DNA of 64,000 nt from Bdellovibrio sp. (GCA_036676395.1 JAKFCY010000002.1:2649132-2713131), one strand, 5' to 3'. Shown: positions 1-64,000, numbered from the stretch's first letter. Translations and numbers: made by a program. Notes: generated by a model not told the origin, from the letters alone.

Positions 1-269
1 GATTCTTTGCTTGAAGTACGGTCAGAGAAAATGAATTCATCAGACTCACTGATGGTTTCATAGAACTCTTCTAACACGCGTTTAGTCACGTTCACTGGAA
101 CAATTTTAAATTTAGTCATTAAATGGATTAATTTTCTGATATCAGCATCATCCATTTTTTTAAATAGAATACGAATAGCATCTTGGCCTAAGTAGTTCAC
201 CAGGATGGCCGCTTTATCAATACCGCGTAGAGTGTCATAATCTAAATTTTCATATTTCGACATTTTCAT
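1..269 (-). CDS. fliG: Flagellar motor switch protein FliG, N-terminal part (runs off the window start)
   Basis: Manual translation from ATG at 269: MKMSKYENLDYDTLRGIDKAAILVNYLGQDAIRILFKKMDDADIRKL. The KAAIL..LG motif is the FliG N-terminus; gene lies directly after fliF. Confidence 0.9.
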   Translation of the reverse strand, partial: MKMSKYENLDYDTLRGIDKAAILVNYLGQDAIRILFKKMDDADIRKLIHLMTKFKIVPVNVTKRVLEEFYETISESDEFIFSDRTSSKE

Positions 270-272
270 AGA

Positions 273-1922
273 TTATTCCTTTCTAGAGACCCACATGTTG
301 ATAGCACTTGCTGCTTTTTCTTCATCTTTGGTCACTAGATTCATAATACGGTCTTTTAATAATTCAGATTCAGCTTTATCCGGATCAACCGAGTCTTGTA
401 ACATTGGTAAGACTCCACCTAAACCAGGTAATGTATTATCAACGGCTTGTAGTTCTTCTAATTCTTCAATCGTGCGCGGTAACATATCTTCAACAGAATC
501 TGTGAATGAATCTGTAACCCATTGCATGAATGGACGAACCACTAAGAAGAAGAAAAGCATTAATGCAAAACCTAACAAACCCCATTTAAATAAAGACTGA
601 ATAAGTTTTTTCTTTTCTAAGCTAGTAAGCAATGTTTCGCTCTCGTTAAAGTCTTCAACTTGAAATTGAATTGATTCAATCTTAACACTGTCTCCGCGGG
701 CTCCGACAAAACCAATCGCACTTTTTACTAATGATTCATATTTTGCGATCTCTTCAGGAGTTCTTGCATCCCATTTTGTAACTGGTTTACCATCTGCTCC
801 AACAGTTGTTGTAGCTACACCATCGACTAAAACGGCAACGCTGATTTTTTCAACCGCACCGGCAGCTTCACGCACGTTACGAATAGTTTTTGGCACTTCG
901 TAAGTCACAGTTTTCAATTCTTTGCGAACATCTTGTTTAAAACCAACACTGCCTTGGTTGTCTTCAGATCCCGGCACATTCGCACGCGATCCCGGAACAC
1001 CCGTTGGATTTGTGCGTGACCCGTCTAATGACTCTTCATTCGTTGTCATACTGCGAGTGGCTGTTTTATCCGGATCAATAATTTCTTCAACCGAAGAAAC
1101 AACTCTGTGGTTAATTGTCGCATCAACTTTAGTTACGATGCGGCCTGCTCCAACAACTTTTGATAAGATAGAATCAATTCTTTCTTCTAAAGCTTTTTCA
1201 ACTTGCGATTTAAGCTCCATAATTTCATTTGAAGCGCCTAATGCGCCATCAGATTTTTTAGATAACATACGACCGTGTTCATCTAACACAGTTACTTTTT
1301 CTGGATCCATGCCTTCAACTGCATTCGCGATTAAATAACGAATACCGCGAACTTGTTCAGGTGATAATTGTTTTCCTGAATTAAGAGCTACAACTACCGA
1401 AGCTGACGGCGGAGTTGATTCATCCATCATTGTTTTCTTCTGTGGTAACGCTAAAATCACTTTTGACTGCTTAACCGCAGTCAACGTGTTAATCGCACGC
1501 ATTAATTCGCCCTGAAGAGCTCTTTGGTAATTAATTTTTTGCGAATACGTATTAGCTCCGAAATTTTCTTTTTCAAAAATCTCTAAGCCAATGCTACCCA
1601 TATTGGTAGAGCCTACTTCAGTTGATAATTGCATTAATGTCGCATGCAAAAATTCTTTAGGTACCGTGATTGTAGAACCATCTTCCATTACACGGTACGG
1701 AATCTGTTTTGCATTTAATTTTCCAATGATTATGGGAACTTGATCTGCGGCTACGTTTTTAAATAAAACTTCGTAGTCTTTTCCTGAAGCCATAAAGAAA
1801 ACAAAACCAATCGCCATTACAACGATTAATCCTGAAGCAACAAAGGCCATACGCTTGGTTGGCCCAAGCGACTTATAGAATTCATTCAACTGGGCAATTA
1901 GCCCACCAAACAACTTAGTCAC
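273..1922 (-). CDS. fliF: Flagellar M-ring protein FliF
   Basis: 549 aa, two TM segments, YQRALQGELMRAI and PPSASVVV motifs; lies between fliE and fliG. Confidence 0.97.
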   Translation of the reverse strand: MTKLFGGLIAQLNEFYKSLGPTKRMAFVASGLIVVMAIGFVFFMASGKDYEVLFKNVAADQVPIIIGKLNAKQIPYRVMEDGSTITVPKEFLHATLMQLSTEVGSTNMGSIGLEIFEKENFGANTYSQKINYQRALQGELMRAINTLTAVKQSKVILALPQKKTMMDESTPPSASVVVALNSGKQLSPEQVRGIRYLIANAVEGMDPEKVTVLDEHGRMLSKKSDGALGASNEIMELKSQVEKALEERIDSILSKVVGAGRIVTKVDATINHRVVSSVEEIIDPDKTATRSMTTNEESLDGSRTNPTGVPGSRANVPGSEDNQGSVGFKQDVRKELKTVTYEVPKTIRNVREAAGAVEKISVAVLVDGVATTTVGADGKPVTKWDARTPEEIAKYESLVKSAIGFVGARGDSVKIESIQFQVEDFNESETLLTSLEKKKLIQSLFKWGLLGFALMLFFFLVVRPFMQWVTDSFTDSVEDMLPRTIEELEELQAVDNTLPGLGGVLPMLQDSVDPDKAESELLKDRIMNLVTKDEEKAASAINMWVSRKE

Positions 1923-1923
1923 A

Positions 1924-2250
1924 TTATACCTGCATTCTCATGATTTCTTGGTAAGCATCGATAATTTTATTTCTGACTTGAACCATCGTACGTAATGCGA
2001 TGTCAGCTTTCTCTGCTGATAACATAACGCCAGCGATATCATCTGTTTTGCCAGTCGCAAGCTCTTGCATCTTAACATCAGATTCTTTTTGTACTTCATT
2101 CACTTTGCCAATGGCTTCAGTCAATGTTTCAGAAAAAGTTTTTCCTGCTTCGTTTGTTTGTGCTGCTTTATTTAAATCTGCAAGAGAACCAGCAGTTGTA
2201 CCGCCAGCTTCAACAAATCTATTCGCATTTGAGATATTTAAACCATCCAT
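1924..2250 (-). CDS. fliE: Flagellar hook-basal body protein FliE
   Basis: C-terminal VQVRNKIIDAYQEIMRMQV signature. Start moved to ATG 2250, which has a GGGAG RBS upstream. Confidence 0.95.
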   Translation of the reverse strand: MDGLNISNANRFVEAGGTTAGSLADLNKAAQTNEAGKTFSETLTEAIGKVNEVQKESDVKMQELATGKTDDIAGVMLSAEKADIALRTMVQVRNKIIDAYQEIMRMQV

Positions 2251-2332
2251 GGTTACTCCCAATTTCTTAGGCCTACGCGGCCCGGCCTTGTCGGCCACGT
2301 CCCGGCAATAATTGCTGGGCGTGTTACATTAA

Positions 2333-2776
2333 TTATCTACCAATTTCCAATGCACTTAAAGCCATATCTTTAGTTGCCTGCACAGCCTGTACGTTAGCCT
2401 CGTACGACCGTGTAGCTTGTATCATGTTAGTCATTTCTTCCATCAAGTTGATATTCGGGTAAGCGACGAATCCATCTTCGTTCGCGTCTGCGTGTCCAGG
2501 CTCGTATTTCATGATAGGACCGCGTTTATCGTAGATGACATCAGTCACCTGGACCCGGTTTAAATCTTTTGTCGGATCATTAACCCCAACGATATCACCA
2601 AACGTCTTACCGTCTGGCATTGCCTCGAAAACCACGTCTTTACGGCGGTACGGGCCACCTTCTGGAGTTTTTGTCGTATTAATGTTGGCAATATTTGAAG
2701 AAATAGTATTCATGCGCGTGCGTTGCGCTGCCATACCACTTCCGCTAATTCTAAAGCCCGATAAAAAATCTGACAT
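2333..2776 (-). CDS. flgC: Flagellar basal-body rod protein FlgC
   Basis: ISSNIANINTT, GGPYRRK, YEPGHADA..GFVAYPNIN and RSYEAN motifs. Confidence 0.97.
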   Translation of the reverse strand: MSDFLSGFRISGSGMAAQRTRMNTISSNIANINTTKTPEGGPYRRKDVVFEAMPDGKTFGDIVGVNDPTKDLNRVQVTDVIYDKRGPIMKYEPGHADANEDGFVAYPNINLMEEMTNMIQATRSYEANVQAVQATKDMALSALEIGR

Positions 2777-2778
2777 AA

Positions 2779-3147
2779 CTATCTACCTTCGCTAATTGCG
2801 TATCTTAGCGCCGCCATTTTTTTGTTAATTAATTGTAATGCTGACTTATACAAAATCGAGTTTTCTGCCAACGCTGACATTTCTTTTTCCATATCGACAC
2901 TGTTGCCATCGTTGTTCACAGCGGCTTCAGGGTTATCGAAAACTTCTGCATTCACAGGCAAACCACCTTCAGCCGTACCACCAATTTCTAAAGATCTTGC
3001 CAAGGCCTCTTCAAATTCAACTTTTTGCGCTTTGTAACCAGGCGTTTCGTGATTGGCAATATTACTTGCTGTCACATTGTGCTTGATTTGGCGCATGCGG
3101 ATCGAAGTTGCAAGAGCATCTGTTGTTTTGTCGAACAAATTACTCAT
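2779..3147 (-). CDS. flgB: Flagellar basal-body rod protein FlgB
   Basis: ASNIANHETPGYKA and DGNSVDMEKEM motifs; directly upstream of flgC. Confidence 0.96.
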   Translation of the reverse strand: MSNLFDKTTDALATSIRMRQIKHNVTASNIANHETPGYKAQKVEFEEALARSLEIGGTAEGGLPVNAEVFDNPEAAVNNDGNSVDMEKEMSALAENSILYKSALQLINKKMAALRYAISEGR

Positions 3148-3845
3148 AGGTAACCCTCCTGGCGGTATTGGTTGAGTTTATTTCTTAAGGTACGAATAGA
3201 AATTCCAAGAATCTCGGCAGCTTTTGTTCTATTTTGCTGGGCGAAAAATAATGTTTGCAAAATGTACTGGCGCTCGACGTTTTCTAATTTTAAACCTAAT
3301 GAAAAAGACAAGTCGCGGTTAGATTCTTCTAATTTAAGATCTTCTGGCTCGATCACATTTTTTTCACAAACTTGCACGGCCTGCTCTAAAGCACGCTCTA
3401 GTTCAGGAAATTCGCCAGGCCATCTGTAAGCCAGAATTTTTTCTTTAGCTTTTTCAGAAATTAAAATTCTGCCTGAACCATTCATTAAAGCATGCACTTG
3501 AATATGAAATTCAGCTAAAGCAATTAAATCATCTTTTCGTTCAACCAATGACGGCATCTGAATTACAAAAATGTCGTCATCAGTTTTTACATCATCCATA
3601 TCAAGGCAAATATAAATTTTGTGATCTTCGATAATTGAAAGCTCGCTTAATTCTACGATTTCAAATTGCGAAAGCTTAAAATTAAGTTTTTGCAAATGCA
3701 GAGCTAAGGTTTTACGTCCAGAGCCTTTAGCTCCTTTGATCACTACGGTTTTATAATCACCGATTGATGGGTTACCAAGTTTTTGCACTATGTTGACCAT
3801 GACTTGTGAACTGCAGTTCACTGAATTAAACTCTGCAAAACTCAT
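3144..3845 (-). CDS. Truncated/degenerate sigma54-activator-like protein with C-terminal Fis-type HTH
   Basis: Walker-A-like GAKGSGRKT, PSLVERKDDL, YRWPG and HTH NRTKAAEILGISIRTLRNKL. No GAFTGA loop and no recognisable Walker B. Confidence 0.75.
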   Translation of the reverse strand: MSFAEFNSVNCSSQVMVNIVQKLGNPSIGDYKTVVIKGAKGSGRKTLALHLQKLNFKLSQFEIVELSELSIIEDHKIYICLDMDDVKTDDDIFVIQMPSLVERKDDLIALAEFHIQVHALMNGSGRILISEKAKEKILAYRWPGEFPELERALEQAVQVCEKNVIEPEDLKLEESNRDLSFSLGLKLENVERQYILQTLFFAQQNRTKAAEILGISIRTLRNKLNQYRQEGYL

Positions 3846-6685
3846 TTTGCGTCCTCCGCTTTTTCAGACTTTGACATTGCCGGTATACGTTTTAAATACT
3901 TTTTATTTTCTTCGCTCCAGTTAGAATCACGCATTTTGTTTTGCGCAAGCTGACTCCAGAACGACGCCTCGTTGCCTTTTAATTCGCTCCATACATTTTC
4001 AGCTTTTTTTAATTCACCCTGATTGAAATGCAATTCACCTAATTTATATCTGTAAGATGAAAGACTTTCTTTGCTTTCAAAATTCGTCAAAAGATTAGAA
4101 ATAGTTTTAATCGCCAAGTCTGATTTTTTTTCGCTGATAGCTAAGTCAGATAGTTTTTTATAGGCTTCTAATTTATATTTATCTGAAACTTTGCTTTTTA
4201 AAAGTTCAGATAAATTATCGATCGCTAATTCTGGCTGCTTACGTTTGACTTCTAAATCCGCTAAATGAAGTACGCTTGGTGCTAACAATTCAGCTTTATC
4301 TTTCCAAACTTTAGTTAGCTCAGATAAATATCTAACAGCCGCATTAAGCTCGCCTTTTTTCTCGTATAATAAAGCCGTGTAATGAACGCGGTTAATCTGA
4401 TCTTGCTCTGTTAAGACATCAGGATTTTTTATCGATTGCATTTTTTCGTAAGCTTCTTGATAACGGTTTTCTTCAAACAAACATTGGGCTTGCATTAAAT
4501 TAATCACATCTTCTGTCGGAATATCCTGATTAGCGCGAATCGCATTTGAAATAGTATCGTCTTTTAGTAAACTGATTTGTTTACGTAATTTATCGTATTG
4601 TTTTAAGGCTGTATTATAAGAACCTGCTGATTGATAAGCTTTCGCTACGTAAAAATTAGTATCAATGCGCGGTTGCGCTTTTAACCAAGTATCTGCGAAA
4701 CGTTTATAAGTTTTTAAAACATTTCTAAAGTCATCTTTTGCAGAGTACTCTTTCATCTGGTCGTTAATATTACGCATAATGCGTAATGTGACCTGAAATG
4801 AATCTGGTTTATTTGGCTCTTTTTGGTAAAAGTGCGTAAGAATTTCAATCGCTTTATCATACTCTTTACGACGGGCATAACCATCAGCAATCATCGTTGT
4901 CTTAAATTGTTGAATGTCTTCAAGCTGGCTTTGTTCAGCTAACTCATTCATTTTAGCAATGGTTTCTTTTACTTCCTGAGGTTTCATAACTTTCATGCGT
5001 GTACTTAACATATGTAAACGCGGAACAACTGTTTTAGGGTTATCACCGTAACGAAAATGCGTTTCTAAATATGCTCCAACAGATTTTGATTGATCAGCAC
5101 CTAAGATTTCTAATAATTCACCCACGCGAGTTAATGCATACGGAGCATAATCATGCGCAGGATAACGTTGTACGAATTCTAAAGCTTCTTTGTGAGAAAG
5201 CTCAGGCAATTTCAGGCGAAATAAAGCTTCCATGCGATTAAAGTGTGAATTCGGAAATAACTGCGAATGGTTTGGATACTTTTTAAAAGCGGTATTAAAA
5301 GCATCAACAGCTTCTGTGTATTTATTTTGATGAAAGAAAAAATCACCACGACGATATGCCGCTTCGGCGCGGGTCATTTCATTTTTAGTTGTTTTTTCAA
5401 CGTCATCTAAAAGATCCAAGCCGTCTTGTAATTTATTGGCACTGAGCATAGCTAAAGCTAATCCAAGTTTTGCGTACTCTTGTGACGGACGACCTTTATA
5501 TGCAGGATTTTCAACATGCGTACTTAATTTTCTTACTGCAGTTAAATAATCTTTTTTATCCAGATTTAGAAAACCTAATAATAAAGAAGTACGTTCATTT
5601 AATTTTGATTCCGGAAACCGAGACATTGCTTTTGCATAGAACTGCATTCCATCATCAAAATATTTTGCTTCGCCCGTTTCACGCCATGTTTGCATGTGTG
5701 AATCACCGTTCATGTAATAAATTTGTTCTAAATATTGTGAATTTTTAAATTTCTTTTCAAACCAATCAGAAGTCTTTTTAAGAACTAGTGTTCTTTTACG
5801 CTCATACAGCAATTTTAAAAGTCGAGCTTGTTTATTTTCTTCTGTATCTGCCTGCTGAATTTCATACTGTGGAGGGTTGTTTTTCATCGCTGTCCAGAAA
5901 TTCATTTCATGGCTTAACATCGGGAAGCGTAAATAGTAGTTAGCCAAACCTTTAATGATCGCATTTTTCTTGATTTCGATTTCTTTAATTTTAAAGCGGT
6001 GAAACTTTTCATCGCCCCCATCAAATAAGCCTGATTTAAGATCAATCTCTTGCTGGACAAACGTTAAAATGCCGTTTTCTTCTTCGATTTTTAAACCATC
6101 AACATCGGCCGGGTATCTTGAAGGACTTTGATGTTTTTTATCAGTGGCCACTTTTCCTGTATTACTACGCGCTTTTTTAGCTTTCGATGATTTTTTAATA
6201 GGCTTACCAAAATCATCTAAAGTCGCTTCTTCGCCGTAAGGAACTACCTCGCCGTTACCATTGGCTTGCGGGGCTTTAACGCGCTCTTCATTTTTATAGA
6301 AATCGACAACTAACTTTGAAGGTTGATCAGTTAAGTAGTCAAAGGCATCCATTGAATCATTGGCTAAAATAAATTCGATAACCGTAAAACCATCAACGGC
6401 TTTCGGCAAAACCTTAATCTCTTTTACAAACGGATTTTGAATTGTTTTTAAATTACGTGTTGAACTTTCATCAAGACCTTTGACCTGTAACTGCACTTTC
6501 ACAGTTTTACCGTCTTGCACGCGCTTCAAATCATAATCCCAATTTTTTTGGCCACTGACTTCAAAATTCAAAGTATCACCCTGAACTCGAAGGTTAGTTT
6601 GCATATTGCCAGCCCAAGACTTAGGTAATGAAATTCCTAAGATGATTATCGTCGCGGTAGTAAGTTTTAGAAAATGCTTTTTCAT
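3842..6685 (-). CDS. Large exported tetratricopeptide-repeat protein heading the flagellar operon
   Basis: Signal peptide; many TPR-like helical repeats (e.g. AAYRRGDFFFHQNKYTEAVDAF, YKLGELHFNQGELKKA); ATGA overlap with the next gene. Confidence 0.8.
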   Translation of the reverse strand: MKKHFLKLTTATIIILGISLPKSWAGNMQTNLRVQGDTLNFEVSGQKNWDYDLKRVQDGKTVKVQLQVKGLDESSTRNLKTIQNPFVKEIKVLPKAVDGFTVIEFILANDSMDAFDYLTDQPSKLVVDFYKNEERVKAPQANGNGEVVPYGEEATLDDFGKPIKKSSKAKKARSNTGKVATDKKHQSPSRYPADVDGLKIEEENGILTFVQQEIDLKSGLFDGGDEKFHRFKIKEIEIKKNAIIKGLANYYLRFPMLSHEMNFWTAMKNNPPQYEIQQADTEENKQARLLKLLYERKRTLVLKKTSDWFEKKFKNSQYLEQIYYMNGDSHMQTWRETGEAKYFDDGMQFYAKAMSRFPESKLNERTSLLLGFLNLDKKDYLTAVRKLSTHVENPAYKGRPSQEYAKLGLALAMLSANKLQDGLDLLDDVEKTTKNEMTRAEAAYRRGDFFFHQNKYTEAVDAFNTAFKKYPNHSQLFPNSHFNRMEALFRLKLPELSHKEALEFVQRYPAHDYAPYALTRVGELLEILGADQSKSVGAYLETHFRYGDNPKTVVPRLHMLSTRMKVMKPQEVKETIAKMNELAEQSQLEDIQQFKTTMIADGYARRKEYDKAIEILTHFYQKEPNKPDSFQVTLRIMRNINDQMKEYSAKDDFRNVLKTYKRFADTWLKAQPRIDTNFYVAKAYQSAGSYNTALKQYDKLRKQISLLKDDTISNAIRANQDIPTEDVINLMQAQCLFEENRYQEAYEKMQSIKNPDVLTEQDQINRVHYTALLYEKKGELNAAVRYLSELTKVWKDKAELLAPSVLHLADLEVKRKQPELAIDNLSELLKSKVSDKYKLEAYKKLSDLAISEKKSDLAIKTISNLLTNFESKESLSSYRYKLGELHFNQGELKKAENVWSELKGNEASFWSQLAQNKMRDSNWSEENKKYLKRIPAMSKSEKAEDAK

Positions 6686-6699
6686 CAACTATTGAACAA

Positions 6700-6715
6700 A
6701 GCATTTCAAGTGCCA
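6700..6715 (-). promoter_or_regulatory. sigma54 (RpoN) -24/-12 promoter
   Basis: Minus strand reads TGGCACTTGAAATGCT, an exact GG-N10-GC with TGGCAC, immediately upstream of the flagellar operon. Confidence 0.75.
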
Positions 6716-6796
6716 TGCTGTTGCGCCCGCGGTTAGCGGTTTAATTTCAGGCTAGGCAAAAATAACCATGTTTTTTGGCGAACACCGACAATTCCA

Positions 6797-6811
6797 TGAC
6801 GTTCATGTCAA
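6797..6811. promoter_or_regulatory. Candidate upstream activator site TGAC-N6-GTCA
   Basis: TGACgttcatGTCAA lies about 110-120 bp upstream of the predicted sigma54 start site; same geometry as the palindrome at 25343-25364. Confidence 0.4.
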
Positions 6812-6893
6812 CCGATCACTAGCGCTTTCGACTCGGGGCTCGACTAGACCTTCAAGCTAGACGCAGGAGCTTTTGCTCTTTATAATTTTGTCA

Positions 6894-7388
6894 ATGAACG
6901 TCTTTTCTAAATTGTTTTTATCATTCGCTATTTTACTATTAATTCCTGGATGTATATCTAATATTTTTAAGGAACCAAAACCGACATTTTCCAAAGATGT
7001 TGTTATGCCTGAATTTAATTCTGACTTTAACCAGTTACGCGACAATGTGTATCCAGCCTGGAAAAGCAAAACCACGGGCAATGTGATTTCTATGGTATCT
7101 GACTGTAATGACGGTAATTTTAATTTAAAATCAATTCACGGTTTAATGAGTGATTCATTAGATAATGTTAAAGTGGTCGAAGAAAAAAACGCGACACTAA
7201 ATGCACGTAAGTCTTATTTTAAAAAAGTGCGTGGCGAAATTGACGGTAAAGCGATCGAGATTCAATCTTACTCTGTGCAACATTTAAAATGCACTTACGT
7301 TACATCATTAGCCGGAAGCCCGCAAAAAATTGAACAAAATCAGAATGACTTCAAAAGTTTTCTGCAAAAGATTGATTTTAAAAAATGA
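6894..7388 (+). CDS. Lipoprotein of unknown function, first gene of the mla-like operon
   Basis: Signal peptide with lipobox IPGC; ATGA overlap with mlaE. Confidence 0.7.
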   Translation: MNVFSKLFLSFAILLLIPGCISNIFKEPKPTFSKDVVMPEFNSDFNQLRDNVYPAWKSKTTGNVISMVSDCNDGNFNLKSIHGLMSDSLDNVKVVEEKNATLNARKSYFKKVRGEIDGKAIEIQSYSVQHLKCTYVTSLAGSPQKIEQNQNDFKSFLQKIDFKK

Positions 7389-8182
7389 GTGCACCCGTAG
7401 ATTTTCCTGCAATGATCACCGAAAAAGTTAAAGAACCACTAGAGTTCTTAGGCGGCGTGGCCTTGTTGACAAAAGATACGCTCAAAGAACTTCGCACACG
7501 CCCGTTTTACGGGTCATTACTGGTCGATCAAATATATTTAGTCGGGGTTAAATCTTTACCGTTAGTTCTGATCACAGCTCTATCAACAGGCATGGTGATG
7601 GCGCTTCAGTACGGGCTTGGTTTAGAAAAATTTGGCGGCAAACCTTACGTTCCCCGTCTGGTGGCTTCGACAATTTTACGCGAAATGGGTCCGGTATTTA
7701 CCAGTCTTATGTTGGCAGCTCGCGTAGGCGCCGGTATGGCCAGTGAAATTGGCTCAATGGTAGTCACCCAACAAATCGATGCGATTCGCGCTTTAGGCAC
7801 TTCGCCGATTAAAAAAATCGTAATTCCAAGAGTGCTTGCCTGTTTAATTGTGCTTCCGCTCTTAGTCAGCATCGCTAATCTAGTTGGTAATTTCGGTGGT
7901 TTAGTGGTGGGTTCGACTGAACTTAACCTAGATACACAGTTTTACTTTCGCCGTGTTTTAGAAACTTCAAATTTAAAAGATTATATCGCGGGCTTTGGTA
8001 AGACATTTTTCTTTGCTTTATTTATCGCACTCCCATCTTGTTATTTTGGTCTAAATGTAAAAAATGGAACCAAAGAAGTGGGCATCGCGACGACTAAGGC
8101 CGTGGTGACAGCTTCACTGTTAATTTTAGTTGGTGATTTTTTTCTGGCAAAAATATTTTGGGTGATTGAACAATGGCTTTAA
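7385..8182 (+). CDS. mlaE: MlaE-family ABC permease
   Basis: REMGPVFTSLMLAARVGAGMASEIGSMVVTQQIDAIRALG signature. Confidence 0.95.
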   Translation: MSAPVDFPAMITEKVKEPLEFLGGVALLTKDTLKELRTRPFYGSLLVDQIYLVGVKSLPLVLITALSTGMVMALQYGLGLEKFGGKPYVPRLVASTILREMGPVFTSLMLAARVGAGMASEIGSMVVTQQIDAIRALGTSPIKKIVIPRVLACLIVLPLLVSIANLVGNFGGLVVGSTELNLDTQFYFRRVLETSNLKDYIAGFGKTFFFALFIALPSCYFGLNVKNGTKEVGIATTKAVVTASLLILVGDFFLAKIFWVIEQWL

Positions 8183-8904
8183 TCGAAATTGTTAATTTTA
8201 AAAAAGCATTCGGTACTAAAATCATTCACGAAAATGTCAGTTTTTATGTTAAAAAAGGTGAATGTCTTGGTTTAGTTGGCGGTTCAGGAGCTGGCAAGTC
8301 AGTGATTCTTCGTAGTCTGATCGGCTTAGAAAAACCTGATTCAGGGCAAATCCTAATCAACGGTGTAGATATCGTTCCATTAAATGAACAAGAACTTATT
8401 CCCGTCAGAAAACAAGTGGCTTACGCCTTTCAGGGCGGAGCACTTTTTGATTCGATGACTGTCTATGAAAATTTAGCCTATCCGCTGCGAGCCCATACCG
8501 AACTGGTCGAAACTGAAATTGCTGAAAAAATTCATCATCAATTGGCTGAATTTGGCTTAGAAAAATCGATTCATCTTTATCCAGGTGAACTTTCTGGCGG
8601 TATGCAAAAACGTATTGGATTAGCACGTGCCGTGATTATGCAGCCTGAAATTATTCTCTATGATGAACCAACAGCAGGCTTAGATCCCTATAACACTCGA
8701 AAGATCCAGGAGTTAATTCTGCGTTTAAAAGCTACTGGTGTAACGGCCATTTTAGTAACTCATGATATTCCAACAGCAATGGCAGTTTGTGATAAATTCG
8801 CATTTCTAAAAGACAAAGTGATCGCCGAACAAGGCACCATTGATCAATTATTAAGTCGCGACAACAGCCTGATTCAACAATTTATAGAAGGTAACATCTT
8901 ATGA
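8173..8904 (+). CDS. mlaF: MlaF-family ABC ATPase
   Basis: GGSGAGKS, FQGGALFDSMTV, LSGGMQKR and YDEPTAGLDP motifs; lies between mlaE and mlaD. Confidence 0.93.
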   Translation: MALIEIVNFKKAFGTKIIHENVSFYVKKGECLGLVGGSGAGKSVILRSLIGLEKPDSGQILINGVDIVPLNEQELIPVRKQVAYAFQGGALFDSMTVYENLAYPLRAHTELVETEIAEKIHHQLAEFGLEKSIHLYPGELSGGMQKRIGLARAVIMQPEIILYDEPTAGLDPYNTRKIQELILRLKATGVTAILVTHDIPTAMAVCDKFAFLKDKVIAEQGTIDQLLSRDNSLIQQFIEGNIL

Positions 8905-9665
8905 CAAAACTTAAAGTCGGTCTATTTTTAGCGTTGGGACTAATCGTTTTAGTAATTTCTGTATTCATGTTGGGTGCTAATAAATCTGTATTTCAAAACT
9001 CTTACAGTATTAGTACGTATTTTGACTCTGTTCAGGGATTAAATAACGGCGCGGTCGTTTCATTGGCAGGTGTAAAAATCGGTAACGTTGAATCGATTGA
9101 TTACGATGATGAAAAAAACCTGGTGCGCGTGATTTTTCTGATGGATGCGGCCTACGCGAAAAAAACAAAGTCAGATTCAATCGTTGAAATCAGAACTCAA
9201 GGTGCATTAGGTGATAAGTTTTTATATATCAAACCGGGTATTTCAGGAACTCCGCTGGAAAACCGCGGCGAACTAAAATCAGAATACGGCAATGATCTAT
9301 TAGCCGTGTTAAATAAGCGCGGCAACGAAAGTGAAAAACTATTTGATACAATTCACAACTTAAACCTGATCGTTAAAGGCCTAGCCGATCAAAACAAATT
9401 ACCAAGCTTGATCAACAAGTTAGATCAAGCTGCCGGAAACTTAAACGACTCATCAGTTAAAATCAAACAAGCCTTAGCCGGAAACCGCTTAGAACACTCA
9501 ATGACTAAAATGGATAACATCTTAGAAAAGATCGACAACGGCCAAGGCACATTGGGTGCTTTGATCAACGACAGATCTCTACACGATCGCCTAAAATCAA
9601 TCCTAGGCGCCGGCCAAAAACAACAAGCCGTCAAATCCATCATCAAATCCTCAGTCGACGAATAG
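8901..9665 (+). CDS. mlaD: MCE/MlaD-family protein with helical extension
   Basis: N-terminal TM, GLNNGAVVSLAGVKIGNV, TQGALGDKFL and GQGTLGALIND motifs. Confidence 0.92.
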   Translation: MTKLKVGLFLALGLIVLVISVFMLGANKSVFQNSYSISTYFDSVQGLNNGAVVSLAGVKIGNVESIDYDDEKNLVRVIFLMDAAYAKKTKSDSIVEIRTQGALGDKFLYIKPGISGTPLENRGELKSEYGNDLLAVLNKRGNESEKLFDTIHNLNLIVKGLADQNKLPSLINKLDQAAGNLNDSSVKIKQALAGNRLEHSMTKMDNILEKIDNGQGTLGALINDRSLHDRLKSILGAGQKQQAVKSIIKSSVDE

Positions 9666-9684
9666 CGTTTACCCCTCTATCTCA

Positions 9685-9698
9685 GGGGTATCGGTCAC
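9685..9698 (-). repeat. 14-bp motif copy 1 (GTGACCGATACCCC on the minus strand); contains the HUH gene stop codon
   Basis: Plus strand GGGGTATCGGTCAC; overlaps the hairpin TACCCCT-ctatctc-AGGGGTA (9670-9690). Confidence 0.85.
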
Positions 9699-10288
9699 GA
9701 ACTCCACAGCTTCTGCCAGTGTACGACCGAAAGCCCACGTAAACGCATTTTCTGATAGGGAATAACTCCCGTGGCTTCTTTTTCATTAAGCTGAATATAA
9801 TTTCTTAATATCACATACCCACGCCACCCATGCACAACCCGGGTAAACGGCCGAAACAACCACAACTTCATCACCCGCTTTGCCGTTACTCCACGCTTCT
9901 CTGCTGGGGTATCGGTCACTTCGCGCAGTAGATTCTCTTTTTGCAGTTCTTGGGCGATTTGCCCTGCCACAACCCGCATAAAATAATGCGACATCGCCCT
10001 TCGTGGAACCCTAATGTTGAGATGAATATGATCGAAGTTAATCGAACACTGATCAATTTTGATAAAGAACCGTTTTGCATAACGATCAATAATACGCCGA
10101 ACTATTTTATACGACCGCGGAGATCGAAAATTCAGTTTCAGTGCTTTTTTATCGGCCTTAAAGACGACGTGATGAGGTTTTCGGGTTGAAAGCGGACGAA
10201 ACTTTCTGCCTTTACGTAGCTGGCGAAGGCTGCCACCGTGACTGTGTTTTAAGTTATATTTCTTAAGTGCGTGATTGATGTGACCCAT
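9695..10288 (-). mobile_element. REP-associated tyrosine transposase (RAYT)-like HUH/Y1 nuclease, 197 aa
   Basis: HUH motif NFDHIHL, LWLFRPFTRVV, and catalytic-Tyr motif YIQLN (YI..N as in RAYTs, versus YI..Q in IS200 TnpA). Surrounded by short repeats; no tnpB. Confidence 0.8.
9906..9919 (-). repeat. 14-bp motif copy 2, in-frame inside the HUH gene (encodes VTDTP)
   Basis: Exact GGGGTATCGGTCAC; degenerate inverted partner CCGTTACTCCA at 9883-9893. Confidence 0.85.
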
Positions 10289-10293
10289 ACCCC
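10280..10293 (+). repeat. 14-bp motif copy 3 (1 mismatch); contains the HUH gene start codon
   Basis: GTGACCCATACCCC; the single mismatch creates CAT, i.e. ATG on the minus strand. Confidence 0.75.
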
Positions 10294-10390
10294 AGGGCGG
10301 TGTTCAAGAAGTGGCGCTGGGTGAAAACTGATTCTATGGCAGGTAGAGCGATCGAAGATACGGGTATCGAATGTGCTGGTCCGAAAAAAC

Positions 10391-10425
10391 AAAAAGCCTA
10401 CGTTTCGTAAACGTAGGCTTTTTTT
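10391..10425. terminator. Intrinsic terminator-like hairpin (probably bidirectional)
   Basis: AAAAAGCCTACGTTT-cgt-AAACGTAGGCTTTTT perfect stem with A/T tails, downstream of the 10479-12515 gene. Confidence 0.85.
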
Positions 10426-10426
10426 G

Positions 10427-10440
10427 GTGACCGATACCCC
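10427..10440 (+). repeat. 14-bp motif copy 4
   Basis: Exact GTGACCGATACCCC abutting the terminator. Confidence 0.85.
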
Positions 10441-10478
10441 CAACACAACAACGACGTGGGGCTATGAGTTCCTTAAAA

Positions 10479-12515
10479 CTATTTTAAGTAAATATCTGTG
10501 TACGTCGTGTAAGTCGGACGTACCTTGGCAGAAATGTTTCTTGGGGCTAAACCCGGAAACTTCAACGCCATTCTAACCGGAATACCATCGTTTAACTGCG
10601 CGCGAGCCTGTTGGTTATTCGAATCTTTTGCCCATGCACGGCCTAAGTAGAACAATCTGATCACACGTGAATCAGCGTATTCTTTAACGATCGCGTATGA
10701 GTTTAACACTTCTCTTGAACGGTTAATTTGATTCGCATAAAGATCACCTGGATTATCCAAACGATTTTCTAAACGCGCCTTATCGTTACCTGTGTGCTTA
10801 GCAGTATTGTAACCGAAAGTAATGTTTTTCAAGATTTTTTCAGGAGATGACAAATCACCCGTGTACGATTTTGGTAATCTGATGTTCATCACTAATGCAT
10901 AAGAACCTAATTCATAACGAAGTTTTTCGTTTTCGTTATAACGATCAGAATCTAATTCTACGTTAAAATACTTATTCACTAAACGTTGGTTACAAGCGAT
11001 GCGGCCTGCTTCACAGTTCGTTAACGTCTCGATCACATGTTTAAAGTTTGGATGTTTACACGTTTCAGGAGCAGCGCACTCTTTATTCATGATCACAACA
11101 TCTACGCCAATTGATTTATCAAAGCTGTTGATCCCTTTTGCTAAAGCATCACCCACCGGAGCTAAAACTCCTGATAAACCATCGATTGCTGGCAACACTG
11201 TCGCATGCATGTTTTCAACAAAGATTTCGCGCGAAGGAATGTTTAAAGTACGTTGTAAATCAGCTGTGTTTACATAGCTAGTTTCTGCAACTGGTTTAGA
11301 TTCGTTACCTGGATTTTCTACATAGTATAAGAAATCTGCTGTAGCACCCGGGCTAAATACCGGACCATCTGTTTCGCGGCGTTTATGGCCAGAAAAAATA
11401 GTTACGAATTGTTCGTTAATTTTTCTTAAATTTTCAGATTGAAAACCCGTACAAGTAAGACCCGCATCAGTTTTACCTAAGCACGGAAAAACACCCACGA
11501 TGCTTGTCCAACGCGTGCGGTATTTTGTGCGGTATTGATCTAACATCAAATGAGAAATACGGTTTACACGCATTTCATTAATCACATCTGAAGTTAAACG
11601 CATATGATTCATTTCGCTAGGGTTAATGTTACCCACTGATTTCATCACTTTAGTTAAACCTGTCATCGCCAAACCAGGAACATTGTTAACATTTTTTACT
11701 ATGATGTTATTTGCAATCGCATTCACTGAAGCACAAGAAGCGATTAGACCATTTTTAACTGCGCGGTCATTCATTTCTTTTTGTGTGTAAACTTTATTTG
11801 GATCACCGAATAATTTTTCTTTAGCGCCAGTATATAAGTTAGATAAAAAACCTTTTCCTTCAGTGATGCTTTCAATCGACGGATCATCACAAAGCGCTTT
11901 GGCTTTAGGTAATAATTTATGAATTTCGGCTAAGTTACCTTTTTCAAGAAAAGACCAACCAAGTTCAGCATCTATAGAACCCCAGTAAACCGGGCCAAGA
12001 CCGACTATATTTTCAACGCGGGCTACATAGCTTTGAACTTTTTCTGCATCTTCAGCGTTGTACGCCATCGACGGATGGAATTTAAAGTTGAACATTGAAT
12101 CGTAGTACCAAGTCATCACCATTTGCCCACCCATTGAGTAAGCTAAAATAGAGATTTTGTCTTCTGGCCCTAGTTCAGGAATAAGCGGCTTAGCGCTGCC
12201 ATTACCTAAAATAAAATCTTTATTGAATTTATCAGCGATTAAATGCGGTTCCCAGTTAATTCCGGTTTTAGCATCATTAACTGCAGCACCTACCGGATAT
12301 GTCCAATTGAATAATTCATATTCGTAGGCCGGATCGATCTCTTTCAGAGTTTTTCCGACAAACGTGTGAAACTCACCGTAAGATTCTGCATTACCACGCA
12401 CGCCGTGCATTGTGATGATGTAATGTTTTTTAGTCGTAGAACTTGGTGAACGTAATCCCAAGTATGAACACGACGAGATGAATGCAACCAGCATTAGCGA
12501 TAGCAATAACTTCAT
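10479..12515 (-). CDS. Secreted lipoprotein with alpha/beta-hydrolase-like N-terminal motifs
   Basis: Lipobox ISSC; ITMHGVRG, nucleophile-elbow-like AYSMGG, LGPVYWGS and ETDGPV; 678 aa. Confidence 0.6.
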   Translation of the reverse strand: MKLLLSLMLVAFISSCSYLGLRSPSSTTKKHYIITMHGVRGNAESYGEFHTFVGKTLKEIDPAYEYELFNWTYPVGAAVNDAKTGINWEPHLIADKFNKDFILGNGSAKPLIPELGPEDKISILAYSMGGQMVMTWYYDSMFNFKFHPSMAYNAEDAEKVQSYVARVENIVGLGPVYWGSIDAELGWSFLEKGNLAEIHKLLPKAKALCDDPSIESITEGKGFLSNLYTGAKEKLFGDPNKVYTQKEMNDRAVKNGLIASCASVNAIANNIIVKNVNNVPGLAMTGLTKVMKSVGNINPSEMNHMRLTSDVINEMRVNRISHLMLDQYRTKYRTRWTSIVGVFPCLGKTDAGLTCTGFQSENLRKINEQFVTIFSGHKRRETDGPVFSPGATADFLYYVENPGNESKPVAETSYVNTADLQRTLNIPSREIFVENMHATVLPAIDGLSGVLAPVGDALAKGINSFDKSIGVDVVIMNKECAAPETCKHPNFKHVIETLTNCEAGRIACNQRLVNKYFNVELDSDRYNENEKLRYELGSYALVMNIRLPKSYTGDLSSPEKILKNITFGYNTAKHTGNDKARLENRLDNPGDLYANQINRSREVLNSYAIVKEYADSRVIRLFYLGRAWAKDSNNQQARAQLNDGIPVRMALKFPGLAPRNISAKVRPTYTTYTDIYLK

Positions 12516-12628
12516 AGTTTCTCCATAGAGTAGAGTGTTTTATTAATAAAAACTTTGCGCGAAAACTAATTCACGCGTCCTTATTCAGTATATGTGTTTA
12601 TGTTTGGATAAAAAGTCCAGAAACGGAA

Positions 12629-12642
12629 GTGACCGATACCCC
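12629..12642 (+). repeat. 14-bp motif copy 5
   Basis: Exact GTGACCGATACCCC; the match to copy 2 extends to 17 bp (GAAGTGACCGATACCCC). Confidence 0.85.
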
Positions 12643-12690
12643 CGAAAGCGGACTCGACTATGGCCTAGCTATAGACACAGCTGACACAGG

Positions 12691-13137
12691 CTATTTTTTG
12701 ATAAATTTTTGTAGATTGGTTTTAAATTCTTCGTTGTCGGCGGCTGGAACGTTTTTGCGGTCCATGGTTACGCGAATTTCTTTTACCGCGCCGGCTGAAA
12801 ATTTTTGATTTACGGTATTTTTTATAGTCTCAGACATAAAATTAATTTGCGTTAACCATGTCGAGTTTTTAACCCACAAAGTTAATACACCCTGATGAAA
12901 TGAAACCGGTTCGCAGTGCTGTGCCGTTGTTGGACCGACGATGTCTTTCCAGTTCATCCAAAGCTTCCAGCGTAAAAACTGATCGGCCATGTGATCAATG
13001 CTGAAATCTTGTTTTTTCCATGACGAACCAGTGGCATCTTTTTTAAAACCTAATGAAGTTTTACCTTGCCCTGAAAGCAAGCTCTGTAGCACTTCTGCGC
13101 TGGTTTTGAATTTTGGTTTACGGTCTCGTTCGCTCAC
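12691..13137 (-). CDS. DUF721/DciA-family protein
   Basis: WKDIVG...HCEPVSFHQGVLTLWVKNSTWLTQINF...IKNTVN pattern. Start uncertain; GTG 13137 chosen. Confidence 0.75.
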   Translation of the reverse strand: MSERDRKPKFKTSAEVLQSLLSGQGKTSLGFKKDATGSSWKKQDFSIDHMADQFLRWKLWMNWKDIVGPTTAQHCEPVSFHQGVLTLWVKNSTWLTQINFMSETIKNTVNQKFSAGAVKEIRVTMDRKNVPAADNEEFKTNLQKFIKK

Positions 13138-13196
13138 ACAAAAACTGTATCCTATCCCCTTGCTTTTTGCGATGGGAAAGCTTAGTTTTCGCAACT

Positions 13197-14588
13197 ATGC
13201 AAAGTGTAGAAAAAAATAGCCTGCTCAACAAAACAATTACCGTGGTCGGTGCTGGCTTAGCGGGCAGCGAATGTGCCCTACAACTAGCCGATCTTGGATA
13301 CAAAGTGGATTTAATCGAAATGAGAGGCGTCAAACAAACTCCCGCTCATAAAACTGACCATTTTGCAGAACTTGTTTGCTCGAATTCTTTTGGCAGCATG
13401 GGAGAAATCTCTGCCCCCGGCCAATTAAAATGGGAAGCCGAAAAATTAAATTCATATATTTTAAAACACGCCAAAGCCGCTTTTGTTCCTGCAGGCCAAG
13501 CGTTAGGAATTGACCGCGAGCGTTTTGCCCAAGCTATCACCGAAGAAGTGGCTAAAAATCCAAACATCACAGTTAAACGTGAAGTTATCACTTCGCTTGA
13601 TCAAATTCCAAGACCTGCCGTTATTGCCACAGGACCCCTAACTGATGAAGCCTTAGCCCAAAGTTTACAAAAACATTTCGGCGATGAGTTTTTATATTTC
13701 TTCGATGCCATCGCACCGATCATCGACGCCGACAGCATCAACACAGACATTGCCTGGAAAGCTAATCGCTACGACAAAGTCGCAGAAACTATCGATGCTT
13801 CTCAAGGTGATTATTACAACTGCCCGATGGACAAAGAACAATACAATGCGTTCATCCAGGCGATCACCGACGCTAAAAAAATTGAACCCAAACATTTTGA
13901 AACTACAGATTTTTTCGAAGGCTGCATGCCAATTGAAACAATGGTCGAACGCGGCCCACAAACACCACGCTTTGGCCCGATGAAACCGGTGGGTTTGGAT
14001 AATCCTAAAACAGGAAAGTACCCGTACGCTGTCGTACAGCTTCGCCAAGACAACAAAGAAGGCACAGCCTATAACATCGTAGGATTTCAAACTCGCATGG
14101 CTTACGGCGAACAAACGCGCGTATTCAGAATGATTCCCGGTTTAGAAAATGCAGAATTTTTAAAACTAGGCAGCATTCATAGAAACATGTTTATCAATTC
14201 GCCAAAAAGATTAAACAAAGATCTTTCAAGTAAAAATGACCCGTTCTTATTTTTCGCAGGGCAAATCACCGGCGTTGAAGGTTATTTCGAATCGACATGC
14301 ATAGGCTTATTAGTAGCTAAGTTCTTAGATCAAAAATTAATGGATCAACAGTTCTCACCACCTCCACGCGCATCAGCACTGGGTTCATTAATGGAAGCCA
14401 TCACAGATAGCTTTCGCATCACTGACTTTCAACCGACGAATATTAATTTTGGCTTACTTCCGCCAATTGATCCAGCAACCTTAGACGAAGAAACACGTAA
14501 ACTAATCAAGACAGACAAAAAATTAAAAAAGACCCTACAAATAAAAAAAGCCCAGGAAGCATTAACCACCTGGGCGAATTTTAACTAA
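13197..14588 (+). CDS. trmFO: Methylenetetrahydrofolate-tRNA (uracil-5-)-methyltransferase TrmFO
   Basis: GAGLAGSECA, AELVCSNS, FFDAIAPI, FEGCMPIE, FGPMKPVGL and FAGQITGVEGY motifs. Confidence 0.97.
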   Translation: MQSVEKNSLLNKTITVVGAGLAGSECALQLADLGYKVDLIEMRGVKQTPAHKTDHFAELVCSNSFGSMGEISAPGQLKWEAEKLNSYILKHAKAAFVPAGQALGIDRERFAQAITEEVAKNPNITVKREVITSLDQIPRPAVIATGPLTDEALAQSLQKHFGDEFLYFFDAIAPIIDADSINTDIAWKANRYDKVAETIDASQGDYYNCPMDKEQYNAFIQAITDAKKIEPKHFETTDFFEGCMPIETMVERGPQTPRFGPMKPVGLDNPKTGKYPYAVVQLRQDNKEGTAYNIVGFQTRMAYGEQTRVFRMIPGLENAEFLKLGSIHRNMFINSPKRLNKDLSSKNDPFLFFAGQITGVEGYFESTCIGLLVAKFLDQKLMDQQFSPPPRASALGSLMEAITDSFRITDFQPTNINFGLLPPIDPATLDEETRKLIKTDKKLKKTLQIKKAQEALTTWANFN

Positions 14589-14605
14589 ATTTTCCCATCC
14601 CTTGA

Positions 14606-14663
14606 TCTGACGGCACGATGCCGTCAGAAGCATCAGCAGGATGCGAGCTCCGATGAAAGAGCT
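14606..14663. repeat. Multi-hairpin REP-like element between convergent genes
   Basis: TCTGACGGCA-cga-TGCCGTCAGA (10-bp stem), then GCATC-agcag-GATGC and AGCTC-N8-GAGCT. Confidence 0.55.
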
Positions 14664-14669
14664 TTGTAA

Positions 14670-17267
14670 TTAAAGAACCTTGAACAAGTCATCGAACGAA
14701 TTCGATAAACCATTCATTTCACGCTCTAACCATTGCTCTTCTGGATTATTTTGCGCACCATGGCCACCACCAACTTGTTCAACTTGGTCGAATTCGCTGC
14801 GAAAGTTTACGATACGGTACGTATCAACAGAAACGCGTTGGCCGATATCGTCGATAGTTTTTAACATCTCAGCGATACGCTCTGGAGTAAAACGAGACTG
14901 ACGGATTTCAGTCGCATTCATCACACCAGATTTATTAGGATCAGCTGCATTATGACAGCTAGATTTTTTATCCCAACGGCAGATCATAGCACCTAAGATC
15001 ATGTTGTTCTCGGCTTTTAACTGAGCGTTTTGCATGAACGCATATTCACGCGTCATGTTTTTAGTTCTTTTTGAATCGCCGATTAAACGATCAATAAACT
15101 GAACATAGTCACGATTAAGATCATGCGCATTTCTGATGAAAACTGCATTGTTTGTATCCATTGCATAAGAACGAGTATCTGCATTTGCAGAACCGATAAT
15201 CATATCATCACCAAGTAATGATAATTTAGTATGTAAAGAAACACCTAAACCAGCACCTTCAGCATTGTATTCAAAGTAATCTAAAGTAGGAAAGAAACGA
15301 CGTTCTTTGTTTTTCTTAACGTACTCTTGCAGACCAGCATAACGGCTAAATAATTGGTTCATTTGGTAACGTGAGAAAATGTTGATTACATTTAAATCTG
15401 TTGTCGCAAATGAGTTTGTTAATAACGTTACACGTACGCGCGAACAATCACCGTAGTCACCGTTAAGCATCTTGGCAATCTTGTGGATTAAACCAGATGG
15501 CATAAATAAGTAAGCCGTGTGCAATACAACGCGTACATCTTTATTTTGTTTTTTGCTTGTGTAACATGCGTTTTCTAAACCACGGTACCACAAGGCATGG
15601 ATGTTTTTATTATAGAATTTTTCGCCACCGATTCTTGAACCAGCACGACGAACGATATCTTCATCTTTTTTAGCTTTTACATTAAACGAAGTGTTCTCTA
15701 CGTAATAAACTTCTGAAGAACGTAAGTCATTTGTAGATAAGTTACCAACGTTTGCAGACCAAGCCGCACCTTTAACATTATCACGCATAACTTTTTTACC
15801 GTTACGAGCGTAATTATTAGTGTAGTTAGTCACTGATTCTTCTAAAGCCTGTTTTGCTGCAGCTACACGAGTCGCTGAAGAAACATATTTAGCTGATGAA
15901 CGCATTGCTGATTTAACACAGTTTTCTACGCTCATAGTTAATTTGCCAGCTTGTGCCTGAGCCATACAGCCCATTGCGGCTTCACCTAAAGCTTCATTAT
16001 TCATAATTAGATCAGCAGGGATTACACGTTGAACTTCAGATAATGGAGCAACCATTTCGCGAAAGTTAAAAGTTCTATCGTATGATTTTTCAATCGCTGC
16101 GATTCCGCCCGGAGCCGTTTGCCCGCGGAAGTCAGTATCCATGAAAATATATTTGCCTTTTGCTTTTTCGCCGGCTTTTGGCGGAACGCGAGATTTCATG
16201 TGGTAAGAATCTTCTACGTTACGGCCACCTAATTGAAATTCACGGCCATCGACAGCTACTAACTTATGATGTGTGTAATCTGTTAAGTGATCCCACTCTT
16301 GCGCGTGAGTTGTTTTTTTACCAGGTAATGTTTCGCGCTCAGAGGCTAACGGAATACGACCAGATAATTCATTCACGATTGGATTTAATTCTTCACCGTA
16401 CATGAACATAGCGATTGTTAATTTGATCATCGCGCCGATGTTACCTTTAACTTTAGCTTCGTAGTAAAGTTTTAAGAATTCCATCATACGGGCCATGTCT
16501 TCTTCAGAAGTCTCAGCACCGCTGGCTTTTAACTTAGCCGGGTCAATTTGACCGCCAAGGCCTAAAGCAATTTTCATCGCTGTTGCATTTTTGCTGTATA
16601 GACCTGCTAAAAATAAACTAGAAAAGAACGTTGGATTGTTCGGATTCAAAGTTTTCATCGTAGCTTCTTTAGAACGTTTACAAGTGTCTGAATCTGGCTT
16701 AGCTACTGCCGGACACGGTAAAGTCATATAGACTGCATCTTGCTGGATGCGGATCGATGGAAAGTTGTAGAAACGGATGTCGATGTTTCCACGGCCTTCT
16801 TGCGCCATCATTTGAAAAAAGTCTACTCTGCCGTAGCTTGTGATAAAATCTACTAATAGGCTAACTTTTACGTTTCTTTGAGTAGCCGCTTTAATTAATT
16901 CTGAAGTGATGATTGAAGATGAATCATCATCAGCATAAATAAAGTAAGACATACGGATCGAACGCGTCGCTGATCTGATCATGTTAACTTTAGAATCAAA
17001 TGAGGCATCGTTATCGATTAAAATTTCGCCTTCAGTTAAAGCTAATTTTCCTGAAGTAGCACGTTTTGCCACTGTCTCAGAATCAAGCTCACGTGCACGT
17101 GTGTTGCCGCTGAAATCTTCAGTTTTAGTTCTGAATAGATCTGCGATGTCACTCCAGAAATCACTGGCAACTTCGCGATCAGGTCCTTTTTGTGCTGATA
17201 TACAAGATACAACACCCAACGAAAGAGCTAGCGATAAACTGGCTAGCACTACAAACTTCTTGTTCAT
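14670..17267 (-). CDS. Phospholipase D-family lipoprotein (two HKD motifs)
   Basis: Lipobox VVSC; HHKLVAVD..GGRN and HTKLSLLGD..IGSANADTRS; large insertions. Confidence 0.85.
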   Translation of the reverse strand: MNKKFVVLASLSLALSLGVVSCISAQKGPDREVASDFWSDIADLFRTKTEDFSGNTRARELDSETVAKRATSGKLALTEGEILIDNDASFDSKVNMIRSATRSIRMSYFIYADDDSSSIITSELIKAATQRNVKVSLLVDFITSYGRVDFFQMMAQEGRGNIDIRFYNFPSIRIQQDAVYMTLPCPAVAKPDSDTCKRSKEATMKTLNPNNPTFFSSLFLAGLYSKNATAMKIALGLGGQIDPAKLKASGAETSEEDMARMMEFLKLYYEAKVKGNIGAMIKLTIAMFMYGEELNPIVNELSGRIPLASERETLPGKKTTHAQEWDHLTDYTHHKLVAVDGREFQLGGRNVEDSYHMKSRVPPKAGEKAKGKYIFMDTDFRGQTAPGGIAAIEKSYDRTFNFREMVAPLSEVQRVIPADLIMNNEALGEAAMGCMAQAQAGKLTMSVENCVKSAMRSSAKYVSSATRVAAAKQALEESVTNYTNNYARNGKKVMRDNVKGAAWSANVGNLSTNDLRSSEVYYVENTSFNVKAKKDEDIVRRAGSRIGGEKFYNKNIHALWYRGLENACYTSKKQNKDVRVVLHTAYLFMPSGLIHKIAKMLNGDYGDCSRVRVTLLTNSFATTDLNVINIFSRYQMNQLFSRYAGLQEYVKKNKERRFFPTLDYFEYNAEGAGLGVSLHTKLSLLGDDMIIGSANADTRSYAMDTNNAVFIRNAHDLNRDYVQFIDRLIGDSKRTKNMTREYAFMQNAQLKAENNMILGAMICRWDKKSSCHNAADPNKSGVMNATEIRQSRFTPERIAEMLKTIDDIGQRVSVDTYRIVNFRSEFDQVEQVGGGHGAQNNPEEQWLEREMNGLSNSFDDLFKVL

Positions 17268-17350
17268 AATAAAAATCCCCTTGTCTTATAAAATAATAAG
17301 CAGACTTTTTTATTCTAGAACAACGTTTGAATGTTTAAAGACAATTTCTT

Positions 17351-17959
17351 TTAACCAAGCCCAATGTCTGTTCCAAAGCTAGACTTTGGTATGACTACAG
17401 TTGTGTCAGCACAGATTAACACTGGACTAAAGTGTTGGCGACAACGCGCCTCGTAGTTATCTTGCGAACCAATTTCAATTTGCGAAGAGCTTCCGCGAAG
17501 TTTTTGCGTGTATGAAGCAAGGCTTCCGCAAACTGTACAAATTGCTCTTGGCTTAGAGACATCTTCAGCAATGGCCATAAGAGTTGGAATTGGTTCAAAA
17601 GGCTGACCCTTCCAATCCATATCAAGGCCCGCAATAATCACGCGTAAGCCGCGCGCTGCAAGGTCTTTAGCAATAGCGATGAAATCCTGAGATAAAAATT
17701 GGCCCTCGTCGAAACCTACAACTTGCGTATCTGCATGCAGGTGATCCCACACATCGTGAATCGATTTTAACGGGATCGCATTCATTTGATTTTGATCATG
17801 CGAAGAAACATTGGTTTCATGATAACGGTTATCTAAAGCAGGTTTAAACACTTGAGTTTTTTGTTTGGCGAATTGCGCGCGACGAACACGTTTAATTAAC
17901 TCTTCTGTTTTTCCGCTGTACATAGAACCCGCGATAACTTCAATCCAACCTAATTGCAT
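17351..17959 (-). CDS. tdk: Thymidine kinase
   Basis: GSMYSGKTEELI, FDEGQF, AGLDMDWKGQPF, CTVC and YEARCR motifs. Start ATG 17959 has a GAGGGG RBS. Confidence 0.95.
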   Translation of the reverse strand: MQLGWIEVIAGSMYSGKTEELIKRVRRAQFAKQKTQVFKPALDNRYHETNVSSHDQNQMNAIPLKSIHDVWDHLHADTQVVGFDEGQFLSQDFIAIAKDLAARGLRVIIAGLDMDWKGQPFEPIPTLMAIAEDVSKPRAICTVCGSLASYTQKLRGSSSQIEIGSQDNYEARCRQHFSPVLICADTTVVIPKSSFGTDIGLG

Positions 17960-17971
17960 AGTATTCCCCTC

Positions 17972-17984
17972 GTGACCGATACCC
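17972..17984 (+). repeat. 14-bp motif copy 6 (13/14), abutting the tdk RBS
   Basis: TCGTGACCGATACCC matches copy 1 over 15 bp; intergenic. Confidence 0.7.
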
Positions 17985-18155
17985 AAATTCTCACAGGTAA
18001 TTTTCGAAGTTTCCAGAAGGAAATTTTTGCACGATGTGTCTGAAAATCGGTGAAAAGGCCTATAGGCTACTTGAGTGCCAATATAAGTAACATTTGTATT
18101 TTGTAATTTTTCAGCGTGCCTATCGAGACAGAATTGGTCTAAAAACTGCCTATTA

Positions 18156-19493
18156 ATGAAGATTAAATCATTGGCCTTCACACTCCTGCTGTTCTTTTTG
18201 ACACTGGTTATTTTTATAACCAACGGTTGTCATGGGGTTTATTTAAATGAAACAAAAGCAGCCTCTAGCGTTTCTGCTGCGACTGTAAAAATCGGTCTTC
18301 ACAGAGACCGTAAAGGCCAAAGCATCGATGAAGCTTTAGTAAAATCATTTATCAAAGACTATGATTTAAAAGTTGAAATCACATCATACACCTCATTTGA
18401 AAGTTTAAATTCTGATTTCGAAAATAAAAAAATCGACATGGTGATTACACGCACATCTTCTCGCCACACTCGTTCTTTTTCATTACAAAGCCCGGCGTAT
18501 GATGATTTACAAATTTCTTTATTTTGTAAAAAATCTGAAAATATCTCGCAGGTTTTTGTGCCGGCAAAGTTAGAATTTGTTTTAGCAGAACTTATGGTGG
18601 CGGCGCCTGAATTGTATGACCGTATTACTTTGGTAGACAACACTTTTGAAGCGATCGCTGAACAATCATTTCAGACTAAAAATTCTTGTTTTCTGGCAGA
18701 AAGTAAATTTAACAAAACCAGCCAGGTTGAAAATAGAAAATATGCTAAAGCCTGGACCAGCGAAAATATTTATCCTCTGGCTTGGCTAATCAATAAAGAT
18801 GCCGATGATCTTAATAAGTTAGTGCAAATCTGGTTTCAAAAATTAATTCGCGAAAACAAGATGGTGCGCTTCAAAGACCAATACGATGCTCCGTTTTATA
18901 AGATGTCGTTATTAGAATACAAACAGTTCAAAAGCGACGTTAAAACTAAGCTTCCACAGTGGAAAAAATATTTTCAAAAGTATTCTGAAAAGTATCAGGT
19001 ACCTTGGTTATTGATCGCCGCCGTGGCCTATCAAGAGTCACGCTGGGAGCCCGATGCTACAAGTTACACGGGCGTTAAAGGCTTTATGCAGCTGACCTCG
19101 GCGACGGCTCAACACTTAGGTGTGACAGATCGCGAAGACCCGATTCAAAGTATTCAAGGTGGATCATTTTACATGCAGTATTTGTATGACAAAATGCCTG
19201 CACGAATCACCCGCTTTGAACGCTGGATTCAAGCTTTGGCTTCTTACAATGCGGGATATGCCCATTTGCGTGATATTCACCGACTGGCGAAAGTTCGCGG
19301 TGTCGACCCGTATCGCTGGAAGAATTTAAAGATTTTATTGCCTGAATTATCGAATGAAGAAAATTTAGATATTTTTCTTTATGGTTTAGCTCGTGGTGAA
19401 GAAACGGTCGATTTTATCGAAAACGTTCTGACTTACCACGAGGCCTTAACTCATCTTTTTACTCAACCGTTACCGACTTCGCGAGATTTCTAG
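18156..19493 (+). CDS. mltF: MltF-like lytic transglycosylase (substrate-binding-like domain plus SLT domain)
   Basis: WLLIAAVAYQESRW, TGVKGFMQLT, ALASYNAGYAH and ARGEETVDFIENV motifs. Confidence 0.85.
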   Translation: MKIKSLAFTLLLFFLTLVIFITNGCHGVYLNETKAASSVSAATVKIGLHRDRKGQSIDEALVKSFIKDYDLKVEITSYTSFESLNSDFENKKIDMVITRTSSRHTRSFSLQSPAYDDLQISLFCKKSENISQVFVPAKLEFVLAELMVAAPELYDRITLVDNTFEAIAEQSFQTKNSCFLAESKFNKTSQVENRKYAKAWTSENIYPLAWLINKDADDLNKLVQIWFQKLIRENKMVRFKDQYDAPFYKMSLLEYKQFKSDVKTKLPQWKKYFQKYSEKYQVPWLLIAAVAYQESRWEPDATSYTGVKGFMQLTSATAQHLGVTDREDPIQSIQGGSFYMQYLYDKMPARITRFERWIQALASYNAGYAHLRDIHRLAKVRGVDPYRWKNLKILLPELSNEENLDIFLYGLARGEETVDFIENVLTYHEALTHLFTQPLPTSRDF

Positions 19494-21291
19494 GTTGATC
19501 CACATCATAACCCAAATGATCTGCTAAGTGGTAAGCCATCAATTGTAATGGCACGACCGCGATTAATGGATTTGTTGTCCATAACGCTTTCGGAAGCGAA
19601 AGATAAAACTCACTCATTGATTTTAAACCTTCATTTTCGCCAGTGCCGATAGAAATGATTTTTCCACCGCGGGCTTTAGCTTCTTGTAAATTACTGATCG
19701 TTTTATCAATCAGATCATCACTTGGAGCAACCACCACAATCGCCATGTCTTTATCAATCAATGCTAGCGGCCCATGCTTCATTTCGCCAGCGGCATAACC
19801 TTCAGCGTGCATATAAGCTAATTCTTTAAGTTTCAAAGCGCCTTCTAAAGCAATCGGAAAACTTACGCCGCGGCCTAAGAATAAAAAGCCTTTAAATTCA
19901 CGAAGCTTAATGGCAGCTTCGTTAAAGTATTTATCATAAGCCAGTACTGTTTCCATTTGGCTAGGTACGGCTAATAAACTTTCAACAATCTGTTTTTCAG
20001 CTGCAGCCGTGATTCCGCCGCGCGCTTTAGCGATTTGCACCGCTAAAATATTTAACAATGACAATGTGCTTGAAAAAGCTTTAGTGCTGGCCACACCGAC
20101 TTCAACGCCCGTGTTCATGTACATATGACCTAAAGCTTCGCGGTCAATTGAAGATTGCGCCACATTCGTGATGGATAAAGTTTGTGCCCCAAATTCTTTG
20201 GCTAATCGCACTGCAGCCAAAGTATCTGCCGTTTCACCACTTTGTGAAATAGTGATCACTAACGTGTTCGGTGGCAAAATCGGTTTACGGTAGCGAAATT
20301 CAGAGGCGATATCTGTTTCAACCGGAATTTTTGCGATTTGTTCGATAAGATATTTACCAACCATGGCTGCGTAATAACTTGTACCGCAGGCAATAAAAAA
20401 TACGCGATCGATTTTTTTATACATTTCGGCAGTTTCATAACCGATATTTTTTAAATTGATTGAATGGGTGTCGGTATCGATAAACGGAGCAATCGCTTGC
20501 GCTACGGCACGCGGCTGTTCGTAAATTTCTTTTAACATGAAATGTTTAAAGCCTGCTTTTTCAACTTGGTCTTCTGACCAGTCGACAGTGACGATCTCTT
20601 TTTTGATCTCTTCACCTTGAGCGCTTAAAAATTTAATGTCAGAGCCATTGATGTGCACGATTTCACGGTCATTTAAATAAACGAATTTTTTTGTGTACTT
20701 AATAGCAGCTTGCACATCTGAAACTATGAAATGTTCTTTTTCGCCGATACCCGCAATTAATGGTGGGCCATCTTTAAACGCGATTAATTCATTTGGAGAT
20801 TTCTCCCACATCACTAAAATTGAAAACGCGCCGATGATTTTACCCAACGTATTTTTAACTGACTGAAGTAAATTCTGAGTTTTTTGAATATCTTCCCAGA
20901 TTAAGTGAGCTACTAATTCAGAATCAGTGTCAGATTTAATCTCTGTGCCTTTTTTAATAAGCTCGGCTTTGATTTCTAAATAGTTTTCGATAATACCGTT
21001 GTGCACTAGGCTGATTTCACCAGCTTGGTGAGGATGAGCATTACGTTCATTTGGAGCGCCGTGCGTGGCCCAACGCGTGTGACCGATACCTAAGTGACCG
21101 TTAAAAGACTCAGAGATGATTTTTTCTTCTAAATTTTTTAACTTGCCTTGGGCACGTACGCGTTTGGTTTTGCCGTCATGAATAACTGCAATACCGGCGC
21201 TATCGTAACCGCGATATTCAAGTTTTTTTAAGCCATCAATAATAATTTTTTTAGGTTCTTGCGGCCCCAAGTAACCAACGATTCCACACAT
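19459..21291 (-). CDS. glmS: Glutamine-fructose-6-phosphate aminotransferase
   Basis: MCGIVG, LEYRGYDSAG, GHTRWATHG, SQSGETADT and PRNLAKSVTVE motifs. Confidence 0.99.
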   Translation of the reverse strand: MCGIVGYLGPQEPKKIIIDGLKKLEYRGYDSAGIAVIHDGKTKRVRAQGKLKNLEEKIISESFNGHLGIGHTRWATHGAPNERNAHPHQAGEISLVHNGIIENYLEIKAELIKKGTEIKSDTDSELVAHLIWEDIQKTQNLLQSVKNTLGKIIGAFSILVMWEKSPNELIAFKDGPPLIAGIGEKEHFIVSDVQAAIKYTKKFVYLNDREIVHINGSDIKFLSAQGEEIKKEIVTVDWSEDQVEKAGFKHFMLKEIYEQPRAVAQAIAPFIDTDTHSINLKNIGYETAEMYKKIDRVFFIACGTSYYAAMVGKYLIEQIAKIPVETDIASEFRYRKPILPPNTLVITISQSGETADTLAAVRLAKEFGAQTLSITNVAQSSIDREALGHMYMNTGVEVGVASTKAFSSTLSLLNILAVQIAKARGGITAAAEKQIVESLLAVPSQMETVLAYDKYFNEAAIKLREFKGFLFLGRGVSFPIALEGALKLKELAYMHAEGYAAGEMKHGPLALIDKDMAIVVVAPSDDLIDKTISNLQEAKARGGKIISIGTGENEGLKSMSEFYLSLPKALWTTNPLIAVVPLQLMAYHLADHLGYDVDQPRNLAKSVTVE

Positions 21292-21297
21292 AGCGAA

Positions 21298-22674
21298 TTA
21301 ATCCTTTTTACTTTTAAATTTTGCGGCGTAGCCTTCTTTGTTCTCTTGCTTGGTGCGACCAATAGCCAGAGCGCCTTCAGGTACGTTTTTCGTCACCGTC
21401 GTGCCAGATGCAATAATCGCATCAGCTCCAACTTCAACTGGAGCCACTAATTGCGAATCGCTTCCCACAAATACGCGGTCTTTTATAACCGTCTTATATT
21501 TTTTCTTATCTGCTGCGTAGTTACAGGTAATTGTCCCGCAACCAATGTTTACATCTTCGCCAATTTCAGCATCGCCAAGATATGTTAAATGCCCTGCTTT
21601 TGAATTTTTGCCGAAGTTTACTTTTTTAAGTTCAACGAAGTTACCGATATGGGCGTGTTCGCCGATTGTAGAATCGGGGCGAATGCGGGCATAAGGGCCA
21701 AGTTTTGCCTGCGACTTAATGACCGCTTGTTCGATGTAAGTTCCAGCCTTAATTTGCACGCCGTCTTGAATAATTGCTTCTGAAATAAACGCATTCGGTT
21801 CAATCACGCAGAATGGGCCAACAGCTGTTTTACCACGAATAAAAACATTCGGATAAATCACGCTTCCAGCACCGATCACAACAGTTTCTTCAATGTAAGT
21901 TGATTGTGGATCTAAAATAATCACGCCTTCATTCATTAACTGATAACATTTTTGCACGTACACGTATTTTGTGGCTTCAGCTAATTCAGCTTGATTATTT
22001 ACTCCGTGGGCTACGTGTTTGTTTTTTGTGACGATAGCGTCTACTTTGCAGTTATTTTCTAAAGCGATTGATATTAAATCTGTTAAATAAAATTCACCTT
22101 TAGAATTATTGTTTTTAATTTGCGGTAAAAACTTTTTAAGCAACGCTGCTTTAACAACGTACATGCCTGTATTTACTTCTTTGATTTTTAAAGTTTCTGC
22201 TGAGGCATCTTTTGCTTCAACGATGGCCTTAAGTTGATTGTTCTGGCGAATGACACGACCAAATGCTTTAGCATCATCTAATTCAACTGATACTACAGCT
22301 AAATCCAGTTGACGTTCGCGAAAATCTGTAATGAAACCTTTAATGTCTGCAGCCGTAATTAAGGGGTGATCACCATTTAAAATAACAACATCACCTTCGA
22401 TCGAATCGACTTGTGCCGATTTCACCGCATCACCTGTGCCTAATTGTTTTTCTTGCACATAAGTGGCTACCCCTAAAGGTTCGACTACCGATTTTACTAA
22501 AGCTTGGCCATGGCCAACAACAAGGCGCACTTCTTCGATCTCAGCTTTTGCACATTGGGTTAAGATACGAACGATCATCGGTTGCCCCGAGACTGGATGT
22601 AAAGTCTTAGGTAAAGGGCTTTTCATCCGCGTGCCTTGGCCGCCAGCTAAAATAATTGCAGTCGTTTTAGTCAT
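21298..22674 (-). CDS. glmU: Bifunctional UDP-GlcNAc pyrophosphorylase/acetyltransferase
   Basis: ILAGGQGTRMKS, QLGTG, EFYLTD, hexapeptide repeats and GNFVELK. Start set at MTKTTAII. Confidence 0.97.
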   Translation of the reverse strand: MTKTTAIILAGGQGTRMKSPLPKTLHPVSGQPMIVRILTQCAKAEIEEVRLVVGHGQALVKSVVEPLGVATYVQEKQLGTGDAVKSAQVDSIEGDVVILNGDHPLITAADIKGFITDFRERQLDLAVVSVELDDAKAFGRVIRQNNQLKAIVEAKDASAETLKIKEVNTGMYVVKAALLKKFLPQIKNNNSKGEFYLTDLISIALENNCKVDAIVTKNKHVAHGVNNQAELAEATKYVYVQKCYQLMNEGVIILDPQSTYIEETVVIGAGSVIYPNVFIRGKTAVGPFCVIEPNAFISEAIIQDGVQIKAGTYIEQAVIKSQAKLGPYARIRPDSTIGEHAHIGNFVELKKVNFGKNSKAGHLTYLGDAEIGEDVNIGCGTITCNYAADKKKYKTVIKDRVFVGSDSQLVAPVEVGADAIIASGTTVTKNVPEGALAIGRTKQENKEGYAAKFKSKKD

Positions 22675-22795
22675 AGAATCCTCATCAATTAATATCATAT
22701 TTATTTCGGTGCTATTCGTCAGCCAATTTCTTTTTAGCTCTAGGCAAATAGTGACTTTGCAGGCACAGTATTTATAAAGGATTGTGGAACAATAC

Positions 22796-23476
22796 ATGAC
22801 CATTCGCTCTATAGCTTTTGATTTAGATGACACCTTACTGGACACCACGGGATTACTGGTACCCCAGGCCTCGCAGGATGCATTTCAGATCCTGATCGAT
22901 GCAGGACTTCGTCTAGATTTAAAAACCTGCGAAGAACAGCGGCTAGCTTTAATTCGGACAATTTCGCATAAAGATGTCTTTAAAAAATTAGCGCATGAAC
23001 ATGGCACAGCCGCTACACAAGCCGCTGTTGAACTTGCTAACCGGGCTTTCTATCATCCGCGCCTTCCTGAAAAGTTAGATCTTTTACCAGGAGCCTTAGC
23101 TAACCTTGATGTTTTAAGCAAAAAATATAATCTGTATTTAGTCACAGCAGGTTTTCAAGATGCCCAAACGGCAAAAATAAAAAGTCTAGGCATTGCCAAT
23201 TATTTTAAAAAAATCTTTGTGGTTAATAGTTTAATTGCAGAAAAAAAGTTTACCGCTTTTAAAATGATTTTAAATGATGAAAATATTAAACCCGATGAAT
23301 TACTTTGTATTGGCAACTCACTGGCTTCAGAAATAAAAGATGCCCGCCAAATTGGCGCTTGGGCTTGTTATTTTGAATTTGGCGAAGACCGCGGAGCGGT
23401 TCCTAAAGAGCCCGAATTTCAACCGCACTTTCATGTTAAAACTCATCAGGAGCTTATCGCCGCATGCCAACTTTAG
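22796..23476 (+). CDS. HAD-superfamily hydrolase
   Basis: FDLDDTLLDT motif I, LVTAG motif II, IGNSLASEI motif IV variant. Confidence 0.85.
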   Translation: MTIRSIAFDLDDTLLDTTGLLVPQASQDAFQILIDAGLRLDLKTCEEQRLALIRTISHKDVFKKLAHEHGTAATQAAVELANRAFYHPRLPEKLDLLPGALANLDVLSKKYNLYLVTAGFQDAQTAKIKSLGIANYFKKIFVVNSLIAEKKFTAFKMILNDENIKPDELLCIGNSLASEIKDARQIGAWACYFEFGEDRGAVPKEPEFQPHFHVKTHQELIAACQL

Positions 23477-25272
23477 AGTGTCGTGTTGCAGTCGCATCGC
23501 CGAATCACACACTCGATGGTTTAATCCAAGATGGCTTCGCTTACTCATTGTTAGATTCGCCTTATTTAAAATCGGCCGATCACAAAGTCTTTACTGATAT
23601 TTTAATTGTGGGCCATAACCAGTTGCCAGAACTTGCAAAAATGCGCGCACAAATTCAATTTAATTATTGTTATCTTACTTTTGATGATGCGGAAAATGAA
23701 ATTCCTGCTGATTTATATAATCTGTTTAAACCTGATCAAATTTTACTAGCCGTCGATCTGACCGAAAAAGTTGTTTTTAACCAATTAGAAAATCTTGATC
23801 AAAAAAGACAAGACGAAGCCAAAAAACGTTTAACGTCTGAATTAATCGACCAAGATCAACAGACTAAGGCCACTTTGCGCCAACAAATTTTTCAGGATCA
23901 ACAAGAGCTGATTGATCGCCGGCAAAAGATCTTAGAAGTGAACAACCGTATCGAATCGTTGCGTAAAATTTTATTCAGCTTATCTGAAGAAAATGATGTC
24001 ACTCGTATCGAAACACTTTTAAACGAGCTGTTACCACAGGCGACAGCCGCGACATGGATTAAAATTATTCCTGATTACCTAGCCGAAAACTTTGAAAAAG
24101 ACTTACAAGCTCAGTTGCCAAACTTTTTCGCTAAAAAACAGTGTTCGAATTATTTTATTTATTTCATGAAGGGCAATAACCGCCCGTTTCGCAGTTCTGA
24201 TAATGAAATGTTTGGCAAAGTTTCAGATGCCTTGCATTTTAATTTGTTAAAGGCAGCTTCGTTAAGCCAACAACAGCACTTAGAAAAAATTGTCTCTACG
24301 GCCTTTAACTCTACGGCTTACCCGCTATTAGTTGTTGATAAAGAATATAATGTTTTAGAATCAAATAAAGCCTTTCATAGATATCCTGCAGCCACTGACA
24401 ATCCTAAGTGCTATCAGGTGATGTTTAACCGCGAATCACCGTGTGTGGACTGCAAATTTGGCACTAATTTTCAGGTGCAGAATCAAAATGAAAACAGCAC
24501 TACCTATCATAATGTGCAATCACAGCGCCTAGCAGGCTATGAAGACCGCAACAGCCACTGGGTGCATTTCTATGTTGATATCACCGAAGATAAAATGCTT
24601 GAACAGCGTCTAAGCCAGACGGCTAAAATGAAAGAACTTGGATTAATTTCAAGCTCTATCGCCCATGAATTAAATAACCCACTGGGTGGAATTATTTCAT
24701 ATATTCAGATCCTGCAAATGGAACTGGCTAAAGACCACTATCTGCACGGCGAATTAAAAGATATGAATATGGCTGCCCAGCGCATGAAGCAGATTATCGA
24801 AAACCTATTAATCTTTTCGCGCAGACCGGGCACGCAGGAAAAAGAAACAATTTTATTAAAAGATTTATTAACCGAATCGCTAAAGATGAATGAATTGTCT
24901 TTTAAAATCGAAAATATCAAAGTTGTTCAGCAGTTAGAACAGCTGGTTGATGCCATCACTGTCACCCGTTCGAACTTTCGTGATTCGCTCAATTTAATTT
25001 TTAACTTTTTTATTGAAGGCCTAAGACGGGTGCGTTTACAGAAGAATACGCAGACAGGTCTGATCGAGGTCAAATTTTCCCAAGACCAAATCAACTTCTA
25101 TTTAGACCTGCAATCCAATATAGGCCCGCTTAACGATGAACAAAAAAACAAGAATATTTACTTCTTAGTGATTCATAAGTCCTTAATAGATCAAGGTTTT
25201 CAAGTTGAATTAACCGAACCCAATGCCTCGTGGGTCGCCATGCGCATGACTTTACCGAAGGCTAGCTCTTAA
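23464..25272 (+). CDS. Histidine-kinase-like protein (PAS-like region plus HisKA; degenerate ATPase domain)
   Basis: H-box IAHELNNPLGGI; Cys motif KCYQVMFNRESPCVDC; no recognisable G1/G2 boxes. Confidence 0.75.
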   Translation: MPTLECRVAVASPNHTLDGLIQDGFAYSLLDSPYLKSADHKVFTDILIVGHNQLPELAKMRAQIQFNYCYLTFDDAENEIPADLYNLFKPDQILLAVDLTEKVVFNQLENLDQKRQDEAKKRLTSELIDQDQQTKATLRQQIFQDQQELIDRRQKILEVNNRIESLRKILFSLSEENDVTRIETLLNELLPQATAATWIKIIPDYLAENFEKDLQAQLPNFFAKKQCSNYFIYFMKGNNRPFRSSDNEMFGKVSDALHFNLLKAASLSQQQHLEKIVSTAFNSTAYPLLVVDKEYNVLESNKAFHRYPAATDNPKCYQVMFNRESPCVDCKFGTNFQVQNQNENSTTYHNVQSQRLAGYEDRNSHWVHFYVDITEDKMLEQRLSQTAKMKELGLISSSIAHELNNPLGGIISYIQILQMELAKDHYLHGELKDMNMAAQRMKQIIENLLIFSRRPGTQEKETILLKDLLTESLKMNELSFKIENIKVVQQLEQLVDAITVTRSNFRDSLNLIFNFFIEGLRRVRLQKNTQTGLIEVKFSQDQINFYLDLQSNIGPLNDEQKNKNIYFLVIHKSLIDQGFQVELTEPNASWVAMRMTLPKASS

Positions 25273-25342
25273 TAAATTTGCACAAAATTTAGCATCAAGA
25301 CTCGGCCATCCAAAGTCCTGAAATGCAGTCTGGGCCTACGTT

Positions 25343-25364
25343 TTTTTGACACCTCCGTCAAAAA
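25343..25364. promoter_or_regulatory. Palindromic operator TTTTTGAC-N6-GTCAAAAA
   Basis: Perfect 8-bp inverted repeat 66 bp upstream of the NtrC-family gene. Confidence 0.55.
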
Positions 25365-25430
25365 TTAGATTAGGATAATTTAGTAGATCAAGATGATCTT
25401 ACCCCTGAGAACCTCCACGGAAGGAAGTTT

Positions 25431-26846
25431 ATGAAGAATAGCCGAGTATTGATCTTAGATGATGAATCAACACTAAGAACCGCTCTATTCCGCTTACTTG
25501 ATCGCAAAGGTCACAACGTAGTGACTGCCCATCGTATCGATGAAGCGAAAAACTTCTGTGCTCCCGATAAAAAATTCGACCTAGCTATCGTAGATATGAA
25601 TTTACCGGATGGCGATGGTATGGAATTCATGACTTTCTTAAAACAATTATATCCTGAAATTCAAGTGATCATCTTAACGGGCTTTGGAACTATTGATACG
25701 GCTATTAAAGCCACGCAACAAGGGGCTTATCACTTTTTAACCAAGCCTTTCAATGTTGAAGAACTTATCAGCCTTGTGGATAAAGCTTTAGATCATAAGA
25801 CTCTTCAGACTGAAAACATCCAGTTACGCCAAGAATTAACTTCTAAATACAAATTCAGCCAAATCATCGGTGAAAGCGAAAGCATTAAATCTTGTCTTTC
25901 ACTAGTTGAACGCGTTGCTGATTCTGATTCTACGGTTTTAGTTCAAGGTGAGTCTGGAACTGGTAAAGAATTAATCGCCCGTGCGATTCATTACAATTCT
26001 CCAAGAGCAAAAGGCCCATTCATCGCGATTAACTGCGGCGCTATCCCTTCCGAATTATTAGAATCTGAATTATTTGGCCACGTAAAAGGAGCTTTTACCG
26101 GCGCTATCGCCAATCGCGCAGGGCGATTTGAATTAGCTGACGATGGCACTTTATTTTTAGATGAAATTGGTGATCTTGAACCTAGCTTACAAGTTAAAAT
26201 CTTACGCGCTTTACAAGAAAAGAAATTTGAACCAGTTGGTTCAACAAAAACGATCTCGGTAAATGTGCGTGTTATCACCGCGACCAACGTTGATTTAGAA
26301 CGCGCGGTTGAAGAAGGTAAGTTCAGAGAAGATCTTTATTACCGTTTAAATGTTATTCCGATTCAAATTCCTGCATTAAGAGAACGTAAAACAGATATCC
26401 CGTTACTTTTAAATCACTTTTTAACTTCATTTAATAAAAATAAAGCCAAATCAATCTCTGGATTTTCTCCTGAAGCGATGACCTGCTTAGTGAATTACGC
26501 TTGGCCTGGTAATATTCGTGAATTAGAAAACTTAGTTGAACGTTTAAGTATTTTAAAAGGCACTGGCGAAGTTGCTCCGCAAGACTTACCTGCAAAGTAT
26601 AAATCAGCTGCTGCTTGTTATGCTGAAACCGGATCAATTGATATTCCTGAAGAAGGATTAGATTTTAACAATGCTGTTGATCAGTTTGAAAATGCTTTAA
26701 TCATTAAAGCATTAGAAAAAACTGGCTGGAATAAAAACCAGGCGGCGATGTTACTAAGATTAAATCGCACGACGCTGGTTGAAAAAATGAAGAAAAAAGG
26801 CCTACGCTCATCAAATGATACCAGCGAACTTGAGATCAATGCTTAA
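25431..26846 (+). CDS. NtrC-family sigma54-dependent response regulator (REC-AAA+-HTH)
   Basis: IVDMNLPDGDG, GESGTGKE, GAFTGA, LFLDEIG, WPGNIREL and a C-terminal HTH. Confidence 0.95.
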   Translation: MKNSRVLILDDESTLRTALFRLLDRKGHNVVTAHRIDEAKNFCAPDKKFDLAIVDMNLPDGDGMEFMTFLKQLYPEIQVIILTGFGTIDTAIKATQQGAYHFLTKPFNVEELISLVDKALDHKTLQTENIQLRQELTSKYKFSQIIGESESIKSCLSLVERVADSDSTVLVQGESGTGKELIARAIHYNSPRAKGPFIAINCGAIPSELLESELFGHVKGAFTGAIANRAGRFELADDGTLFLDEIGDLEPSLQVKILRALQEKKFEPVGSTKTISVNVRVITATNVDLERAVEEGKFREDLYYRLNVIPIQIPALRERKTDIPLLLNHFLTSFNKNKAKSISGFSPEAMTCLVNYAWPGNIRELENLVERLSILKGTGEVAPQDLPAKYKSAAACYAETGSIDIPEEGLDFNNAVDQFENALIIKALEKTGWNKNQAAMLLRLNRTTLVEKMKKKGLRSSNDTSELEINA

Positions 26847-26852
26847 TTAGCA

Positions 26853-28598
26853 ATGGTTTATCAAAGTAAATTTATCATTACCACAAAGCTTCCGTTAGAC
26901 CGTCTATGGGCGGTTTTATCTGATACTTCACGCATGAATAAAGCTATGGGATTACAGCCTCGCGAAGACGTTGAGGTGAATGGTTCGCGCATCGTGCGCG
27001 CCAAAATGCTTGGCCAAGAGCAAGAATGGCTAGAACTTCCGTGGATTTGGATTATCAATAAAGAAATCATCCATGAACGCCACTACAAAAAAGGTTTGAT
27101 GCACAAACAGATTGGCGTGTTTCGAATTTTGCCAGAAAAAACTTCTGCAGGCTTAACCCAGGTTGAAATTAATTTTACGTGGTACGGAAATTTTATTCTG
27201 CGGTTTATTATCGGGCCCGGGGCTTCTAATTTTTTTAAAAAAGAAATGCCCGCTTACCTGCAAGCCCAAGAAAATATATTTTTTGCGAATGCCCAGGCGA
27301 TCAATACATCACTGACTCCTCTGCGCAGGCTAAGTGACGGTGATAAAAACTTTAAGACGCAAATACTGGCTGAAGTAAATTCATCGCAACCGGCAAAGCT
27401 AAAGCTCGTTTTACAAAACTTAATTGCCAGTGATTCTTTAGATATTCATAAGATCAATCCTAAAAAAATCGCGACCCAAACTGGCTTAAGCTTAAATGAT
27501 GTTGTCGAACAACTTACCCTTTTAACCCATAAAGGCTATCTGGCTTTAACCTGGGATGTCGTCTGCCCACACTGTCGTGGCCCACAAGTTGAAAGTTCAC
27601 AACTGCGGGCTATTAAAAACAGCGCGAAATGCGGGCCTTGTGATCTTGAATTTTCAGTTCAAGATGAACGTTCACTTGAAGTAAGCTTTAAACCTCAATC
27701 TAAATTTCGTGAAGTCGGAAGCGTTAATTATTGTGCCGCAGAGCCCGCAAAGAAAACGCATATTCTGATCAACTGGCTAGTAGCTAAAAACGAAACTTTT
27801 ACGACAAGCCTAAATTTAAAACCGGGCACTTACCGCGCCCGCACTCTGCATGGCAAAAAATCATGTGAAGTTACCGTGAACGCCAGCCAATTGCCTTCGC
27901 AAAATGTCAGTGTTGATTTTAGCAAATCTCAGATTCAAATAGCTTCAGGAGATATTTCTTTATCATATAAGGCCGAAGCCGAAGATTATTTCGTTTTTGA
28001 AAGTTTACCCTGGAGTGCAGAAAAATTTTTAGCCGGTGAAGCTTTAAGTAATACGCATATTCGTACGCTATTAAACGATGACTTACTTCGTAGCGGTGTA
28101 AAATTAGAAATCGGCGAACAAATTATTTTATTTACTGACATTGTTGGCTCTACGCCCATGTATCGTAAGCTTGGTGATAGCAAAGCGTTCGTAGCGGTTC
28201 AAGATCACTACGCCATTATCGAAACCATTATTAAAAATAATTCAGGTGTGGTGGTTAAGTTTATCGGTGATGCGGTTATGGCGGCATTTACTGATGCAGG
28301 GTTAGCTTTTAAAGCTAATGATGAGATTCATCAGGCTTTTAAAAATAATAAAGACGCTTTAGTGCTACGAACATCATTTCATATTGGCCAAATTTTATGT
28401 GTAAATTTAAATGTCGGTCTTGATTACTTTGGGCAGACCGTAAACACAGCGGCTAAACTTCAGGGATGGGCAGATGGCTTCGAAACCGCTGTGTCTGAAC
28501 AAACGTTATCTCGAGTACCGAAAAATCAACGTTTGCAGCTTTCAATCAAACGAACTGGCTTTGATGAGAAGCTTCAAGAAACTGTTCACGTCTACTAA
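26853..28598 (+). CDS. Class III adenylate/guanylate cyclase with DUF5939-like Zn-ribbon region
   Basis: WDVVCPHCRG..CGPC, YCAAEPAKKTHI, FTDIVGST, KFIGDAVMA and DYFGQTVNTAAKL motifs. Confidence 0.85.
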   Translation: MVYQSKFIITTKLPLDRLWAVLSDTSRMNKAMGLQPREDVEVNGSRIVRAKMLGQEQEWLELPWIWIINKEIIHERHYKKGLMHKQIGVFRILPEKTSAGLTQVEINFTWYGNFILRFIIGPGASNFFKKEMPAYLQAQENIFFANAQAINTSLTPLRRLSDGDKNFKTQILAEVNSSQPAKLKLVLQNLIASDSLDIHKINPKKIATQTGLSLNDVVEQLTLLTHKGYLALTWDVVCPHCRGPQVESSQLRAIKNSAKCGPCDLEFSVQDERSLEVSFKPQSKFREVGSVNYCAAEPAKKTHILINWLVAKNETFTTSLNLKPGTYRARTLHGKKSCEVTVNASQLPSQNVSVDFSKSQIQIASGDISLSYKAEAEDYFVFESLPWSAEKFLAGEALSNTHIRTLLNDDLLRSGVKLEIGEQIILFTDIVGSTPMYRKLGDSKAFVAVQDHYAIIETIIKNNSGVVVKFIGDAVMAAFTDAGLAFKANDEIHQAFKNNKDALVLRTSFHIGQILCVNLNVGLDYFGQTVNTAAKLQGWADGFETAVSEQTLSRVPKNQRLQLSIKRTGFDEKLQETVHVY

Positions 28599-28693
28599 TT
28601 CAGAAGAAAGACTACACTTAACATGAGCTGTGTGAACCAAATGGCGATATTTAATTTCTGTGCGAAGCTTATTGTATCTTGACGTAGACCCAT
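28595..28693 (-). CDS. Putative 32-aa small membrane protein (below the ORF-track cutoff)
   Basis: MGLRQDTISFAQKLNIAIWFTQLMLSVVFLLN*; strong RBS GAGGGAG 8 nt before the ATG; hydrophobic C-terminal half. Confidence 0.55.
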   Translation of the reverse strand: MGLRQDTISFAQKLNIAIWFTQLMLSVVFLLN

Positions 28694-28747
28694 AGTGTTT
28701 TCTCCCTCTTATTTACATATTACTTACATATATAAATAACGTGTAAG

Positions 28748-28776
28748 TTATCCACATGTCCACAGGCTTTTGCACA
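28748..28776 (+). promoter_or_regulatory. Cluster of DnaA-box-like 9-mers
   Basis: TTATCCACA (28748), ATGTCCACA (28756) and TTTTGCACA (28768); a further TGTTCCACA at 28885. Confidence 0.55.
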
Positions 28777-28958
28777 AAGTTTCAGTTCTAGCTCTTTGAC
28801 TAGACAGTTTTTTGCAACTTAGAAAAATTTGTTTGTTATCGCTCAAAATTTCTACAAAATTCGTGTTTTTCAGAGAGAATAAAGTGTTCCACACACCTTA
28901 AGTCCTGCGTCAATCCCGACGATAGTTTAGTGCTTCGACTCTAACCTTTGGGGGAATT

Positions 28959-30494
28959 ATGAAAAAGAATCATCAACATTATGTTACAAAAATTGTAGCA
29001 GCGATGATTTTACTAACATTTACTGCCTGTAAATCTCAGATGAGTTTTATTCCTGCAGCTTCTGCTGATCCAACAGCACAAGATGATATGGGCGCCGTCA
29101 CCGAGTTCTTTAAATTATCTGAATCAGAACAAACGATCACGCAAGAATCATTAGAAGAAAATCAAACCGCGATTTCTTTTCAAGTGCGTAAGCCTGATGG
29201 TTCATTAGCTCAGTCTTTAAATGCAAATGATCTATTGTTAATTGAAAGTCTGATTCCGGTAAATAAATTCAACTTAACTAAAAACAGTATGGAAACAAAA
29301 GAAACCGTAGATATCGCTTTTGTTGTCGATGTAACGGGTTCGATGTCAGCAACTATTGAATCTGCCAAGATTCGTTTAATTAACTTCGTTAGACGTTCAC
29401 GCGAAGCTGGTTACCATACGCGTATGTGTCTTGTGACGTTTGGTGATTACACCATTCGCCGTTGTGATAAATTCTATGATAATAACCCTGCTGACCCGTC
29501 AACAAATACACAAGTGGATGAATTGATTTCTGAAATCACTAAACTTAAAGCTTTAAAAGGTTCAAGTGATCCAGGTGGTAAAGATTTAAATGAAAACCCA
29601 ATGCGCGCTCTTATTGATACAGCGGCGGCTCCGTGGGCTACGAACAATCAACGTTTTGCGATTTTAATTACTGATGATGGCTTTTTATATTCACCAGGCA
29701 ATAGTGGCGCTGTCGGTAGCGGAGCTCCGAAATACACTGATGTCAAAACAGCTCTTGCTAGCTCAAAAGTAAAAGTGTTCGCAGCAACACCTTCGTTAGC
29801 CGGTTATAATAAAAATTTCGGCTCTGAAGCTGGTATCGTGGCATTAAGCCAAGGCGAATGGTTTAACTTTAACGATTTAATCTCAGGCGCGATCACTTTA
29901 GATACGATTTTAAATCGTATCTTAACTAACGTGAATACCACGTTTACGATTTCTTATGTGGCTGATAAAATTCCGGGATTGAATCCGGCCTTATCGTTAG
30001 CATTGCGCGAATTTCAATTACAATTGCTTAATCCATTATTAGGTACGATTCAGTCATTACAATTTCAAAGTAATCTACCAAATGGCCGTGCTGATTATAA
30101 ATCTGAATTTGGTCTATCTGGTAAAAAAATTAAAAAAGATTCTTTAAGAGTCATCGTCAATGGCTTAACTGTCGTAAAAGGCTTTAAATTAACTAACGAT
30201 GGTAAAATCAAATTTGATCAAGCCCCGCTGGCAGGTTCGGTAATAAAGGTTTCTTATATTTACGAAAACTTAAAAGATGTGATCTCGTTAAAACCGATTG
30301 TATTAGGTCAGATCAACCCAACATCGGTTGTTATCTTATTAAACGGCGTTAAAGCGCGTGCTAAAGATTACACCATCGAGAAAACCATTGAAGGCCGCTA
30401 TGTGGTTAATCTGCAAGACAGTGCCTTAGATGACACAGACCCGTACAAAATTTTTGCCAACAATGGGTTACACTTTGATATAAAATTCAAGTAA
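28959..30494 (+). CDS. von Willebrand factor A domain lipoprotein
   Basis: Lipobox FTAC; MIDAS DIAFVVDVTGSMS and ILITDD. Confidence 0.85.
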   Translation: MKKNHQHYVTKIVAAMILLTFTACKSQMSFIPAASADPTAQDDMGAVTEFFKLSESEQTITQESLEENQTAISFQVRKPDGSLAQSLNANDLLLIESLIPVNKFNLTKNSMETKETVDIAFVVDVTGSMSATIESAKIRLINFVRRSREAGYHTRMCLVTFGDYTIRRCDKFYDNNPADPSTNTQVDELISEITKLKALKGSSDPGGKDLNENPMRALIDTAAAPWATNNQRFAILITDDGFLYSPGNSGAVGSGAPKYTDVKTALASSKVKVFAATPSLAGYNKNFGSEAGIVALSQGEWFNFNDLISGAITLDTILNRILTNVNTTFTISYVADKIPGLNPALSLALREFQLQLLNPLLGTIQSLQFQSNLPNGRADYKSEFGLSGKKIKKDSLRVIVNGLTVVKGFKLTNDGKIKFDQAPLAGSVIKVSYIYENLKDVISLKPIVLGQINPTSVVILLNGVKARAKDYTIEKTIEGRYVVNLQDSALDDTDPYKIFANNGLHFDIKFK

Positions 30495-30503
30495 TATGGT
30501 CCG

Positions 30504-31046
30504 GTGTTAAAAGCCGTACTCGTTGATCATCACGATTCATTTACCTTCAATATTAAAGCCTGGCTTAAGCCGCGCTTTAATATTTCTGTCGTCGATTGCA
30601 GCGAGGTTGATAAAATTAATGCCCTTGATTTCGATCTGGTGATTTTTTCTCCGGGGCCTAAAACTCCAAGCGATTATCCACTAAGTAAAAACTTTTTAAA
30701 AAGCTTACCTGCGAACAAACCTGTTTTAGGAATTTGTCTCGGCATGCAGATGATGAATGAAATTGAAAACGGAACTGTGCAGGCCTATTACCCGCCTGTG
30801 CACGGTAAAACCAGCGCGCTGATGTCAGATAATAACAAGTTCAATAATATTCAGGTTGCCAGATATCATTCGCTAAAATGCGACATGACTAACGCCTTTG
30901 ATATTTTAGCCAGCAGTGAAACGATTCCAATGATCGTACGCCATAAAAATAAAAACTGGCTGGGTTTGCAGTTTCACCCAGAATCATTCTTAACTGAACA
31001 ACCTGAACTCTTTTTGCAATCGGTGGTTGAACTATGCAACCGCTGA
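30504..31046 (+). CDS. pabA: Aminodeoxychorismate/anthranilate synthase glutamine amidotransferase subunit
   Basis: DSFTFN, SPGP, GICLGMQ, ARYHSL and QFHPES motifs; upstream of a pabB-like gene. Confidence 0.85.
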   Translation: MLKAVLVDHHDSFTFNIKAWLKPRFNISVVDCSEVDKINALDFDLVIFSPGPKTPSDYPLSKNFLKSLPANKPVLGICLGMQMMNEIENGTVQAYYPPVHGKTSALMSDNNKFNNIQVARYHSLKCDMTNAFDILASSETIPMIVRHKNKNWLGLQFHPESFLTEQPELFLQSVVELCNR

Positions 31047-32767
31047 TTTGTTTTCACGAAGACAGAAAATTTATTCACAGCACTGATTACCAGTTAATTT
31101 CTTGTAGCGACGATCAAGACACGAAAAGTTTTTTACAAGCTATCGAAAAAAATTACGCTGAAAAAATGAAAGTGGTGAAACTTAATTTTGCAGCACTTGA
31201 AAAACCAAGCGTTCATGATACCCGTCGCTTTTATGCAAAAACCCCAAAAGCCCAGGTCTTTGTTTTGAATACGTTTGCATTACTTGAGCAGACTCAGTTA
31301 GAAAATCTATACCCTGAAAAACCTACCTCGCGCCCCACCTATTACCCGACTGTTCAAGAATCCTTATTCTTAGAAAATGTGCAATCAATCAAAGAAGATA
31401 TCTGTAGTGGGCGTTTTTACCAAATGAACTACACCGCAGCTCTTGAAGCCAAAGCGCCAAAACATTATTCGCAGTTAGATGGTTTTGTGCATATTTCAAA
31501 AACTGTTGGCAGTGATTACCGTGCGTATTTGCCACTAGGGCCCGATGAAAGCATTCACTGTCTTTCGCCAGAAATGTTTTTATACAAAAAAGGATCTCGT
31601 CTTACGACCCAACCGATTAAAGGCACTTTGCTTTCGGGTTCAAATATTTCTGAATTACAAAATAGCAGCAAAGAAAACGCCGAACTTTCAATGATCGTGG
31701 ATTTACTGCGCAATGATTTAAATACTTTATCTTGTGATAAATATAACGACAGTTCGCGCGTCAACTTTCACAGAAAGATTATTGATTTAAAATACACGTC
31801 GCACACTTATTCTGAAATCGAAATTAATACGTCAAAAAGTTTCAGCGAAATTATCGCTAATACTTTTCCGGGGGGCTCAATTTCTGGCTGTCCAAAAATT
31901 GAAAGCCTTAAAAAAATCGCCGAAGTTGAAAATTATCACCGTGACTTCTACACCGGCTCTATCGGTTGGTGGCAAGGTGAAGACTTTTGCTTAAACGTGG
32001 CGATTCGCAGCAGCTACCAAAAAAACAACCAGCTTTTTTATTTTACCGGTTGCGGGATTGTTTTTGATTCAGAACCGCGCAAAGAGTGGCATGAATTTTT
32101 AACTAAATGCAGTTTTTTAAATCTGTATCTTGAATACACCTCGGTGGTAGACACTTTAGAATTTAACGATGGATTTACTTACCTGCCTGAACATATTCAA
32201 CGCACGTATTTAGCTTTGCGTGACCAGATGGTTCAAACTGATCTGCAGCAGATTCAAAGTCTTTATCAAAAAATTGAAGCGACAAAGCGAACTAAACTAA
32301 AAACACCGCATAAAGTGCGCTTAGTTTTTGCCAAAGATTTAACTTACACCGCAGAATCGACCCCGCTTGCAGCAACCAGCCAGCCAGTGATACTGCAATT
32401 GATACCGTTTAAACAGTTCCTGCCGCGCTATAAGACGATCGACCGTAATGTTTGGAACTTGATACTACAAAATAAAAAAGAAGCCGCTCACGACGTTCTT
32501 ATCGTGAATAAACAAGGCAACATCGTAGAGACTTCGATTTACAGCGTGTTTTATAAAAAAGGTGACGAGTTTTTCACTCCGCCCAGCAGTGATGGCGGAA
32601 TGTATAGCGTGTTTCAGGCGCATCACATAAAAAAAGGTTCTATCACCGTCGATGATAGAACCTATAAGTTATCTGAAAGATCACTACCGGCTTCAGAATT
32701 ACCAACTGTAGAACTTTATGTTGGCAACTCTGTACGCGGTCTTTTAAAAGCTAGCCTACTTTTCTAA
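31034..32767 (+). CDS. pabB: Chorismate-binding (PabB) domain fused to a class IV aminotransferase (PabC-like) domain
   Basis: SPEMF, QPIKGT, KENAELSMIVDLLRNDL, FPGGSISGCPK and NVAIR, followed by HIQR, YKT, ETSIYSVF and GNSVRGL. Confidence 0.8.
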   Translation: MQPLICFHEDRKFIHSTDYQLISCSDDQDTKSFLQAIEKNYAEKMKVVKLNFAALEKPSVHDTRRFYAKTPKAQVFVLNTFALLEQTQLENLYPEKPTSRPTYYPTVQESLFLENVQSIKEDICSGRFYQMNYTAALEAKAPKHYSQLDGFVHISKTVGSDYRAYLPLGPDESIHCLSPEMFLYKKGSRLTTQPIKGTLLSGSNISELQNSSKENAELSMIVDLLRNDLNTLSCDKYNDSSRVNFHRKIIDLKYTSHTYSEIEINTSKSFSEIIANTFPGGSISGCPKIESLKKIAEVENYHRDFYTGSIGWWQGEDFCLNVAIRSSYQKNNQLFYFTGCGIVFDSEPRKEWHEFLTKCSFLNLYLEYTSVVDTLEFNDGFTYLPEHIQRTYLALRDQMVQTDLQQIQSLYQKIEATKRTKLKTPHKVRLVFAKDLTYTAESTPLAATSQPVILQLIPFKQFLPRYKTIDRNVWNLILQNKKEAAHDVLIVNKQGNIVETSIYSVFYKKGDEFFTPPSSDGGMYSVFQAHHIKKGSITVDDRTYKLSERSLPASELPTVELYVGNSVRGLLKASLLF

Positions 32768-33164
32768 AGTGCGGTGACTTTTGTGTTGGCTTTTCGTGCA
32801 TAGGATTATGCTTAAATTTTAAAAACTGTTTATAGTCTTTATTGTAAGCTGAAGTAAATGCAGCTTCATGTTTATTAAAAACTTTATCTAACCAAGTGTA
32901 ATACGTTTTATACATGTGGTTATTCATAAAGTTACAGTACCACATAAATGGCATTGCATTAGAAACCCAATATTTTTTTGAAAAGCTTGTGATCTCTTTA
33001 TTAAAAAAGCCCCACCACTTAGTTGCTTCAGTTTTATTCACAAAGTTAGAAGTAAAATAATTTCTACCTTTAAATGTAAAACCAATTTCATAGCCTTTGC
33101 CTACAGGTTTGAAATATGTTTTGAACAAATTTTTGCCAAGCTTATAATTTTTTGATTTAGTCAT
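32751..33164 (-). CDS. Hypothetical basic, aromatic-rich protein
   Basis: 137-aa ORF with a GGAG RBS; no family recognised. Confidence 0.6.
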   Translation of the reverse strand: MTKSKNYKLGKNLFKTYFKPVGKGYEIGFTFKGRNYFTSNFVNKTEATKWWGFFNKEITSFSKKYWVSNAMPFMWYCNFMNNHMYKTYYTWLDKVFNKHEAAFTSAYNKDYKQFLKFKHNPMHEKPTQKSPHFRKVG

Positions 33165-33238
33165 CGAATCTCCGAGAAGAGTTAAGGCCTAATTGCCAAG
33201 ACTTCTATCGGTAAACTGACGTACAAAAATGAGTTTAA

Positions 33239-34045
33239 TTATATTGATTTCGTGTCAGACTTTGCCGGGTCTACAAATGGAACGTATTTTTCTGACACCA
33301 TGGCATGCAGCTTTGCCGCGATTTCACTTCTGTGATCTTCAGGTGTCACATGCAACAAGGGTAAAAACTCTATTTCACAAACTAGTGTTTCAAGTTGCAA
33401 CGCTCCCCAGATTGATTGAAAGAACGAAATATCACCGTGCCAGCATAAAGCATCACGATGTTCAAACTTCACTGGAGCACCATTAACTAAGCGATAATTA
33501 AAAACAAAGGGTCTGATTGGCACACCAGCTAATCCTGCTGCCATCAACAGTGTTTTTTTAAACGGCAGTACCTGTTCACCATTTGAGGCCACAGATTCTG
33601 CATATAGCACAACATGAAAGCGTTTTTTTAAAACTTCGATGATATCTTTTAACTCATCCTGAATTTTCATGCGGTTTACGCGGTCAACATAAGTACAACC
33701 GGCAACCTCTGTGATTTTTCCAAGGCCCGGAGCTTTTTGCATTTCACGTGATGTGATAAACACAGTTGGCACAAGCGAAGTTAAAGCCAAAATATCAATG
33801 AAGCCAACATGATTGCCGATTAATAGCGAAGCTTCATTATGAGCGATTGGATTTTTACAGATCACTTGCACGTGAAAAGCGTTAACAAGGCGGATTCCGT
33901 ATTGATGCGCATTTTCAGTTAAACGTCGGCGACGCAATACAGGTTCTTTGGTCGTTAAATAAATAAACGTACCCTGAATAAGATATGCTGAAATAATAGT
34001 TACAAACTTTATAAAACGATAAGCAGCGCGAATTTTTTGATACAT
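33239..34045 (-). CDS. Lysophospholipid acyltransferase (PlsC family)
   Basis: NHVGFID (NHxxxxD), YVDR, YAES and PFKK motifs. Confidence 0.85.
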   Translation of the reverse strand: MYQKIRAAYRFIKFVTIISAYLIQGTFIYLTTKEPVLRRRRLTENAHQYGIRLVNAFHVQVICKNPIAHNEASLLIGNHVGFIDILALTSLVPTVFITSREMQKAPGLGKITEVAGCTYVDRVNRMKIQDELKDIIEVLKKRFHVVLYAESVASNGEQVLPFKKTLLMAAGLAGVPIRPFVFNYRLVNGAPVKFEHRDALCWHGDISFFQSIWGALQLETLVCEIEFLPLLHVTPEDHRSEIAAKLHAMVSEKYVPFVDPAKSDTKSI

Positions 34046-34073
34046 GCAAAGCTGATCATAGCCCCAAACAAAT

Positions 34074-34102
34074 AAAAAAAGCCAGCTTTACGCTGGCTTT
34101 TT
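34074..34102. terminator. Intrinsic terminator of the 34130-36148 gene
   Basis: AAAAAAAGCCAGC-tttac-GCTGGCTTTTT. Confidence 0.85.
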
Positions 34103-34129
34103 CGTGATAACACTTTGTTTAGTACTTAA

Positions 34130-36148
34130 TTAGTTTACTTTATTTAAGTAGAAATAAAGTTTCATAGGTTCAAGCATCCAAGATAAGTTATTGTCGTCGC
34201 TTGGATGTGCAACAGCTTCATTAGCAGCAGCGACACAAGCAGCATCAGTACTTGCCATGCGCCCGTTTTCTTTTAATTCAACTAACATTTTTGTTGCTGT
34301 AATTGATTTAAAAGAAATTACTGTCTTACGCGAAACTTGACAGAACGTACTACTATTTGCCGAAGTCTGAATCGTAACGCCTTCTGACTCTTCATCCTCA
34401 AGAATAGCCGATTTACCATCAGCCGCATAATTTAAGATATTCGTAATGAAAGCATTTTTTGGACGACCTTTAAAGTCATCTTTACTGATGAAATCAGCGG
34501 GGCTGATAGCTTGCCAGTTAAAGTTGTACTCACGACCACAAGAACCATCTTGTGTTTGGCCGCCACCACCTTGCCAGTAAGCATTCGCGTAACAACGATA
34601 AGCCGCCAAAGTTGCAGCAACTGTTCCGCTGGCAGAGTGACATAAATCAGTACTGCCAATAATTGTTTCTGGTTTACCCAAGTATCTTCCGCCTGATTTA
34701 TCCATCGGCGTTGCTGAAGGCGCTCCGTCTACATCAGTAAACTCACCGCCTGTATGCGTACAGTAGAAACTAACTGCTGCAGTTGATGAAACGCCATCAT
34801 GGTCAGCATTCGAATAAGTACATGAATTACTGTAGAAACCTGTACCGATCGCCGTAGCACTTGTCGGTTGAGGCGGACAGCTTCCTTGATTAAGATTTTG
34901 CCAGTTAGTTACGTTAATTGGTTTTTCAGTAGCCAAATCTTTACAACCGCTTCCTTGAATTCCGACTTGCCAACCAATTGTAGTGCCGGTTGAAACTGGT
35001 ACGCCAGGCCACGCGCCTGTATAAACTTTTGAACGACAAGCCCATGCATTATACATTTTTGTAGTTCCAGAAACTAACCAAGCACGGCAATCAGCTTCTT
35101 CGTGATTCGATTGCGCGCCCGTTTTCATCCACGGTTCATTGTATGGAGCCGGATCTCCTCCAAAACCAGATGCTGTAGTAAATCCGTATGGACCAAACTG
35201 CATTGCACCAGCTGTAGCACTAACTGTTGGAAGACCCGCTGGTAAAAGGTGGATACGACCGTAACCACGAGCTTCGTCAGCAGAAAAACCTGTTGTATCA
35301 TTACAAGCACCAATTGAATTTCCGTAGTTACCGCCCCAAATTGAAAGAGCGTAACGATCATTAGTACCTACTGTACCACTTGTTACCGGGCATGATGTTA
35401 CTGTACCACTTGCATTCTTTTCGCAGTTACCTGGTGCAGGAGTAAAGTCTTTACCTGTAAAACGAGCCAACGTAAGTTTAAATCCAACATGTGGCATACC
35501 CGGATCACCTGGATTGTACGCACCAACTGTAAATGATGCGCCCACCTTTTCATAGGCATCCATTGTCCATTCACCTGTAGGATTAAACGCTGATGCTGCG
35601 GCAACAGCAATTTCTTGTTGCACATTTGCAACGTTAGCTTTTGGAACTTCAACAGTACCATCAGAAGCTAAAGTAATTGCACCTAATGGTAAACTACCTG
35701 TAGCTACAACTGTTGAATCCGCTACTGCGTTACCATTTAAATCTGTTTTAGTACTATCAGTAAATTTAACTTCACCAACTACAACATCAGTTTCTTTATT
35801 AACAAAAGCTACAGTGATTGCAGTACCAGCTGCGTCTTCACCAAGATCAACAGAAAATGTACCATCACCATTAATATCTGCCGTAACTTCAGTAGGAGGG
35901 TCAGTTTGTGCAGTTGCAACAACTTCTAAATCATCATATTCAACTGCGCTGGCGTTAACATTATAAGATTGCACGTCACCAGTTTTTTGATTGATAGCCA
36001 TTGATGCAGCACCTAAATCTAAATCACCGCTGATCACTAATCCATCAGAACCAATTGCGCGTGAGACATCAGAACCCGAACATGCAGCTAAAGCGATGAT
36101 TGATGATAACAATCCAGCTTGCGCTACGTTTTTAAAACATAACTTCAT
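34130..36148 (-). CDS. Large Cys/Gly/Thr-rich surface lipoprotein of unknown function
   Basis: Lipobox LAAC, GGAGG RBS, many Cys in the C-terminal two thirds, own terminator. Confidence 0.75.
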   Translation of the reverse strand: MKLCFKNVAQAGLLSSIIALAACSGSDVSRAIGSDGLVISGDLDLGAASMAINQKTGDVQSYNVNASAVEYDDLEVVATAQTDPPTEVTADINGDGTFSVDLGEDAAGTAITVAFVNKETDVVVGEVKFTDSTKTDLNGNAVADSTVVATGSLPLGAITLASDGTVEVPKANVANVQQEIAVAAASAFNPTGEWTMDAYEKVGASFTVGAYNPGDPGMPHVGFKLTLARFTGKDFTPAPGNCEKNASGTVTSCPVTSGTVGTNDRYALSIWGGNYGNSIGACNDTTGFSADEARGYGRIHLLPAGLPTVSATAGAMQFGPYGFTTASGFGGDPAPYNEPWMKTGAQSNHEEADCRAWLVSGTTKMYNAWACRSKVYTGAWPGVPVSTGTTIGWQVGIQGSGCKDLATEKPINVTNWQNLNQGSCPPQPTSATAIGTGFYSNSCTYSNADHDGVSSTAAVSFYCTHTGGEFTDVDGAPSATPMDKSGGRYLGKPETIIGSTDLCHSASGTVAATLAAYRCYANAYWQGGGGQTQDGSCGREYNFNWQAISPADFISKDDFKGRPKNAFITNILNYAADGKSAILEDEESEGVTIQTSANSSTFCQVSRKTVISFKSITATKMLVELKENGRMASTDAACVAAANEAVAHPSDDNNLSWMLEPMKLYFYLNKVN

Positions 36149-36360
36149 TATTCCTCCGTGTGTGTTTTTATGACGACCAATTTAGTCTGAAGAAAATAAT
36201 GACAATTTCATATGCAAATATTTTTTTCGCCGACAAACGTCTGGGAATGGTTCAACTTGTGTTTCAATGTGCTATAACCAGAGTCATAACGCTGGATCGT
36301 TAGTAACAATTTCTTAACAGAAATTTCACAACACCAGAAATTTTTAGAAGGAGTTTTGTT

Positions 36361-36723
36361 TTGAAAAAAAATGTTATTTTATTTATGTGTGCGTGTTTAC
36401 TATCTTCTTTTTCATTCGCAAAAAGTAAAATCGATGTGAATGAAAAATATAAAAAACCGATCATCAGATTTTTACCAATGATGAAATCTTGCCGTGATGC
36501 CGGAACAAAACAAACGATGCAAGCTTCAGGAAAAATTGTTGTCGATTACGAAATCAATGACAAAGCTGAATTACACAAAATCAGAATCAACGACGAACAA
36601 ACTACACTGACTGATTTGAATTTACAAAAGTGTGTTGTTGATGCGTTTAAAAAAATTAAATTTCCAAAAACGCCAAAAGGTAAGATTGTTAAAATCACTT
36701 ACCCCGTTGAATTTAGTCGATAA
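36361..36723 (+). CDS. Exported AgmX/PglI-type TonB-C-like domain protein
   Basis: Signal peptide; C..A....SGKIVVDYEI...CVVDAFKKIKFP.PKG...ITYPVEF pattern; AAGGAG RBS. Confidence 0.75.
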   Translation: MKKNVILFMCACLLSSFSFAKSKIDVNEKYKKPIIRFLPMMKSCRDAGTKQTMQASGKIVVDYEINDKAELHKIRINDEQTTLTDLNLQKCVVDAFKKIKFPKTPKGKIVKITYPVEFSR

Positions 36724-37744
36724 TTAATGAAGCCGCTTTGTACATGCGGTCAAAGATGCTCTCCCACATTTCAGTATTGTGGTAGGGCATTTGAATAAAG
36801 CATAAAACATCGGGCTTACGTGCACTGACTGCGCGAAGCTGTGAATACAATTCGCGCGCAGCTTGGCCCGGATCTTTGGGTAAAAGCAAAAATTCAATCT
36901 TTTCGACTCGACCCTTTGGTTTCACAATTTTAACTTGTTCAACTTCGTCAGGAAGTTCTTTTAACTTCGCATTTAGAATTTCAGAAATTTGGCTGACTTT
37001 CATACTTGGATCTTTGCAAATCACAAATGGAACTTCGGGCATGTAATGATGTTTCATATGCCCCGGTGATTCTTTTTTATCAACGGCCGCAAGCCATTTG
37101 TATTTTAACTGCGTTTTTTGTAATGACGTATCTAATTCAGATTTTAAAACAGCACCCTTACGTAAAATTGCTAATTCATAAGTATTATGTTGCGGACCCA
37201 CAAAAGACACTCTGACTAATAAGACTGTAGATTCAATTCCGATTTGGCTTTGCCCTTGATCTAACACCAGAACGCTATCACCGAATTCTTTTTTAACATG
37301 CTCAGCTTTTGTAGGACTCGTTTTGCCAAATTTATTCGCGCTTGGTGCGGCTATTGGTACGCCAACAGCATTAATTAATTGCTGCGCTAACGGATGGCTG
37401 GGTAAACGTACGCCAACACTATCTAAACCTGAAGTGATCATATCAGAAATTAATTCTGATTTTGGCATTACTAAAGTTAAAGCTCCCGGCCAAAAATCTT
37501 TAGCCAGATGATCTGCCAGCGCATGCCATTGTTTAAAACAAGTCTTAGCCTGTTCAACTGAGGCCACATGCACAATCAACGGATCAAAAAATGGACGCTG
37601 TTTCGTCGAGAATATTTTTTTTAAACCTTCGGGGCGATCAATACGCGCACCAAGGCCATAAACCGTCTCGGTCGGAAAAGCCACGACATCACCTTGTTCA
37701 AGTAATTCAACCGCGCGTGTGAAGTCACTACTTGCTGTCAACAA
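36713..37744 (-). CDS. tsaC: L-threonylcarbamoyladenylate synthase (Sua5/TsaC)
   Basis: AFPTETVYGLG, KQRPFFDPLIVH, AAPSAN, GIESTV and SPGHMKHHY motifs. Confidence 0.93.
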   Translation of the reverse strand: MLTASSDFTRAVELLEQGDVVAFPTETVYGLGARIDRPEGLKKIFSTKQRPFFDPLIVHVASVEQAKTCFKQWHALADHLAKDFWPGALTLVMPKSELISDMITSGLDSVGVRLPSHPLAQQLINAVGVPIAAPSANKFGKTSPTKAEHVKKEFGDSVLVLDQGQSQIGIESTVLLVRVSFVGPQHNTYELAILRKGAVLKSELDTSLQKTQLKYKWLAAVDKKESPGHMKHHYMPEVPFVICKDPSMKVSQISEILNAKLKELPDEVEQVKIVKPKGRVEKIEFLLLPKDPGQAARELYSQLRAVSARKPDVLCFIQMPYHNTEMWESIFDRMYKAASLIID

Positions 37745-40301
37745 GACCTCCCTCGTTTTTAAGCAAGGCTAGTGGTTGTAATGATCTTAATGGTCGCATC
37801 GACACTTTTAAAACTCCAAAGGTAAGTGAAACTAAAACTACAATTAAAGATAACATCGACACATAGTCAAAATAAATCCCCAATTTAAACATCACACCCA
37901 TAATCACATAGGCAATCAATGACCCTAAACCTAATCCGACCAATAAACTTAAAAACGCAATTAAGCTAAATTGCGTAATCATAATGCGGTAAAGCTGCTC
38001 TTGGGTCGAACCCAGCACTTGCAGTAAGTTCATTTCATTAATACGCTCACCCACTTGGGTGTTGATCAGAATAATAAAGATAAAAAATCCAACCACTAGT
38101 GCAAGGGTTGCCATAATTTGTAAAGCCAAAGCCATTTGATCAATAAACACTAAAGACTTTTCTACACTTTGTTTCACATTAATAATTGAAATATTAGCAA
38201 AACGATCAACCACTGCATTTTGAAGAGCGCGCACTTGTTCTTGGTTAATTTGTTTCACTGCACTTAAATACACTTGCGGAGCTTCTTCTAAAACACCCGG
38301 TTGAAAAGTAATAAAAAAGTTTGGCTGAAAGCTTGTCCAGCGCACTCGGCGAAGTGAGGTGACTTTACCCTTGATTTCTAAACCCTGAACATCAAAAGTC
38401 ATGATATCGCCAAGTTTAGCACCGATACGTTCAGCGTATTTTTCTTCTAAGCTGATTTCTGGAATTTCGCCCACAGTTGACGAAAACCATTTTCCATCTA
38501 ACAAACTTTCTGAATCCTGCAGATCAGCCTTATAAGTTAAATTCACACCGCGGTTTCTAAAACGAGCTTCATTTTCAGATTCGCGGGTTTTGAAAAAACC
38601 CTGTTCTTCAACGCGCTCATAACTTAAATCATTAATTTTTAAAATGCGCGAACGCACAAGCGGAGTCATATCCAGATCTTGTCCGGTTTTATCTTTAACG
38701 ATCTTAATCAGTTCGTCTTTTTGATCCATCTGAATATCAAACATAAACACTGATGGAATTTTAGAACTGACTTCAGGTCTAACTTCTTCAACGATCGATT
38801 TTTTAATATGCGGCAGTAACGTTAATACCACGACCGATAAGGTCATAGTCATAAAAATTAAATCAGTAGAACCAGGTTTTCTGATCAGACTTAAAAAAGC
38901 ATAACGTAATTCAAAATCAAATTTATCAACGATCAGCGCCGTAAACTTACGTAAACCAGAAATAAAAAACCATGCAGCAACCGTGGCTCCTAAAAGCCCG
39001 ATAATAAACAGTGATCCCGTTTGCAATGAATGACTTTGCCAAACCGCTAAACCCCAAAAAACTAACCCTACGCTGCTGGCCCAGATTAATTTCGTGCGCC
39101 CTGATAAACCGCTTTGCGAAATCTCTTGGCGCAGTAAAATCAAAGGATTCATCGACATTGCGGCCAAATAGGTAGGAATCGCAATTAACTGCGGCCCTAA
39201 CACGACAACAAAAAAGCTAATTAGAATTTGCGTTGGACTGATGGTTAAACGAATGGCGATTTTAAAATAGTTATCTAATAAGGCTTGTAGGGGTGATAGG
39301 GCTAAAAGCACCGCTGATAGTGCGATAACAAATGAACCCACAGATAAAATCAGATTTTTTAACACCTGCACTTTTAAAATCGAAGTTTCTGGCAATCCCA
39401 AGATTTTATAAATCGCGATGGTTTTTTTCTGAATCTGAAAAAACCAATTCAACATATAACTTAAACATAAAAAGCACAGGCCAATTGAAATTAATGACAC
39501 TAAACCAAGATAATCAATCAAGTATCTAAAGACCCGGTTACCGCCATCATCTTCTTGCAGCGCGCTGCTAAATCGCAGCGATGGGTCTAAATAAATTTTT
39601 TCTAATTCAGCTTTAAACACATCGGCAGAAGTCGGGTCATTTAATTGGTATAGAAAACTTGTAGTGATCGTACTGCCGGCTTTAACTAAGTTCGTCGCTG
39701 CCAAATCAGCTTCATTAATTAAGATAAACGGTGCAAGTGCACCTAATCTAAAAGTGCGCGACGGATCAGAAGTTAAAATTCCGGATAAAGCTAAATCCAA
39801 ATCGCCGACTTTTAATTTTGCTGCTGGTAAATCAGTGATCTTTAATTGATCGACTAATTCTGGATCAACATAAACTTCGCCAGAATTAACTTTGGTTAAA
39901 ACACTATCAACGCCAGCAGAAGTTTTAACTTCTAATTTACCGTAAACCGGATAATTTTCACCGACCGAGCGAACTAACACCAAACGCGACTGTTCGCCAA
40001 ATTTAATCATGGCAAAAAAGTCTGTAGACTTTGCTTTTTTGATAAACTTAAGACCTACTTTTTCTTCGATGGTTTTAACTTCTTCATCAGTAATTAGCCG
40101 ACGAGCTGAAATCACCATATCGCCGCCAAGGATTTCTTGGGCTTTATCTTTAGTTTGTTGATCAAGGCTTGCCTGAAACACCTGCAAGAATAAAAATCCT
40201 AAAAAACCTAAGACTAAATTGAATACGAAAAAAGAATTAAGCTTTTTTTGCGCGAATAGATCTTTTTTAACAAAAGTAAAGAGTTTAGAAAAACTTTGCA
40301 T
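37728..40301 (-). CDS. YbbP-like FtsX-family ABC permease
   Basis: 857 aa, duplicated TM clusters, LGGD, FMFDIQ and RRVRWTSFQPNFF motifs; downstream of an ATPase and tesA. Confidence 0.88.
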   Translation of the reverse strand: MQSFSKLFTFVKKDLFAQKKLNSFFVFNLVLGFLGFLFLQVFQASLDQQTKDKAQEILGGDMVISARRLITDEEVKTIEEKVGLKFIKKAKSTDFFAMIKFGEQSRLVLVRSVGENYPVYGKLEVKTSAGVDSVLTKVNSGEVYVDPELVDQLKITDLPAAKLKVGDLDLALSGILTSDPSRTFRLGALAPFILINEADLAATNLVKAGSTITTSFLYQLNDPTSADVFKAELEKIYLDPSLRFSSALQEDDGGNRVFRYLIDYLGLVSLISIGLCFLCLSYMLNWFFQIQKKTIAIYKILGLPETSILKVQVLKNLILSVGSFVIALSAVLLALSPLQALLDNYFKIAIRLTISPTQILISFFVVVLGPQLIAIPTYLAAMSMNPLILLRQEISQSGLSGRTKLIWASSVGLVFWGLAVWQSHSLQTGSLFIIGLLGATVAAWFFISGLRKFTALIVDKFDFELRYAFLSLIRKPGSTDLIFMTMTLSVVVLTLLPHIKKSIVEEVRPEVSSKIPSVFMFDIQMDQKDELIKIVKDKTGQDLDMTPLVRSRILKINDLSYERVEEQGFFKTRESENEARFRNRGVNLTYKADLQDSESLLDGKWFSSTVGEIPEISLEEKYAERIGAKLGDIMTFDVQGLEIKGKVTSLRRVRWTSFQPNFFITFQPGVLEEAPQVYLSAVKQINQEQVRALQNAVVDRFANISIINVKQSVEKSLVFIDQMALALQIMATLALVVGFFIFIILINTQVGERINEMNLLQVLGSTQEQLYRIMITQFSLIAFLSLLVGLGLGSLIAYVIMGVMFKLGIYFDYVSMLSLIVVLVSLTFGVLKVSMRPLRSLQPLALLKNEGGLVDSK

Positions 40302-40984
40302 TAGACGCCCTGTGAAACTGCATGCAAAGCTCCGCCGTGCAATTTATAAATCTTATCGCAACGACGAGCCAGTTCCATATCATGAGTTACAAGCATCGTT
40401 GTGGTATTGTGCAGACGAATCTGTTCGAAAAATAAATTCATCACTTTTTCGCCGGTTTCACTGTCTAAACTACCCGATGGTTCATCGGCTAATAATAAAC
40501 TTGGTTTAATCACCAATGCCCGAGCTAAAGCTAAACGCTGTGATTCACCACCACTAAGCTGTGTGGGTTTATGATCAAGCCTGTGGCCAAGGCCCACTTG
40601 ATTTAATAAATCGATCACATCTTTTTTAACGACGGGTTTATTTAAAATTTCTAAAGGTAGCGTCACGTTTTCATAAGCCGTTAAATGACTGACTAAATGA
40701 TACTGCTGAAACACAACACCAATATGGCTTGCGCGAAAATTTGTTAAATCATTACCGCGTAAGCTTTGTAAACTTTTACCATGAATTAAAATTTCGCCCT
40801 GATCTGGCTGATCCAATCCTGAAACTAATCCTAACAGGGTGGATTTTCCTGAACCCGATGAGCCAACCACAGCCACCACTTCGCCGGTATCAACAGTTAA
40901 ACTGAGTTCATGGAGGATAGTCATCTTTTCGCTGGTTTCGCCGGCCAACTGATACGATTTTTGCAAATTATTAATTGTGATCAT
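40301..40984 (-). CDS. YbbA-like ABC ATPase
   Basis: GSSGSGKST, LSGGESQR and LADEPSGSLD motifs. Confidence 0.9.
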   Translation of the reverse strand: MITINNLQKSYQLAGETSEKMTILHELSLTVDTGEVVAVVGSSGSGKSTLLGLVSGLDQPDQGEILIHGKSLQSLRGNDLTNFRASHIGVVFQQYHLVSHLTAYENVTLPLEILNKPVVKKDVIDLLNQVGLGHRLDHKPTQLSGGESQRLALARALVIKPSLLLADEPSGSLDSETGEKVMNLFFEQIRLHNTTTMLVTHDMELARRCDKIYKLHGGALHAVSQGV

Positions 40985-40985
40985 A

Positions 40986-41606
40986 TTATTTACCTAAAAG
41001 TTTTTTAACAAAGGGATACAGGTTATCAGCTACAATTTGATGGCCTTTTTCGTTCGGATGAATGCCATCAGCTAAATTAAGATTTTTATCGCCTGCGACT
41101 TTTTCTAATAAGAAAGGGGCCAATTGAATTTTATTTTTCGCGGCGACTTTGGCATACACGGCAGAGAATTTTTTTTCATAATCCTTACCGTAATTCGGCG
41201 GCACATGTAATTGCCCCAACGAAACGGCGATATTATTTTTTTTAGCCCATGCAATCGTGTCGTTTAAATTTTTTTCGGTCTGCTCAGGTTTAAGACCACG
41301 CAAACCATCGTTACTGCCAAGTAAGACTAACACCATGTCGGGTTTATCTTTAGCGATCCATTTAATACGTTGAAGCCCTGAAGCTGAGGTAGAACCGCTT
41401 GAACCAGAGCTAATAACTTTCCATGGTAATTTATCTTGTTCGACTTTTTTTTGCAGTAGTGCAGGAAATGCGGCCGTTTGAGCTACGCCGTAACCTTCGG
41501 TCAGAGAATCTCCAAGAATAACAAATTTCTTCAGAGGTGTTTCAGCAGAAAATGCTGTTAAAGAAAAAACAAAAATGGCGAAAAAAAAGATCCTAGCTGT
41601 AATCAT
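40986..41606 (-). CDS. tesA: Arylesterase/thioesterase I (GDSL/SGNH)
   Basis: GDSLTEGYG, LGSNDGLRG, PPNYG and DGIHPN motifs; signal peptide; tesA-ybbA-ybbP synteny. Start codon uncertain. Confidence 0.9.
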   Translation of the reverse strand: MITARIFFFAIFVFSLTAFSAETPLKKFVILGDSLTEGYGVAQTAAFPALLQKKVEQDKLPWKVISSGSSGSTSASGLQRIKWIAKDKPDMVLVLLGSNDGLRGLKPEQTEKNLNDTIAWAKKNNIAVSLGQLHVPPNYGKDYEKKFSAVYAKVAAKNKIQLAPFLLEKVAGDKNLNLADGIHPNEKGHQIVADNLYPFVKKLLGK

Positions 41607-41648
41607 GCAGAGAAGTTTAATTCTAAACACTCTGCATTAGCTAGGATC
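41581..41648 (-). terminator. Long imperfect hairpin plus U-tract overlapping the tesA start
   Basis: GATCCTAGCT/AGCTAGGATC, ATGCAGAG/CTCTGCAT and GTTTA/TAAAC stems followed by T8 on the minus strand. Confidence 0.65.
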
Positions 41649-41688
41649 AATCGATAATAACTATTTAATTATATCTTACGAGACAGAA

Positions 41689-42141
41689 CTAGTATGAATT
41701 TCCGCCGCGATCACCACCGCCAGAACGTCCACCACCGTAGCCGCCACCGCCGCCAGAACGACCACCGCCGCCTCCGCCGCCGCCGTAACCACCACCAGAA
41801 CGACCTCCGCCGCCTCCGCCACCGCCGAAGCCACGACCACCGCCGCCGCCACCGCCGCCGAAACCACGTCCGCCGCCGCCACCAGTGCGAGGCTCTTGAG
41901 GTTTAGCTTCAGAAACACGTACTGCACGACCACCGATAGTTTGACCATCCATTTTTTGGATAGCTGTATCAGCGCTAGCATCGTCTTCGATTTCTACGAA
42001 TCCGAAACCTTTACTACGACCAGACATTTTATCCATCACTACGCGAGCTGATGTGATAGTTCCAAAAGATGCAAACGCCTGTTGTAATTCGTCATCTGTT
42101 ACTGAGAACGCTAAGTTCCCTACATAAATCTTCTTTGCCAT
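41689..42141 (-). CDS. RRM RNA-binding protein with Gly/Arg-rich tail
   Basis: IYVGNL (RNP2), KGFGFVEI (RNP1), poly-Gly tail; GGAGG RBS before ATG 42141. Confidence 0.95.
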   Translation of the reverse strand: MAKKIYVGNLAFSVTDDELQQAFASFGTITSARVVMDKMSGRSKGFGFVEIEDDASADTAIQKMDGQTIGGRAVRVSEAKPQEPRTGGGGGRGFGGGGGGGGRGFGGGGGGGGRSGGGYGGGGGGGGRSGGGGGYGGGRSGGGDRGGNSY

Positions 42142-42390
42142 GTTTCCTCCGGGCAATTTTTTTTAAACGGACCCTCGAACCTAGAACTGATTGCCTGCGG
42201 GAAAACCTTAAGGACACTCGAACTCTCTCTGGGATCACTTTTTTATTTACCTGATGATCAATTTGATTTTTCTGGTAAACAAAATTCTTATTATTAAGCC
42301 TAAATTATCGCCAACATCTTTCAACAGGAAAATTACTTCCGCTAGTCTTATGACTAACCGCCGAAAAATCTTAACAAAACTTTCACTAAC

Positions 42391-42873
42391 TTAGTGATGA
42401 GCATGACCATGTAAACCATGGGCATGACCGTGTAACACTTCATCAGCAGTAGCTTCACGAACTAACGCTACTTCGATATCAAAAACTAAATCAGTACCTG
42501 CTAGTGGATGGTTTCCGTCTAATGTTACGTGGGTATCATTGATTTTAGAAACCGTAACAATTTTAACACCTTCGCCTAATTGCAGTTGAAGATGAGATCC
42601 AACCTGAAGATCTTTTAAATGTTCAAGTTCTTGTTTTGGGACTTCCATCACCATATCAGCGCGAACTTCACCGTAAGCTTGAGCTGCCGGAACAGAAATT
42701 TGCTTTTTATCACCTTCATTAAGAGTGATAATTTCAGCTTCAAGACCTGGAATGATTTGGCTACGTCCAGTTAAGAACGGCATTGGTTGATTTGGTTCTG
42801 AGGCATCGATTAGATCGCCTTTAGTGTTTTTCAGAACGTAATTGAACGCGATCACGCGTGGTGTACTAGACAT
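42391..42873 (-). CDS. slyD: FKBP-type peptidyl-prolyl isomerase SlyD
   Basis: IIPGLE, AYG, LDGNHPLAG and a His-rich tail. Confidence 0.93.
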   Translation of the reverse strand: MSSTPRVIAFNYVLKNTKGDLIDASEPNQPMPFLTGRSQIIPGLEAEIITLNEGDKKQISVPAAQAYGEVRADMVMEVPKQELEHLKDLQVGSHLQLQLGEGVKIVTVSKINDTHVTLDGNHPLAGTDLVFDIEVALVREATADEVLHGHAHGLHGHAHH

Positions 42874-43023
42874 AAAAGCCCCTATTTTCGAGTAAAACTG
42901 GACCTTTGTTTAGCTAGTATTTCAAAGAGAGACAAGCAAAAAGACTTGGTAAAACAAATGCTTATTCTAGACATAAAGATTTTAGATGTGGCACCGGGGC
43001 ATCTTCCCCCTTATACTTGATAT

Positions 43024-43593
43024 ATGGTCGCACTGGACATGGTTTCTACAACCAGATCCCCGTTAGCTGATATAAGCACTAGCTTAAAAGCCTTGGTGTT
43101 AAACGCCAGCTACGAACCTTTACGCATAGTTTCTTGGCAAAAAGCCTTAATTCTTTGGTTCCAAGATAAAGTCGAAATTCTTGAATATCATAAAGCCTTT
43201 GTTAGCTCGGTCAGAGAAACCTTCGATTTACCCAGCGTGATGAAGCTTAAATCTTATGTCAGGCCCAAGAGAATCGACGGCGTTCGATTTTGTCGTGAAA
43301 ACGTTTACATCCGCGATAACTTCACTTGCCAATATTGTGTGAAAAAGTTTGCTCAAAAAGAACTCACAATCGATCACGTGCTGCCGGCTTCGCAAGGCGG
43401 CCCCAAGATTTGGACTAACGTTGTCTCTGCATGTCGTAAATGTAACCAAACAAAAGCTAACCGCACTCCTGAAAAAGCAGGGATGCCTTTACTGCGCCCA
43501 CCAAGGGTTCCAAGCTGGTTACCGGTTTTAGAGCACGAGATCCTGACCGAAAAAATTCCTGGCAGCTGGAAAGATTATTTAAGATTTAAGTAG
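43024..43593 (+). CDS. HNH endonuclease (McrA-like)
   Basis: LVLNASYEPL, RDNFTCQYC, TIDHVLP, WTNVVSACRKCN and KANRTP motifs. Confidence 0.92.
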   Translation: MVALDMVSTTRSPLADISTSLKALVLNASYEPLRIVSWQKALILWFQDKVEILEYHKAFVSSVRETFDLPSVMKLKSYVRPKRIDGVRFCRENVYIRDNFTCQYCVKKFAQKELTIDHVLPASQGGPKIWTNVVSACRKCNQTKANRTPEKAGMPLLRPPRVPSWLPVLEHEILTEKIPGSWKDYLRFK

Positions 43594-43614
43594 TTCTTTG
43601 TTACGCTGATCTGC

Positions 43615-44088
43615 ATGTCACACCCTTCATCTAACATTTCAATCGAACAAATTATGGCTTCACAAACAATCGATCTGCGCACGCGTATTTTGCGTCCGGG
43701 GCAACCGATCGAAATCTGTCATTATCCAGAAGATAATTTAAGCTCGACATTTCACTTAGGAGCTTTTGTTTCTGAAGAGGGTTTTGATCGCGTGCTTGCT
43801 GCCAACGGAACTTTTATGAAAGATGCTCATCAGTTTTTTCCCGAAGCTTTGAACCCTTACCGCCTTCGCGGAATGGCGACGGATTTTCATTACCGTGGTA
43901 TGGGATTGGGTTCGCAAATCATTCAACAGGCTGAAATGCTTTTGAAAGTTATGAACTGTGATTTACTTTGGTTTAATGCGCGCGAAAATGCATTTGCGTT
44001 CTATGAAAAAAATGGATTTACTCTGATCGGCGATATGTTTGATATTCCCGGCGCGGGCCCGCACAAAGTCATGTACAAGTGGCTATAA
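43615..44088 (+). CDS. GNAT-family N-acetyltransferase
   Basis: LRGMAT...RGMGLG, WFNARENAFAFYEKNGF and GPHKVM motifs. Confidence 0.9.
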   Translation: MSHPSSNISIEQIMASQTIDLRTRILRPGQPIEICHYPEDNLSSTFHLGAFVSEEGFDRVLAANGTFMKDAHQFFPEALNPYRLRGMATDFHYRGMGLGSQIIQQAEMLLKVMNCDLLWFNARENAFAFYEKNGFTLIGDMFDIPGAGPHKVMYKWL

Positions 44089-44106
44089 TCTCCGTAACAT
44101 TTAGGG

Positions 44107-45750
44107 ATGATAGTATCAATTACCCACAAATTATTAGTTAAAGAATTTACTGAAATCGTCTCTGAAACTAACGGCATCACGCTGACCGACACTTTAGATT
44201 TATTATTATCGTCGTCGTTAAAATCAAAAAACAGCGAAGCTTATGAATGTGTTGAAAGTTTTCAAAAACTTTTAAACCTGTTCATCACCAACCAACAACC
44301 TATTCATGTTTTGATCAAACACCCGTTTGCTTTGGTGTTAGAAGAATTTTTTAAACGTTTTCCGTTAAAATACCGTGAAGAGCATATTCACTTAACGGGC
44401 TCTTTAACTGCTGGTTTTTTGTGGTCTAAATTAAAACCATTACTTGAAGGCCCAGATGCTGCAATTTATGAACAAAAAATTAAAAATGCTTATGGCGCTG
44501 GTAGCTGGCCGATTAAATCGGCTGCTGATGTTGATAAATTAATTCGCTTAAAAGAAACTGAAGGCTTTTCTGAGTATTTAAAAATTCTTTATTTACCAAA
44601 ATTAATTTTTATCTCGCGCGAAGTTCACGCCGAAGCGGCTTACAGCATGGCTGAAGACCTTTACACGAATTTTAACGTGGGCCATGTGCGCTTAAAGTTT
44701 TCTTTAAGCCGGTCAACAGCTGATAGCGCTGAACAAATTCCTGGAATTGATTCAGTGACTGCGGATGATGTGGTGATGGGTTTATATGATGGGTTTAGTT
44801 CGTTTCAGAAAAAACATCCGGATTTTAAATTTATTCTTTCGCCGTCATTCAGAAAAGAACCTAGCTTTTTTGATTCGGCAAAATTTACGAATCGCAAAGA
44901 GCACTTTCAGCACCAAATTGATGAAATTATCAAATTAATCGAAAAATATCCTGAATTAAAAGAAGTTTTGACTGAAGCTGATACCGTCGGCGATGAACGT
45001 GAGATGTATTCAAAGCAGCATTTCTTTGAATTACAATCTGGTCTTCGCAAATTACAGTACAAAGGTTTTAAAATCAGATCGCATCACGGTGAAACTTGGC
45101 ACACGTTACGCCACGGCATTCAGGCCGTTGATAATGCGATGAACATTTGGCACATCGATACACTAGAGCACGGTATTTCATTAGGGATTAACCCGAACAG
45201 GTACTTTCACCGCTTGTACCAAAAAGTGATTAAAGAAAACCACATGGGTAAAGCGATTGCGAAAAATTCTCATGATGGTAAAGAATTACACGATTTAGAC
45301 TGGGGTCCGCACACGAATGTTTTAGCCAAACTTTTAGCTGGCGAAACATTAACTGAAAAAGAACGCACTCAGTTTTTAAAAACAAAATTTCACACTGCAC
45401 GTGAAATCGAACAGTACCAACATGATGTTTTAAACCGTCTGATTCAAAAAGGTGTCTCATTAGTGGCGCTGCCTTCGTCAAACAACAAACTGACTGGAAA
45501 ATTTGAAGATTACAAAGATCACCCGTTTTCTTGGTGGGAGAAAAAAAATGTTCAATTAGGTGTGGGTACGGATAATTACGTGACCTTAAACACTAATTAC
45601 ATTCAAGAGATGTTAATTTTATTATTAACTGACCCGATGAATTTAAAAATTACTAAACTTTTAATGGTGACCACGGGCGAAACTCGTCGTGCTTATTTAA
45701 GTCAGTTATTGTGGCAAATGCGAAAGGATATCAACAAAGATGTGGTTTAA
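44107..45750 (+). CDS. Adenosine/AMP-deaminase-like metallohydrolase
   Basis: HIHLTGSL, HHGE, LEHG, PSSN and GTDN motifs, with N-terminal and internal insertions. Confidence 0.75.
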   Translation: MIVSITHKLLVKEFTEIVSETNGITLTDTLDLLLSSSLKSKNSEAYECVESFQKLLNLFITNQQPIHVLIKHPFALVLEEFFKRFPLKYREEHIHLTGSLTAGFLWSKLKPLLEGPDAAIYEQKIKNAYGAGSWPIKSAADVDKLIRLKETEGFSEYLKILYLPKLIFISREVHAEAAYSMAEDLYTNFNVGHVRLKFSLSRSTADSAEQIPGIDSVTADDVVMGLYDGFSSFQKKHPDFKFILSPSFRKEPSFFDSAKFTNRKEHFQHQIDEIIKLIEKYPELKEVLTEADTVGDEREMYSKQHFFELQSGLRKLQYKGFKIRSHHGETWHTLRHGIQAVDNAMNIWHIDTLEHGISLGINPNRYFHRLYQKVIKENHMGKAIAKNSHDGKELHDLDWGPHTNVLAKLLAGETLTEKERTQFLKTKFHTAREIEQYQHDVLNRLIQKGVSLVALPSSNNKLTGKFEDYKDHPFSWWEKKNVQLGVGTDNYVTLNTNYIQEMLILLLTDPMNLKITKLLMVTTGETRRAYLSQLLWQMRKDINKDVV

Positions 45751-47311
45751 AAAAATATTTAATCGCAAGCAGTTAGCAATTTTAATTCTAGGTTTTGCTT
45801 CGGGTCTTCCGCTAGCTCTTACTGGTCAATCGCTGCAAGCTTGGCTGACCACAGATGGCGTTGATATTTCGACGATCGGTTTTTTTACTTTAGTGGGTTT
45901 ACCGTACACGTTTAAGTTTTTATGGGCTCCGCTGATGGATCGTTTTGAACTTCCATTCTTTGGCCGCCGTAAAGGCTGGCTAGTGGTAACGCAACTTGGC
46001 CTTGCTGGTTCGATGTTTTTAATTTCATTTTTCAAACCCAGCGAAAGTGCGCAGGCCGTTGCCCTAGTGGCCGTGCTGATTGCCTTTTTCTCGGCATCGC
46101 AAGATGTGGTTATCGATGCTTATCGCACGGATGTGTTAGATTCTCAGGAGCGCGGCTTTGGTTCGTCATTAACGGTATTTGGTTACCGCTTAGCGATGAT
46201 TTTATCTGGTGGTATCGCGTTTGTTTGGGCTGACACTGTGAGTGGCAATGGCATGCCATGGTCTCAGATTTATTCAATCATGGCAGTGATCATGATTGTG
46301 TTATCTGCGATTTCGTTATTTTTTATTCCGGCGGTTCCAAAAACTTCGGTGGCACCGACGACAAATGCAAAAAATGATTTAATTGGTTTTTTTGCTTTAG
46401 TAGTGGCTGTAGTTATTGGTTATCAATTTACAACAAGACTCGCTTCGCCTTTTGCGGCACAAGCTTTAGGGCCTATGTTTCCTGCACTTGAAGACGGAAA
46501 AATCAATCCTGATCTAAAAAAATGGGCCGACATGGTTTCATTATTATTGGGATTAGCATTTACGATTCCGCTAGCTTGGTTTGCATCGAAAAAAGCTAAG
46601 TTTGAAACTTTAAATATTTCATTAGCTAATTATTTCAGTATGAAAGGCGCCGGAGCTTTCTTGGCCTTAATCATTCTTTATAAATTAGGTGATGCATTTG
46701 CGGGATCATTATTAACACCGTTTTTAATAAAAGGGGCAGGCTACGCTCAGGCTGAAATCGGTGTGGTTAATAAAGTGTTTGGTATGTGGCTTACAATTTT
46801 TGGAGCTATTACCGGCGGTATTATCATGGTGCGCATCGGTTTATACCGCTCACTTTTATTTTTCGGCATTCTGCAGTTAATATCAAACTTTGGTTTTTGG
46901 TACGTGGCTGTGGCCGGTAAAGGCGCTTTAGGCGGATTCACGCTACCACCGTTTGATATCGTCATCGCTTCGTTAAAAGAAGCGACAAACATCGACTGGC
47001 TATTATTATTTGCGGTGGCAATCGAAAATTTAACTGGCGGAATGGGAACAGCGGCGTTTGTGGCTTTTCTAATGGCGCTATGTAATCAAAAATTTACCGC
47101 AACTCAGTACGCACTGCTTTCAGCGTTTGCCTCAGTTGGACGTGTTTGGGTGGGGCCTTTAGCCGGCGTACTTGTCACAAGCATTGGCTGGCCAAGTTTC
47201 TTTTTAGTGTCGGTTGTGATGGCGGTTCCGGGCTTATGGATGATCTTTACGATGCGCCAAACGATTCGCGCTCTTGAAGCCCCGGTGGGTGTAAGTTTAG
47301 CTGACGATTAG
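45740..47311 (+). CDS. ampG: AmpG-family muropeptide MFS transporter
   Basis: LGFASGLPL, KFLWAPLMD, GRRKGW, SASQDVVIDAYR and ATQYALLS motifs. Confidence 0.93.
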   Translation: MWFKKIFNRKQLAILILGFASGLPLALTGQSLQAWLTTDGVDISTIGFFTLVGLPYTFKFLWAPLMDRFELPFFGRRKGWLVVTQLGLAGSMFLISFFKPSESAQAVALVAVLIAFFSASQDVVIDAYRTDVLDSQERGFGSSLTVFGYRLAMILSGGIAFVWADTVSGNGMPWSQIYSIMAVIMIVLSAISLFFIPAVPKTSVAPTTNAKNDLIGFFALVVAVVIGYQFTTRLASPFAAQALGPMFPALEDGKINPDLKKWADMVSLLLGLAFTIPLAWFASKKAKFETLNISLANYFSMKGAGAFLALIILYKLGDAFAGSLLTPFLIKGAGYAQAEIGVVNKVFGMWLTIFGAITGGIIMVRIGLYRSLLFFGILQLISNFGFWYVAVAGKGALGGFTLPPFDIVIASLKEATNIDWLLLFAVAIENLTGGMGTAAFVAFLMALCNQKFTATQYALLSAFASVGRVWVGPLAGVLVTSIGWPSFFLVSVVMAVPGLWMIFTMRQTIRALEAPVGVSLADD

Positions 47312-47757
47312 TGACCAGCTAATTTTTTTGAATCAGCAAGATTCTTACGGGCTTCTGTAAGAATCTTGTGGGCTTTCGCGAAACTATTAAATATTTCATC
47401 GCCTGATTGTTTTTGCATTTCGATAGCGTTCGCTGAAAATTCAGTGCTTAACTCTTCTGTCATATCTAATTTTTCACCTAAGGCTTTTACTAAGCCCGGC
47501 GAGCTATATTCGCCGTTATCATCTTGTGATTCTTTTGATGCGTAACCAACTTCGTTTTGTAAATCACCGATTTTTTTTACGATTGTATCTAATTCTTTTT
47601 TCATTTCAGTCACTTGAAGATAAGCAGCGGCTTCTATACGGCCTTCTACTTGCTCATAGTCTTCAGGAGAATTTTGCGCTTGGGCAAACGTTGTCGCAGT
47701 TAAGGTTAAAAGAACTAAAGCGATTTTCGTGAATGTGGCTAAAAATGATAATTTCAT
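47308..47757 (-). CDS. Secreted helical hypothetical protein
   Basis: Signal peptide ending AQA; GGGAG RBS. Confidence 0.7.
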   Translation of the reverse strand: MKLSFLATFTKIALVLLTLTATTFAQAQNSPEDYEQVEGRIEAAAYLQVTEMKKELDTIVKKIGDLQNEVGYASKESQDDNGEYSSPGLVKALGEKLDMTEELSTEFSANAIEMQKQSGDEIFNSFAKAHKILTEARKNLADSKKLAGH

Positions 47758-47879
47758 AAATTACTCCCTGTTAACAGAAAGTAATGAAAGAAGCGTTCCA
47801 ACTGAGATTGCATTAAAGCGCCCGACGCTGTCTCAGATCGGGACGTGACTGTTAAGGCGCCGCTTTTGGGCGCACAGAA

Positions 47880-49004
47880 TTATTTATTTGATGTTTGAGT
47901 GGTTTTTTCTTGAGGTAACAATTGCGCTGCTTCGCAATTAAAACCAGGAGCTAAATAACTGTCTCTGATCTCGTCGTCTTTTCCGGCAGGGTTTCTAAAA
48001 CCCCCTAAAAGGTCAGAACCTAAATCTTTAGCTTGCGCTTGCAAACAGCGATTAAAGCCATCAATAGATGTTACACTTACTTCATCGCCATCAAGTTTAA
48101 AGGTCATGTATAGATACGTAAGATCAGGTTGACCCATGGTTTTACGGGCGAATTCACCTTCTGAGTCGACTTTTACGCCGGCTTTAATTTCGTTGTCATT
48201 GACTAAGCCAAACATTTGAATCAGCTCTGCCTGACGTGAATTTTGATTAATTTTTTTAAGCCATAAATTTAAATAGCCCATGTTTTTTGAACTGACTTCA
48301 GTGGCCATTTTATTTAAGGCCAGCGCCATAATGTATTGGCCTTTGCTGTTTTTTTCAAAAGACTGCTCGTGACCGAATTTAAAAATTGTTCCGCGTTCAG
48401 CTAAATACATTAAAAAATCATTCGCAAATTGAAAGCGTTCAACACGGGCGCGGTCTGGCGAATCAGTTAATAATTTGGCGAAAGCCTCTGTCGTCGGAAA
48501 TTCAAAATTGGTTTTAATAATGTCTTTACCGATGGATTCAGCTAAACGCCCTTCGCACGGGATTTGTGTTTTATATGAAACTTTACCGCGAACTTCGGTC
48601 ATCACGTATTGAATAGACAGCACAGAGGCTCCGTCTAAGTCTTTTTGCATTTGCACTTGCGCCTGATCGCCTTTTTTAATTTCTAACACGTGAAAACGCG
48701 AAAACCATTCAGGGTGATAGCGCATATAATTTAAATACACTGATAATTTTTCAGACCAGAACGGATCTTCAAAACTACGACATTTAATATCAACTTCAGT
48801 TTTTTCTAAATCAGTTAAAGCTTCGGGTGAAATCACGAATAAATTATTGTTCTGTGCCGCCATCATCAAAGATTGCTGAAGGTCAGTGTTTTTATACACT
48901 TCACCTGCCGTGGCCGGTAAACGCAGATCTTGCGACACACAACCATAGATAGAAATAAAAGAGCCTAGGATTAAATTAAATAATAAAATTCTTTTCTGGG
49001 TCAT
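47880..49004 (-). CDS. Hypothetical lipoprotein
   Basis: Lipobox IYGC; 374 aa; no family recognised. Confidence 0.7.
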   Translation of the reverse strand: MTQKRILLFNLILGSFISIYGCVSQDLRLPATAGEVYKNTDLQQSLMMAAQNNNLFVISPEALTDLEKTEVDIKCRSFEDPFWSEKLSVYLNYMRYHPEWFSRFHVLEIKKGDQAQVQMQKDLDGASVLSIQYVMTEVRGKVSYKTQIPCEGRLAESIGKDIIKTNFEFPTTEAFAKLLTDSPDRARVERFQFANDFLMYLAERGTIFKFGHEQSFEKNSKGQYIMALALNKMATEVSSKNMGYLNLWLKKINQNSRQAELIQMFGLVNDNEIKAGVKVDSEGEFARKTMGQPDLTYLYMTFKLDGDEVSVTSIDGFNRCLQAQAKDLGSDLLGGFRNPAGKDDEIRDSYLAPGFNCEAAQLLPQEKTTQTSNK

Positions 49005-49135
49005 CCATTTATTATACGTGTTTTTTTGATTTTTTCAGGTCCAAATCTATTGGCCTAAAGATCGCTAGACTATTGCCTACAAGCTTTTTCATTTTTTACT
49101 AGGTGAAGGTGTTTTGATCATTAGGGGGGATTTAA

Positions 49136-50422
49136 ATGGTCTGGGGTAATATTGCGCGACAATTCAGCCGCTTTTTTGTGCTAGACGAAAGTGCGATGCA
49201 CACAGCATCTGCTGTGTTTTGGCCAACTTTTGTATGCTTATTCTTACTTTTTTTCACTGTAAGGTCTTATTCGTTAGAGACTGAAACTTTACCAAAAAAT
49301 ATTTCTACTTCGTCGATAAAAATGGGCTATATCGCTGGCCTTGATCAGCGTTATCAAGAAGATGGCGATCTTGTTAAACTTAAAGACTATAAGTCGATTG
49401 AATTTGACGCGCCAACGTTAGCTAAATTCAATCCGCAGGCGGCAACGCTAGTGCAAACACTCAACCGCTTTGGTCTTTATAATGCCGGCGATTTATTTAA
49501 TCTTGGAACTTTAGAATTTGAAACTAAACCTACAATTAAATATGTGGCCCCGGTTTATGCTTATGGCCTTCGCGATAACTGGACAGTGGGAATCGGGATT
49601 CCTGTGATTCAGTATTCAAATGAAGTTGCGATGAAACAGTCATTATCGAATGTTGAATACTATAATCAGTTTCGTGGATTATCTGCTGATTTAGATGCAG
49701 CACTTGATACCGATTTGCGTGCGGCTACGCAAAGTACGTTAGCGCAAAAAGGTTATATGCCGATTGAAAACCGCTCTGAAAATTTCGTTGGCGATATTCA
49801 ATTAGTGAGCGTTTATAAAATGTATGACAGCGGCGAATCTAAACTTATTCACCAAGCGACTTTAACTTTACCTACAGGCCCTGAATATAATGCGGATGAT
49901 TTATTGGCATTAAATACTTTTCATAAAACCAGTTTAGAAAATACTTTTGGTTATAGTAAAATTGTTGGTTCTTTTTTAACAGCAAGCCCGTATGTGAATT
50001 TTCGTTATGTCATGCCTGAAGAAATCACGGTGCGGGTTCCGAAAAATTCTGAAGATGTGCTTCCAGGTCAGGAATCTAAAGACAAAGTGACGTTAGAAGA
50101 AGGTTTCACGACTGAAGTTGGAACACAACTTGATTTTGACTTAACCCAGGATTTCAAAATCGGTGCTGATTATAAATATGGGCAAAAGAATGTGGATAAG
50201 TACTCTGCATCAAGCAAAGGTGATACTTCGGCTTTAGCCAGAAACTCAAAAGCGATGTGGCATAAAGTTAGCCTTAGCTTCAGCTATTCGACAGTTAAGT
50301 CTTATCTTAAAAAACAAAGTTTATTACCAATGAGTTTGTCTTTCATGGCTTACGACACGGTTATCGGTAAAAACGTAGAACGCCGCACGGGCCAAGAACT
50401 TACTTTATCTTTATTTTTCTAA
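49136..50422 (+). CDS. Probable outer-membrane beta-barrel protein
   Basis: Signal peptide, alternating amphipathic strands, YAYGLRDNWTVGIGIP, LTLPTG, C-terminal Phe. True start may be 49196. Confidence 0.6.
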   Translation: MVWGNIARQFSRFFVLDESAMHTASAVFWPTFVCLFLLFFTVRSYSLETETLPKNISTSSIKMGYIAGLDQRYQEDGDLVKLKDYKSIEFDAPTLAKFNPQAATLVQTLNRFGLYNAGDLFNLGTLEFETKPTIKYVAPVYAYGLRDNWTVGIGIPVIQYSNEVAMKQSLSNVEYYNQFRGLSADLDAALDTDLRAATQSTLAQKGYMPIENRSENFVGDIQLVSVYKMYDSGESKLIHQATLTLPTGPEYNADDLLALNTFHKTSLENTFGYSKIVGSFLTASPYVNFRYVMPEEITVRVPKNSEDVLPGQESKDKVTLEEGFTTEVGTQLDFDLTQDFKIGADYKYGQKNVDKYSASSKGDTSALARNSKAMWHKVSLSFSYSTVKSYLKKQSLLPMSLSFMAYDTVIGKNVERRTGQELTLSLFF

Positions 50423-50435
50423 TTGAGGGGTTGAT

Positions 50436-52835
50436 ATGAAAAAAAACTTTTTAAACTTTATTGTGATCTCGTTTGTGGTGACGGCTTATTTATTATCTTG
50501 TGCTCCGAAAGCTCAGGAAGCTGAACGCAAAACACCTGATGTACCGATGGTTGTAACAAATGATGTGAACCTGATTCAGTTACACAAAAAACCTTTTGCT
50601 GATTTTTTGCATAGTGAAAAATACTTAGCTAAAACTTCGGTTGATTTAAAATCTGAGGCTATGTACTTAATGAAAATCGGCAATGCAATGGGCGATGAAA
50701 TCGCCGTCGATACAGCCAAAGGCATTTTTCGCCAGTCAGAGAAAAAAACAGTCTCTAATAAATTAGATCTGGTCGATAGCCAATATTTAGTTTTAATTGA
50801 ACAGCAAAGTGATGCAGCCTTGTCTTCGGGCTTAAATGAAACTGAACAAACAGTTTTGTCTGACACTGATCGTATTAACGCGATCATCGATCACAACAGT
50901 GGCCCGACAATGCAGGTGACTTCGGCTACGGCTTTTGCGCTTCAGTTATCGATTGCAGACCAGATGATTGCCAACGTTCTTCACCAAATCGAAAATACAG
51001 AATTATTTCCTGAATTAAAAACTCAGGTGTTAGCTGAATTATCAGTGCAAACTAACGAACAGCTCGCGGCTCCGAAAGGGCTTTCTGTGCAGTTAGCAAC
51101 CGCCACCAAACTTTCTGATGCTGTAGCGATTCTTAAAAATTATGTAACAGTCAATCAGACGGTTTTAACTCCTGAAGATCAATATGATTTAGCGAATGCT
51201 GAACACTTAGGTTTATTAACTAACCGTATTCACGACGGTGAATCTGCTCTGGCTGCGCTAGCTATGGCGTGGTCGATGTTAGATGCTGAAGAACGTAAAA
51301 TGCATTTTCTTTCTGCGAATAAAGAACTCTATGATTTTTTAAAGAAAAAAGACGATAAAGAAATTGCCTGCCTAATCAGAGAAAAAAGCTGCGGTTTTTT
51401 CAAAAAAATTGTTCTTAAAGTTGGTGTTTACCCGGCACTTAAAGATTACGGCCTTGGCAATATTCAAAACGATTTAAATGCCGGCGGCATTGCCGGAGTT
51501 ACCGCAGTTGTGCAAACACAATGTGCTTTGCAGATTACGACGTTAGGTACCCAGATTAAAGAAAAAATCAAAGTTAGCATTACCGAAAAGCTTACGGGAC
51601 TTCATGAATTTAAATTAAAATTTAAAAATATCATTGGCGAAGGTTTAGCTCAAGAGTTTGGTACGAACCAATTAGATCTCTTTGAAAATAATGATTTTGA
51701 ACATATGTTTAAAATGGCTTACAACCAGGCTGAAAACTTATCGGCTAAAAGTTTAGATACACAATTTATCTTAGTTGAAAAAATGCTTCAGTTTATGAAA
51801 CGTGGTACGCCGCTGACTTCGGCTCCGCAAAGTGAAGATATCAAAACTGTACTTAAAGCTAACGAACCACGCTTTTATGTTCACCCGACTTTAAATGATC
51901 ACGGTGCTATTGTTACCCGCGCCAAAGATCAGGCTTGGTCTTTGATGTTCTATTCGAAAATGATTCAGCAATTAGCTGACTGGAAGACGACGGCTTATGA
52001 TACCGGTGTTACAAAATTTGTAGCGCAAGATTTTATTACTGAGTTTCAGTCTGAAGAATTAAAGAAACAGCTTTTTCCGAAAGCTGAACTTGTCGGTATG
52101 GCATTATCGCTGGCGGCGCAGACTTTGAAACAGATGTACACCGAGAAGTCTCCGATCTATTTATTAGATAAAAACAATAATCGTGTTTCGATTCAGAATT
52201 ACCTAGAAGAAAATTTTGATTCGACAACGAACATTGTGGTTCATGCGGCGGTTTCTGATTTACAGAACGGTGTTCTGATCGATAACGCTAAACTTTCTGA
52301 TATTTGCCTGATGATTGAAGCGATGGATTTATTTTACAAAGCCACGGAAGGCATTGAAAAATCAGCTTCTGAAAGTTTAAAAGACCCTGCTTTACGCACT
52401 GAAGTTTTAAATGCGCGCAAACAGATTCGTCTTGTGATTATGACCTTAGGTAATTTTATTTCTAATCAGTTAGTCGATAAAGATAAGAATTTGTACACTG
52501 AGATGAATTTTCAGACTGAAGATAAAGTGCAGGCTACGACTTCGACCGAGTATGCACATGCGATTGAAGCTTTGTTAAAAGCTTATGATTTAACTGGAAT
52601 TGATATTTATAAATTTGCTGCGGTTGAGATGTATTATACTTTGAATCGTAAGTTTTATTCTCCGTCGCTTAAGTTTTACCGTGATTCTACGGCGCAAACG
52701 CAAAGCACTGTGCAACGCCAGCAGGTGCTTGAGGTGCTGTCTTCGGTGCTTGGAATTCGGAAGCATTTGGGGATTACTAGTCAGATTCAGTTTGATCGTA
52801 TTTTTGAGAATTGGTATGCGAGCATTTTGATGTGA
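50436..52835 (+). CDS. Large helical lipoprotein
   Basis: Lipobox LLSC; 13 bp after the barrel gene; GAGGGG RBS. Confidence 0.7.
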   Translation: MKKNFLNFIVISFVVTAYLLSCAPKAQEAERKTPDVPMVVTNDVNLIQLHKKPFADFLHSEKYLAKTSVDLKSEAMYLMKIGNAMGDEIAVDTAKGIFRQSEKKTVSNKLDLVDSQYLVLIEQQSDAALSSGLNETEQTVLSDTDRINAIIDHNSGPTMQVTSATAFALQLSIADQMIANVLHQIENTELFPELKTQVLAELSVQTNEQLAAPKGLSVQLATATKLSDAVAILKNYVTVNQTVLTPEDQYDLANAEHLGLLTNRIHDGESALAALAMAWSMLDAEERKMHFLSANKELYDFLKKKDDKEIACLIREKSCGFFKKIVLKVGVYPALKDYGLGNIQNDLNAGGIAGVTAVVQTQCALQITTLGTQIKEKIKVSITEKLTGLHEFKLKFKNIIGEGLAQEFGTNQLDLFENNDFEHMFKMAYNQAENLSAKSLDTQFILVEKMLQFMKRGTPLTSAPQSEDIKTVLKANEPRFYVHPTLNDHGAIVTRAKDQAWSLMFYSKMIQQLADWKTTAYDTGVTKFVAQDFITEFQSEELKKQLFPKAELVGMALSLAAQTLKQMYTEKSPIYLLDKNNNRVSIQNYLEENFDSTTNIVVHAAVSDLQNGVLIDNAKLSDICLMIEAMDLFYKATEGIEKSASESLKDPALRTEVLNARKQIRLVIMTLGNFISNQLVDKDKNLYTEMNFQTEDKVQATTSTEYAHAIEALLKAYDLTGIDIYKFAAVEMYYTLNRKFYSPSLKFYRDSTAQTQSTVQRQQVLEVLSSVLGIRKHLGITSQIQFDRIFENWYASILM

Positions 52836-52845
52836 TTAGATGTAG

Positions 52846-53253
52846 TTAGATACAGCAGACTAAGCGGTAAGCGACGCGAACTTCACTTAAGAAAAGATCA
52901 TTGCAAGCAGCATCACTCGTGACAGTTTTCTTGGTGTATTGCTCAACTTCACCACCGCACCCTGAAGGCTGACCGATTGCAACTGATCCTGGCGGACAAG
53001 TTACTGCAGCTTTTTGAGTATGAGTGCAAGTATAGACTTTGCTTGTAGCATCGTAACTATGACTCCAGTTACCAGTGCAGACACCTTGTACAACTAAAGC
53101 CTTGGGTTTGTCGGCAGGGCAAAGACCTGGATCGACTTTTTCCAGTTCGGTTTCTTCAATTAAACCAGGAATTACGCTAGCCACATAATCAGAAACTTTA
53201 GAGCAACCTACAGTTAGAAATAAAGCTAGTAGAAATACCGTGAACTTTATCAT
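52846..53253 (-). CDS. Small Cys-rich lipoprotein
   Basis: MIKFTVFLLALFLTVGC lipobox from ATG 53253 (ATGA overlap with the upstream ORF); 8 further Cys; ends VCCI. Confidence 0.7.
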   Translation of the reverse strand: MIKFTVFLLALFLTVGCSKVSDYVASVIPGLIEETELEKVDPGLCPADKPKALVVQGVCTGNWSHSYDATSKVYTCTHTQKAAVTCPPGSVAIGQPSGCGGEVEQYTKKTVTSDAACNDLFLSEVRVAYRLVCCI

Positions 53254-53462
53254 CTTGGCGACCTGACTAAACTTGGTCCGCACAACGGCCCCGTTGATAA
53301 TGGAGCTGAAGATAATGATAAATGTTGTTGGAATTCGATGACGACTTCTGGTTCAATTCTTGGCGCTAAATCAGACGATACAAGCTCTTCAGTATGCCCT
53401 TTAAAGACAAAACCTAAAATCGAAAGTTGCCCTATGATTTTTAAGAACTGGCGTCTAATCAT
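53250..53462 (-). CDS. 70-aa protein with a twin-arginine-like N-terminus
   Basis: MIRRQFLKIIGQLSILGF; fills the gap between coupled genes exactly. Confidence 0.55.
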   Translation of the reverse strand: MIRRQFLKIIGQLSILGFVFKGHTEELVSSDLAPRIEPEVVIEFQQHLSLSSAPLSTGPLCGPSLVRSPR

Positions 53463-53463
53463 G

Positions 53464-53772
53464 TTATTCGCCCTTCAACGCGTTGATACGTCTATTGTAG
53501 GCTTCAATGAATTCAGGTGGAAATTCTTTAATCTTATGGGTTTTAACAATACGGTCTAAGAAGAATTCCATTTTAAAATCTGCTGAAACGGCAAATTTTT
53601 TAAAATCAACATCTGTGCTGTTATCAATGATTGGCAACCAACCGGTACTAACGACAGACATTTGCGCCACTTCATTGTTTTTCAATTCTTTAGAGAAAAA
53701 GTTTTCAGGAAGTACCGCTGGCCCCTGAACGATTTTTCCGTCTTCTACGCGCGCGTGCATTTTAACTTTCAT
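53464..53772 (-). CDS. Hypothetical protein resembling phage tail-fibre accessory/assembly proteins
   Basis: HARVEDGKIVQGP..LP...GWLP pattern recalled from small proteins downstream of phage fibres; TAATG coupling. Confidence 0.5.
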   Translation of the reverse strand: MKVKMHARVEDGKIVQGPAVLPENFFSKELKNNEVAQMSVVSTGWLPIIDNSTDVDFKKFAVSADFKMEFFLDRIVKTHKIKEFPPEFIEAYNRRINALKGE

Positions 53773-54161
53773 TATAATGCTCCGTTCGCAAACATGGCCT
53801 GGCTTAAATGGTAATGAGGATCATCTGCAAAAGTTTTAACAAATTCATCAAAGAATATTTTTTTTCTGAAATCATTCCAGCGCAAAGCATACATCACTAA
53901 AACCTGAGCTATTTCAGGATCTGCCGTTAATTGCCGGATCCACATCTCTATGATATCCTGCGGAACAACATCTTGTAATTTATTAACTATAAAAATAAGT
54001 TCGGTGTTTCCTAATTTTGCGCCCTCACGAACTATTTTGTGAAATTCTTCTGAGTCTTTATCCGCGTATTTGTTCAGTAATAATACTGTAGAACAATCCA
54101 AATCAATTTGGAATCCGCGGTCTTGAGCCAATTTTAAATATTCTAAAGACTTCATAAGCAC
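53772..54161 (-). CDS. Hypothetical protein
   Basis: 129-aa ORF within the operon, coupled to its neighbours. Confidence 0.6.
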   Translation of the reverse strand: MLMKSLEYLKLAQDRGFQIDLDCSTVLLLNKYADKDSEEFHKIVREGAKLGNTELIFIVNKLQDVVPQDIIEMWIRQLTADPEIAQVLVMYALRWNDFRKKIFFDEFVKTFADDPHYHLSQAMFANGAL

Positions 54162-54168
54162 ATCATAT

Positions 54169-54822
54169 TTAATAAGTTATTGTTATCCGGCCAACAGCTC
54201 CATTTTTTGGAGCATTATTATTGATTGAACCTCCGCCGGCACCGCCGCCTGGCGCTGTTCCAGCACTTCCGGCATTTTTATTTCCATTACCGCCATTACC
54301 ACCGTTACCGCCCGTACCTGCGCCTGTTGGTCCGGCGGCATCACCGCCGTTACCACCATTTGTTGACTGCCCTGGTATTCCATTATTTCCGTTTACGTTA
54401 CACAAAGCTGGATCACCGTAATTACCTGAAGTTGCAATACCACCGACACCAGCAGTAGCGTTTTGTGATCCCGTTCCACCTGGTGCAGAACCACCATTAA
54501 ACGAAGTTGTTCCGCCAGTTCCAGCTAATCCGCCATCGACACCAGTCATGACGCCAGCTGCACCCACCGTATAAGCATAACCGACTCCGGGAACTACATA
54601 TGATACGTATCTACAAAAAGATCCGCCGCCTGCGCCGCCGACACCAGTAGTACTGCTTGCGCCAGCGCCTCCTCCGGCGCCCCACATTTGGGCTTGAACC
54701 ATCCAGATATTTGAAGTGGCTGCCGGAGTATAGGTTCCACTTGCAGCTGCATTAGTTACAGTAGTAGATCTGGTACCTTGTTTGTATTTGTTGCAGCACA
54801 TACGCGCGCGCATTGCCATCAT
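54169..54822 (-). CDS. Glycine-rich phage-tail-tip-like protein
   Basis: MWGAGGGAG, GGAGGGSF, YTVGAAG, GGTTSF, APGGGAGGG and GAVGRITITY motifs, typical of Gly-rich domains at phage fibre ends. Confidence 0.7.
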   Translation of the reverse strand: MMAMRARMCCNKYKQGTRSTTVTNAAASGTYTPAATSNIWMVQAQMWGAGGGAGASSTTGVGGAGGGSFCRYVSYVVPGVGYAYTVGAAGVMTGVDGGLAGTGGTTSFNGGSAPGGTGSQNATAGVGGIATSGNYGDPALCNVNGNNGIPGQSTNGGNGGDAAGPTGAGTGGNGGNGGNGNKNAGSAGTAPGGGAGGGSINNNAPKNGAVGRITITY

Positions 54823-54833
54823 AAATAATTCAC

Positions 54834-55499
54834 CTATCTACTATCGGCGCTGGCAAGCATGCCATGCCAAGTTGTACCGTTATCAACAGTCATGAAAGTT
54901 AAAATATCTACACCCGAATTTATAAGAGTCGGAACAATTGCATACGACCATTTAACAGAAGCAGGCCAATTGTTTGCGCCTGTACCTGTACCACCGTTTG
55001 TAAGAATTAAAGTAAATGAAACTGCACGATTTGCAGTAGAATTAACATTGGTGAAAGACCAAGTCGTCGCGGCATTTTTTGTTGCTGTAAAAACATTTCC
55101 TAATGACAAATCAAGTGCTCTTGCACCACCACCAACACCCAAAGCCGTTACGACTTCAGAATAATTCAACATGGCTGGTTGCTGCAAGTTTTGTCCGCGC
55201 CAGTTTGTAAAACGATCTGCGGGGGCAGTATTGAACACATATTTTGTGCCGACGCCGAAGTTCACTAATGCATTGGCATTCGAGCTGGCTAAAACTGTAT
55301 TTCTGACAAGCGTTGTTGCCGCCGACATATAACCGATACCAGTTTCCCAGTTCGCGTCATGGCTGATTACGTAGTAAAAAAGATTCGCGACACCAGTACT
55401 GAATGCTGTACTAAACGTTACATAACCCGTCACTGAGGCTGTAGTTAAATTTCCTGTACCTGTGGTTACTGTGGATTCCTGGACTCTATCTCTTAACAT
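54834..55499 (-). CDS. Short phage-tail-fibre-like protein
   Basis: N-terminus RDRVQESTVTTGTG...WETGIG...LVRNTVLASSN...VNFGVGTKYVF; C-terminus LDLSLGNVF...SFTLILT..WPASVKW..PTL..GVDILTF..DNGTTW; GAGG RBS. Confidence 0.7.
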   Translation of the reverse strand: MLRDRVQESTVTTGTGNLTTASVTGYVTFSTAFSTGVANLFYYVISHDANWETGIGYMSAATTLVRNTVLASSNANALVNFGVGTKYVFNTAPADRFTNWRGQNLQQPAMLNYSEVVTALGVGGGARALDLSLGNVFTATKNAATTWSFTNVNSTANRAVSFTLILTNGGTGTGANNWPASVKWSYAIVPTLINSGVDILTFMTVDNGTTWHGMLASADSR

Positions 55500-55602
55500 A
55501 GCAATACACCTCTACGAAATTCTGAACCAGAAGCATCGAGTTATGCAAAATCAGGATGAGATCTGAAAACTGAACTAGCCTATGGTCTAGATACGAAAAA
55601 TA

Positions 55603-58600
55603 CTAGCGACAGCATACATACTGACCATTTGGTGAAGCATTTATTCCTTTAAGAATTCTTACTCCTGATCCACCCGATGTCCAACACACAACACTCATCT
55701 CAGTTGCTGGGCCTTGCAATCCACCACCGGCAATTTTTGTAAAGTATTGGTTAGTCATTAAGTCAGTAGCAAGTCCGCCAATGTTCGCATCTTGGGCTTT
55801 AGCTCTGACGATTTCACTTAAACTGCAAAGATGTTTTTGCTGTAATTCACACGCCGTGATCGCCGAAGTCGCCACATCTTCTTGCGTGTAATCTAATAAA
55901 TTCGCAGCAGCGTTCGCATTTGTGTCGATACAGAATGTTTTGTGACCAGTAGCTGAACTACCTGTGACTAGTGTCATACCCGCAGGGCAATTCGCACCGA
56001 TCGCCGATGGATCAATCCAACTTGTTGTACCAGCGCCATCTGTTTGAAGAAGCATTCCTAAAGCACCCGATGAAGCTGGTAAAGTTAAATTATAAGTTGC
56101 TGTAGTCGCCGGAGCACGAACCGTGATTTCTCCTGAAATTGAACCTCTGAAAACACCTGTCAATTGACTGATCGCTCCTGCAATGAAACCACCAGAACCG
56201 TCACGTTTAACAATCGTACTTGCTGTATTTGCAGAAGTTGCAGCAATTGTATCACTTACGCTTTGTGAAATTTGTACCGCAGTTTTACCACCCACAGTCG
56301 CTACTGTGTTTGTTGCAATATTACCTGTTACATCACCAGCCATTGTCGGGATGTCTGAAGCAACGATTGATGTTCCGCTTGTAATGCGTCCGTAAATATC
56401 TACCGTTACTTTCGTGTATGTCGCTGCTGTCACACCTGTTGTTGCTAAACCTACAACCGGAGACGAAGTTGTTCCAGTAATTGCGATTTGACCAACTACA
56501 CCTGATACGGCTGTAACTTTATCGACGAATGATTGGTACTGCGTATTTGTAATCGCACCTTGTGTAACGCCCGTAGTTGCTGCCATCGGGAAATTAAATG
56601 TATGCACGCCATTCGCCGTCGACACAACAAACGAAGTGCCTGCTGAACCAGTCGCGAAAAGTTGCGTCGATGACACAGAACCATTCAATGAAGTCACTGC
56701 ACTGTAATTTGAAACTAATGTTTTCCAAATTCCAATACCAGCGTCGTAATATTCTAACGCTTTATTGGTCGTATTGTAAATTTGTAGACCATCTCTTGTT
56801 GCATCTACAGTGATCGTATCACGCTGTACAGTAGTCATTCGCGGAATCAAAATACCTTTAGTTGTTGAAACAATATCCAACATCGCTGAAGCGTTGTTCA
56901 CTGTAGTACCTAAACCAATTGTATTTGAAACAACTAATGACGGAGTCGTTAATAAACCAGTCATTGTATCTCCAGTAAGATTAACCGGAGTAAAACCTAA
57001 AGCTGAAGTCACATTTGAATTTGTTAATGAAATTTGCCCAGCACCATTTACAGTAATGTTACTTCCGATTGAAACAACACCAATATTAGTTGCATCTGCT
57101 ACGCGAAGAGTTTGCGATGAAACTGAAGTTAATCGACCGAAAGCATCTACTGTAATAATCGGAATCGTGAACGATGTACCGTAAGTCGCTGCAGTAACGC
57201 CACTATTTGCCAATCCGACTACTGGCGATGAAGTTGTTCCAGTAATCGCGATTTGACCAATTACACCTGATACCGTTGTAACTTTATCAACAAACGTTTG
57301 GTACTGAGTATTTGTAATTGCACCTTGAGTAACGCCCGTAGTTGCTGCCATCGGGATATTAAATGTGTGCACGCCATTCGCCGTCGATACAACAAACGAA
57401 GTGCCTGCTGAACCTGTTGCGAAAAGTTGCGTCGATGACACAGAACCATTCAATGAAGTAATTGCACTGTAATTTGAAACTAATGTTTTCCAAATTCCAA
57501 TACCACCATCGTAGTACTCAACCGCTTTATTATCAGTGTTGTAAATTTGTAGACCGTCTCTTGTTGCATCAACTGCAACTGTATTACGTTGAGCGGTAGT
57601 CATACGTGGAATCAAAATACCTTTTGTAACTGAAACGATATCTAACATCGCTGAAGCATTGATAGCTGCTGTTCCCAAACCAATTGTATTTGAAACAACT
57701 AATGAAGGAGTCGTCAATAAACCAGTCATTGTATCTCCAGCTAGATTAACCGGAGTAAAACCTAAAGCTGAAGTTACATTTGAATTCGTTAATGAAATTT
57801 GCCCAGCACCATTGACTGTAATGTTGCTTCCGATTGAAACAACACCTGTGTTTGTGGCATCTGCCACGCGTAAAGTTTGTGATGAAACTGAAGTTAAGCG
57901 ACCGAAAGCATCTACTGTAATAATCGGAATCGTGAATGATGTACCGTAAGTCGCAGCTGCAACTCCTGTTGTTGCTAAACCTACTACTGGCGAAGAAGTT
58001 GTTCCAGTAATCGCGATCTGACCAACTACGCCTGATACAGTCGTAACTTTGTCTACAAATGATTGGTATTGCGTATTCGTGATCGCACCTTGAGCAACAC
58101 CCACAGTTGAAGCCATCGGGATATTAAATGTATGGTTACCGTTCGCAGTTACAACATTAAACGAAGTACCCGCTGAACCTGTTGTGAAAGTTTGCGTTGA
58201 AGATGTCGAACCATTAATTGAAGTCACCGCACTGTAATCAGTTGCGATCGATTTCCATGCTGAAGCTGTCGTATCGTAGTACTGGAAAGCACCGATATCA
58301 GTATTGTAAATTTGAATACCATTTGAAGTCGTAACACTTCCACGCTGAGCTGTCGTCATGCGAGGAATTAAAATACCTTTATCAATTGATGAGATTTCAA
58401 AAATTGCACCGGCAGTTATCGAAGCCGTACCGATACCCACTGTATTAGATACCACTAATGATGGAGTCGTTAATAAACCAGTCATTGTATCACCAGCTCT
58501 GTTAACCGGAACATAACCTAAAGCTGAAGTCACATTTGAATTTGTTAATGAAATCTCGCCAGCACCATTTACCGTAATGTTACTTCCTATTGAAACAACG

Positions 58601-61600
58601 CCAGTGTTAGTTGCATCAGCTACACGAAGAGTTTGTGACGAAACCGAAGTTAAGCGGCCAAATGCATCTACTGTAATGATCGGAATTGTGAATGATGTTC
58701 CGTAAGTCGCAGCCGAAACTCCGGTTGTTGCTAAACCTACAACCGGAGACGAAGTCGTTCCCGTAATTGCGATTTGACCAACTACACCTGATACTGTCGT
58801 AACTTTATCAACAAACGTTTGATACTGAGCATTTGTAATCGCACCTTGCGTAACGCCCGTAGTTGCTGCCATCGGGATATTAAATGCATGCGTACCATTT
58901 GCTGTAACGATGCTAAACGAAGTACCCGCTGAACCTGTTGTGAAAGTTTGTGTTGAAGATGTTGAACCGTTAATCGAAGTCACCGCACTGTAATCAGTTG
59001 CGATCGATTTCCATGCTGAAGCTGTCGTATCGTAGTACTGGAAAGCACCGATATCAGTATTGTAAATTTGAATACCGTTTGAAGTCGTAACACTTCCACG
59101 CTGAGCTGTCGTCATGCGAGGAATTAAAATACCTTTATCAATTGATGAGATTTCAAAAATTGCACCGGCAGTTACCGAAGCCGTACCGATACCCACTGTG
59201 TTTGAAACAACTAATGATGGAGTCGTTAATAAACCAGTCATTGTATCGCCAGCACGATTAACCGGAACATAACCTAAAGCTGAAGTTACATTTGAATTCG
59301 TTAATGAAATCTCGCCAGCACCATTTACTGTGATGTTACTTCCAATTGAAACAACACCCGTGTTCGTCGCATCAGCTACGCGAAGAGTTTGTGATGAAAC
59401 TGAAGTTAAGCGGCCAAATGCATCTACTGTAATAATCGGGATTGTGAACGATGTTCCGTATGTAGCAGCTGTTACGCCGCTGTTTGCTAAACCGATCACC
59501 GGAGCTGATGCCGGACCAGTCACTGTGATTGGAGCTGTCGATGAAACTGCTCCGCCTGGTGCGAAACCTAAAGCTGCCGTTATGTCAGATGATGCTAATT
59601 GTGAACCGCTTGTAACACGGCCTTTACCATCTACAGTTACTTTCGTGTATTGTGTTCCGCTGGTTACGCCAGCGCCTACAGAAATTAACTGTAAGTTACC
59701 AGTGTTTGACATTGTCGCATCGCCATTCATGTAAACAGCCGTTGCAACACCAGAAGCATTACCTACGAACATTGTGCCACTGGCAATTGCCGCGCTCATG
59801 ATCGGAACCCAAGTTGTCTGAACCATACCCGCAGTTGCAGAAGAAATACCTAATGCATAACCTGCAGGTGGAACCACACCGTTATTCGGTAAAATGATGT
59901 CGTAGTTCGGCGTACCGATTGGCGTGAAGATACCTATTGAATTTGTTAAACCATTTTGAATACGTAAGTTACGTTGTACAGTCATATCCTGTACTGTCGT
60001 GATGTTATTTGCGATGAAGTTACCATTAGAATCGCGGCGTACAATTGTACCACTTGAATTTTGATCAGTAGCATTGATTGTATCACTTACACTTTGTGAA
60101 ATTTGCGCAGAAGTTTTTTCGCCCACTGTAGCTACAACAGTTGCTGAAAGTGAACCGGTTACATCACCTGATAAAGAGGCCCCTAAGGCTGTGATCACGT
60201 TACCGCTAGTGATTGAAATTACACCCGCAGTTACAGTGATATTATCACCAACTTGCACAACGCCGTTTTCAGTAGTTGATGCAGAACGAAGAGCTGCTGA
60301 TGTTACGCCAGTTGTACGCCCGAAAGCGTCTACAGTTACAACCGGAACAGTTGCTGAAGAACCGAATGTTCCTGCCGTTGCCCCGCTATTGGCCAAACCG
60401 ATTACTGGAGTTGAAACGCCACCTGTGATCACGATTTGACCCACAACACCTGATACTGCAGTTACTTTATCAACGAATGATTGGAATTCAGTATTTGTAA
60501 TCGCACCCTGAATTACTCCAGCACTTGCTGCCATCGGGAAGTTAAATGTATGTAATCCATTTACAGTTGCAACCGCAAAAGATGTTCCTGCTGAACCTGT
60601 GGCAAAAACTTGTGTTGCAGAAGTTGATCCATTTAATGAAGTGATAGCGCCTGAATTGTTTAAAACAGTTTTCCAGTCACTGTCTGCGCTGTCGTAATAC
60701 TGGATTGTTTTGTTATCCGTATTGTAAATTTGTAGACCATCAGTTGTCGCACCAGAAACGATAGCATTACGTTGCGCTGTCGTCATACGCGGAATCAAGA
60801 TACCTTTTGTAGTCGATGCGATATCTAAAATTGCTGAAGCATTTGCAGCTGCAGTTCCAAGGGCAATTGTGTTCGATACTACTAATGAAGGAGTAGTTAA
60901 TTCACCAGTCATTGTATCGCCGGCAAGATTTACCGGAATAAAACCTAACGCTGAAGTTACATTTGAATTTGTTAATGAAATTTGGCCAGCACCATTTACA
61001 GTGATGTTACTTCCGATTGAAACAACACCCGTGTTTGTTGCATCAGCTACGCGTAAAGATTCTGAAGTTACTGATGTGATACGTCCAAAAACATCTACTG
61101 TGATGATCGGCATTGTTCCAGAAGCCCCGTAAGTCGCCGCGGTTACGCCACTGTTTGCCATACCGATGACAGAATTCGATGCGCCACCTGTTACCGTTAA
61201 CGGTGCTGTAGCCGAAATTACTCCGCTTGGAGTGTAGCCTAAAGCTGAAATCACATCTGCAGAATTTAATTGGGCACCACTTGTTACGCGGCCTTTACCA
61301 TCAACAGTTACTTTCGTGTATTGCGCCCCAGAAGTTACATTTGCACCGACACTAGAAAGAGTCAGTTCACCTGTATTTGATAAAGTGGCATCACCTGAAA
61401 GAAGGACTCCCACCGCAGAACCTGATGCGCTACCCACATAAATATGAGCACTTGATAACATATCTGTTAATACATTAGCCCAACGAGTGGCGATCACAGT
61501 TCCTGTTGAGCCTGAAGCTACCGCTAATACTTGGCCCACTGTTGGTGCAACGGCATTGCTTGGTAGTACGATATCATAACTTGGCGTAGCAATCGGCGTT

Positions 61601-64000
61601 GTGATACCGATGTAATTTGTCATTCCATTTTGTACACGCAAGTTACGTTGTACGGTCATATCTTGCACTGTTGTGATGTTATTCGCAGAAAAATCACCGT
61701 TATTATCACGGCGTACAATTGTTGAACTAGAATTTAAATGAGTTGCCGTGATTGTATCACTTACACTTTGTGAAATCTGTGCTGCAGTTTTTCCACCCAC
61801 AGTTTGTACTATAGTTGCATCTAGTGTTCCTGATACATCGCCACCTAAAGATCCTACGGCTGCGATCACGTTACCACTTGTGACTGAAATTGTTCCGGCA
61901 GATAAAGTAATGTTTGAACCAATTTGTACGATACCTTTTGAACCAGCTGTTGCATCTGCATAAGCTTGTGCAGTTGCTGAAGTAATTCTACCCCAGGCAT
62001 CAACAACAAAATTTGGAATCAACGTATCAGAACCGTAAGAACCGGCAGTTACACCGCTGTTTGCTAAAGTAATTACCGGTTGCGAACTTGTTCCAGTTAA
62101 TACGATTGGCGCTGCTGCTGACACTATACCAACAGGAGTGTAACCTAAACCTGTAACTACATCAGCAAAAGCTAAATCGCTTCCGCTTGTTACACGGCCC
62201 CAAAGATCTACTGATACTTTTGGATATGTTCCTGATGTTACTCCGCTAAACGCTAAACCAATCGTTGGATTTGATGAGCCACCAGTTAAGGTAATTGGTG
62301 AAGTTGATGAAACCGAACTCATTGGTAAATAACCTAACGCGGCTACGATATCTGCATTATCTAACTGTGCACCACTTGTTACACGGCCTTTACCATCAAC
62401 TGTAACTTTCGTGTATTGAGAGCCAGAGACCACGCCTGCGAAATCCAGTAAGCGGGCGTCAGCGATAATACCGGTAGCACTTGCGCTTCCTAAATCAACA
62501 AAGTCTGCAGTTGCAAATGTGCCTAAACCTAAATTTGTACGTGCCGTAGCACTTGAAGCTAAATCATTTAAGTTGTTAGCTCTTCTTAAGAATGTTCCAG
62601 AGACAGCATCATCCATTGGTGTATAACCTAGGCCGGTAGTGATATCTGTGAATGCTAAATTACTTCCGCTTGTTACGCGACCCCAGATATCAACTGAAAC
62701 TTTTGGATATGTTCCTGAAATTACACCTGAAATATCTAAACTGATCATTGGATTAGATACACCGCCCGTGATTGATAACGGAGAAGACACACTGACTGAA
62801 TTCATTGGTGTGTAACCTAAACCTGTTGTGATATCGGCAACGTTTAAATCGCTTCCGCTAGTTACGCGGCCCCAAAGATCTACTGATACTTTCGGATATG
62901 TTCCTGAAGTTACACCTGAATTTGCTAAACTGATGACTGGATTTGAGGCCGTGCCGGTTAAAACTAACGGCGTCGCCGCTGAAACACTAGCTACTGGTGA
63001 ATACCCTAAACCTGTTGTCACATCTGTAAAATCTAAATTACTTCCGCTTGTTACACGACCCCAAAGATCAACAGACACTTTCGGATATGTTCCTGAAGTC
63101 ACACCACTGGAAGCTAAACCGATTATTGGATTTGATGCCCCACCAGTTAATGTAATCGGTGAAGTTGATGAAACCGAACTCATTGGTGCAAAACCCAAAG
63201 CTGTTACGATATCTGCATTATCTAACTGGGCACCGCTTGTTACGCGGCCTTTACCATCTACTGTTAATTTCGTGTATTGAGTTCCCGAAGTTACATTTGA
63301 AAAATCTTGCAATCTTGCATCAGCGATAATTCCTGTAGCCGATGCACTGCCAAGATCAACAGTATCTGCTGTTGCGAATGTTCCTAAACCTAAATTTGTA
63401 CGAGCTGTAGCTGAAGAAGTTAAATCACTTAAATTATTTGCTCTGCGCACGTAAGTACCTGAAGCGGCATCATCAGCCGGTGTATAGCCTAAAGCTGTCA
63501 CTACATCTAAAGCAGCTAATTGACCACCACTGACTACGCGGCCTTTACCATCAACCGTAACTTTCGTATATTCAGTACCCGAAGTTACATTTGCGCCAAC
63601 ATTGACTAATTGCAAACTACCAGAACTAGACATTGTCGCATCGCCGGTAACTTGCATACCGACGGCTGCACCAGAAACACTACCTACGAAAATGTAACCT
63701 GGATTTAACATGTCTGTTAATGTGCTATACCAACGAGTGGCGATCACAGTTCCTGTTGAACCTGAAGCCACCGCTAAAACCTGGCCCACTGTTGGTGGCA
63801 CCGCATTGTTTGGTAAAATAATATCGTAATTAGGTGTTGCGATCGGTGTTGTAATACCGATGTAATTTGCCATGCCGTTTTGTACACGTAAGTTACGTTG
63901 TACAGTCATATCCTGAACTGTCGTGATGTTATTCGCCGTAAAGTCACCGTTGTTATCACGACGTACTATTGTTGAACTAGAATTTAAATGAGTTGCATTG
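55603..64000 (-). CDS. Giant repetitive phage-tail-fibre-like adhesin (5' end beyond the window)
   Basis: Frame is open to the window edge (...NATHLNSSSTIVRRDNNGDF...). Repeated YTKVTVDGKGRVTSG, NNLSDL..ATARTNLGLG and KGILIPRMTTAQR..GLQIYNT motifs; Cys-rich C-terminal domain. Confidence 0.88.
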   Translation of the reverse strand, partial: NATHLNSSSTIVRRDNNGDFTANNITTVQDMTVQRNLRVQNGMANYIGITTPIATPNYDIILPNNAVPPTVGQVLAVASGSTGTVIATRWYSTLTDMLNPGYIFVGSVSGAAVGMQVTGDATMSSSGSLQLVNVGANVTSGTEYTKVTVDGKGRVVSGGQLAALDVVTALGYTPADDAASGTYVRRANNLSDLTSSATARTNLGLGTFATADTVDLGSASATGIIADARLQDFSNVTSGTQYTKLTVDGKGRVTSGAQLDNADIVTALGFAPMSSVSSTSPITLTGGASNPIIGLASSGVTSGTYPKVSVDLWGRVTSGSNLDFTDVTTGLGYSPVASVSAATPLVLTGTASNPVISLANSGVTSGTYPKVSVDLWGRVTSGSDLNVADITTGLGYTPMNSVSVSSPLSITGGVSNPMISLDISGVISGTYPKVSVDIWGRVTSGSNLAFTDITTGLGYTPMDDAVSGTFLRRANNLNDLASSATARTNLGLGTFATADFVDLGSASATGIIADARLLDFAGVVSGSQYTKVTVDGKGRVTSGAQLDNADIVAALGYLPMSSVSSTSPITLTGGSSNPTIGLAFSGVTSGTYPKVSVDLWGRVTSGSDLAFADVVTGLGYTPVGIVSAAAPIVLTGTSSQPVITLANSGVTAGSYGSDTLIPNFVVDAWGRITSATAQAYADATAGSKGIVQIGSNITLSAGTISVTSGNVIAAVGSLGGDVSGTLDATIVQTVGGKTAAQISQSVSDTITATHLNSSSTIVRRDNNGDFSANNITTVQDMTVQRNLRVQNGMTNYIGITTPIATPSYDIVLPSNAVAPTVGQVLAVASGSTGTVIATRWANVLTDMLSSAHIYVGSASGSAVGVLLSGDATLSNTGELTLSSVGANVTSGAQYTKVTVDGKGRVTSGAQLNSADVISALGYTPSGVISATAPLTVTGGASNSVIGMANSGVTAATYGASGTMPIITVDVFGRITSVTSESLRVADATNTGVVSIGSNITVNGAGQISLTNSNVTSALGFIPVNLAGDTMTGELTTPSLVVSNTIALGTAAANASAILDIASTTKGILIPRMTTAQRNAIVSGATTDGLQIYNTDNKTIQYYDSADSDWKTVLNNSGAITSLNGSTSATQVFATGSAGTSFAVATVNGLHTFNFPMAASAGVIQGAITNTEFQSFVDKVTAVSGVVGQIVITGGVSTPVIGLANSGATAGTFGSSATVPVVTVDAFGRTTGVTSAALRSASTTENGVVQVGDNITVTAGVISITSGNVITALGASLSGDVTGSLSATVVATVGEKTSAQISQSVSDTINATDQNSSGTIVRRDSNGNFIANNITTVQDMTVQRNLRIQNGLTNSIGIFTPIGTPNYDIILPNNGVVPPAGYALGISSATAGMVQTTWVPIMSAAIASGTMFVGNASGVATAVYMNGDATMSNTGNLQLISVGAGVTSGTQYTKVTVDGKGRVTSGSQLASSDITAALGFAPGGAVSSTAPITVTGPASAPVIGLANSGVTAATYGTSFTIPIITVDAFGRLTSVSSQTLRVADATNTGVVSIGSNITVNGAGEISLTNSNVTSALGYVPVNRAGDTMTGLLTTPSLVVSNTVGIGTASVTAGAIFEISSIDKGILIPRMTTAQRGSVTTSNGIQIYNTDIGAFQYYDTTASAWKSIATDYSAVTSINGSTSSTQTFTTGSAGTSFSIVTANGTHAFNIPMAATTGVTQGAITNAQYQTFVDKVTTVSGVVGQIAITGTTSSPVVGLATTGVSAATYGTSFTIPIITVDAFGRLTSVSSQTLRVADATNTGVVSIGSNITVNGAGEISLTNSNVTSALGYVPVNRAGDTMTGLLTTPSLVVSNTVGIGTASITAGAIFEISSIDKGILIPRMTTAQRGSVTTSNGIQIYNTDIGAFQYYDTTASAWKSIATDYSAVTSINGSTSSTQTFTTGSAGTSFNVVTANGNHTFNIPMASTVGVAQGAITNTQYQSFVDKVTTVSGVVGQIAITGTTSSPVVGLATTGVAAATYGTSFTIPIITVDAFGRLTSVSSQTLRVADATNTGVVSIGSNITVNGAGQISLTNSNVTSALGFTPVNLAGDTMTGLLTTPSLVVSNTIGLGTAAINASAMLDIVSVTKGILIPRMTTAQRNTVAVDATRDGLQIYNTDNKAVEYYDGGIGIWKTLVSNYSAITSLNGSVSSTQLFATGSAGTSFVVSTANGVHTFNIPMAATTGVTQGAITNTQYQTFVDKVTTVSGVIGQIAITGTTSSPVVGLANSGVTAATYGTSFTIPIITVDAFGRLTSVSSQTLRVADATNIGVVSIGSNITVNGAGQISLTNSNVTSALGFTPVNLTGDTMTGLLTTPSLVVSNTIGLGTTVNNASAMLDIVSTTKGILIPRMTTVQRDTITVDATRDGLQIYNTTNKALEYYDAGIGIWKTLVSNYSAVTSLNGSVSSTQLFATGSAGTSFVVSTANGVHTFNFPMAATTGVTQGAITNTQYQSFVDKVTAVSGVVGQIAITGTTSSPVVGLATTGVTAATYTKVTVDIYGRITSGTSIVASDIPTMAGDVTGNIATNTVATVGGKTAVQISQSVSDTIAATSANTASTIVKRDGSGGFIAGAISQLTGVFRGSISGEITVRAPATTATYNLTLPASSGALGMLLQTDGAGTTSWIDPSAIGANCPAGMTLVTGSSATGHKTFCIDTNANAAANLLDYTQEDVATSAITACELQQKHLCSLSEIVRAKAQDANIGGLATDLMTNQYFTKIAGGGLQGPATEMSVVCWTSGGSGVRILKGINASPNGQYVCCR
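56420..59480 (-). repeat. Four tandem 756-765-bp intragenic repeat units (252-255 aa); boundaries approximate
   Basis: IPRM Met codons at 59113, 58357, 57601 and 56836 (spacings 756, 756, 765); a fifth copy at 60784. Confidence 0.9.
62620..63190 (-). repeat. Tandem 189-bp (63-aa) intragenic repeats; boundaries approximate
   Basis: GGATATGTTCCTGA (SGTYP) at 63083, 62894 and 62705 (period 189), plus a copy at 62222. Confidence 0.85.

Follow-up and report, generated by a model that had tools for sequence, protein, structure and literature searches.

Layout of the fibre locus

The 64,000-nucleotide stretch of Bdellovibrio sp. DNA that we analysed (hereafter the window) contains, towards its far end and all on the minus strand, seven open reading frames (ORFs), a giant fibre gene and then six tightly packed genes, listed here in gene order with whole-window coordinates:

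Fibre gene: 55603-64000, minus strand; open at the window end, 2,798 aa within the window by translation
Spacer between the fibre gene and o221: 55500-55602, minus strand; 103 nt, with a GAGG ribosome-binding site ahead of the ATG
o221: 54834-55499, minus strand; 221 aa, phage-type short fibre or adaptor
o217: 54169-54822, minus strand; 217 aa, predicted TNF-like plus glycine-rich (TG) receptor-binding protein
o129: 53772-54161, minus strand; conserved protein without a family match
o102: 53464-53772, minus strand; small protein, weakly like phage tail-fibre assembly proteins
o70: 53250-53462, minus strand; 70 aa, consensus twin-arginine signal, its stop overlapping the o145 start (ATGA)
o145: 52846-53253 from an ATG, or to 53283 from a GTG, minus strand; cysteine-rich lipoprotein

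A first-pass annotation of this DNA had described a fibre gene of more than 2,790 aa followed by six genes on the same strand, and all seven ORFs lie where it had placed them. The junctions downstream of the fibre/o221 spacer, read from the sequence, also have the values it had given, in order 11 nt, 7 nt, TAATG, 1 nt and ATGA, and neither a terminator-like nor a promoter-like site was predicted in the 103-nt gap. In two metatranscriptome libraries there are contigs that span the junctions o221/o217, o217/o129 and o102/o70, and an RNA-library contig (X17, 55509-55725) covers the 3' end of the fibre gene plus the spacer, both of which we treat as hints of expression only. The spacer is also bridged by a 1,225-nt DNA contig from an independent soil sample.

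The giant fibre and its genomic context

The window ends where contig C2 ends, so the fibre gene is cut by the assembly. Fibre sequence runs off a contig at only two places, the end of C2 and the start of the neighbouring contig C3, and a 1,185-aa part encoded at C3:1-3555 (locus L001) is most likely the start of the window fibre. This part opens with a signal peptide, assigned by inspection (MINLTSHINRLFIALLFFAPLLANA, followed by Q), and directly after it comes a domain that matches the NCBIfam model NF053851 (Bdello_MAT_N) at 68.2 bits over residues 23-171, with a cut-off of 60. Since it carries both a signal peptide and Bdello_MAT_N, the fibre is placed among the MAT (mosaic adhesive trimer) proteins. 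The C3 sequence thus supports, on sequence grounds, the earlier proposal of a Bdellovibrio-type phage-tail-fibre-like adhesin. The sequence beyond position 64000, which the first-pass annotation had singled out as the place to look for a signal peptide versus phage genes, most probably holds the former; in the first 20 kb of C3 (10 ORFs) we found no capsid, sheath or baseplate genes. An overlapping lipoprotein gene precedes the fibre gene on C3.

If the two parts are joined as we infer, the fibre measures at least 3,983 aa and is the longest of the 23 genes of the genome that match MAT_N, the open frames of the other MAT genes reaching up to 2,695 aa. Its N-domain is divergent, scoring 72 bits in this comparison versus 142-173 bits for 18 paralogues. 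The shaft is repetitive, with repeated shaft motifs, and the fibre matches the PHROG tail-fibre family phrog_7389 in six stretches (1.5e-19). The C-terminal tip is cysteine-rich (7 Cys within the last 130 aa), and these approximately 130 residues gave no Pfam or PDB sequence match. No S74 domain appeared among the Pfam matches of the fibre at E<=0.01 and, given this result and the cysteine-rich tip, we place the fibre in the non-S74 MAT group.

The claim that the window is free of capsid, terminase, integrase and lysis genes held up in a Pfam scan of 41 other window ORFs and in the three ORFs nearest the cluster. An HNH endonuclease ORF (43024-43593) was the only scanned window ORF of a kind that is also common in mobile elements. 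These searches support a fibre locus lying outside any prophage or tailocin context, as judged in the searched ORFs and, genome-wide, by three marker families. It is scarcely credible that the cluster instead supplies the fibres of a particle resembling a phage tail (tailocin, contractile injection system or prophage) whose genes lie elsewhere in the genome. In phages, o221-type proteins presumably bind the virion by their N-terminal part, but the 99.3%-complete genome has no match to PF04984 (Phage_sheath_1), PF04865 (Baseplate_J) or PF05065 (HK97-type Phage_capsid), in a search that control genomes matched and whose scope was these three families.

A phage-type knob and glycine-rich head followed by four small genes

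The first of the six small genes, o221, encodes an N-terminal beta-barrel (residues 4-93) and a conserved C-terminal knob (residues ~108-221), and its AF2 model has a pLDDT of 88. It has 746 homologues, 585 matches in viral contigs, matches to PHROG tail-fibre families (phrog_9017 at 3.5e-17) and 243 matches to BFVD viral structures at E<=1e-3, the best being a 227-aa phage protein. These results show that o221, previously annotated as a short fibre-like protein, is a phage-type fibre protein of phage origin with a widespread C-terminal knob.

The o217 sequence scores 24.2 bits against Pfam Gly_rich_2, for which the gathering cut-off is 24.3, and 10 of the 14 distant sequence relatives scanned pass that cut-off. 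Its AF2 model (pLDDT 84, pTM 0.80) superimposes on residues 73-274 of the Pam3 fibre (7ypx_A) with a VIA Z of 21.5 and an rmsd of 2.1 A over 184 residues at 30% identity (Foldseek E 5.5e-8); the same model gives Z 16.1 with the Bxb1 tail-tip (9d93_Qa), about 8 with ALK/LTK glycine-rich domains and only 2.6-2.8, over 61-67 residues, with the gp38-type chains 6f45_D and 9v85_C. At the level of the predicted structure these comparisons show o217 to be a TNF-like plus glycine-rich binding head of phage origin, as in Pam3 gp24. The alignment begins at model residue 17, after ~17 low-confidence N-terminal residues, and at chain residue 73, so o217 would represent the head fold and not a complete gp24-type fibre; in the structure alignment it lacks the N-terminal alpha-helical baseplate-docking domain of gp24. 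It has instead a conserved 24-residue N-terminal segment, and its N-terminal 40 residues are the most conserved part of the protein. The gp38-type logic that the first-pass annotation had invoked for this gene therefore stands in part: a phage glycine-rich receptor-binding module does follow a fibre gene, but its nearest structure is Pam3 gp24 and not gp38.

Both kinds of gene also keep company in phages, where the order of a knob gene and then a glycine-rich gene recurs. At 30 of 103 loci the ORF that immediately follows a knob gene contains at least 18% Gly, versus 1 of 91 for the preceding ORF; 13 of 25 such downstream glycine-rich ORFs that were scanned pass Pfam Gly_rich_2, and an MPLG-type peptide starts 43 of 109 ORFs downstream of knob genes. 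Homologues of o221 and o217 themselves share contigs of 1,698 and 147,401 bp. Signal peptides are absent from both o221 and o217, in contrast to the Sec-exported fibre.

The remaining four genes are less easily assigned. For o129 there was no Pfam, PHROG or NCBIfam match, its Atlas scores were at most 0.82, and from its position we consider an assembly factor possible. The nearest Atlas clusters of o102 are viral proteins of ~100 aa (0.91-0.92), the nearest named one being Caudo_TAP (0.85), and an HMM of 12 members of its family weakly matched ORFs directly after knob genes at two loci (L098, E 0.0064; L020, E 0.045). Four of its 11 homologues lie on contigs sized like those with o221 or o217 homologues. 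We considered o102 as a Caudo_TAP/TFA family member and did not file it there, the family profiles being unmatched; o102 and two homologues have no Pfam or PHROG match. The earlier label of fibre-accessory-like protein thus survives as a weak Atlas and HMM likeness to tail-fibre assembly proteins but not as family membership, and o102 appears weakly chaperone-like and may work in a TFA-like manner.

The annotation of o70 as a Tat-like microprotein was confirmed. It begins with MIRRQFLK followed by the hydrophobic stretch IIGQLSILGFVF, a twin-arginine signal by the S/T-R-R-x-F-L-K rule, without an obvious AxA cleavage site; of the 10,696 six-frame ORFs in the genome, only 3, o70 among them, combine an N-terminal RRxF[LIVM]K with a hydrophobic region, and the genome encodes TatC (236.9 bits). 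The product of o145 carries a lipoprotein signal (MIKFTVFLLALFLTVG, followed by C), as expected from its earlier description as a Cys-rich lipoprotein, and ends in VCCI; it showed no family match in Pfam, PHROG or NCBIfam and does not significantly resemble the fibre tip.

Conservation, distribution and a possible two-part adhesin

In a sister species the locus is 95.8% identical in DNA over 9.3 kb, and the six small ORFs are all intact and free of indels, with dN/dS of 0.07-0.18 (o129 0.07, o70 0.07, o145 0.14) and, summed over the six, 55.5 synonymous versus 26.5 non-synonymous differences. This shows that the six small genes are under purifying selection and are more than chance ORFs. The pattern bears on the idea that o221 to o102 are functionless leftovers of a degraded prophage tail-fibre module and o70 and o145 unrelated small genes, for which the phage-type character of the signal-less o221 and o217 and the rarity of the cassette in the genus might speak. 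We regard decay of this kind as highly unlikely in view of the intact, constrained ORFs in two species, the full-length homologues at 55-89% identity (several on common contigs), the tight or overlapping junctions, the RNA-library contigs on the locus and the lack of any other phage gene among the scanned ORFs within 52 kb on one side and 20 kb on the other.

The six genes are single-copy in the genome, and the other 22 MAT loci carry no paralogues of them. Among 51 further genomes in the genus o221 was found in one, and a sample of 400 further genomes from the phylum yielded no copy; being so rare, it marks the cassette as accessory and probably a recent acquisition, not something that MATs have in general. 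A related arrangement occurs in a second, divergent Bdellovibrio (G471, locus L113), where the gene for a 662-aa MAT (105.5 bits) is separated by 23 nt from a downstream gene for a knob protein that has its own Tat-like signal, as does the one at locus L100, and is only 35% identical to o221; a lipoprotein gene and a gene for a 591-aa glycine-rich protein precede this MAT, and the flanks are chromosomal. In G470, G478 and G030, MAT-like fibre fragments also end C-terminally in knob-like domains. Neither pairwise nor HMM comparison gave significant similarity between o217 and the glycine-rich proteins from G471 and G478, whose parallel to o217 consists of composition and one common weak PHROG match only.

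Taken together, we lean towards one operon-like unit of a Bdellovibrionaceae predator that joins a giant Sec-exported, non-S74 MAT fibre to a domesticated phage receptor-binding module, which suggests that proteins encoded by other genes can act together with MAT fibres. The conserved N-terminal segment of o217 would dock on the o221 knob to form a two-part adhesin, whose folding in the cytoplasm would be assisted by o102, and perhaps o129, in the manner of phage fibre chaperones. With signal peptides missing from both o221 and o217, their folded complex would leave the cytoplasm through the Tat pathway, helped by o70, and be held at the envelope by the lipoprotein o145 or by the fibre, complex and fibre jointly serving the recognition of targets (prey). 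In such an arrangement o221/o217 may be physically attached to the giant fibre, as the tip that the first-pass annotation had proposed.

Equally, o221 and o217 might form a two-part adhesin of their own that is only co-expressed with the fibre. Put in its strongest form, the six genes would be a self-contained, horizontally acquired, phage-derived cassette, with chaperones of its own, that is co-transcribed behind the MAT gene and whose product never touches the fibre, a reading that we hold to be rather unlikely though worth serious consideration. The fibre has a tip domain of its own and so needs no added tip, which counts against our preferred explanation; the cassette is patchily distributed and comes equipped for export and anchoring (Tat escort, lipoprotein), and knob proteins with their own signals are encoded by cells with no MAT nearby, for instance at L100 and L122. 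Such independence fits less well with the adjacency of MAT and knob genes in the divergent genome, whose knob is only 35% identical, with the fusion of knob-like domains to MAT-like fibre ends in three other genomes of the family, and with a spacer of 103 nt lacking a predicted terminator.

Comparison with known systems

The export step proposed for the favoured operon-like unit has a parallel in Tat 'hitchhiker' co-export, where a partner lacking a signal leaves with a subunit that bears a Tat signal, as in E. coli hydrogenase 2. By analogy, the Tat signal of o70 stands beside the signal-less o221 and o217, putatively folded in the cytoplasm. The established hitchhikers, however, are redox enzyme subunits, whereas those proposed here are phage-type fibre proteins, a class for which we know of no hitchhiker case.

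MAT proteins, as outlined in the available part of Caulton et al. 2024 (PMC10769870), have a signal peptide, a conserved beta-rich N-terminal domain of ~130 aa, a trimeric phage-fibre-like shaft and, at the C-terminus, a variable adhesive tip or else an S74 chaperone/protease; they are displayed on the predator surface and have a role in prey handling. According to the same text, Bdellovibrio bacteriovorus HD100 has 21 MATs, including a non-S74 subgroup (e.g. Bd2133, Bd2439, Bd2740), and lengths of 626, 627 and 843 aa are named as among the shorter ones. The fibre described here resembles the HD100 non-S74 MATs in the signal peptide and N-domain of its probable N-terminal part, its phage-fibre-like shaft sequence, its non-S74 tip and its many paralogues (23 here versus 21), but differs in its length of at least 3,983 aa, its divergent N-domain and its flanks, with a coupled lipoprotein gene upstream and a six-gene cassette downstream. 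In the available portions of PMC10769870, two supplementary files and a 2026 review, MATs are described as single-gene fibres and accessory subunits go unmentioned.

In cyanophage Pam3, as far as the accessible text of PMC9608196 and PDB 7YPX describe it, the tail fibre gene gp24 is followed by the chaperone gene gp25. The likeness lies in the predicted TNF-like plus glycine-rich receptor-binding fold of o217 (Z 21.5, 30% identity) and in the small genes that follow o217 as gp25 follows gp24, although no gp25 or Mu-TFA homologue was detectable by HMM. Unlike gp24, with its N-terminal helical docking domain (residues before 73), o217 has a short conserved basic peptide, and it belongs to a bacterium without a phage tail, as judged by the three marker families searched. 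The T-even and S16 gp37-gp38 pair is a fibre-tip adhesin system (PDB 6F45; PMC12032242, in the part available), and there too a conserved fibre end is followed by a separate glycine-rich adhesin gene. The gene order is thus analogous, but o217 matches the structure of gp38 only weakly (Z 2.6-2.8) and o221 is no gp37 homologue, so that the likeness of o221/o217 to gp37-gp38 is best read as analogy and not as membership.

The giant fibre gene and the six genes behind it

The first-pass annotation described a fibre gene followed by six tightly packed small genes on the same strand, and this arrangement was confirmed from the coordinates and the junction sequences. The small genes are named here by the length of their products in amino acids:

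55603 to window end, minus strand: fibre open reading frame, 2,798 aa with no start codon required
54834-55499, minus strand: o221
54169-54822, minus strand: o217
53772-54161, minus strand: o129
53464-53772, minus strand: o102
53250-53462, minus strand: o70
52846-53253, minus strand: o145, counted from its ATG

Read off the sequence in order from the fibre to o145, the junctions are gaps of 103, 11 and 7 nt, then TAATG, a gap of 1 nt, and ATGA. A simple scan of the 103-nt fibre/o221 spacer found no terminator-like or promoter-like site, and a convergent gene stops 10 nt past o145. A stand-alone HNH endonuclease ORF (43024-43593, plus strand; HNH_5, 63.9 bits) stands some 9 kb away from the cassette, with housekeeping genes around it.

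The window is made up of the final 64 kb of its contig, C2, so that the assembly cuts the fibre gene. Fibre-like sequence runs off a contig only at the end of C2 and at the start of the neighbouring contig C3, in matching orientations, from which we infer that both parts belong to one fibre gene. The C3 part (C3:1-3555) codes for 1,185 aa, opens by inspection with a signal peptide (MINLTSHINRLFIALLFFAPLLANA followed by Q) and matches the N-domain model of the mosaic adhesive trimer (MAT) fibre family (NCBIfam NF053851, Bdello_MAT_N) with 68.2 bits against a cut-off of 60. Since the break points differ within the same repeat unit, the sequence lost between the parts amounts to at least about 35 residues and may include whole repeats; the protein joined in this way would therefore have at least 3,983 aa. 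The shaft is strongly repetitive, with five GDTMTG...GILIPRMTT units of about 250 aa each; motif counts were used here because self-BLAST of the two parts, X-joined at the break, gave no rows. Between window positions 56420 and 57200, contigs of two other samples, X17 (RNA library) and X4 (DNA), have joints going back 765 and 759 nt, consistent either with other populations having an additional fibre repeat of about 765 nt or with a repeat collapsed in this assembly.

The shaft matches a PHROG tail-fibre family (1.5e-19), and the C-terminal 130 residues of the fibre hold 7 cysteines and matched no Pfam family and no PDB sequence. Pfam found no S74 domain in the fibre, which is a non-S74 MAT by the defining criteria in the portion of Caulton et al. 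2024 (PMC10769870) used here. MAT N-domain matches number 23 in the genome, of which 20 pass the cut-off, and its other MAT open frames reach up to 2,695 aa, which leaves the giant fibre gene the longest. By N-domain score it falls in a divergent subgroup; it is a new, very long member of a known family.

The absence of prophage context holds in the Pfam scan of the window, in 20 kb of C3 and for three marker families genome-wide. Pfam scans of 41 other window ORFs showed genes for flagellar, Mla, GlmS/GlmU and signalling proteins along with further housekeeping genes, and the first 20 kb of C3 encode a lipoprotein, a TPR protein, histidine kinases and a metalloprotease. The genome-wide search covered Phage_sheath_1, Baseplate_J and HK97 Phage_capsid; these three had no match in the 99.3%-complete genome and did match in control genomes.

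Each of the six small genes is present in one copy in the genome. Across 9.3 kb the sister species G018 is 95.8% identical in DNA, with all six ORFs intact and free of indels, and the dN/dS values of the six genes between the two species are 0.07-0.18. Full-length metagenome homologues were found for o221 (45-86% identity), o217 (74-77%) and o102 (59-97%), several of them on contigs of equal size (1,698, 3,628, 4,344, 40,467 and 147,401 bp); these equal sizes, the sole basis for co-occurrence, suggest that the cluster is kept together. Some metagenome contigs carry homologues of 55-89% identity, and homologues also lie on contigs of 40,476 and 62,167 bp. A 1,225-nt DNA contig from an independent soil sample reaches from the o217 start through o221 and the spacer into the end of the fibre gene. 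In two metatranscriptome libraries, short contigs run across the junctions of o221 with o217, o217 with o129 and o102 with o70 and also cover the fibre 3' end and most of the spacer, a hint of expression from libraries of a kind that can contain DNA.

Phage-type proteins of the cassette

The o221 protein matches tail-fibre families in PHROG (phrog_9017 at 3.5e-17). Its AF2 model (pLDDT 88) shows a beta-barrel at the N-terminus (residues 4-93) and a knob at the C-terminus (112-220), and it has 243 matches among the BFVD viral models at E<=1e-3, the best being a 227-aa phage protein aligned along roughly all of its length (232 columns in the alignment). Fold matches in the PDB are middling: the Pa223 capsid spike (Z 7.6), the KP1 baseplate (Z 7.3) and the N-terminal region of CBA120 TSP4 (Z 6.0). 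These model comparisons, with Z at 7.6 or less overall, hint that the knob may resemble the docking domains of CBA120 TSP4. The knob alone is widespread (746 proteins and 585 viral-contig matches). Two metagenome scans made for o221 relatives found none, nor did the first genomic-contig scan with an alignment of close o221 relatives.

By sequence, o217 falls just below the cut-off of Pfam Gly_rich_2 (24.2 against 24.3 bits). Its model (pLDDT 84, pTM 0.80) superposes on the domains of TNF-like and glycine-rich type in the cyanophage Pam3 fibre protein gp24 with Z 21.5 (rmsd 2.1 A over 184 residues, 30% identity), and also matches a Bxb1 tail-tip protein (Z 16.1) and the glycine-rich domains of ALK/LTK (Z about 8). 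Conservation is highest in the first 40 residues, and two loop regions vary most. An N-terminal Cys-Cys was rejected as a conserved feature, with Ala-Cys in 2 of 4 homologues. With the o217-family HMM, neither a second copy in the genome nor any match in the loci of five other family genomes was found (G471, G466, G470, G030 and G478), and PDB sequence searches with o217, the o221 alignment and the fibre tip returned nothing useful. Complex prediction for three o221 chains with one o217 gave a median score of 0.36 and one control 0.22, a gap short of the required 0.20.

Of the 80 viral and the 49 genomic loci, 115 with a knob gene were compared for their gene neighbourhoods. The ORF that directly follows the knob gene is glycine-rich (>=18% Gly) at 30 of the 103 loci that have one, against 1 of 91 for the upstream ORF. 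When three truncated and two duplicate sequences were omitted, 25 of these 30 were scanned and 13 passed Pfam Gly_rich_2. With a second start-calling method, peptides of the MPLG(A/S) type open 43 of the 109 downstream ORFs, and many others have similar short starts (ML-A-x-R-M-R..., MT-I-R-D-L-L-M...) irrespective of their C-terminal domain; by eye, the o217 start MMAMRARM... resembles this second group. We infer that the conserved knob serves as a docking platform into which the N-terminal peptide of the next gene product plugs, and the pairing of a conserved knob with a partner gene of conserved N-terminal peptide points to a general phage module. No published description of such a module was found in the literature covered, which excluded subscription journals; searches on PF21722 found no paper, and those on the Bxb1 tail-tip glycine-rich proteins nothing useful.

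The 49 genomic loci (L086-L134) include 12 from CPR/Patescibacteria, 3 from DPANN (Woesearchaeota) and 1 from Bdellovibrio. These 16 of 49 are from episymbiotic or predatory lineages and may be cellular genes or binned phage contigs. The 7.9-kb contig C112 of a 69%-complete family genome (G466; locus L143) is phage-like. Genes for a knob protein and for a protein with a Phage Tail Collar domain (85 bits) share one strand there with further genes, and the setting of this knob is probably a genuine phage.

Searches by phmmer with the six small proteins found nothing but o221 relatives in the 80 viral loci, and only o221 relatives and one weak o102 match in the 49 genomic loci. The nearest Atlas clusters of o102 hold viral proteins some 100 aa long (0.91-0.92), and the nearest named one is Caudo_TAP (0.85). 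At two unrelated loci, ORFs directly after knob genes weakly match the o102-family HMM (E 0.0064 and 0.045), and a GKIV-GP-VLP match can be seen; from sequence, o102 may be chaperone-like, which we take as a lead, not an assignment. For o129, no relatives were detected outside the cluster, and Atlas scores were <=0.82. The o70 protein begins MIRRQFLK followed by a hydrophobic stretch. The strict Tat motif occurs 10 times among 10,696 six-frame genome ORFs and stands at the N-terminus with a hydrophobic region in three of them, namely o70 and two large, typical Tat substrates; TatC was found in the genome. The o145 protein has a lipoprotein signal and 10 cysteines, and its homology to the fibre tip, considered for their shared VCC ends, was rejected (BLASTP E 0.82).

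A possible tie between the cassette and MAT fibres

A parallel comes from G471, an uncultured Bdellovibrio of a different genus in the same family, where one strand of locus L113, with chromosomal flanks, encodes a 591-aa glycine-rich protein, a lipoprotein, a 662-aa MAT (105.5 bits to Bdello_MAT_N) and a knob protein. The lipoprotein stop overlaps the MAT start; the knob gene begins 23 nt after the MAT and encodes 219 aa, 35% identical to o221 across residues 67-221, and a gene for a DUF7483 virion-type protein follows it. The glycine-rich protein (3179-4954) and the 650-aa DUF7483 protein (9752-11704) have near-identical starts, MTIREILMTAAS and MTIRDLLMSASV, as if both might plug into the same partner.

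Besides this locus, we counted two observations for a tie between cassette and fibre. In G470 and, weakly, also in G478 and G030, fibre fragments whose shaft motifs are common to the MATs of our genome terminate in a knob-like domain, and the giant MAT has its own 375-aa lipoprotein gene upstream, overlapping the MAT start. Counted against it were the rarity of the parts (o221 in 1 of 51 other genus genomes; knob matches in 6 of 181 further genomes of the family and in none of another 400 sampled from the phylum), the own tip of the giant fibre, and the comparison of o217 with the glycine-rich proteins of G471 and G478, where BLASTP was not significant and homology not demonstrable. The novelty lies in the coupled cassette of phage origin, made up of an adaptor, a binding head, probable helpers, a microprotein with a Tat tag and a lipoprotein, and in the recurrence, in a second lineage, of a cassette-type knob gene next to a MAT gene. 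That the cassette proteins physically attach to the fibre is our hypothesis.

Divergent-N-domain MAT paralogues (5 of the 23 matches, below 80 bits) adjoin lipoprotein genes:

L001 (start of C3 in our genome) 3552-4679, minus strand: lipoprotein gene before the giant MAT
C2 near 2130682, and C2 2461176-2469270: other divergent-MAT/lipoprotein sites
L113 (G471) 5105-5758: lipoprotein gene

The stop-start overlap is shared by the giant MAT, one other MAT of the genome and the G471 MAT. These lipoproteins are possible surface anchors of the MAT N-domain, and the coupled genes offer testable anchor candidates for MAT fibres. Upstream of the lipoprotein-MAT pair, two further genes lie on the minus strand of L001 (6272-8020 and 4921-6234); one encodes a TPR lipoprotein with a sub-threshold match (27.6 against 35.2 bits) to surface-lipoprotein assembly modulator TPR repeats, and the other a 437-aa secreted protein with weak LysM similarity.

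Proposed export and comparison with a phage fibre

By inspection, the fibre has a Sec signal and o221 and o217 have none; within the cassette, o70 with its Tat signal and o145 with its lipoprotein signal are the only genes whose products carry an export signal. Elsewhere, the G471 knob protein carries a Tat-like signal (..ARRKLFGILPGAVIGLLFVNRAEA followed by G), a knob protein on a 1,644-bp Woesearchaeota MAG contig (L100) has the consensus Tat motif GRRDFIKAG, and one from a Vicinamibacterales MAG (L122, 7743-9334) has a Sec-like signal and is followed by a protein of 317 aa that contains 33% Gly and whose start is signal-like. Together with the cassette signals, these signal-bearing knob proteins suggest that cell-encoded knob modules are exported, here by Tat with o70 as carrier; Tat hitch-hiking of the cassette proteins is a hypothesis.

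In the boldest reading of these data, the knob adaptor and the TNF-like/glycine-rich head would be a phage receptor-binding complex that has become a cell-surface device of a predator. This complex would fold in the cytoplasm, aided by phage-style chaperones, and cross through the Tat pathway piggy-backed on the 70-aa Tat-signal escort, a role that in a sister lineage and a DPANN archaeon would fall to a Tat signal fused directly to the knob protein; once exported, it would dock onto the giant MAT fibre. MAT fibres are single-chain trimers in the portion of the 2024 description used here (PMC10769870). The docked complex would make this the first multi-subunit, tip-exchangeable MAT appendage, and this reading as a whole seems to us rather unlikely. 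A separately encoded phage-derived head could be exchanged without rebuilding a 4,000-aa fibre, which is a testable route to specificity change; cells adopting phage fibre parts may solve export by the Tat pathway, and such parts could help to engineer predator or phage host range in laboratory strains.

The closest structural relative of o217 is Pam3 gp24. In the parts of its description drawn on here (PMC9608196), the TNF-like and the glycine-rich domains recognise the host, an N-terminal helical domain provides docking, and the protein requires a chaperone, gp25, that is absent from the virion; judging by the gene numbers, the gp25 gene presumably adjoins that of gp24. The o217 protein has the same TNF-like and glycine-rich head fold but, unlike gp24, is without the N-terminal helical domain.
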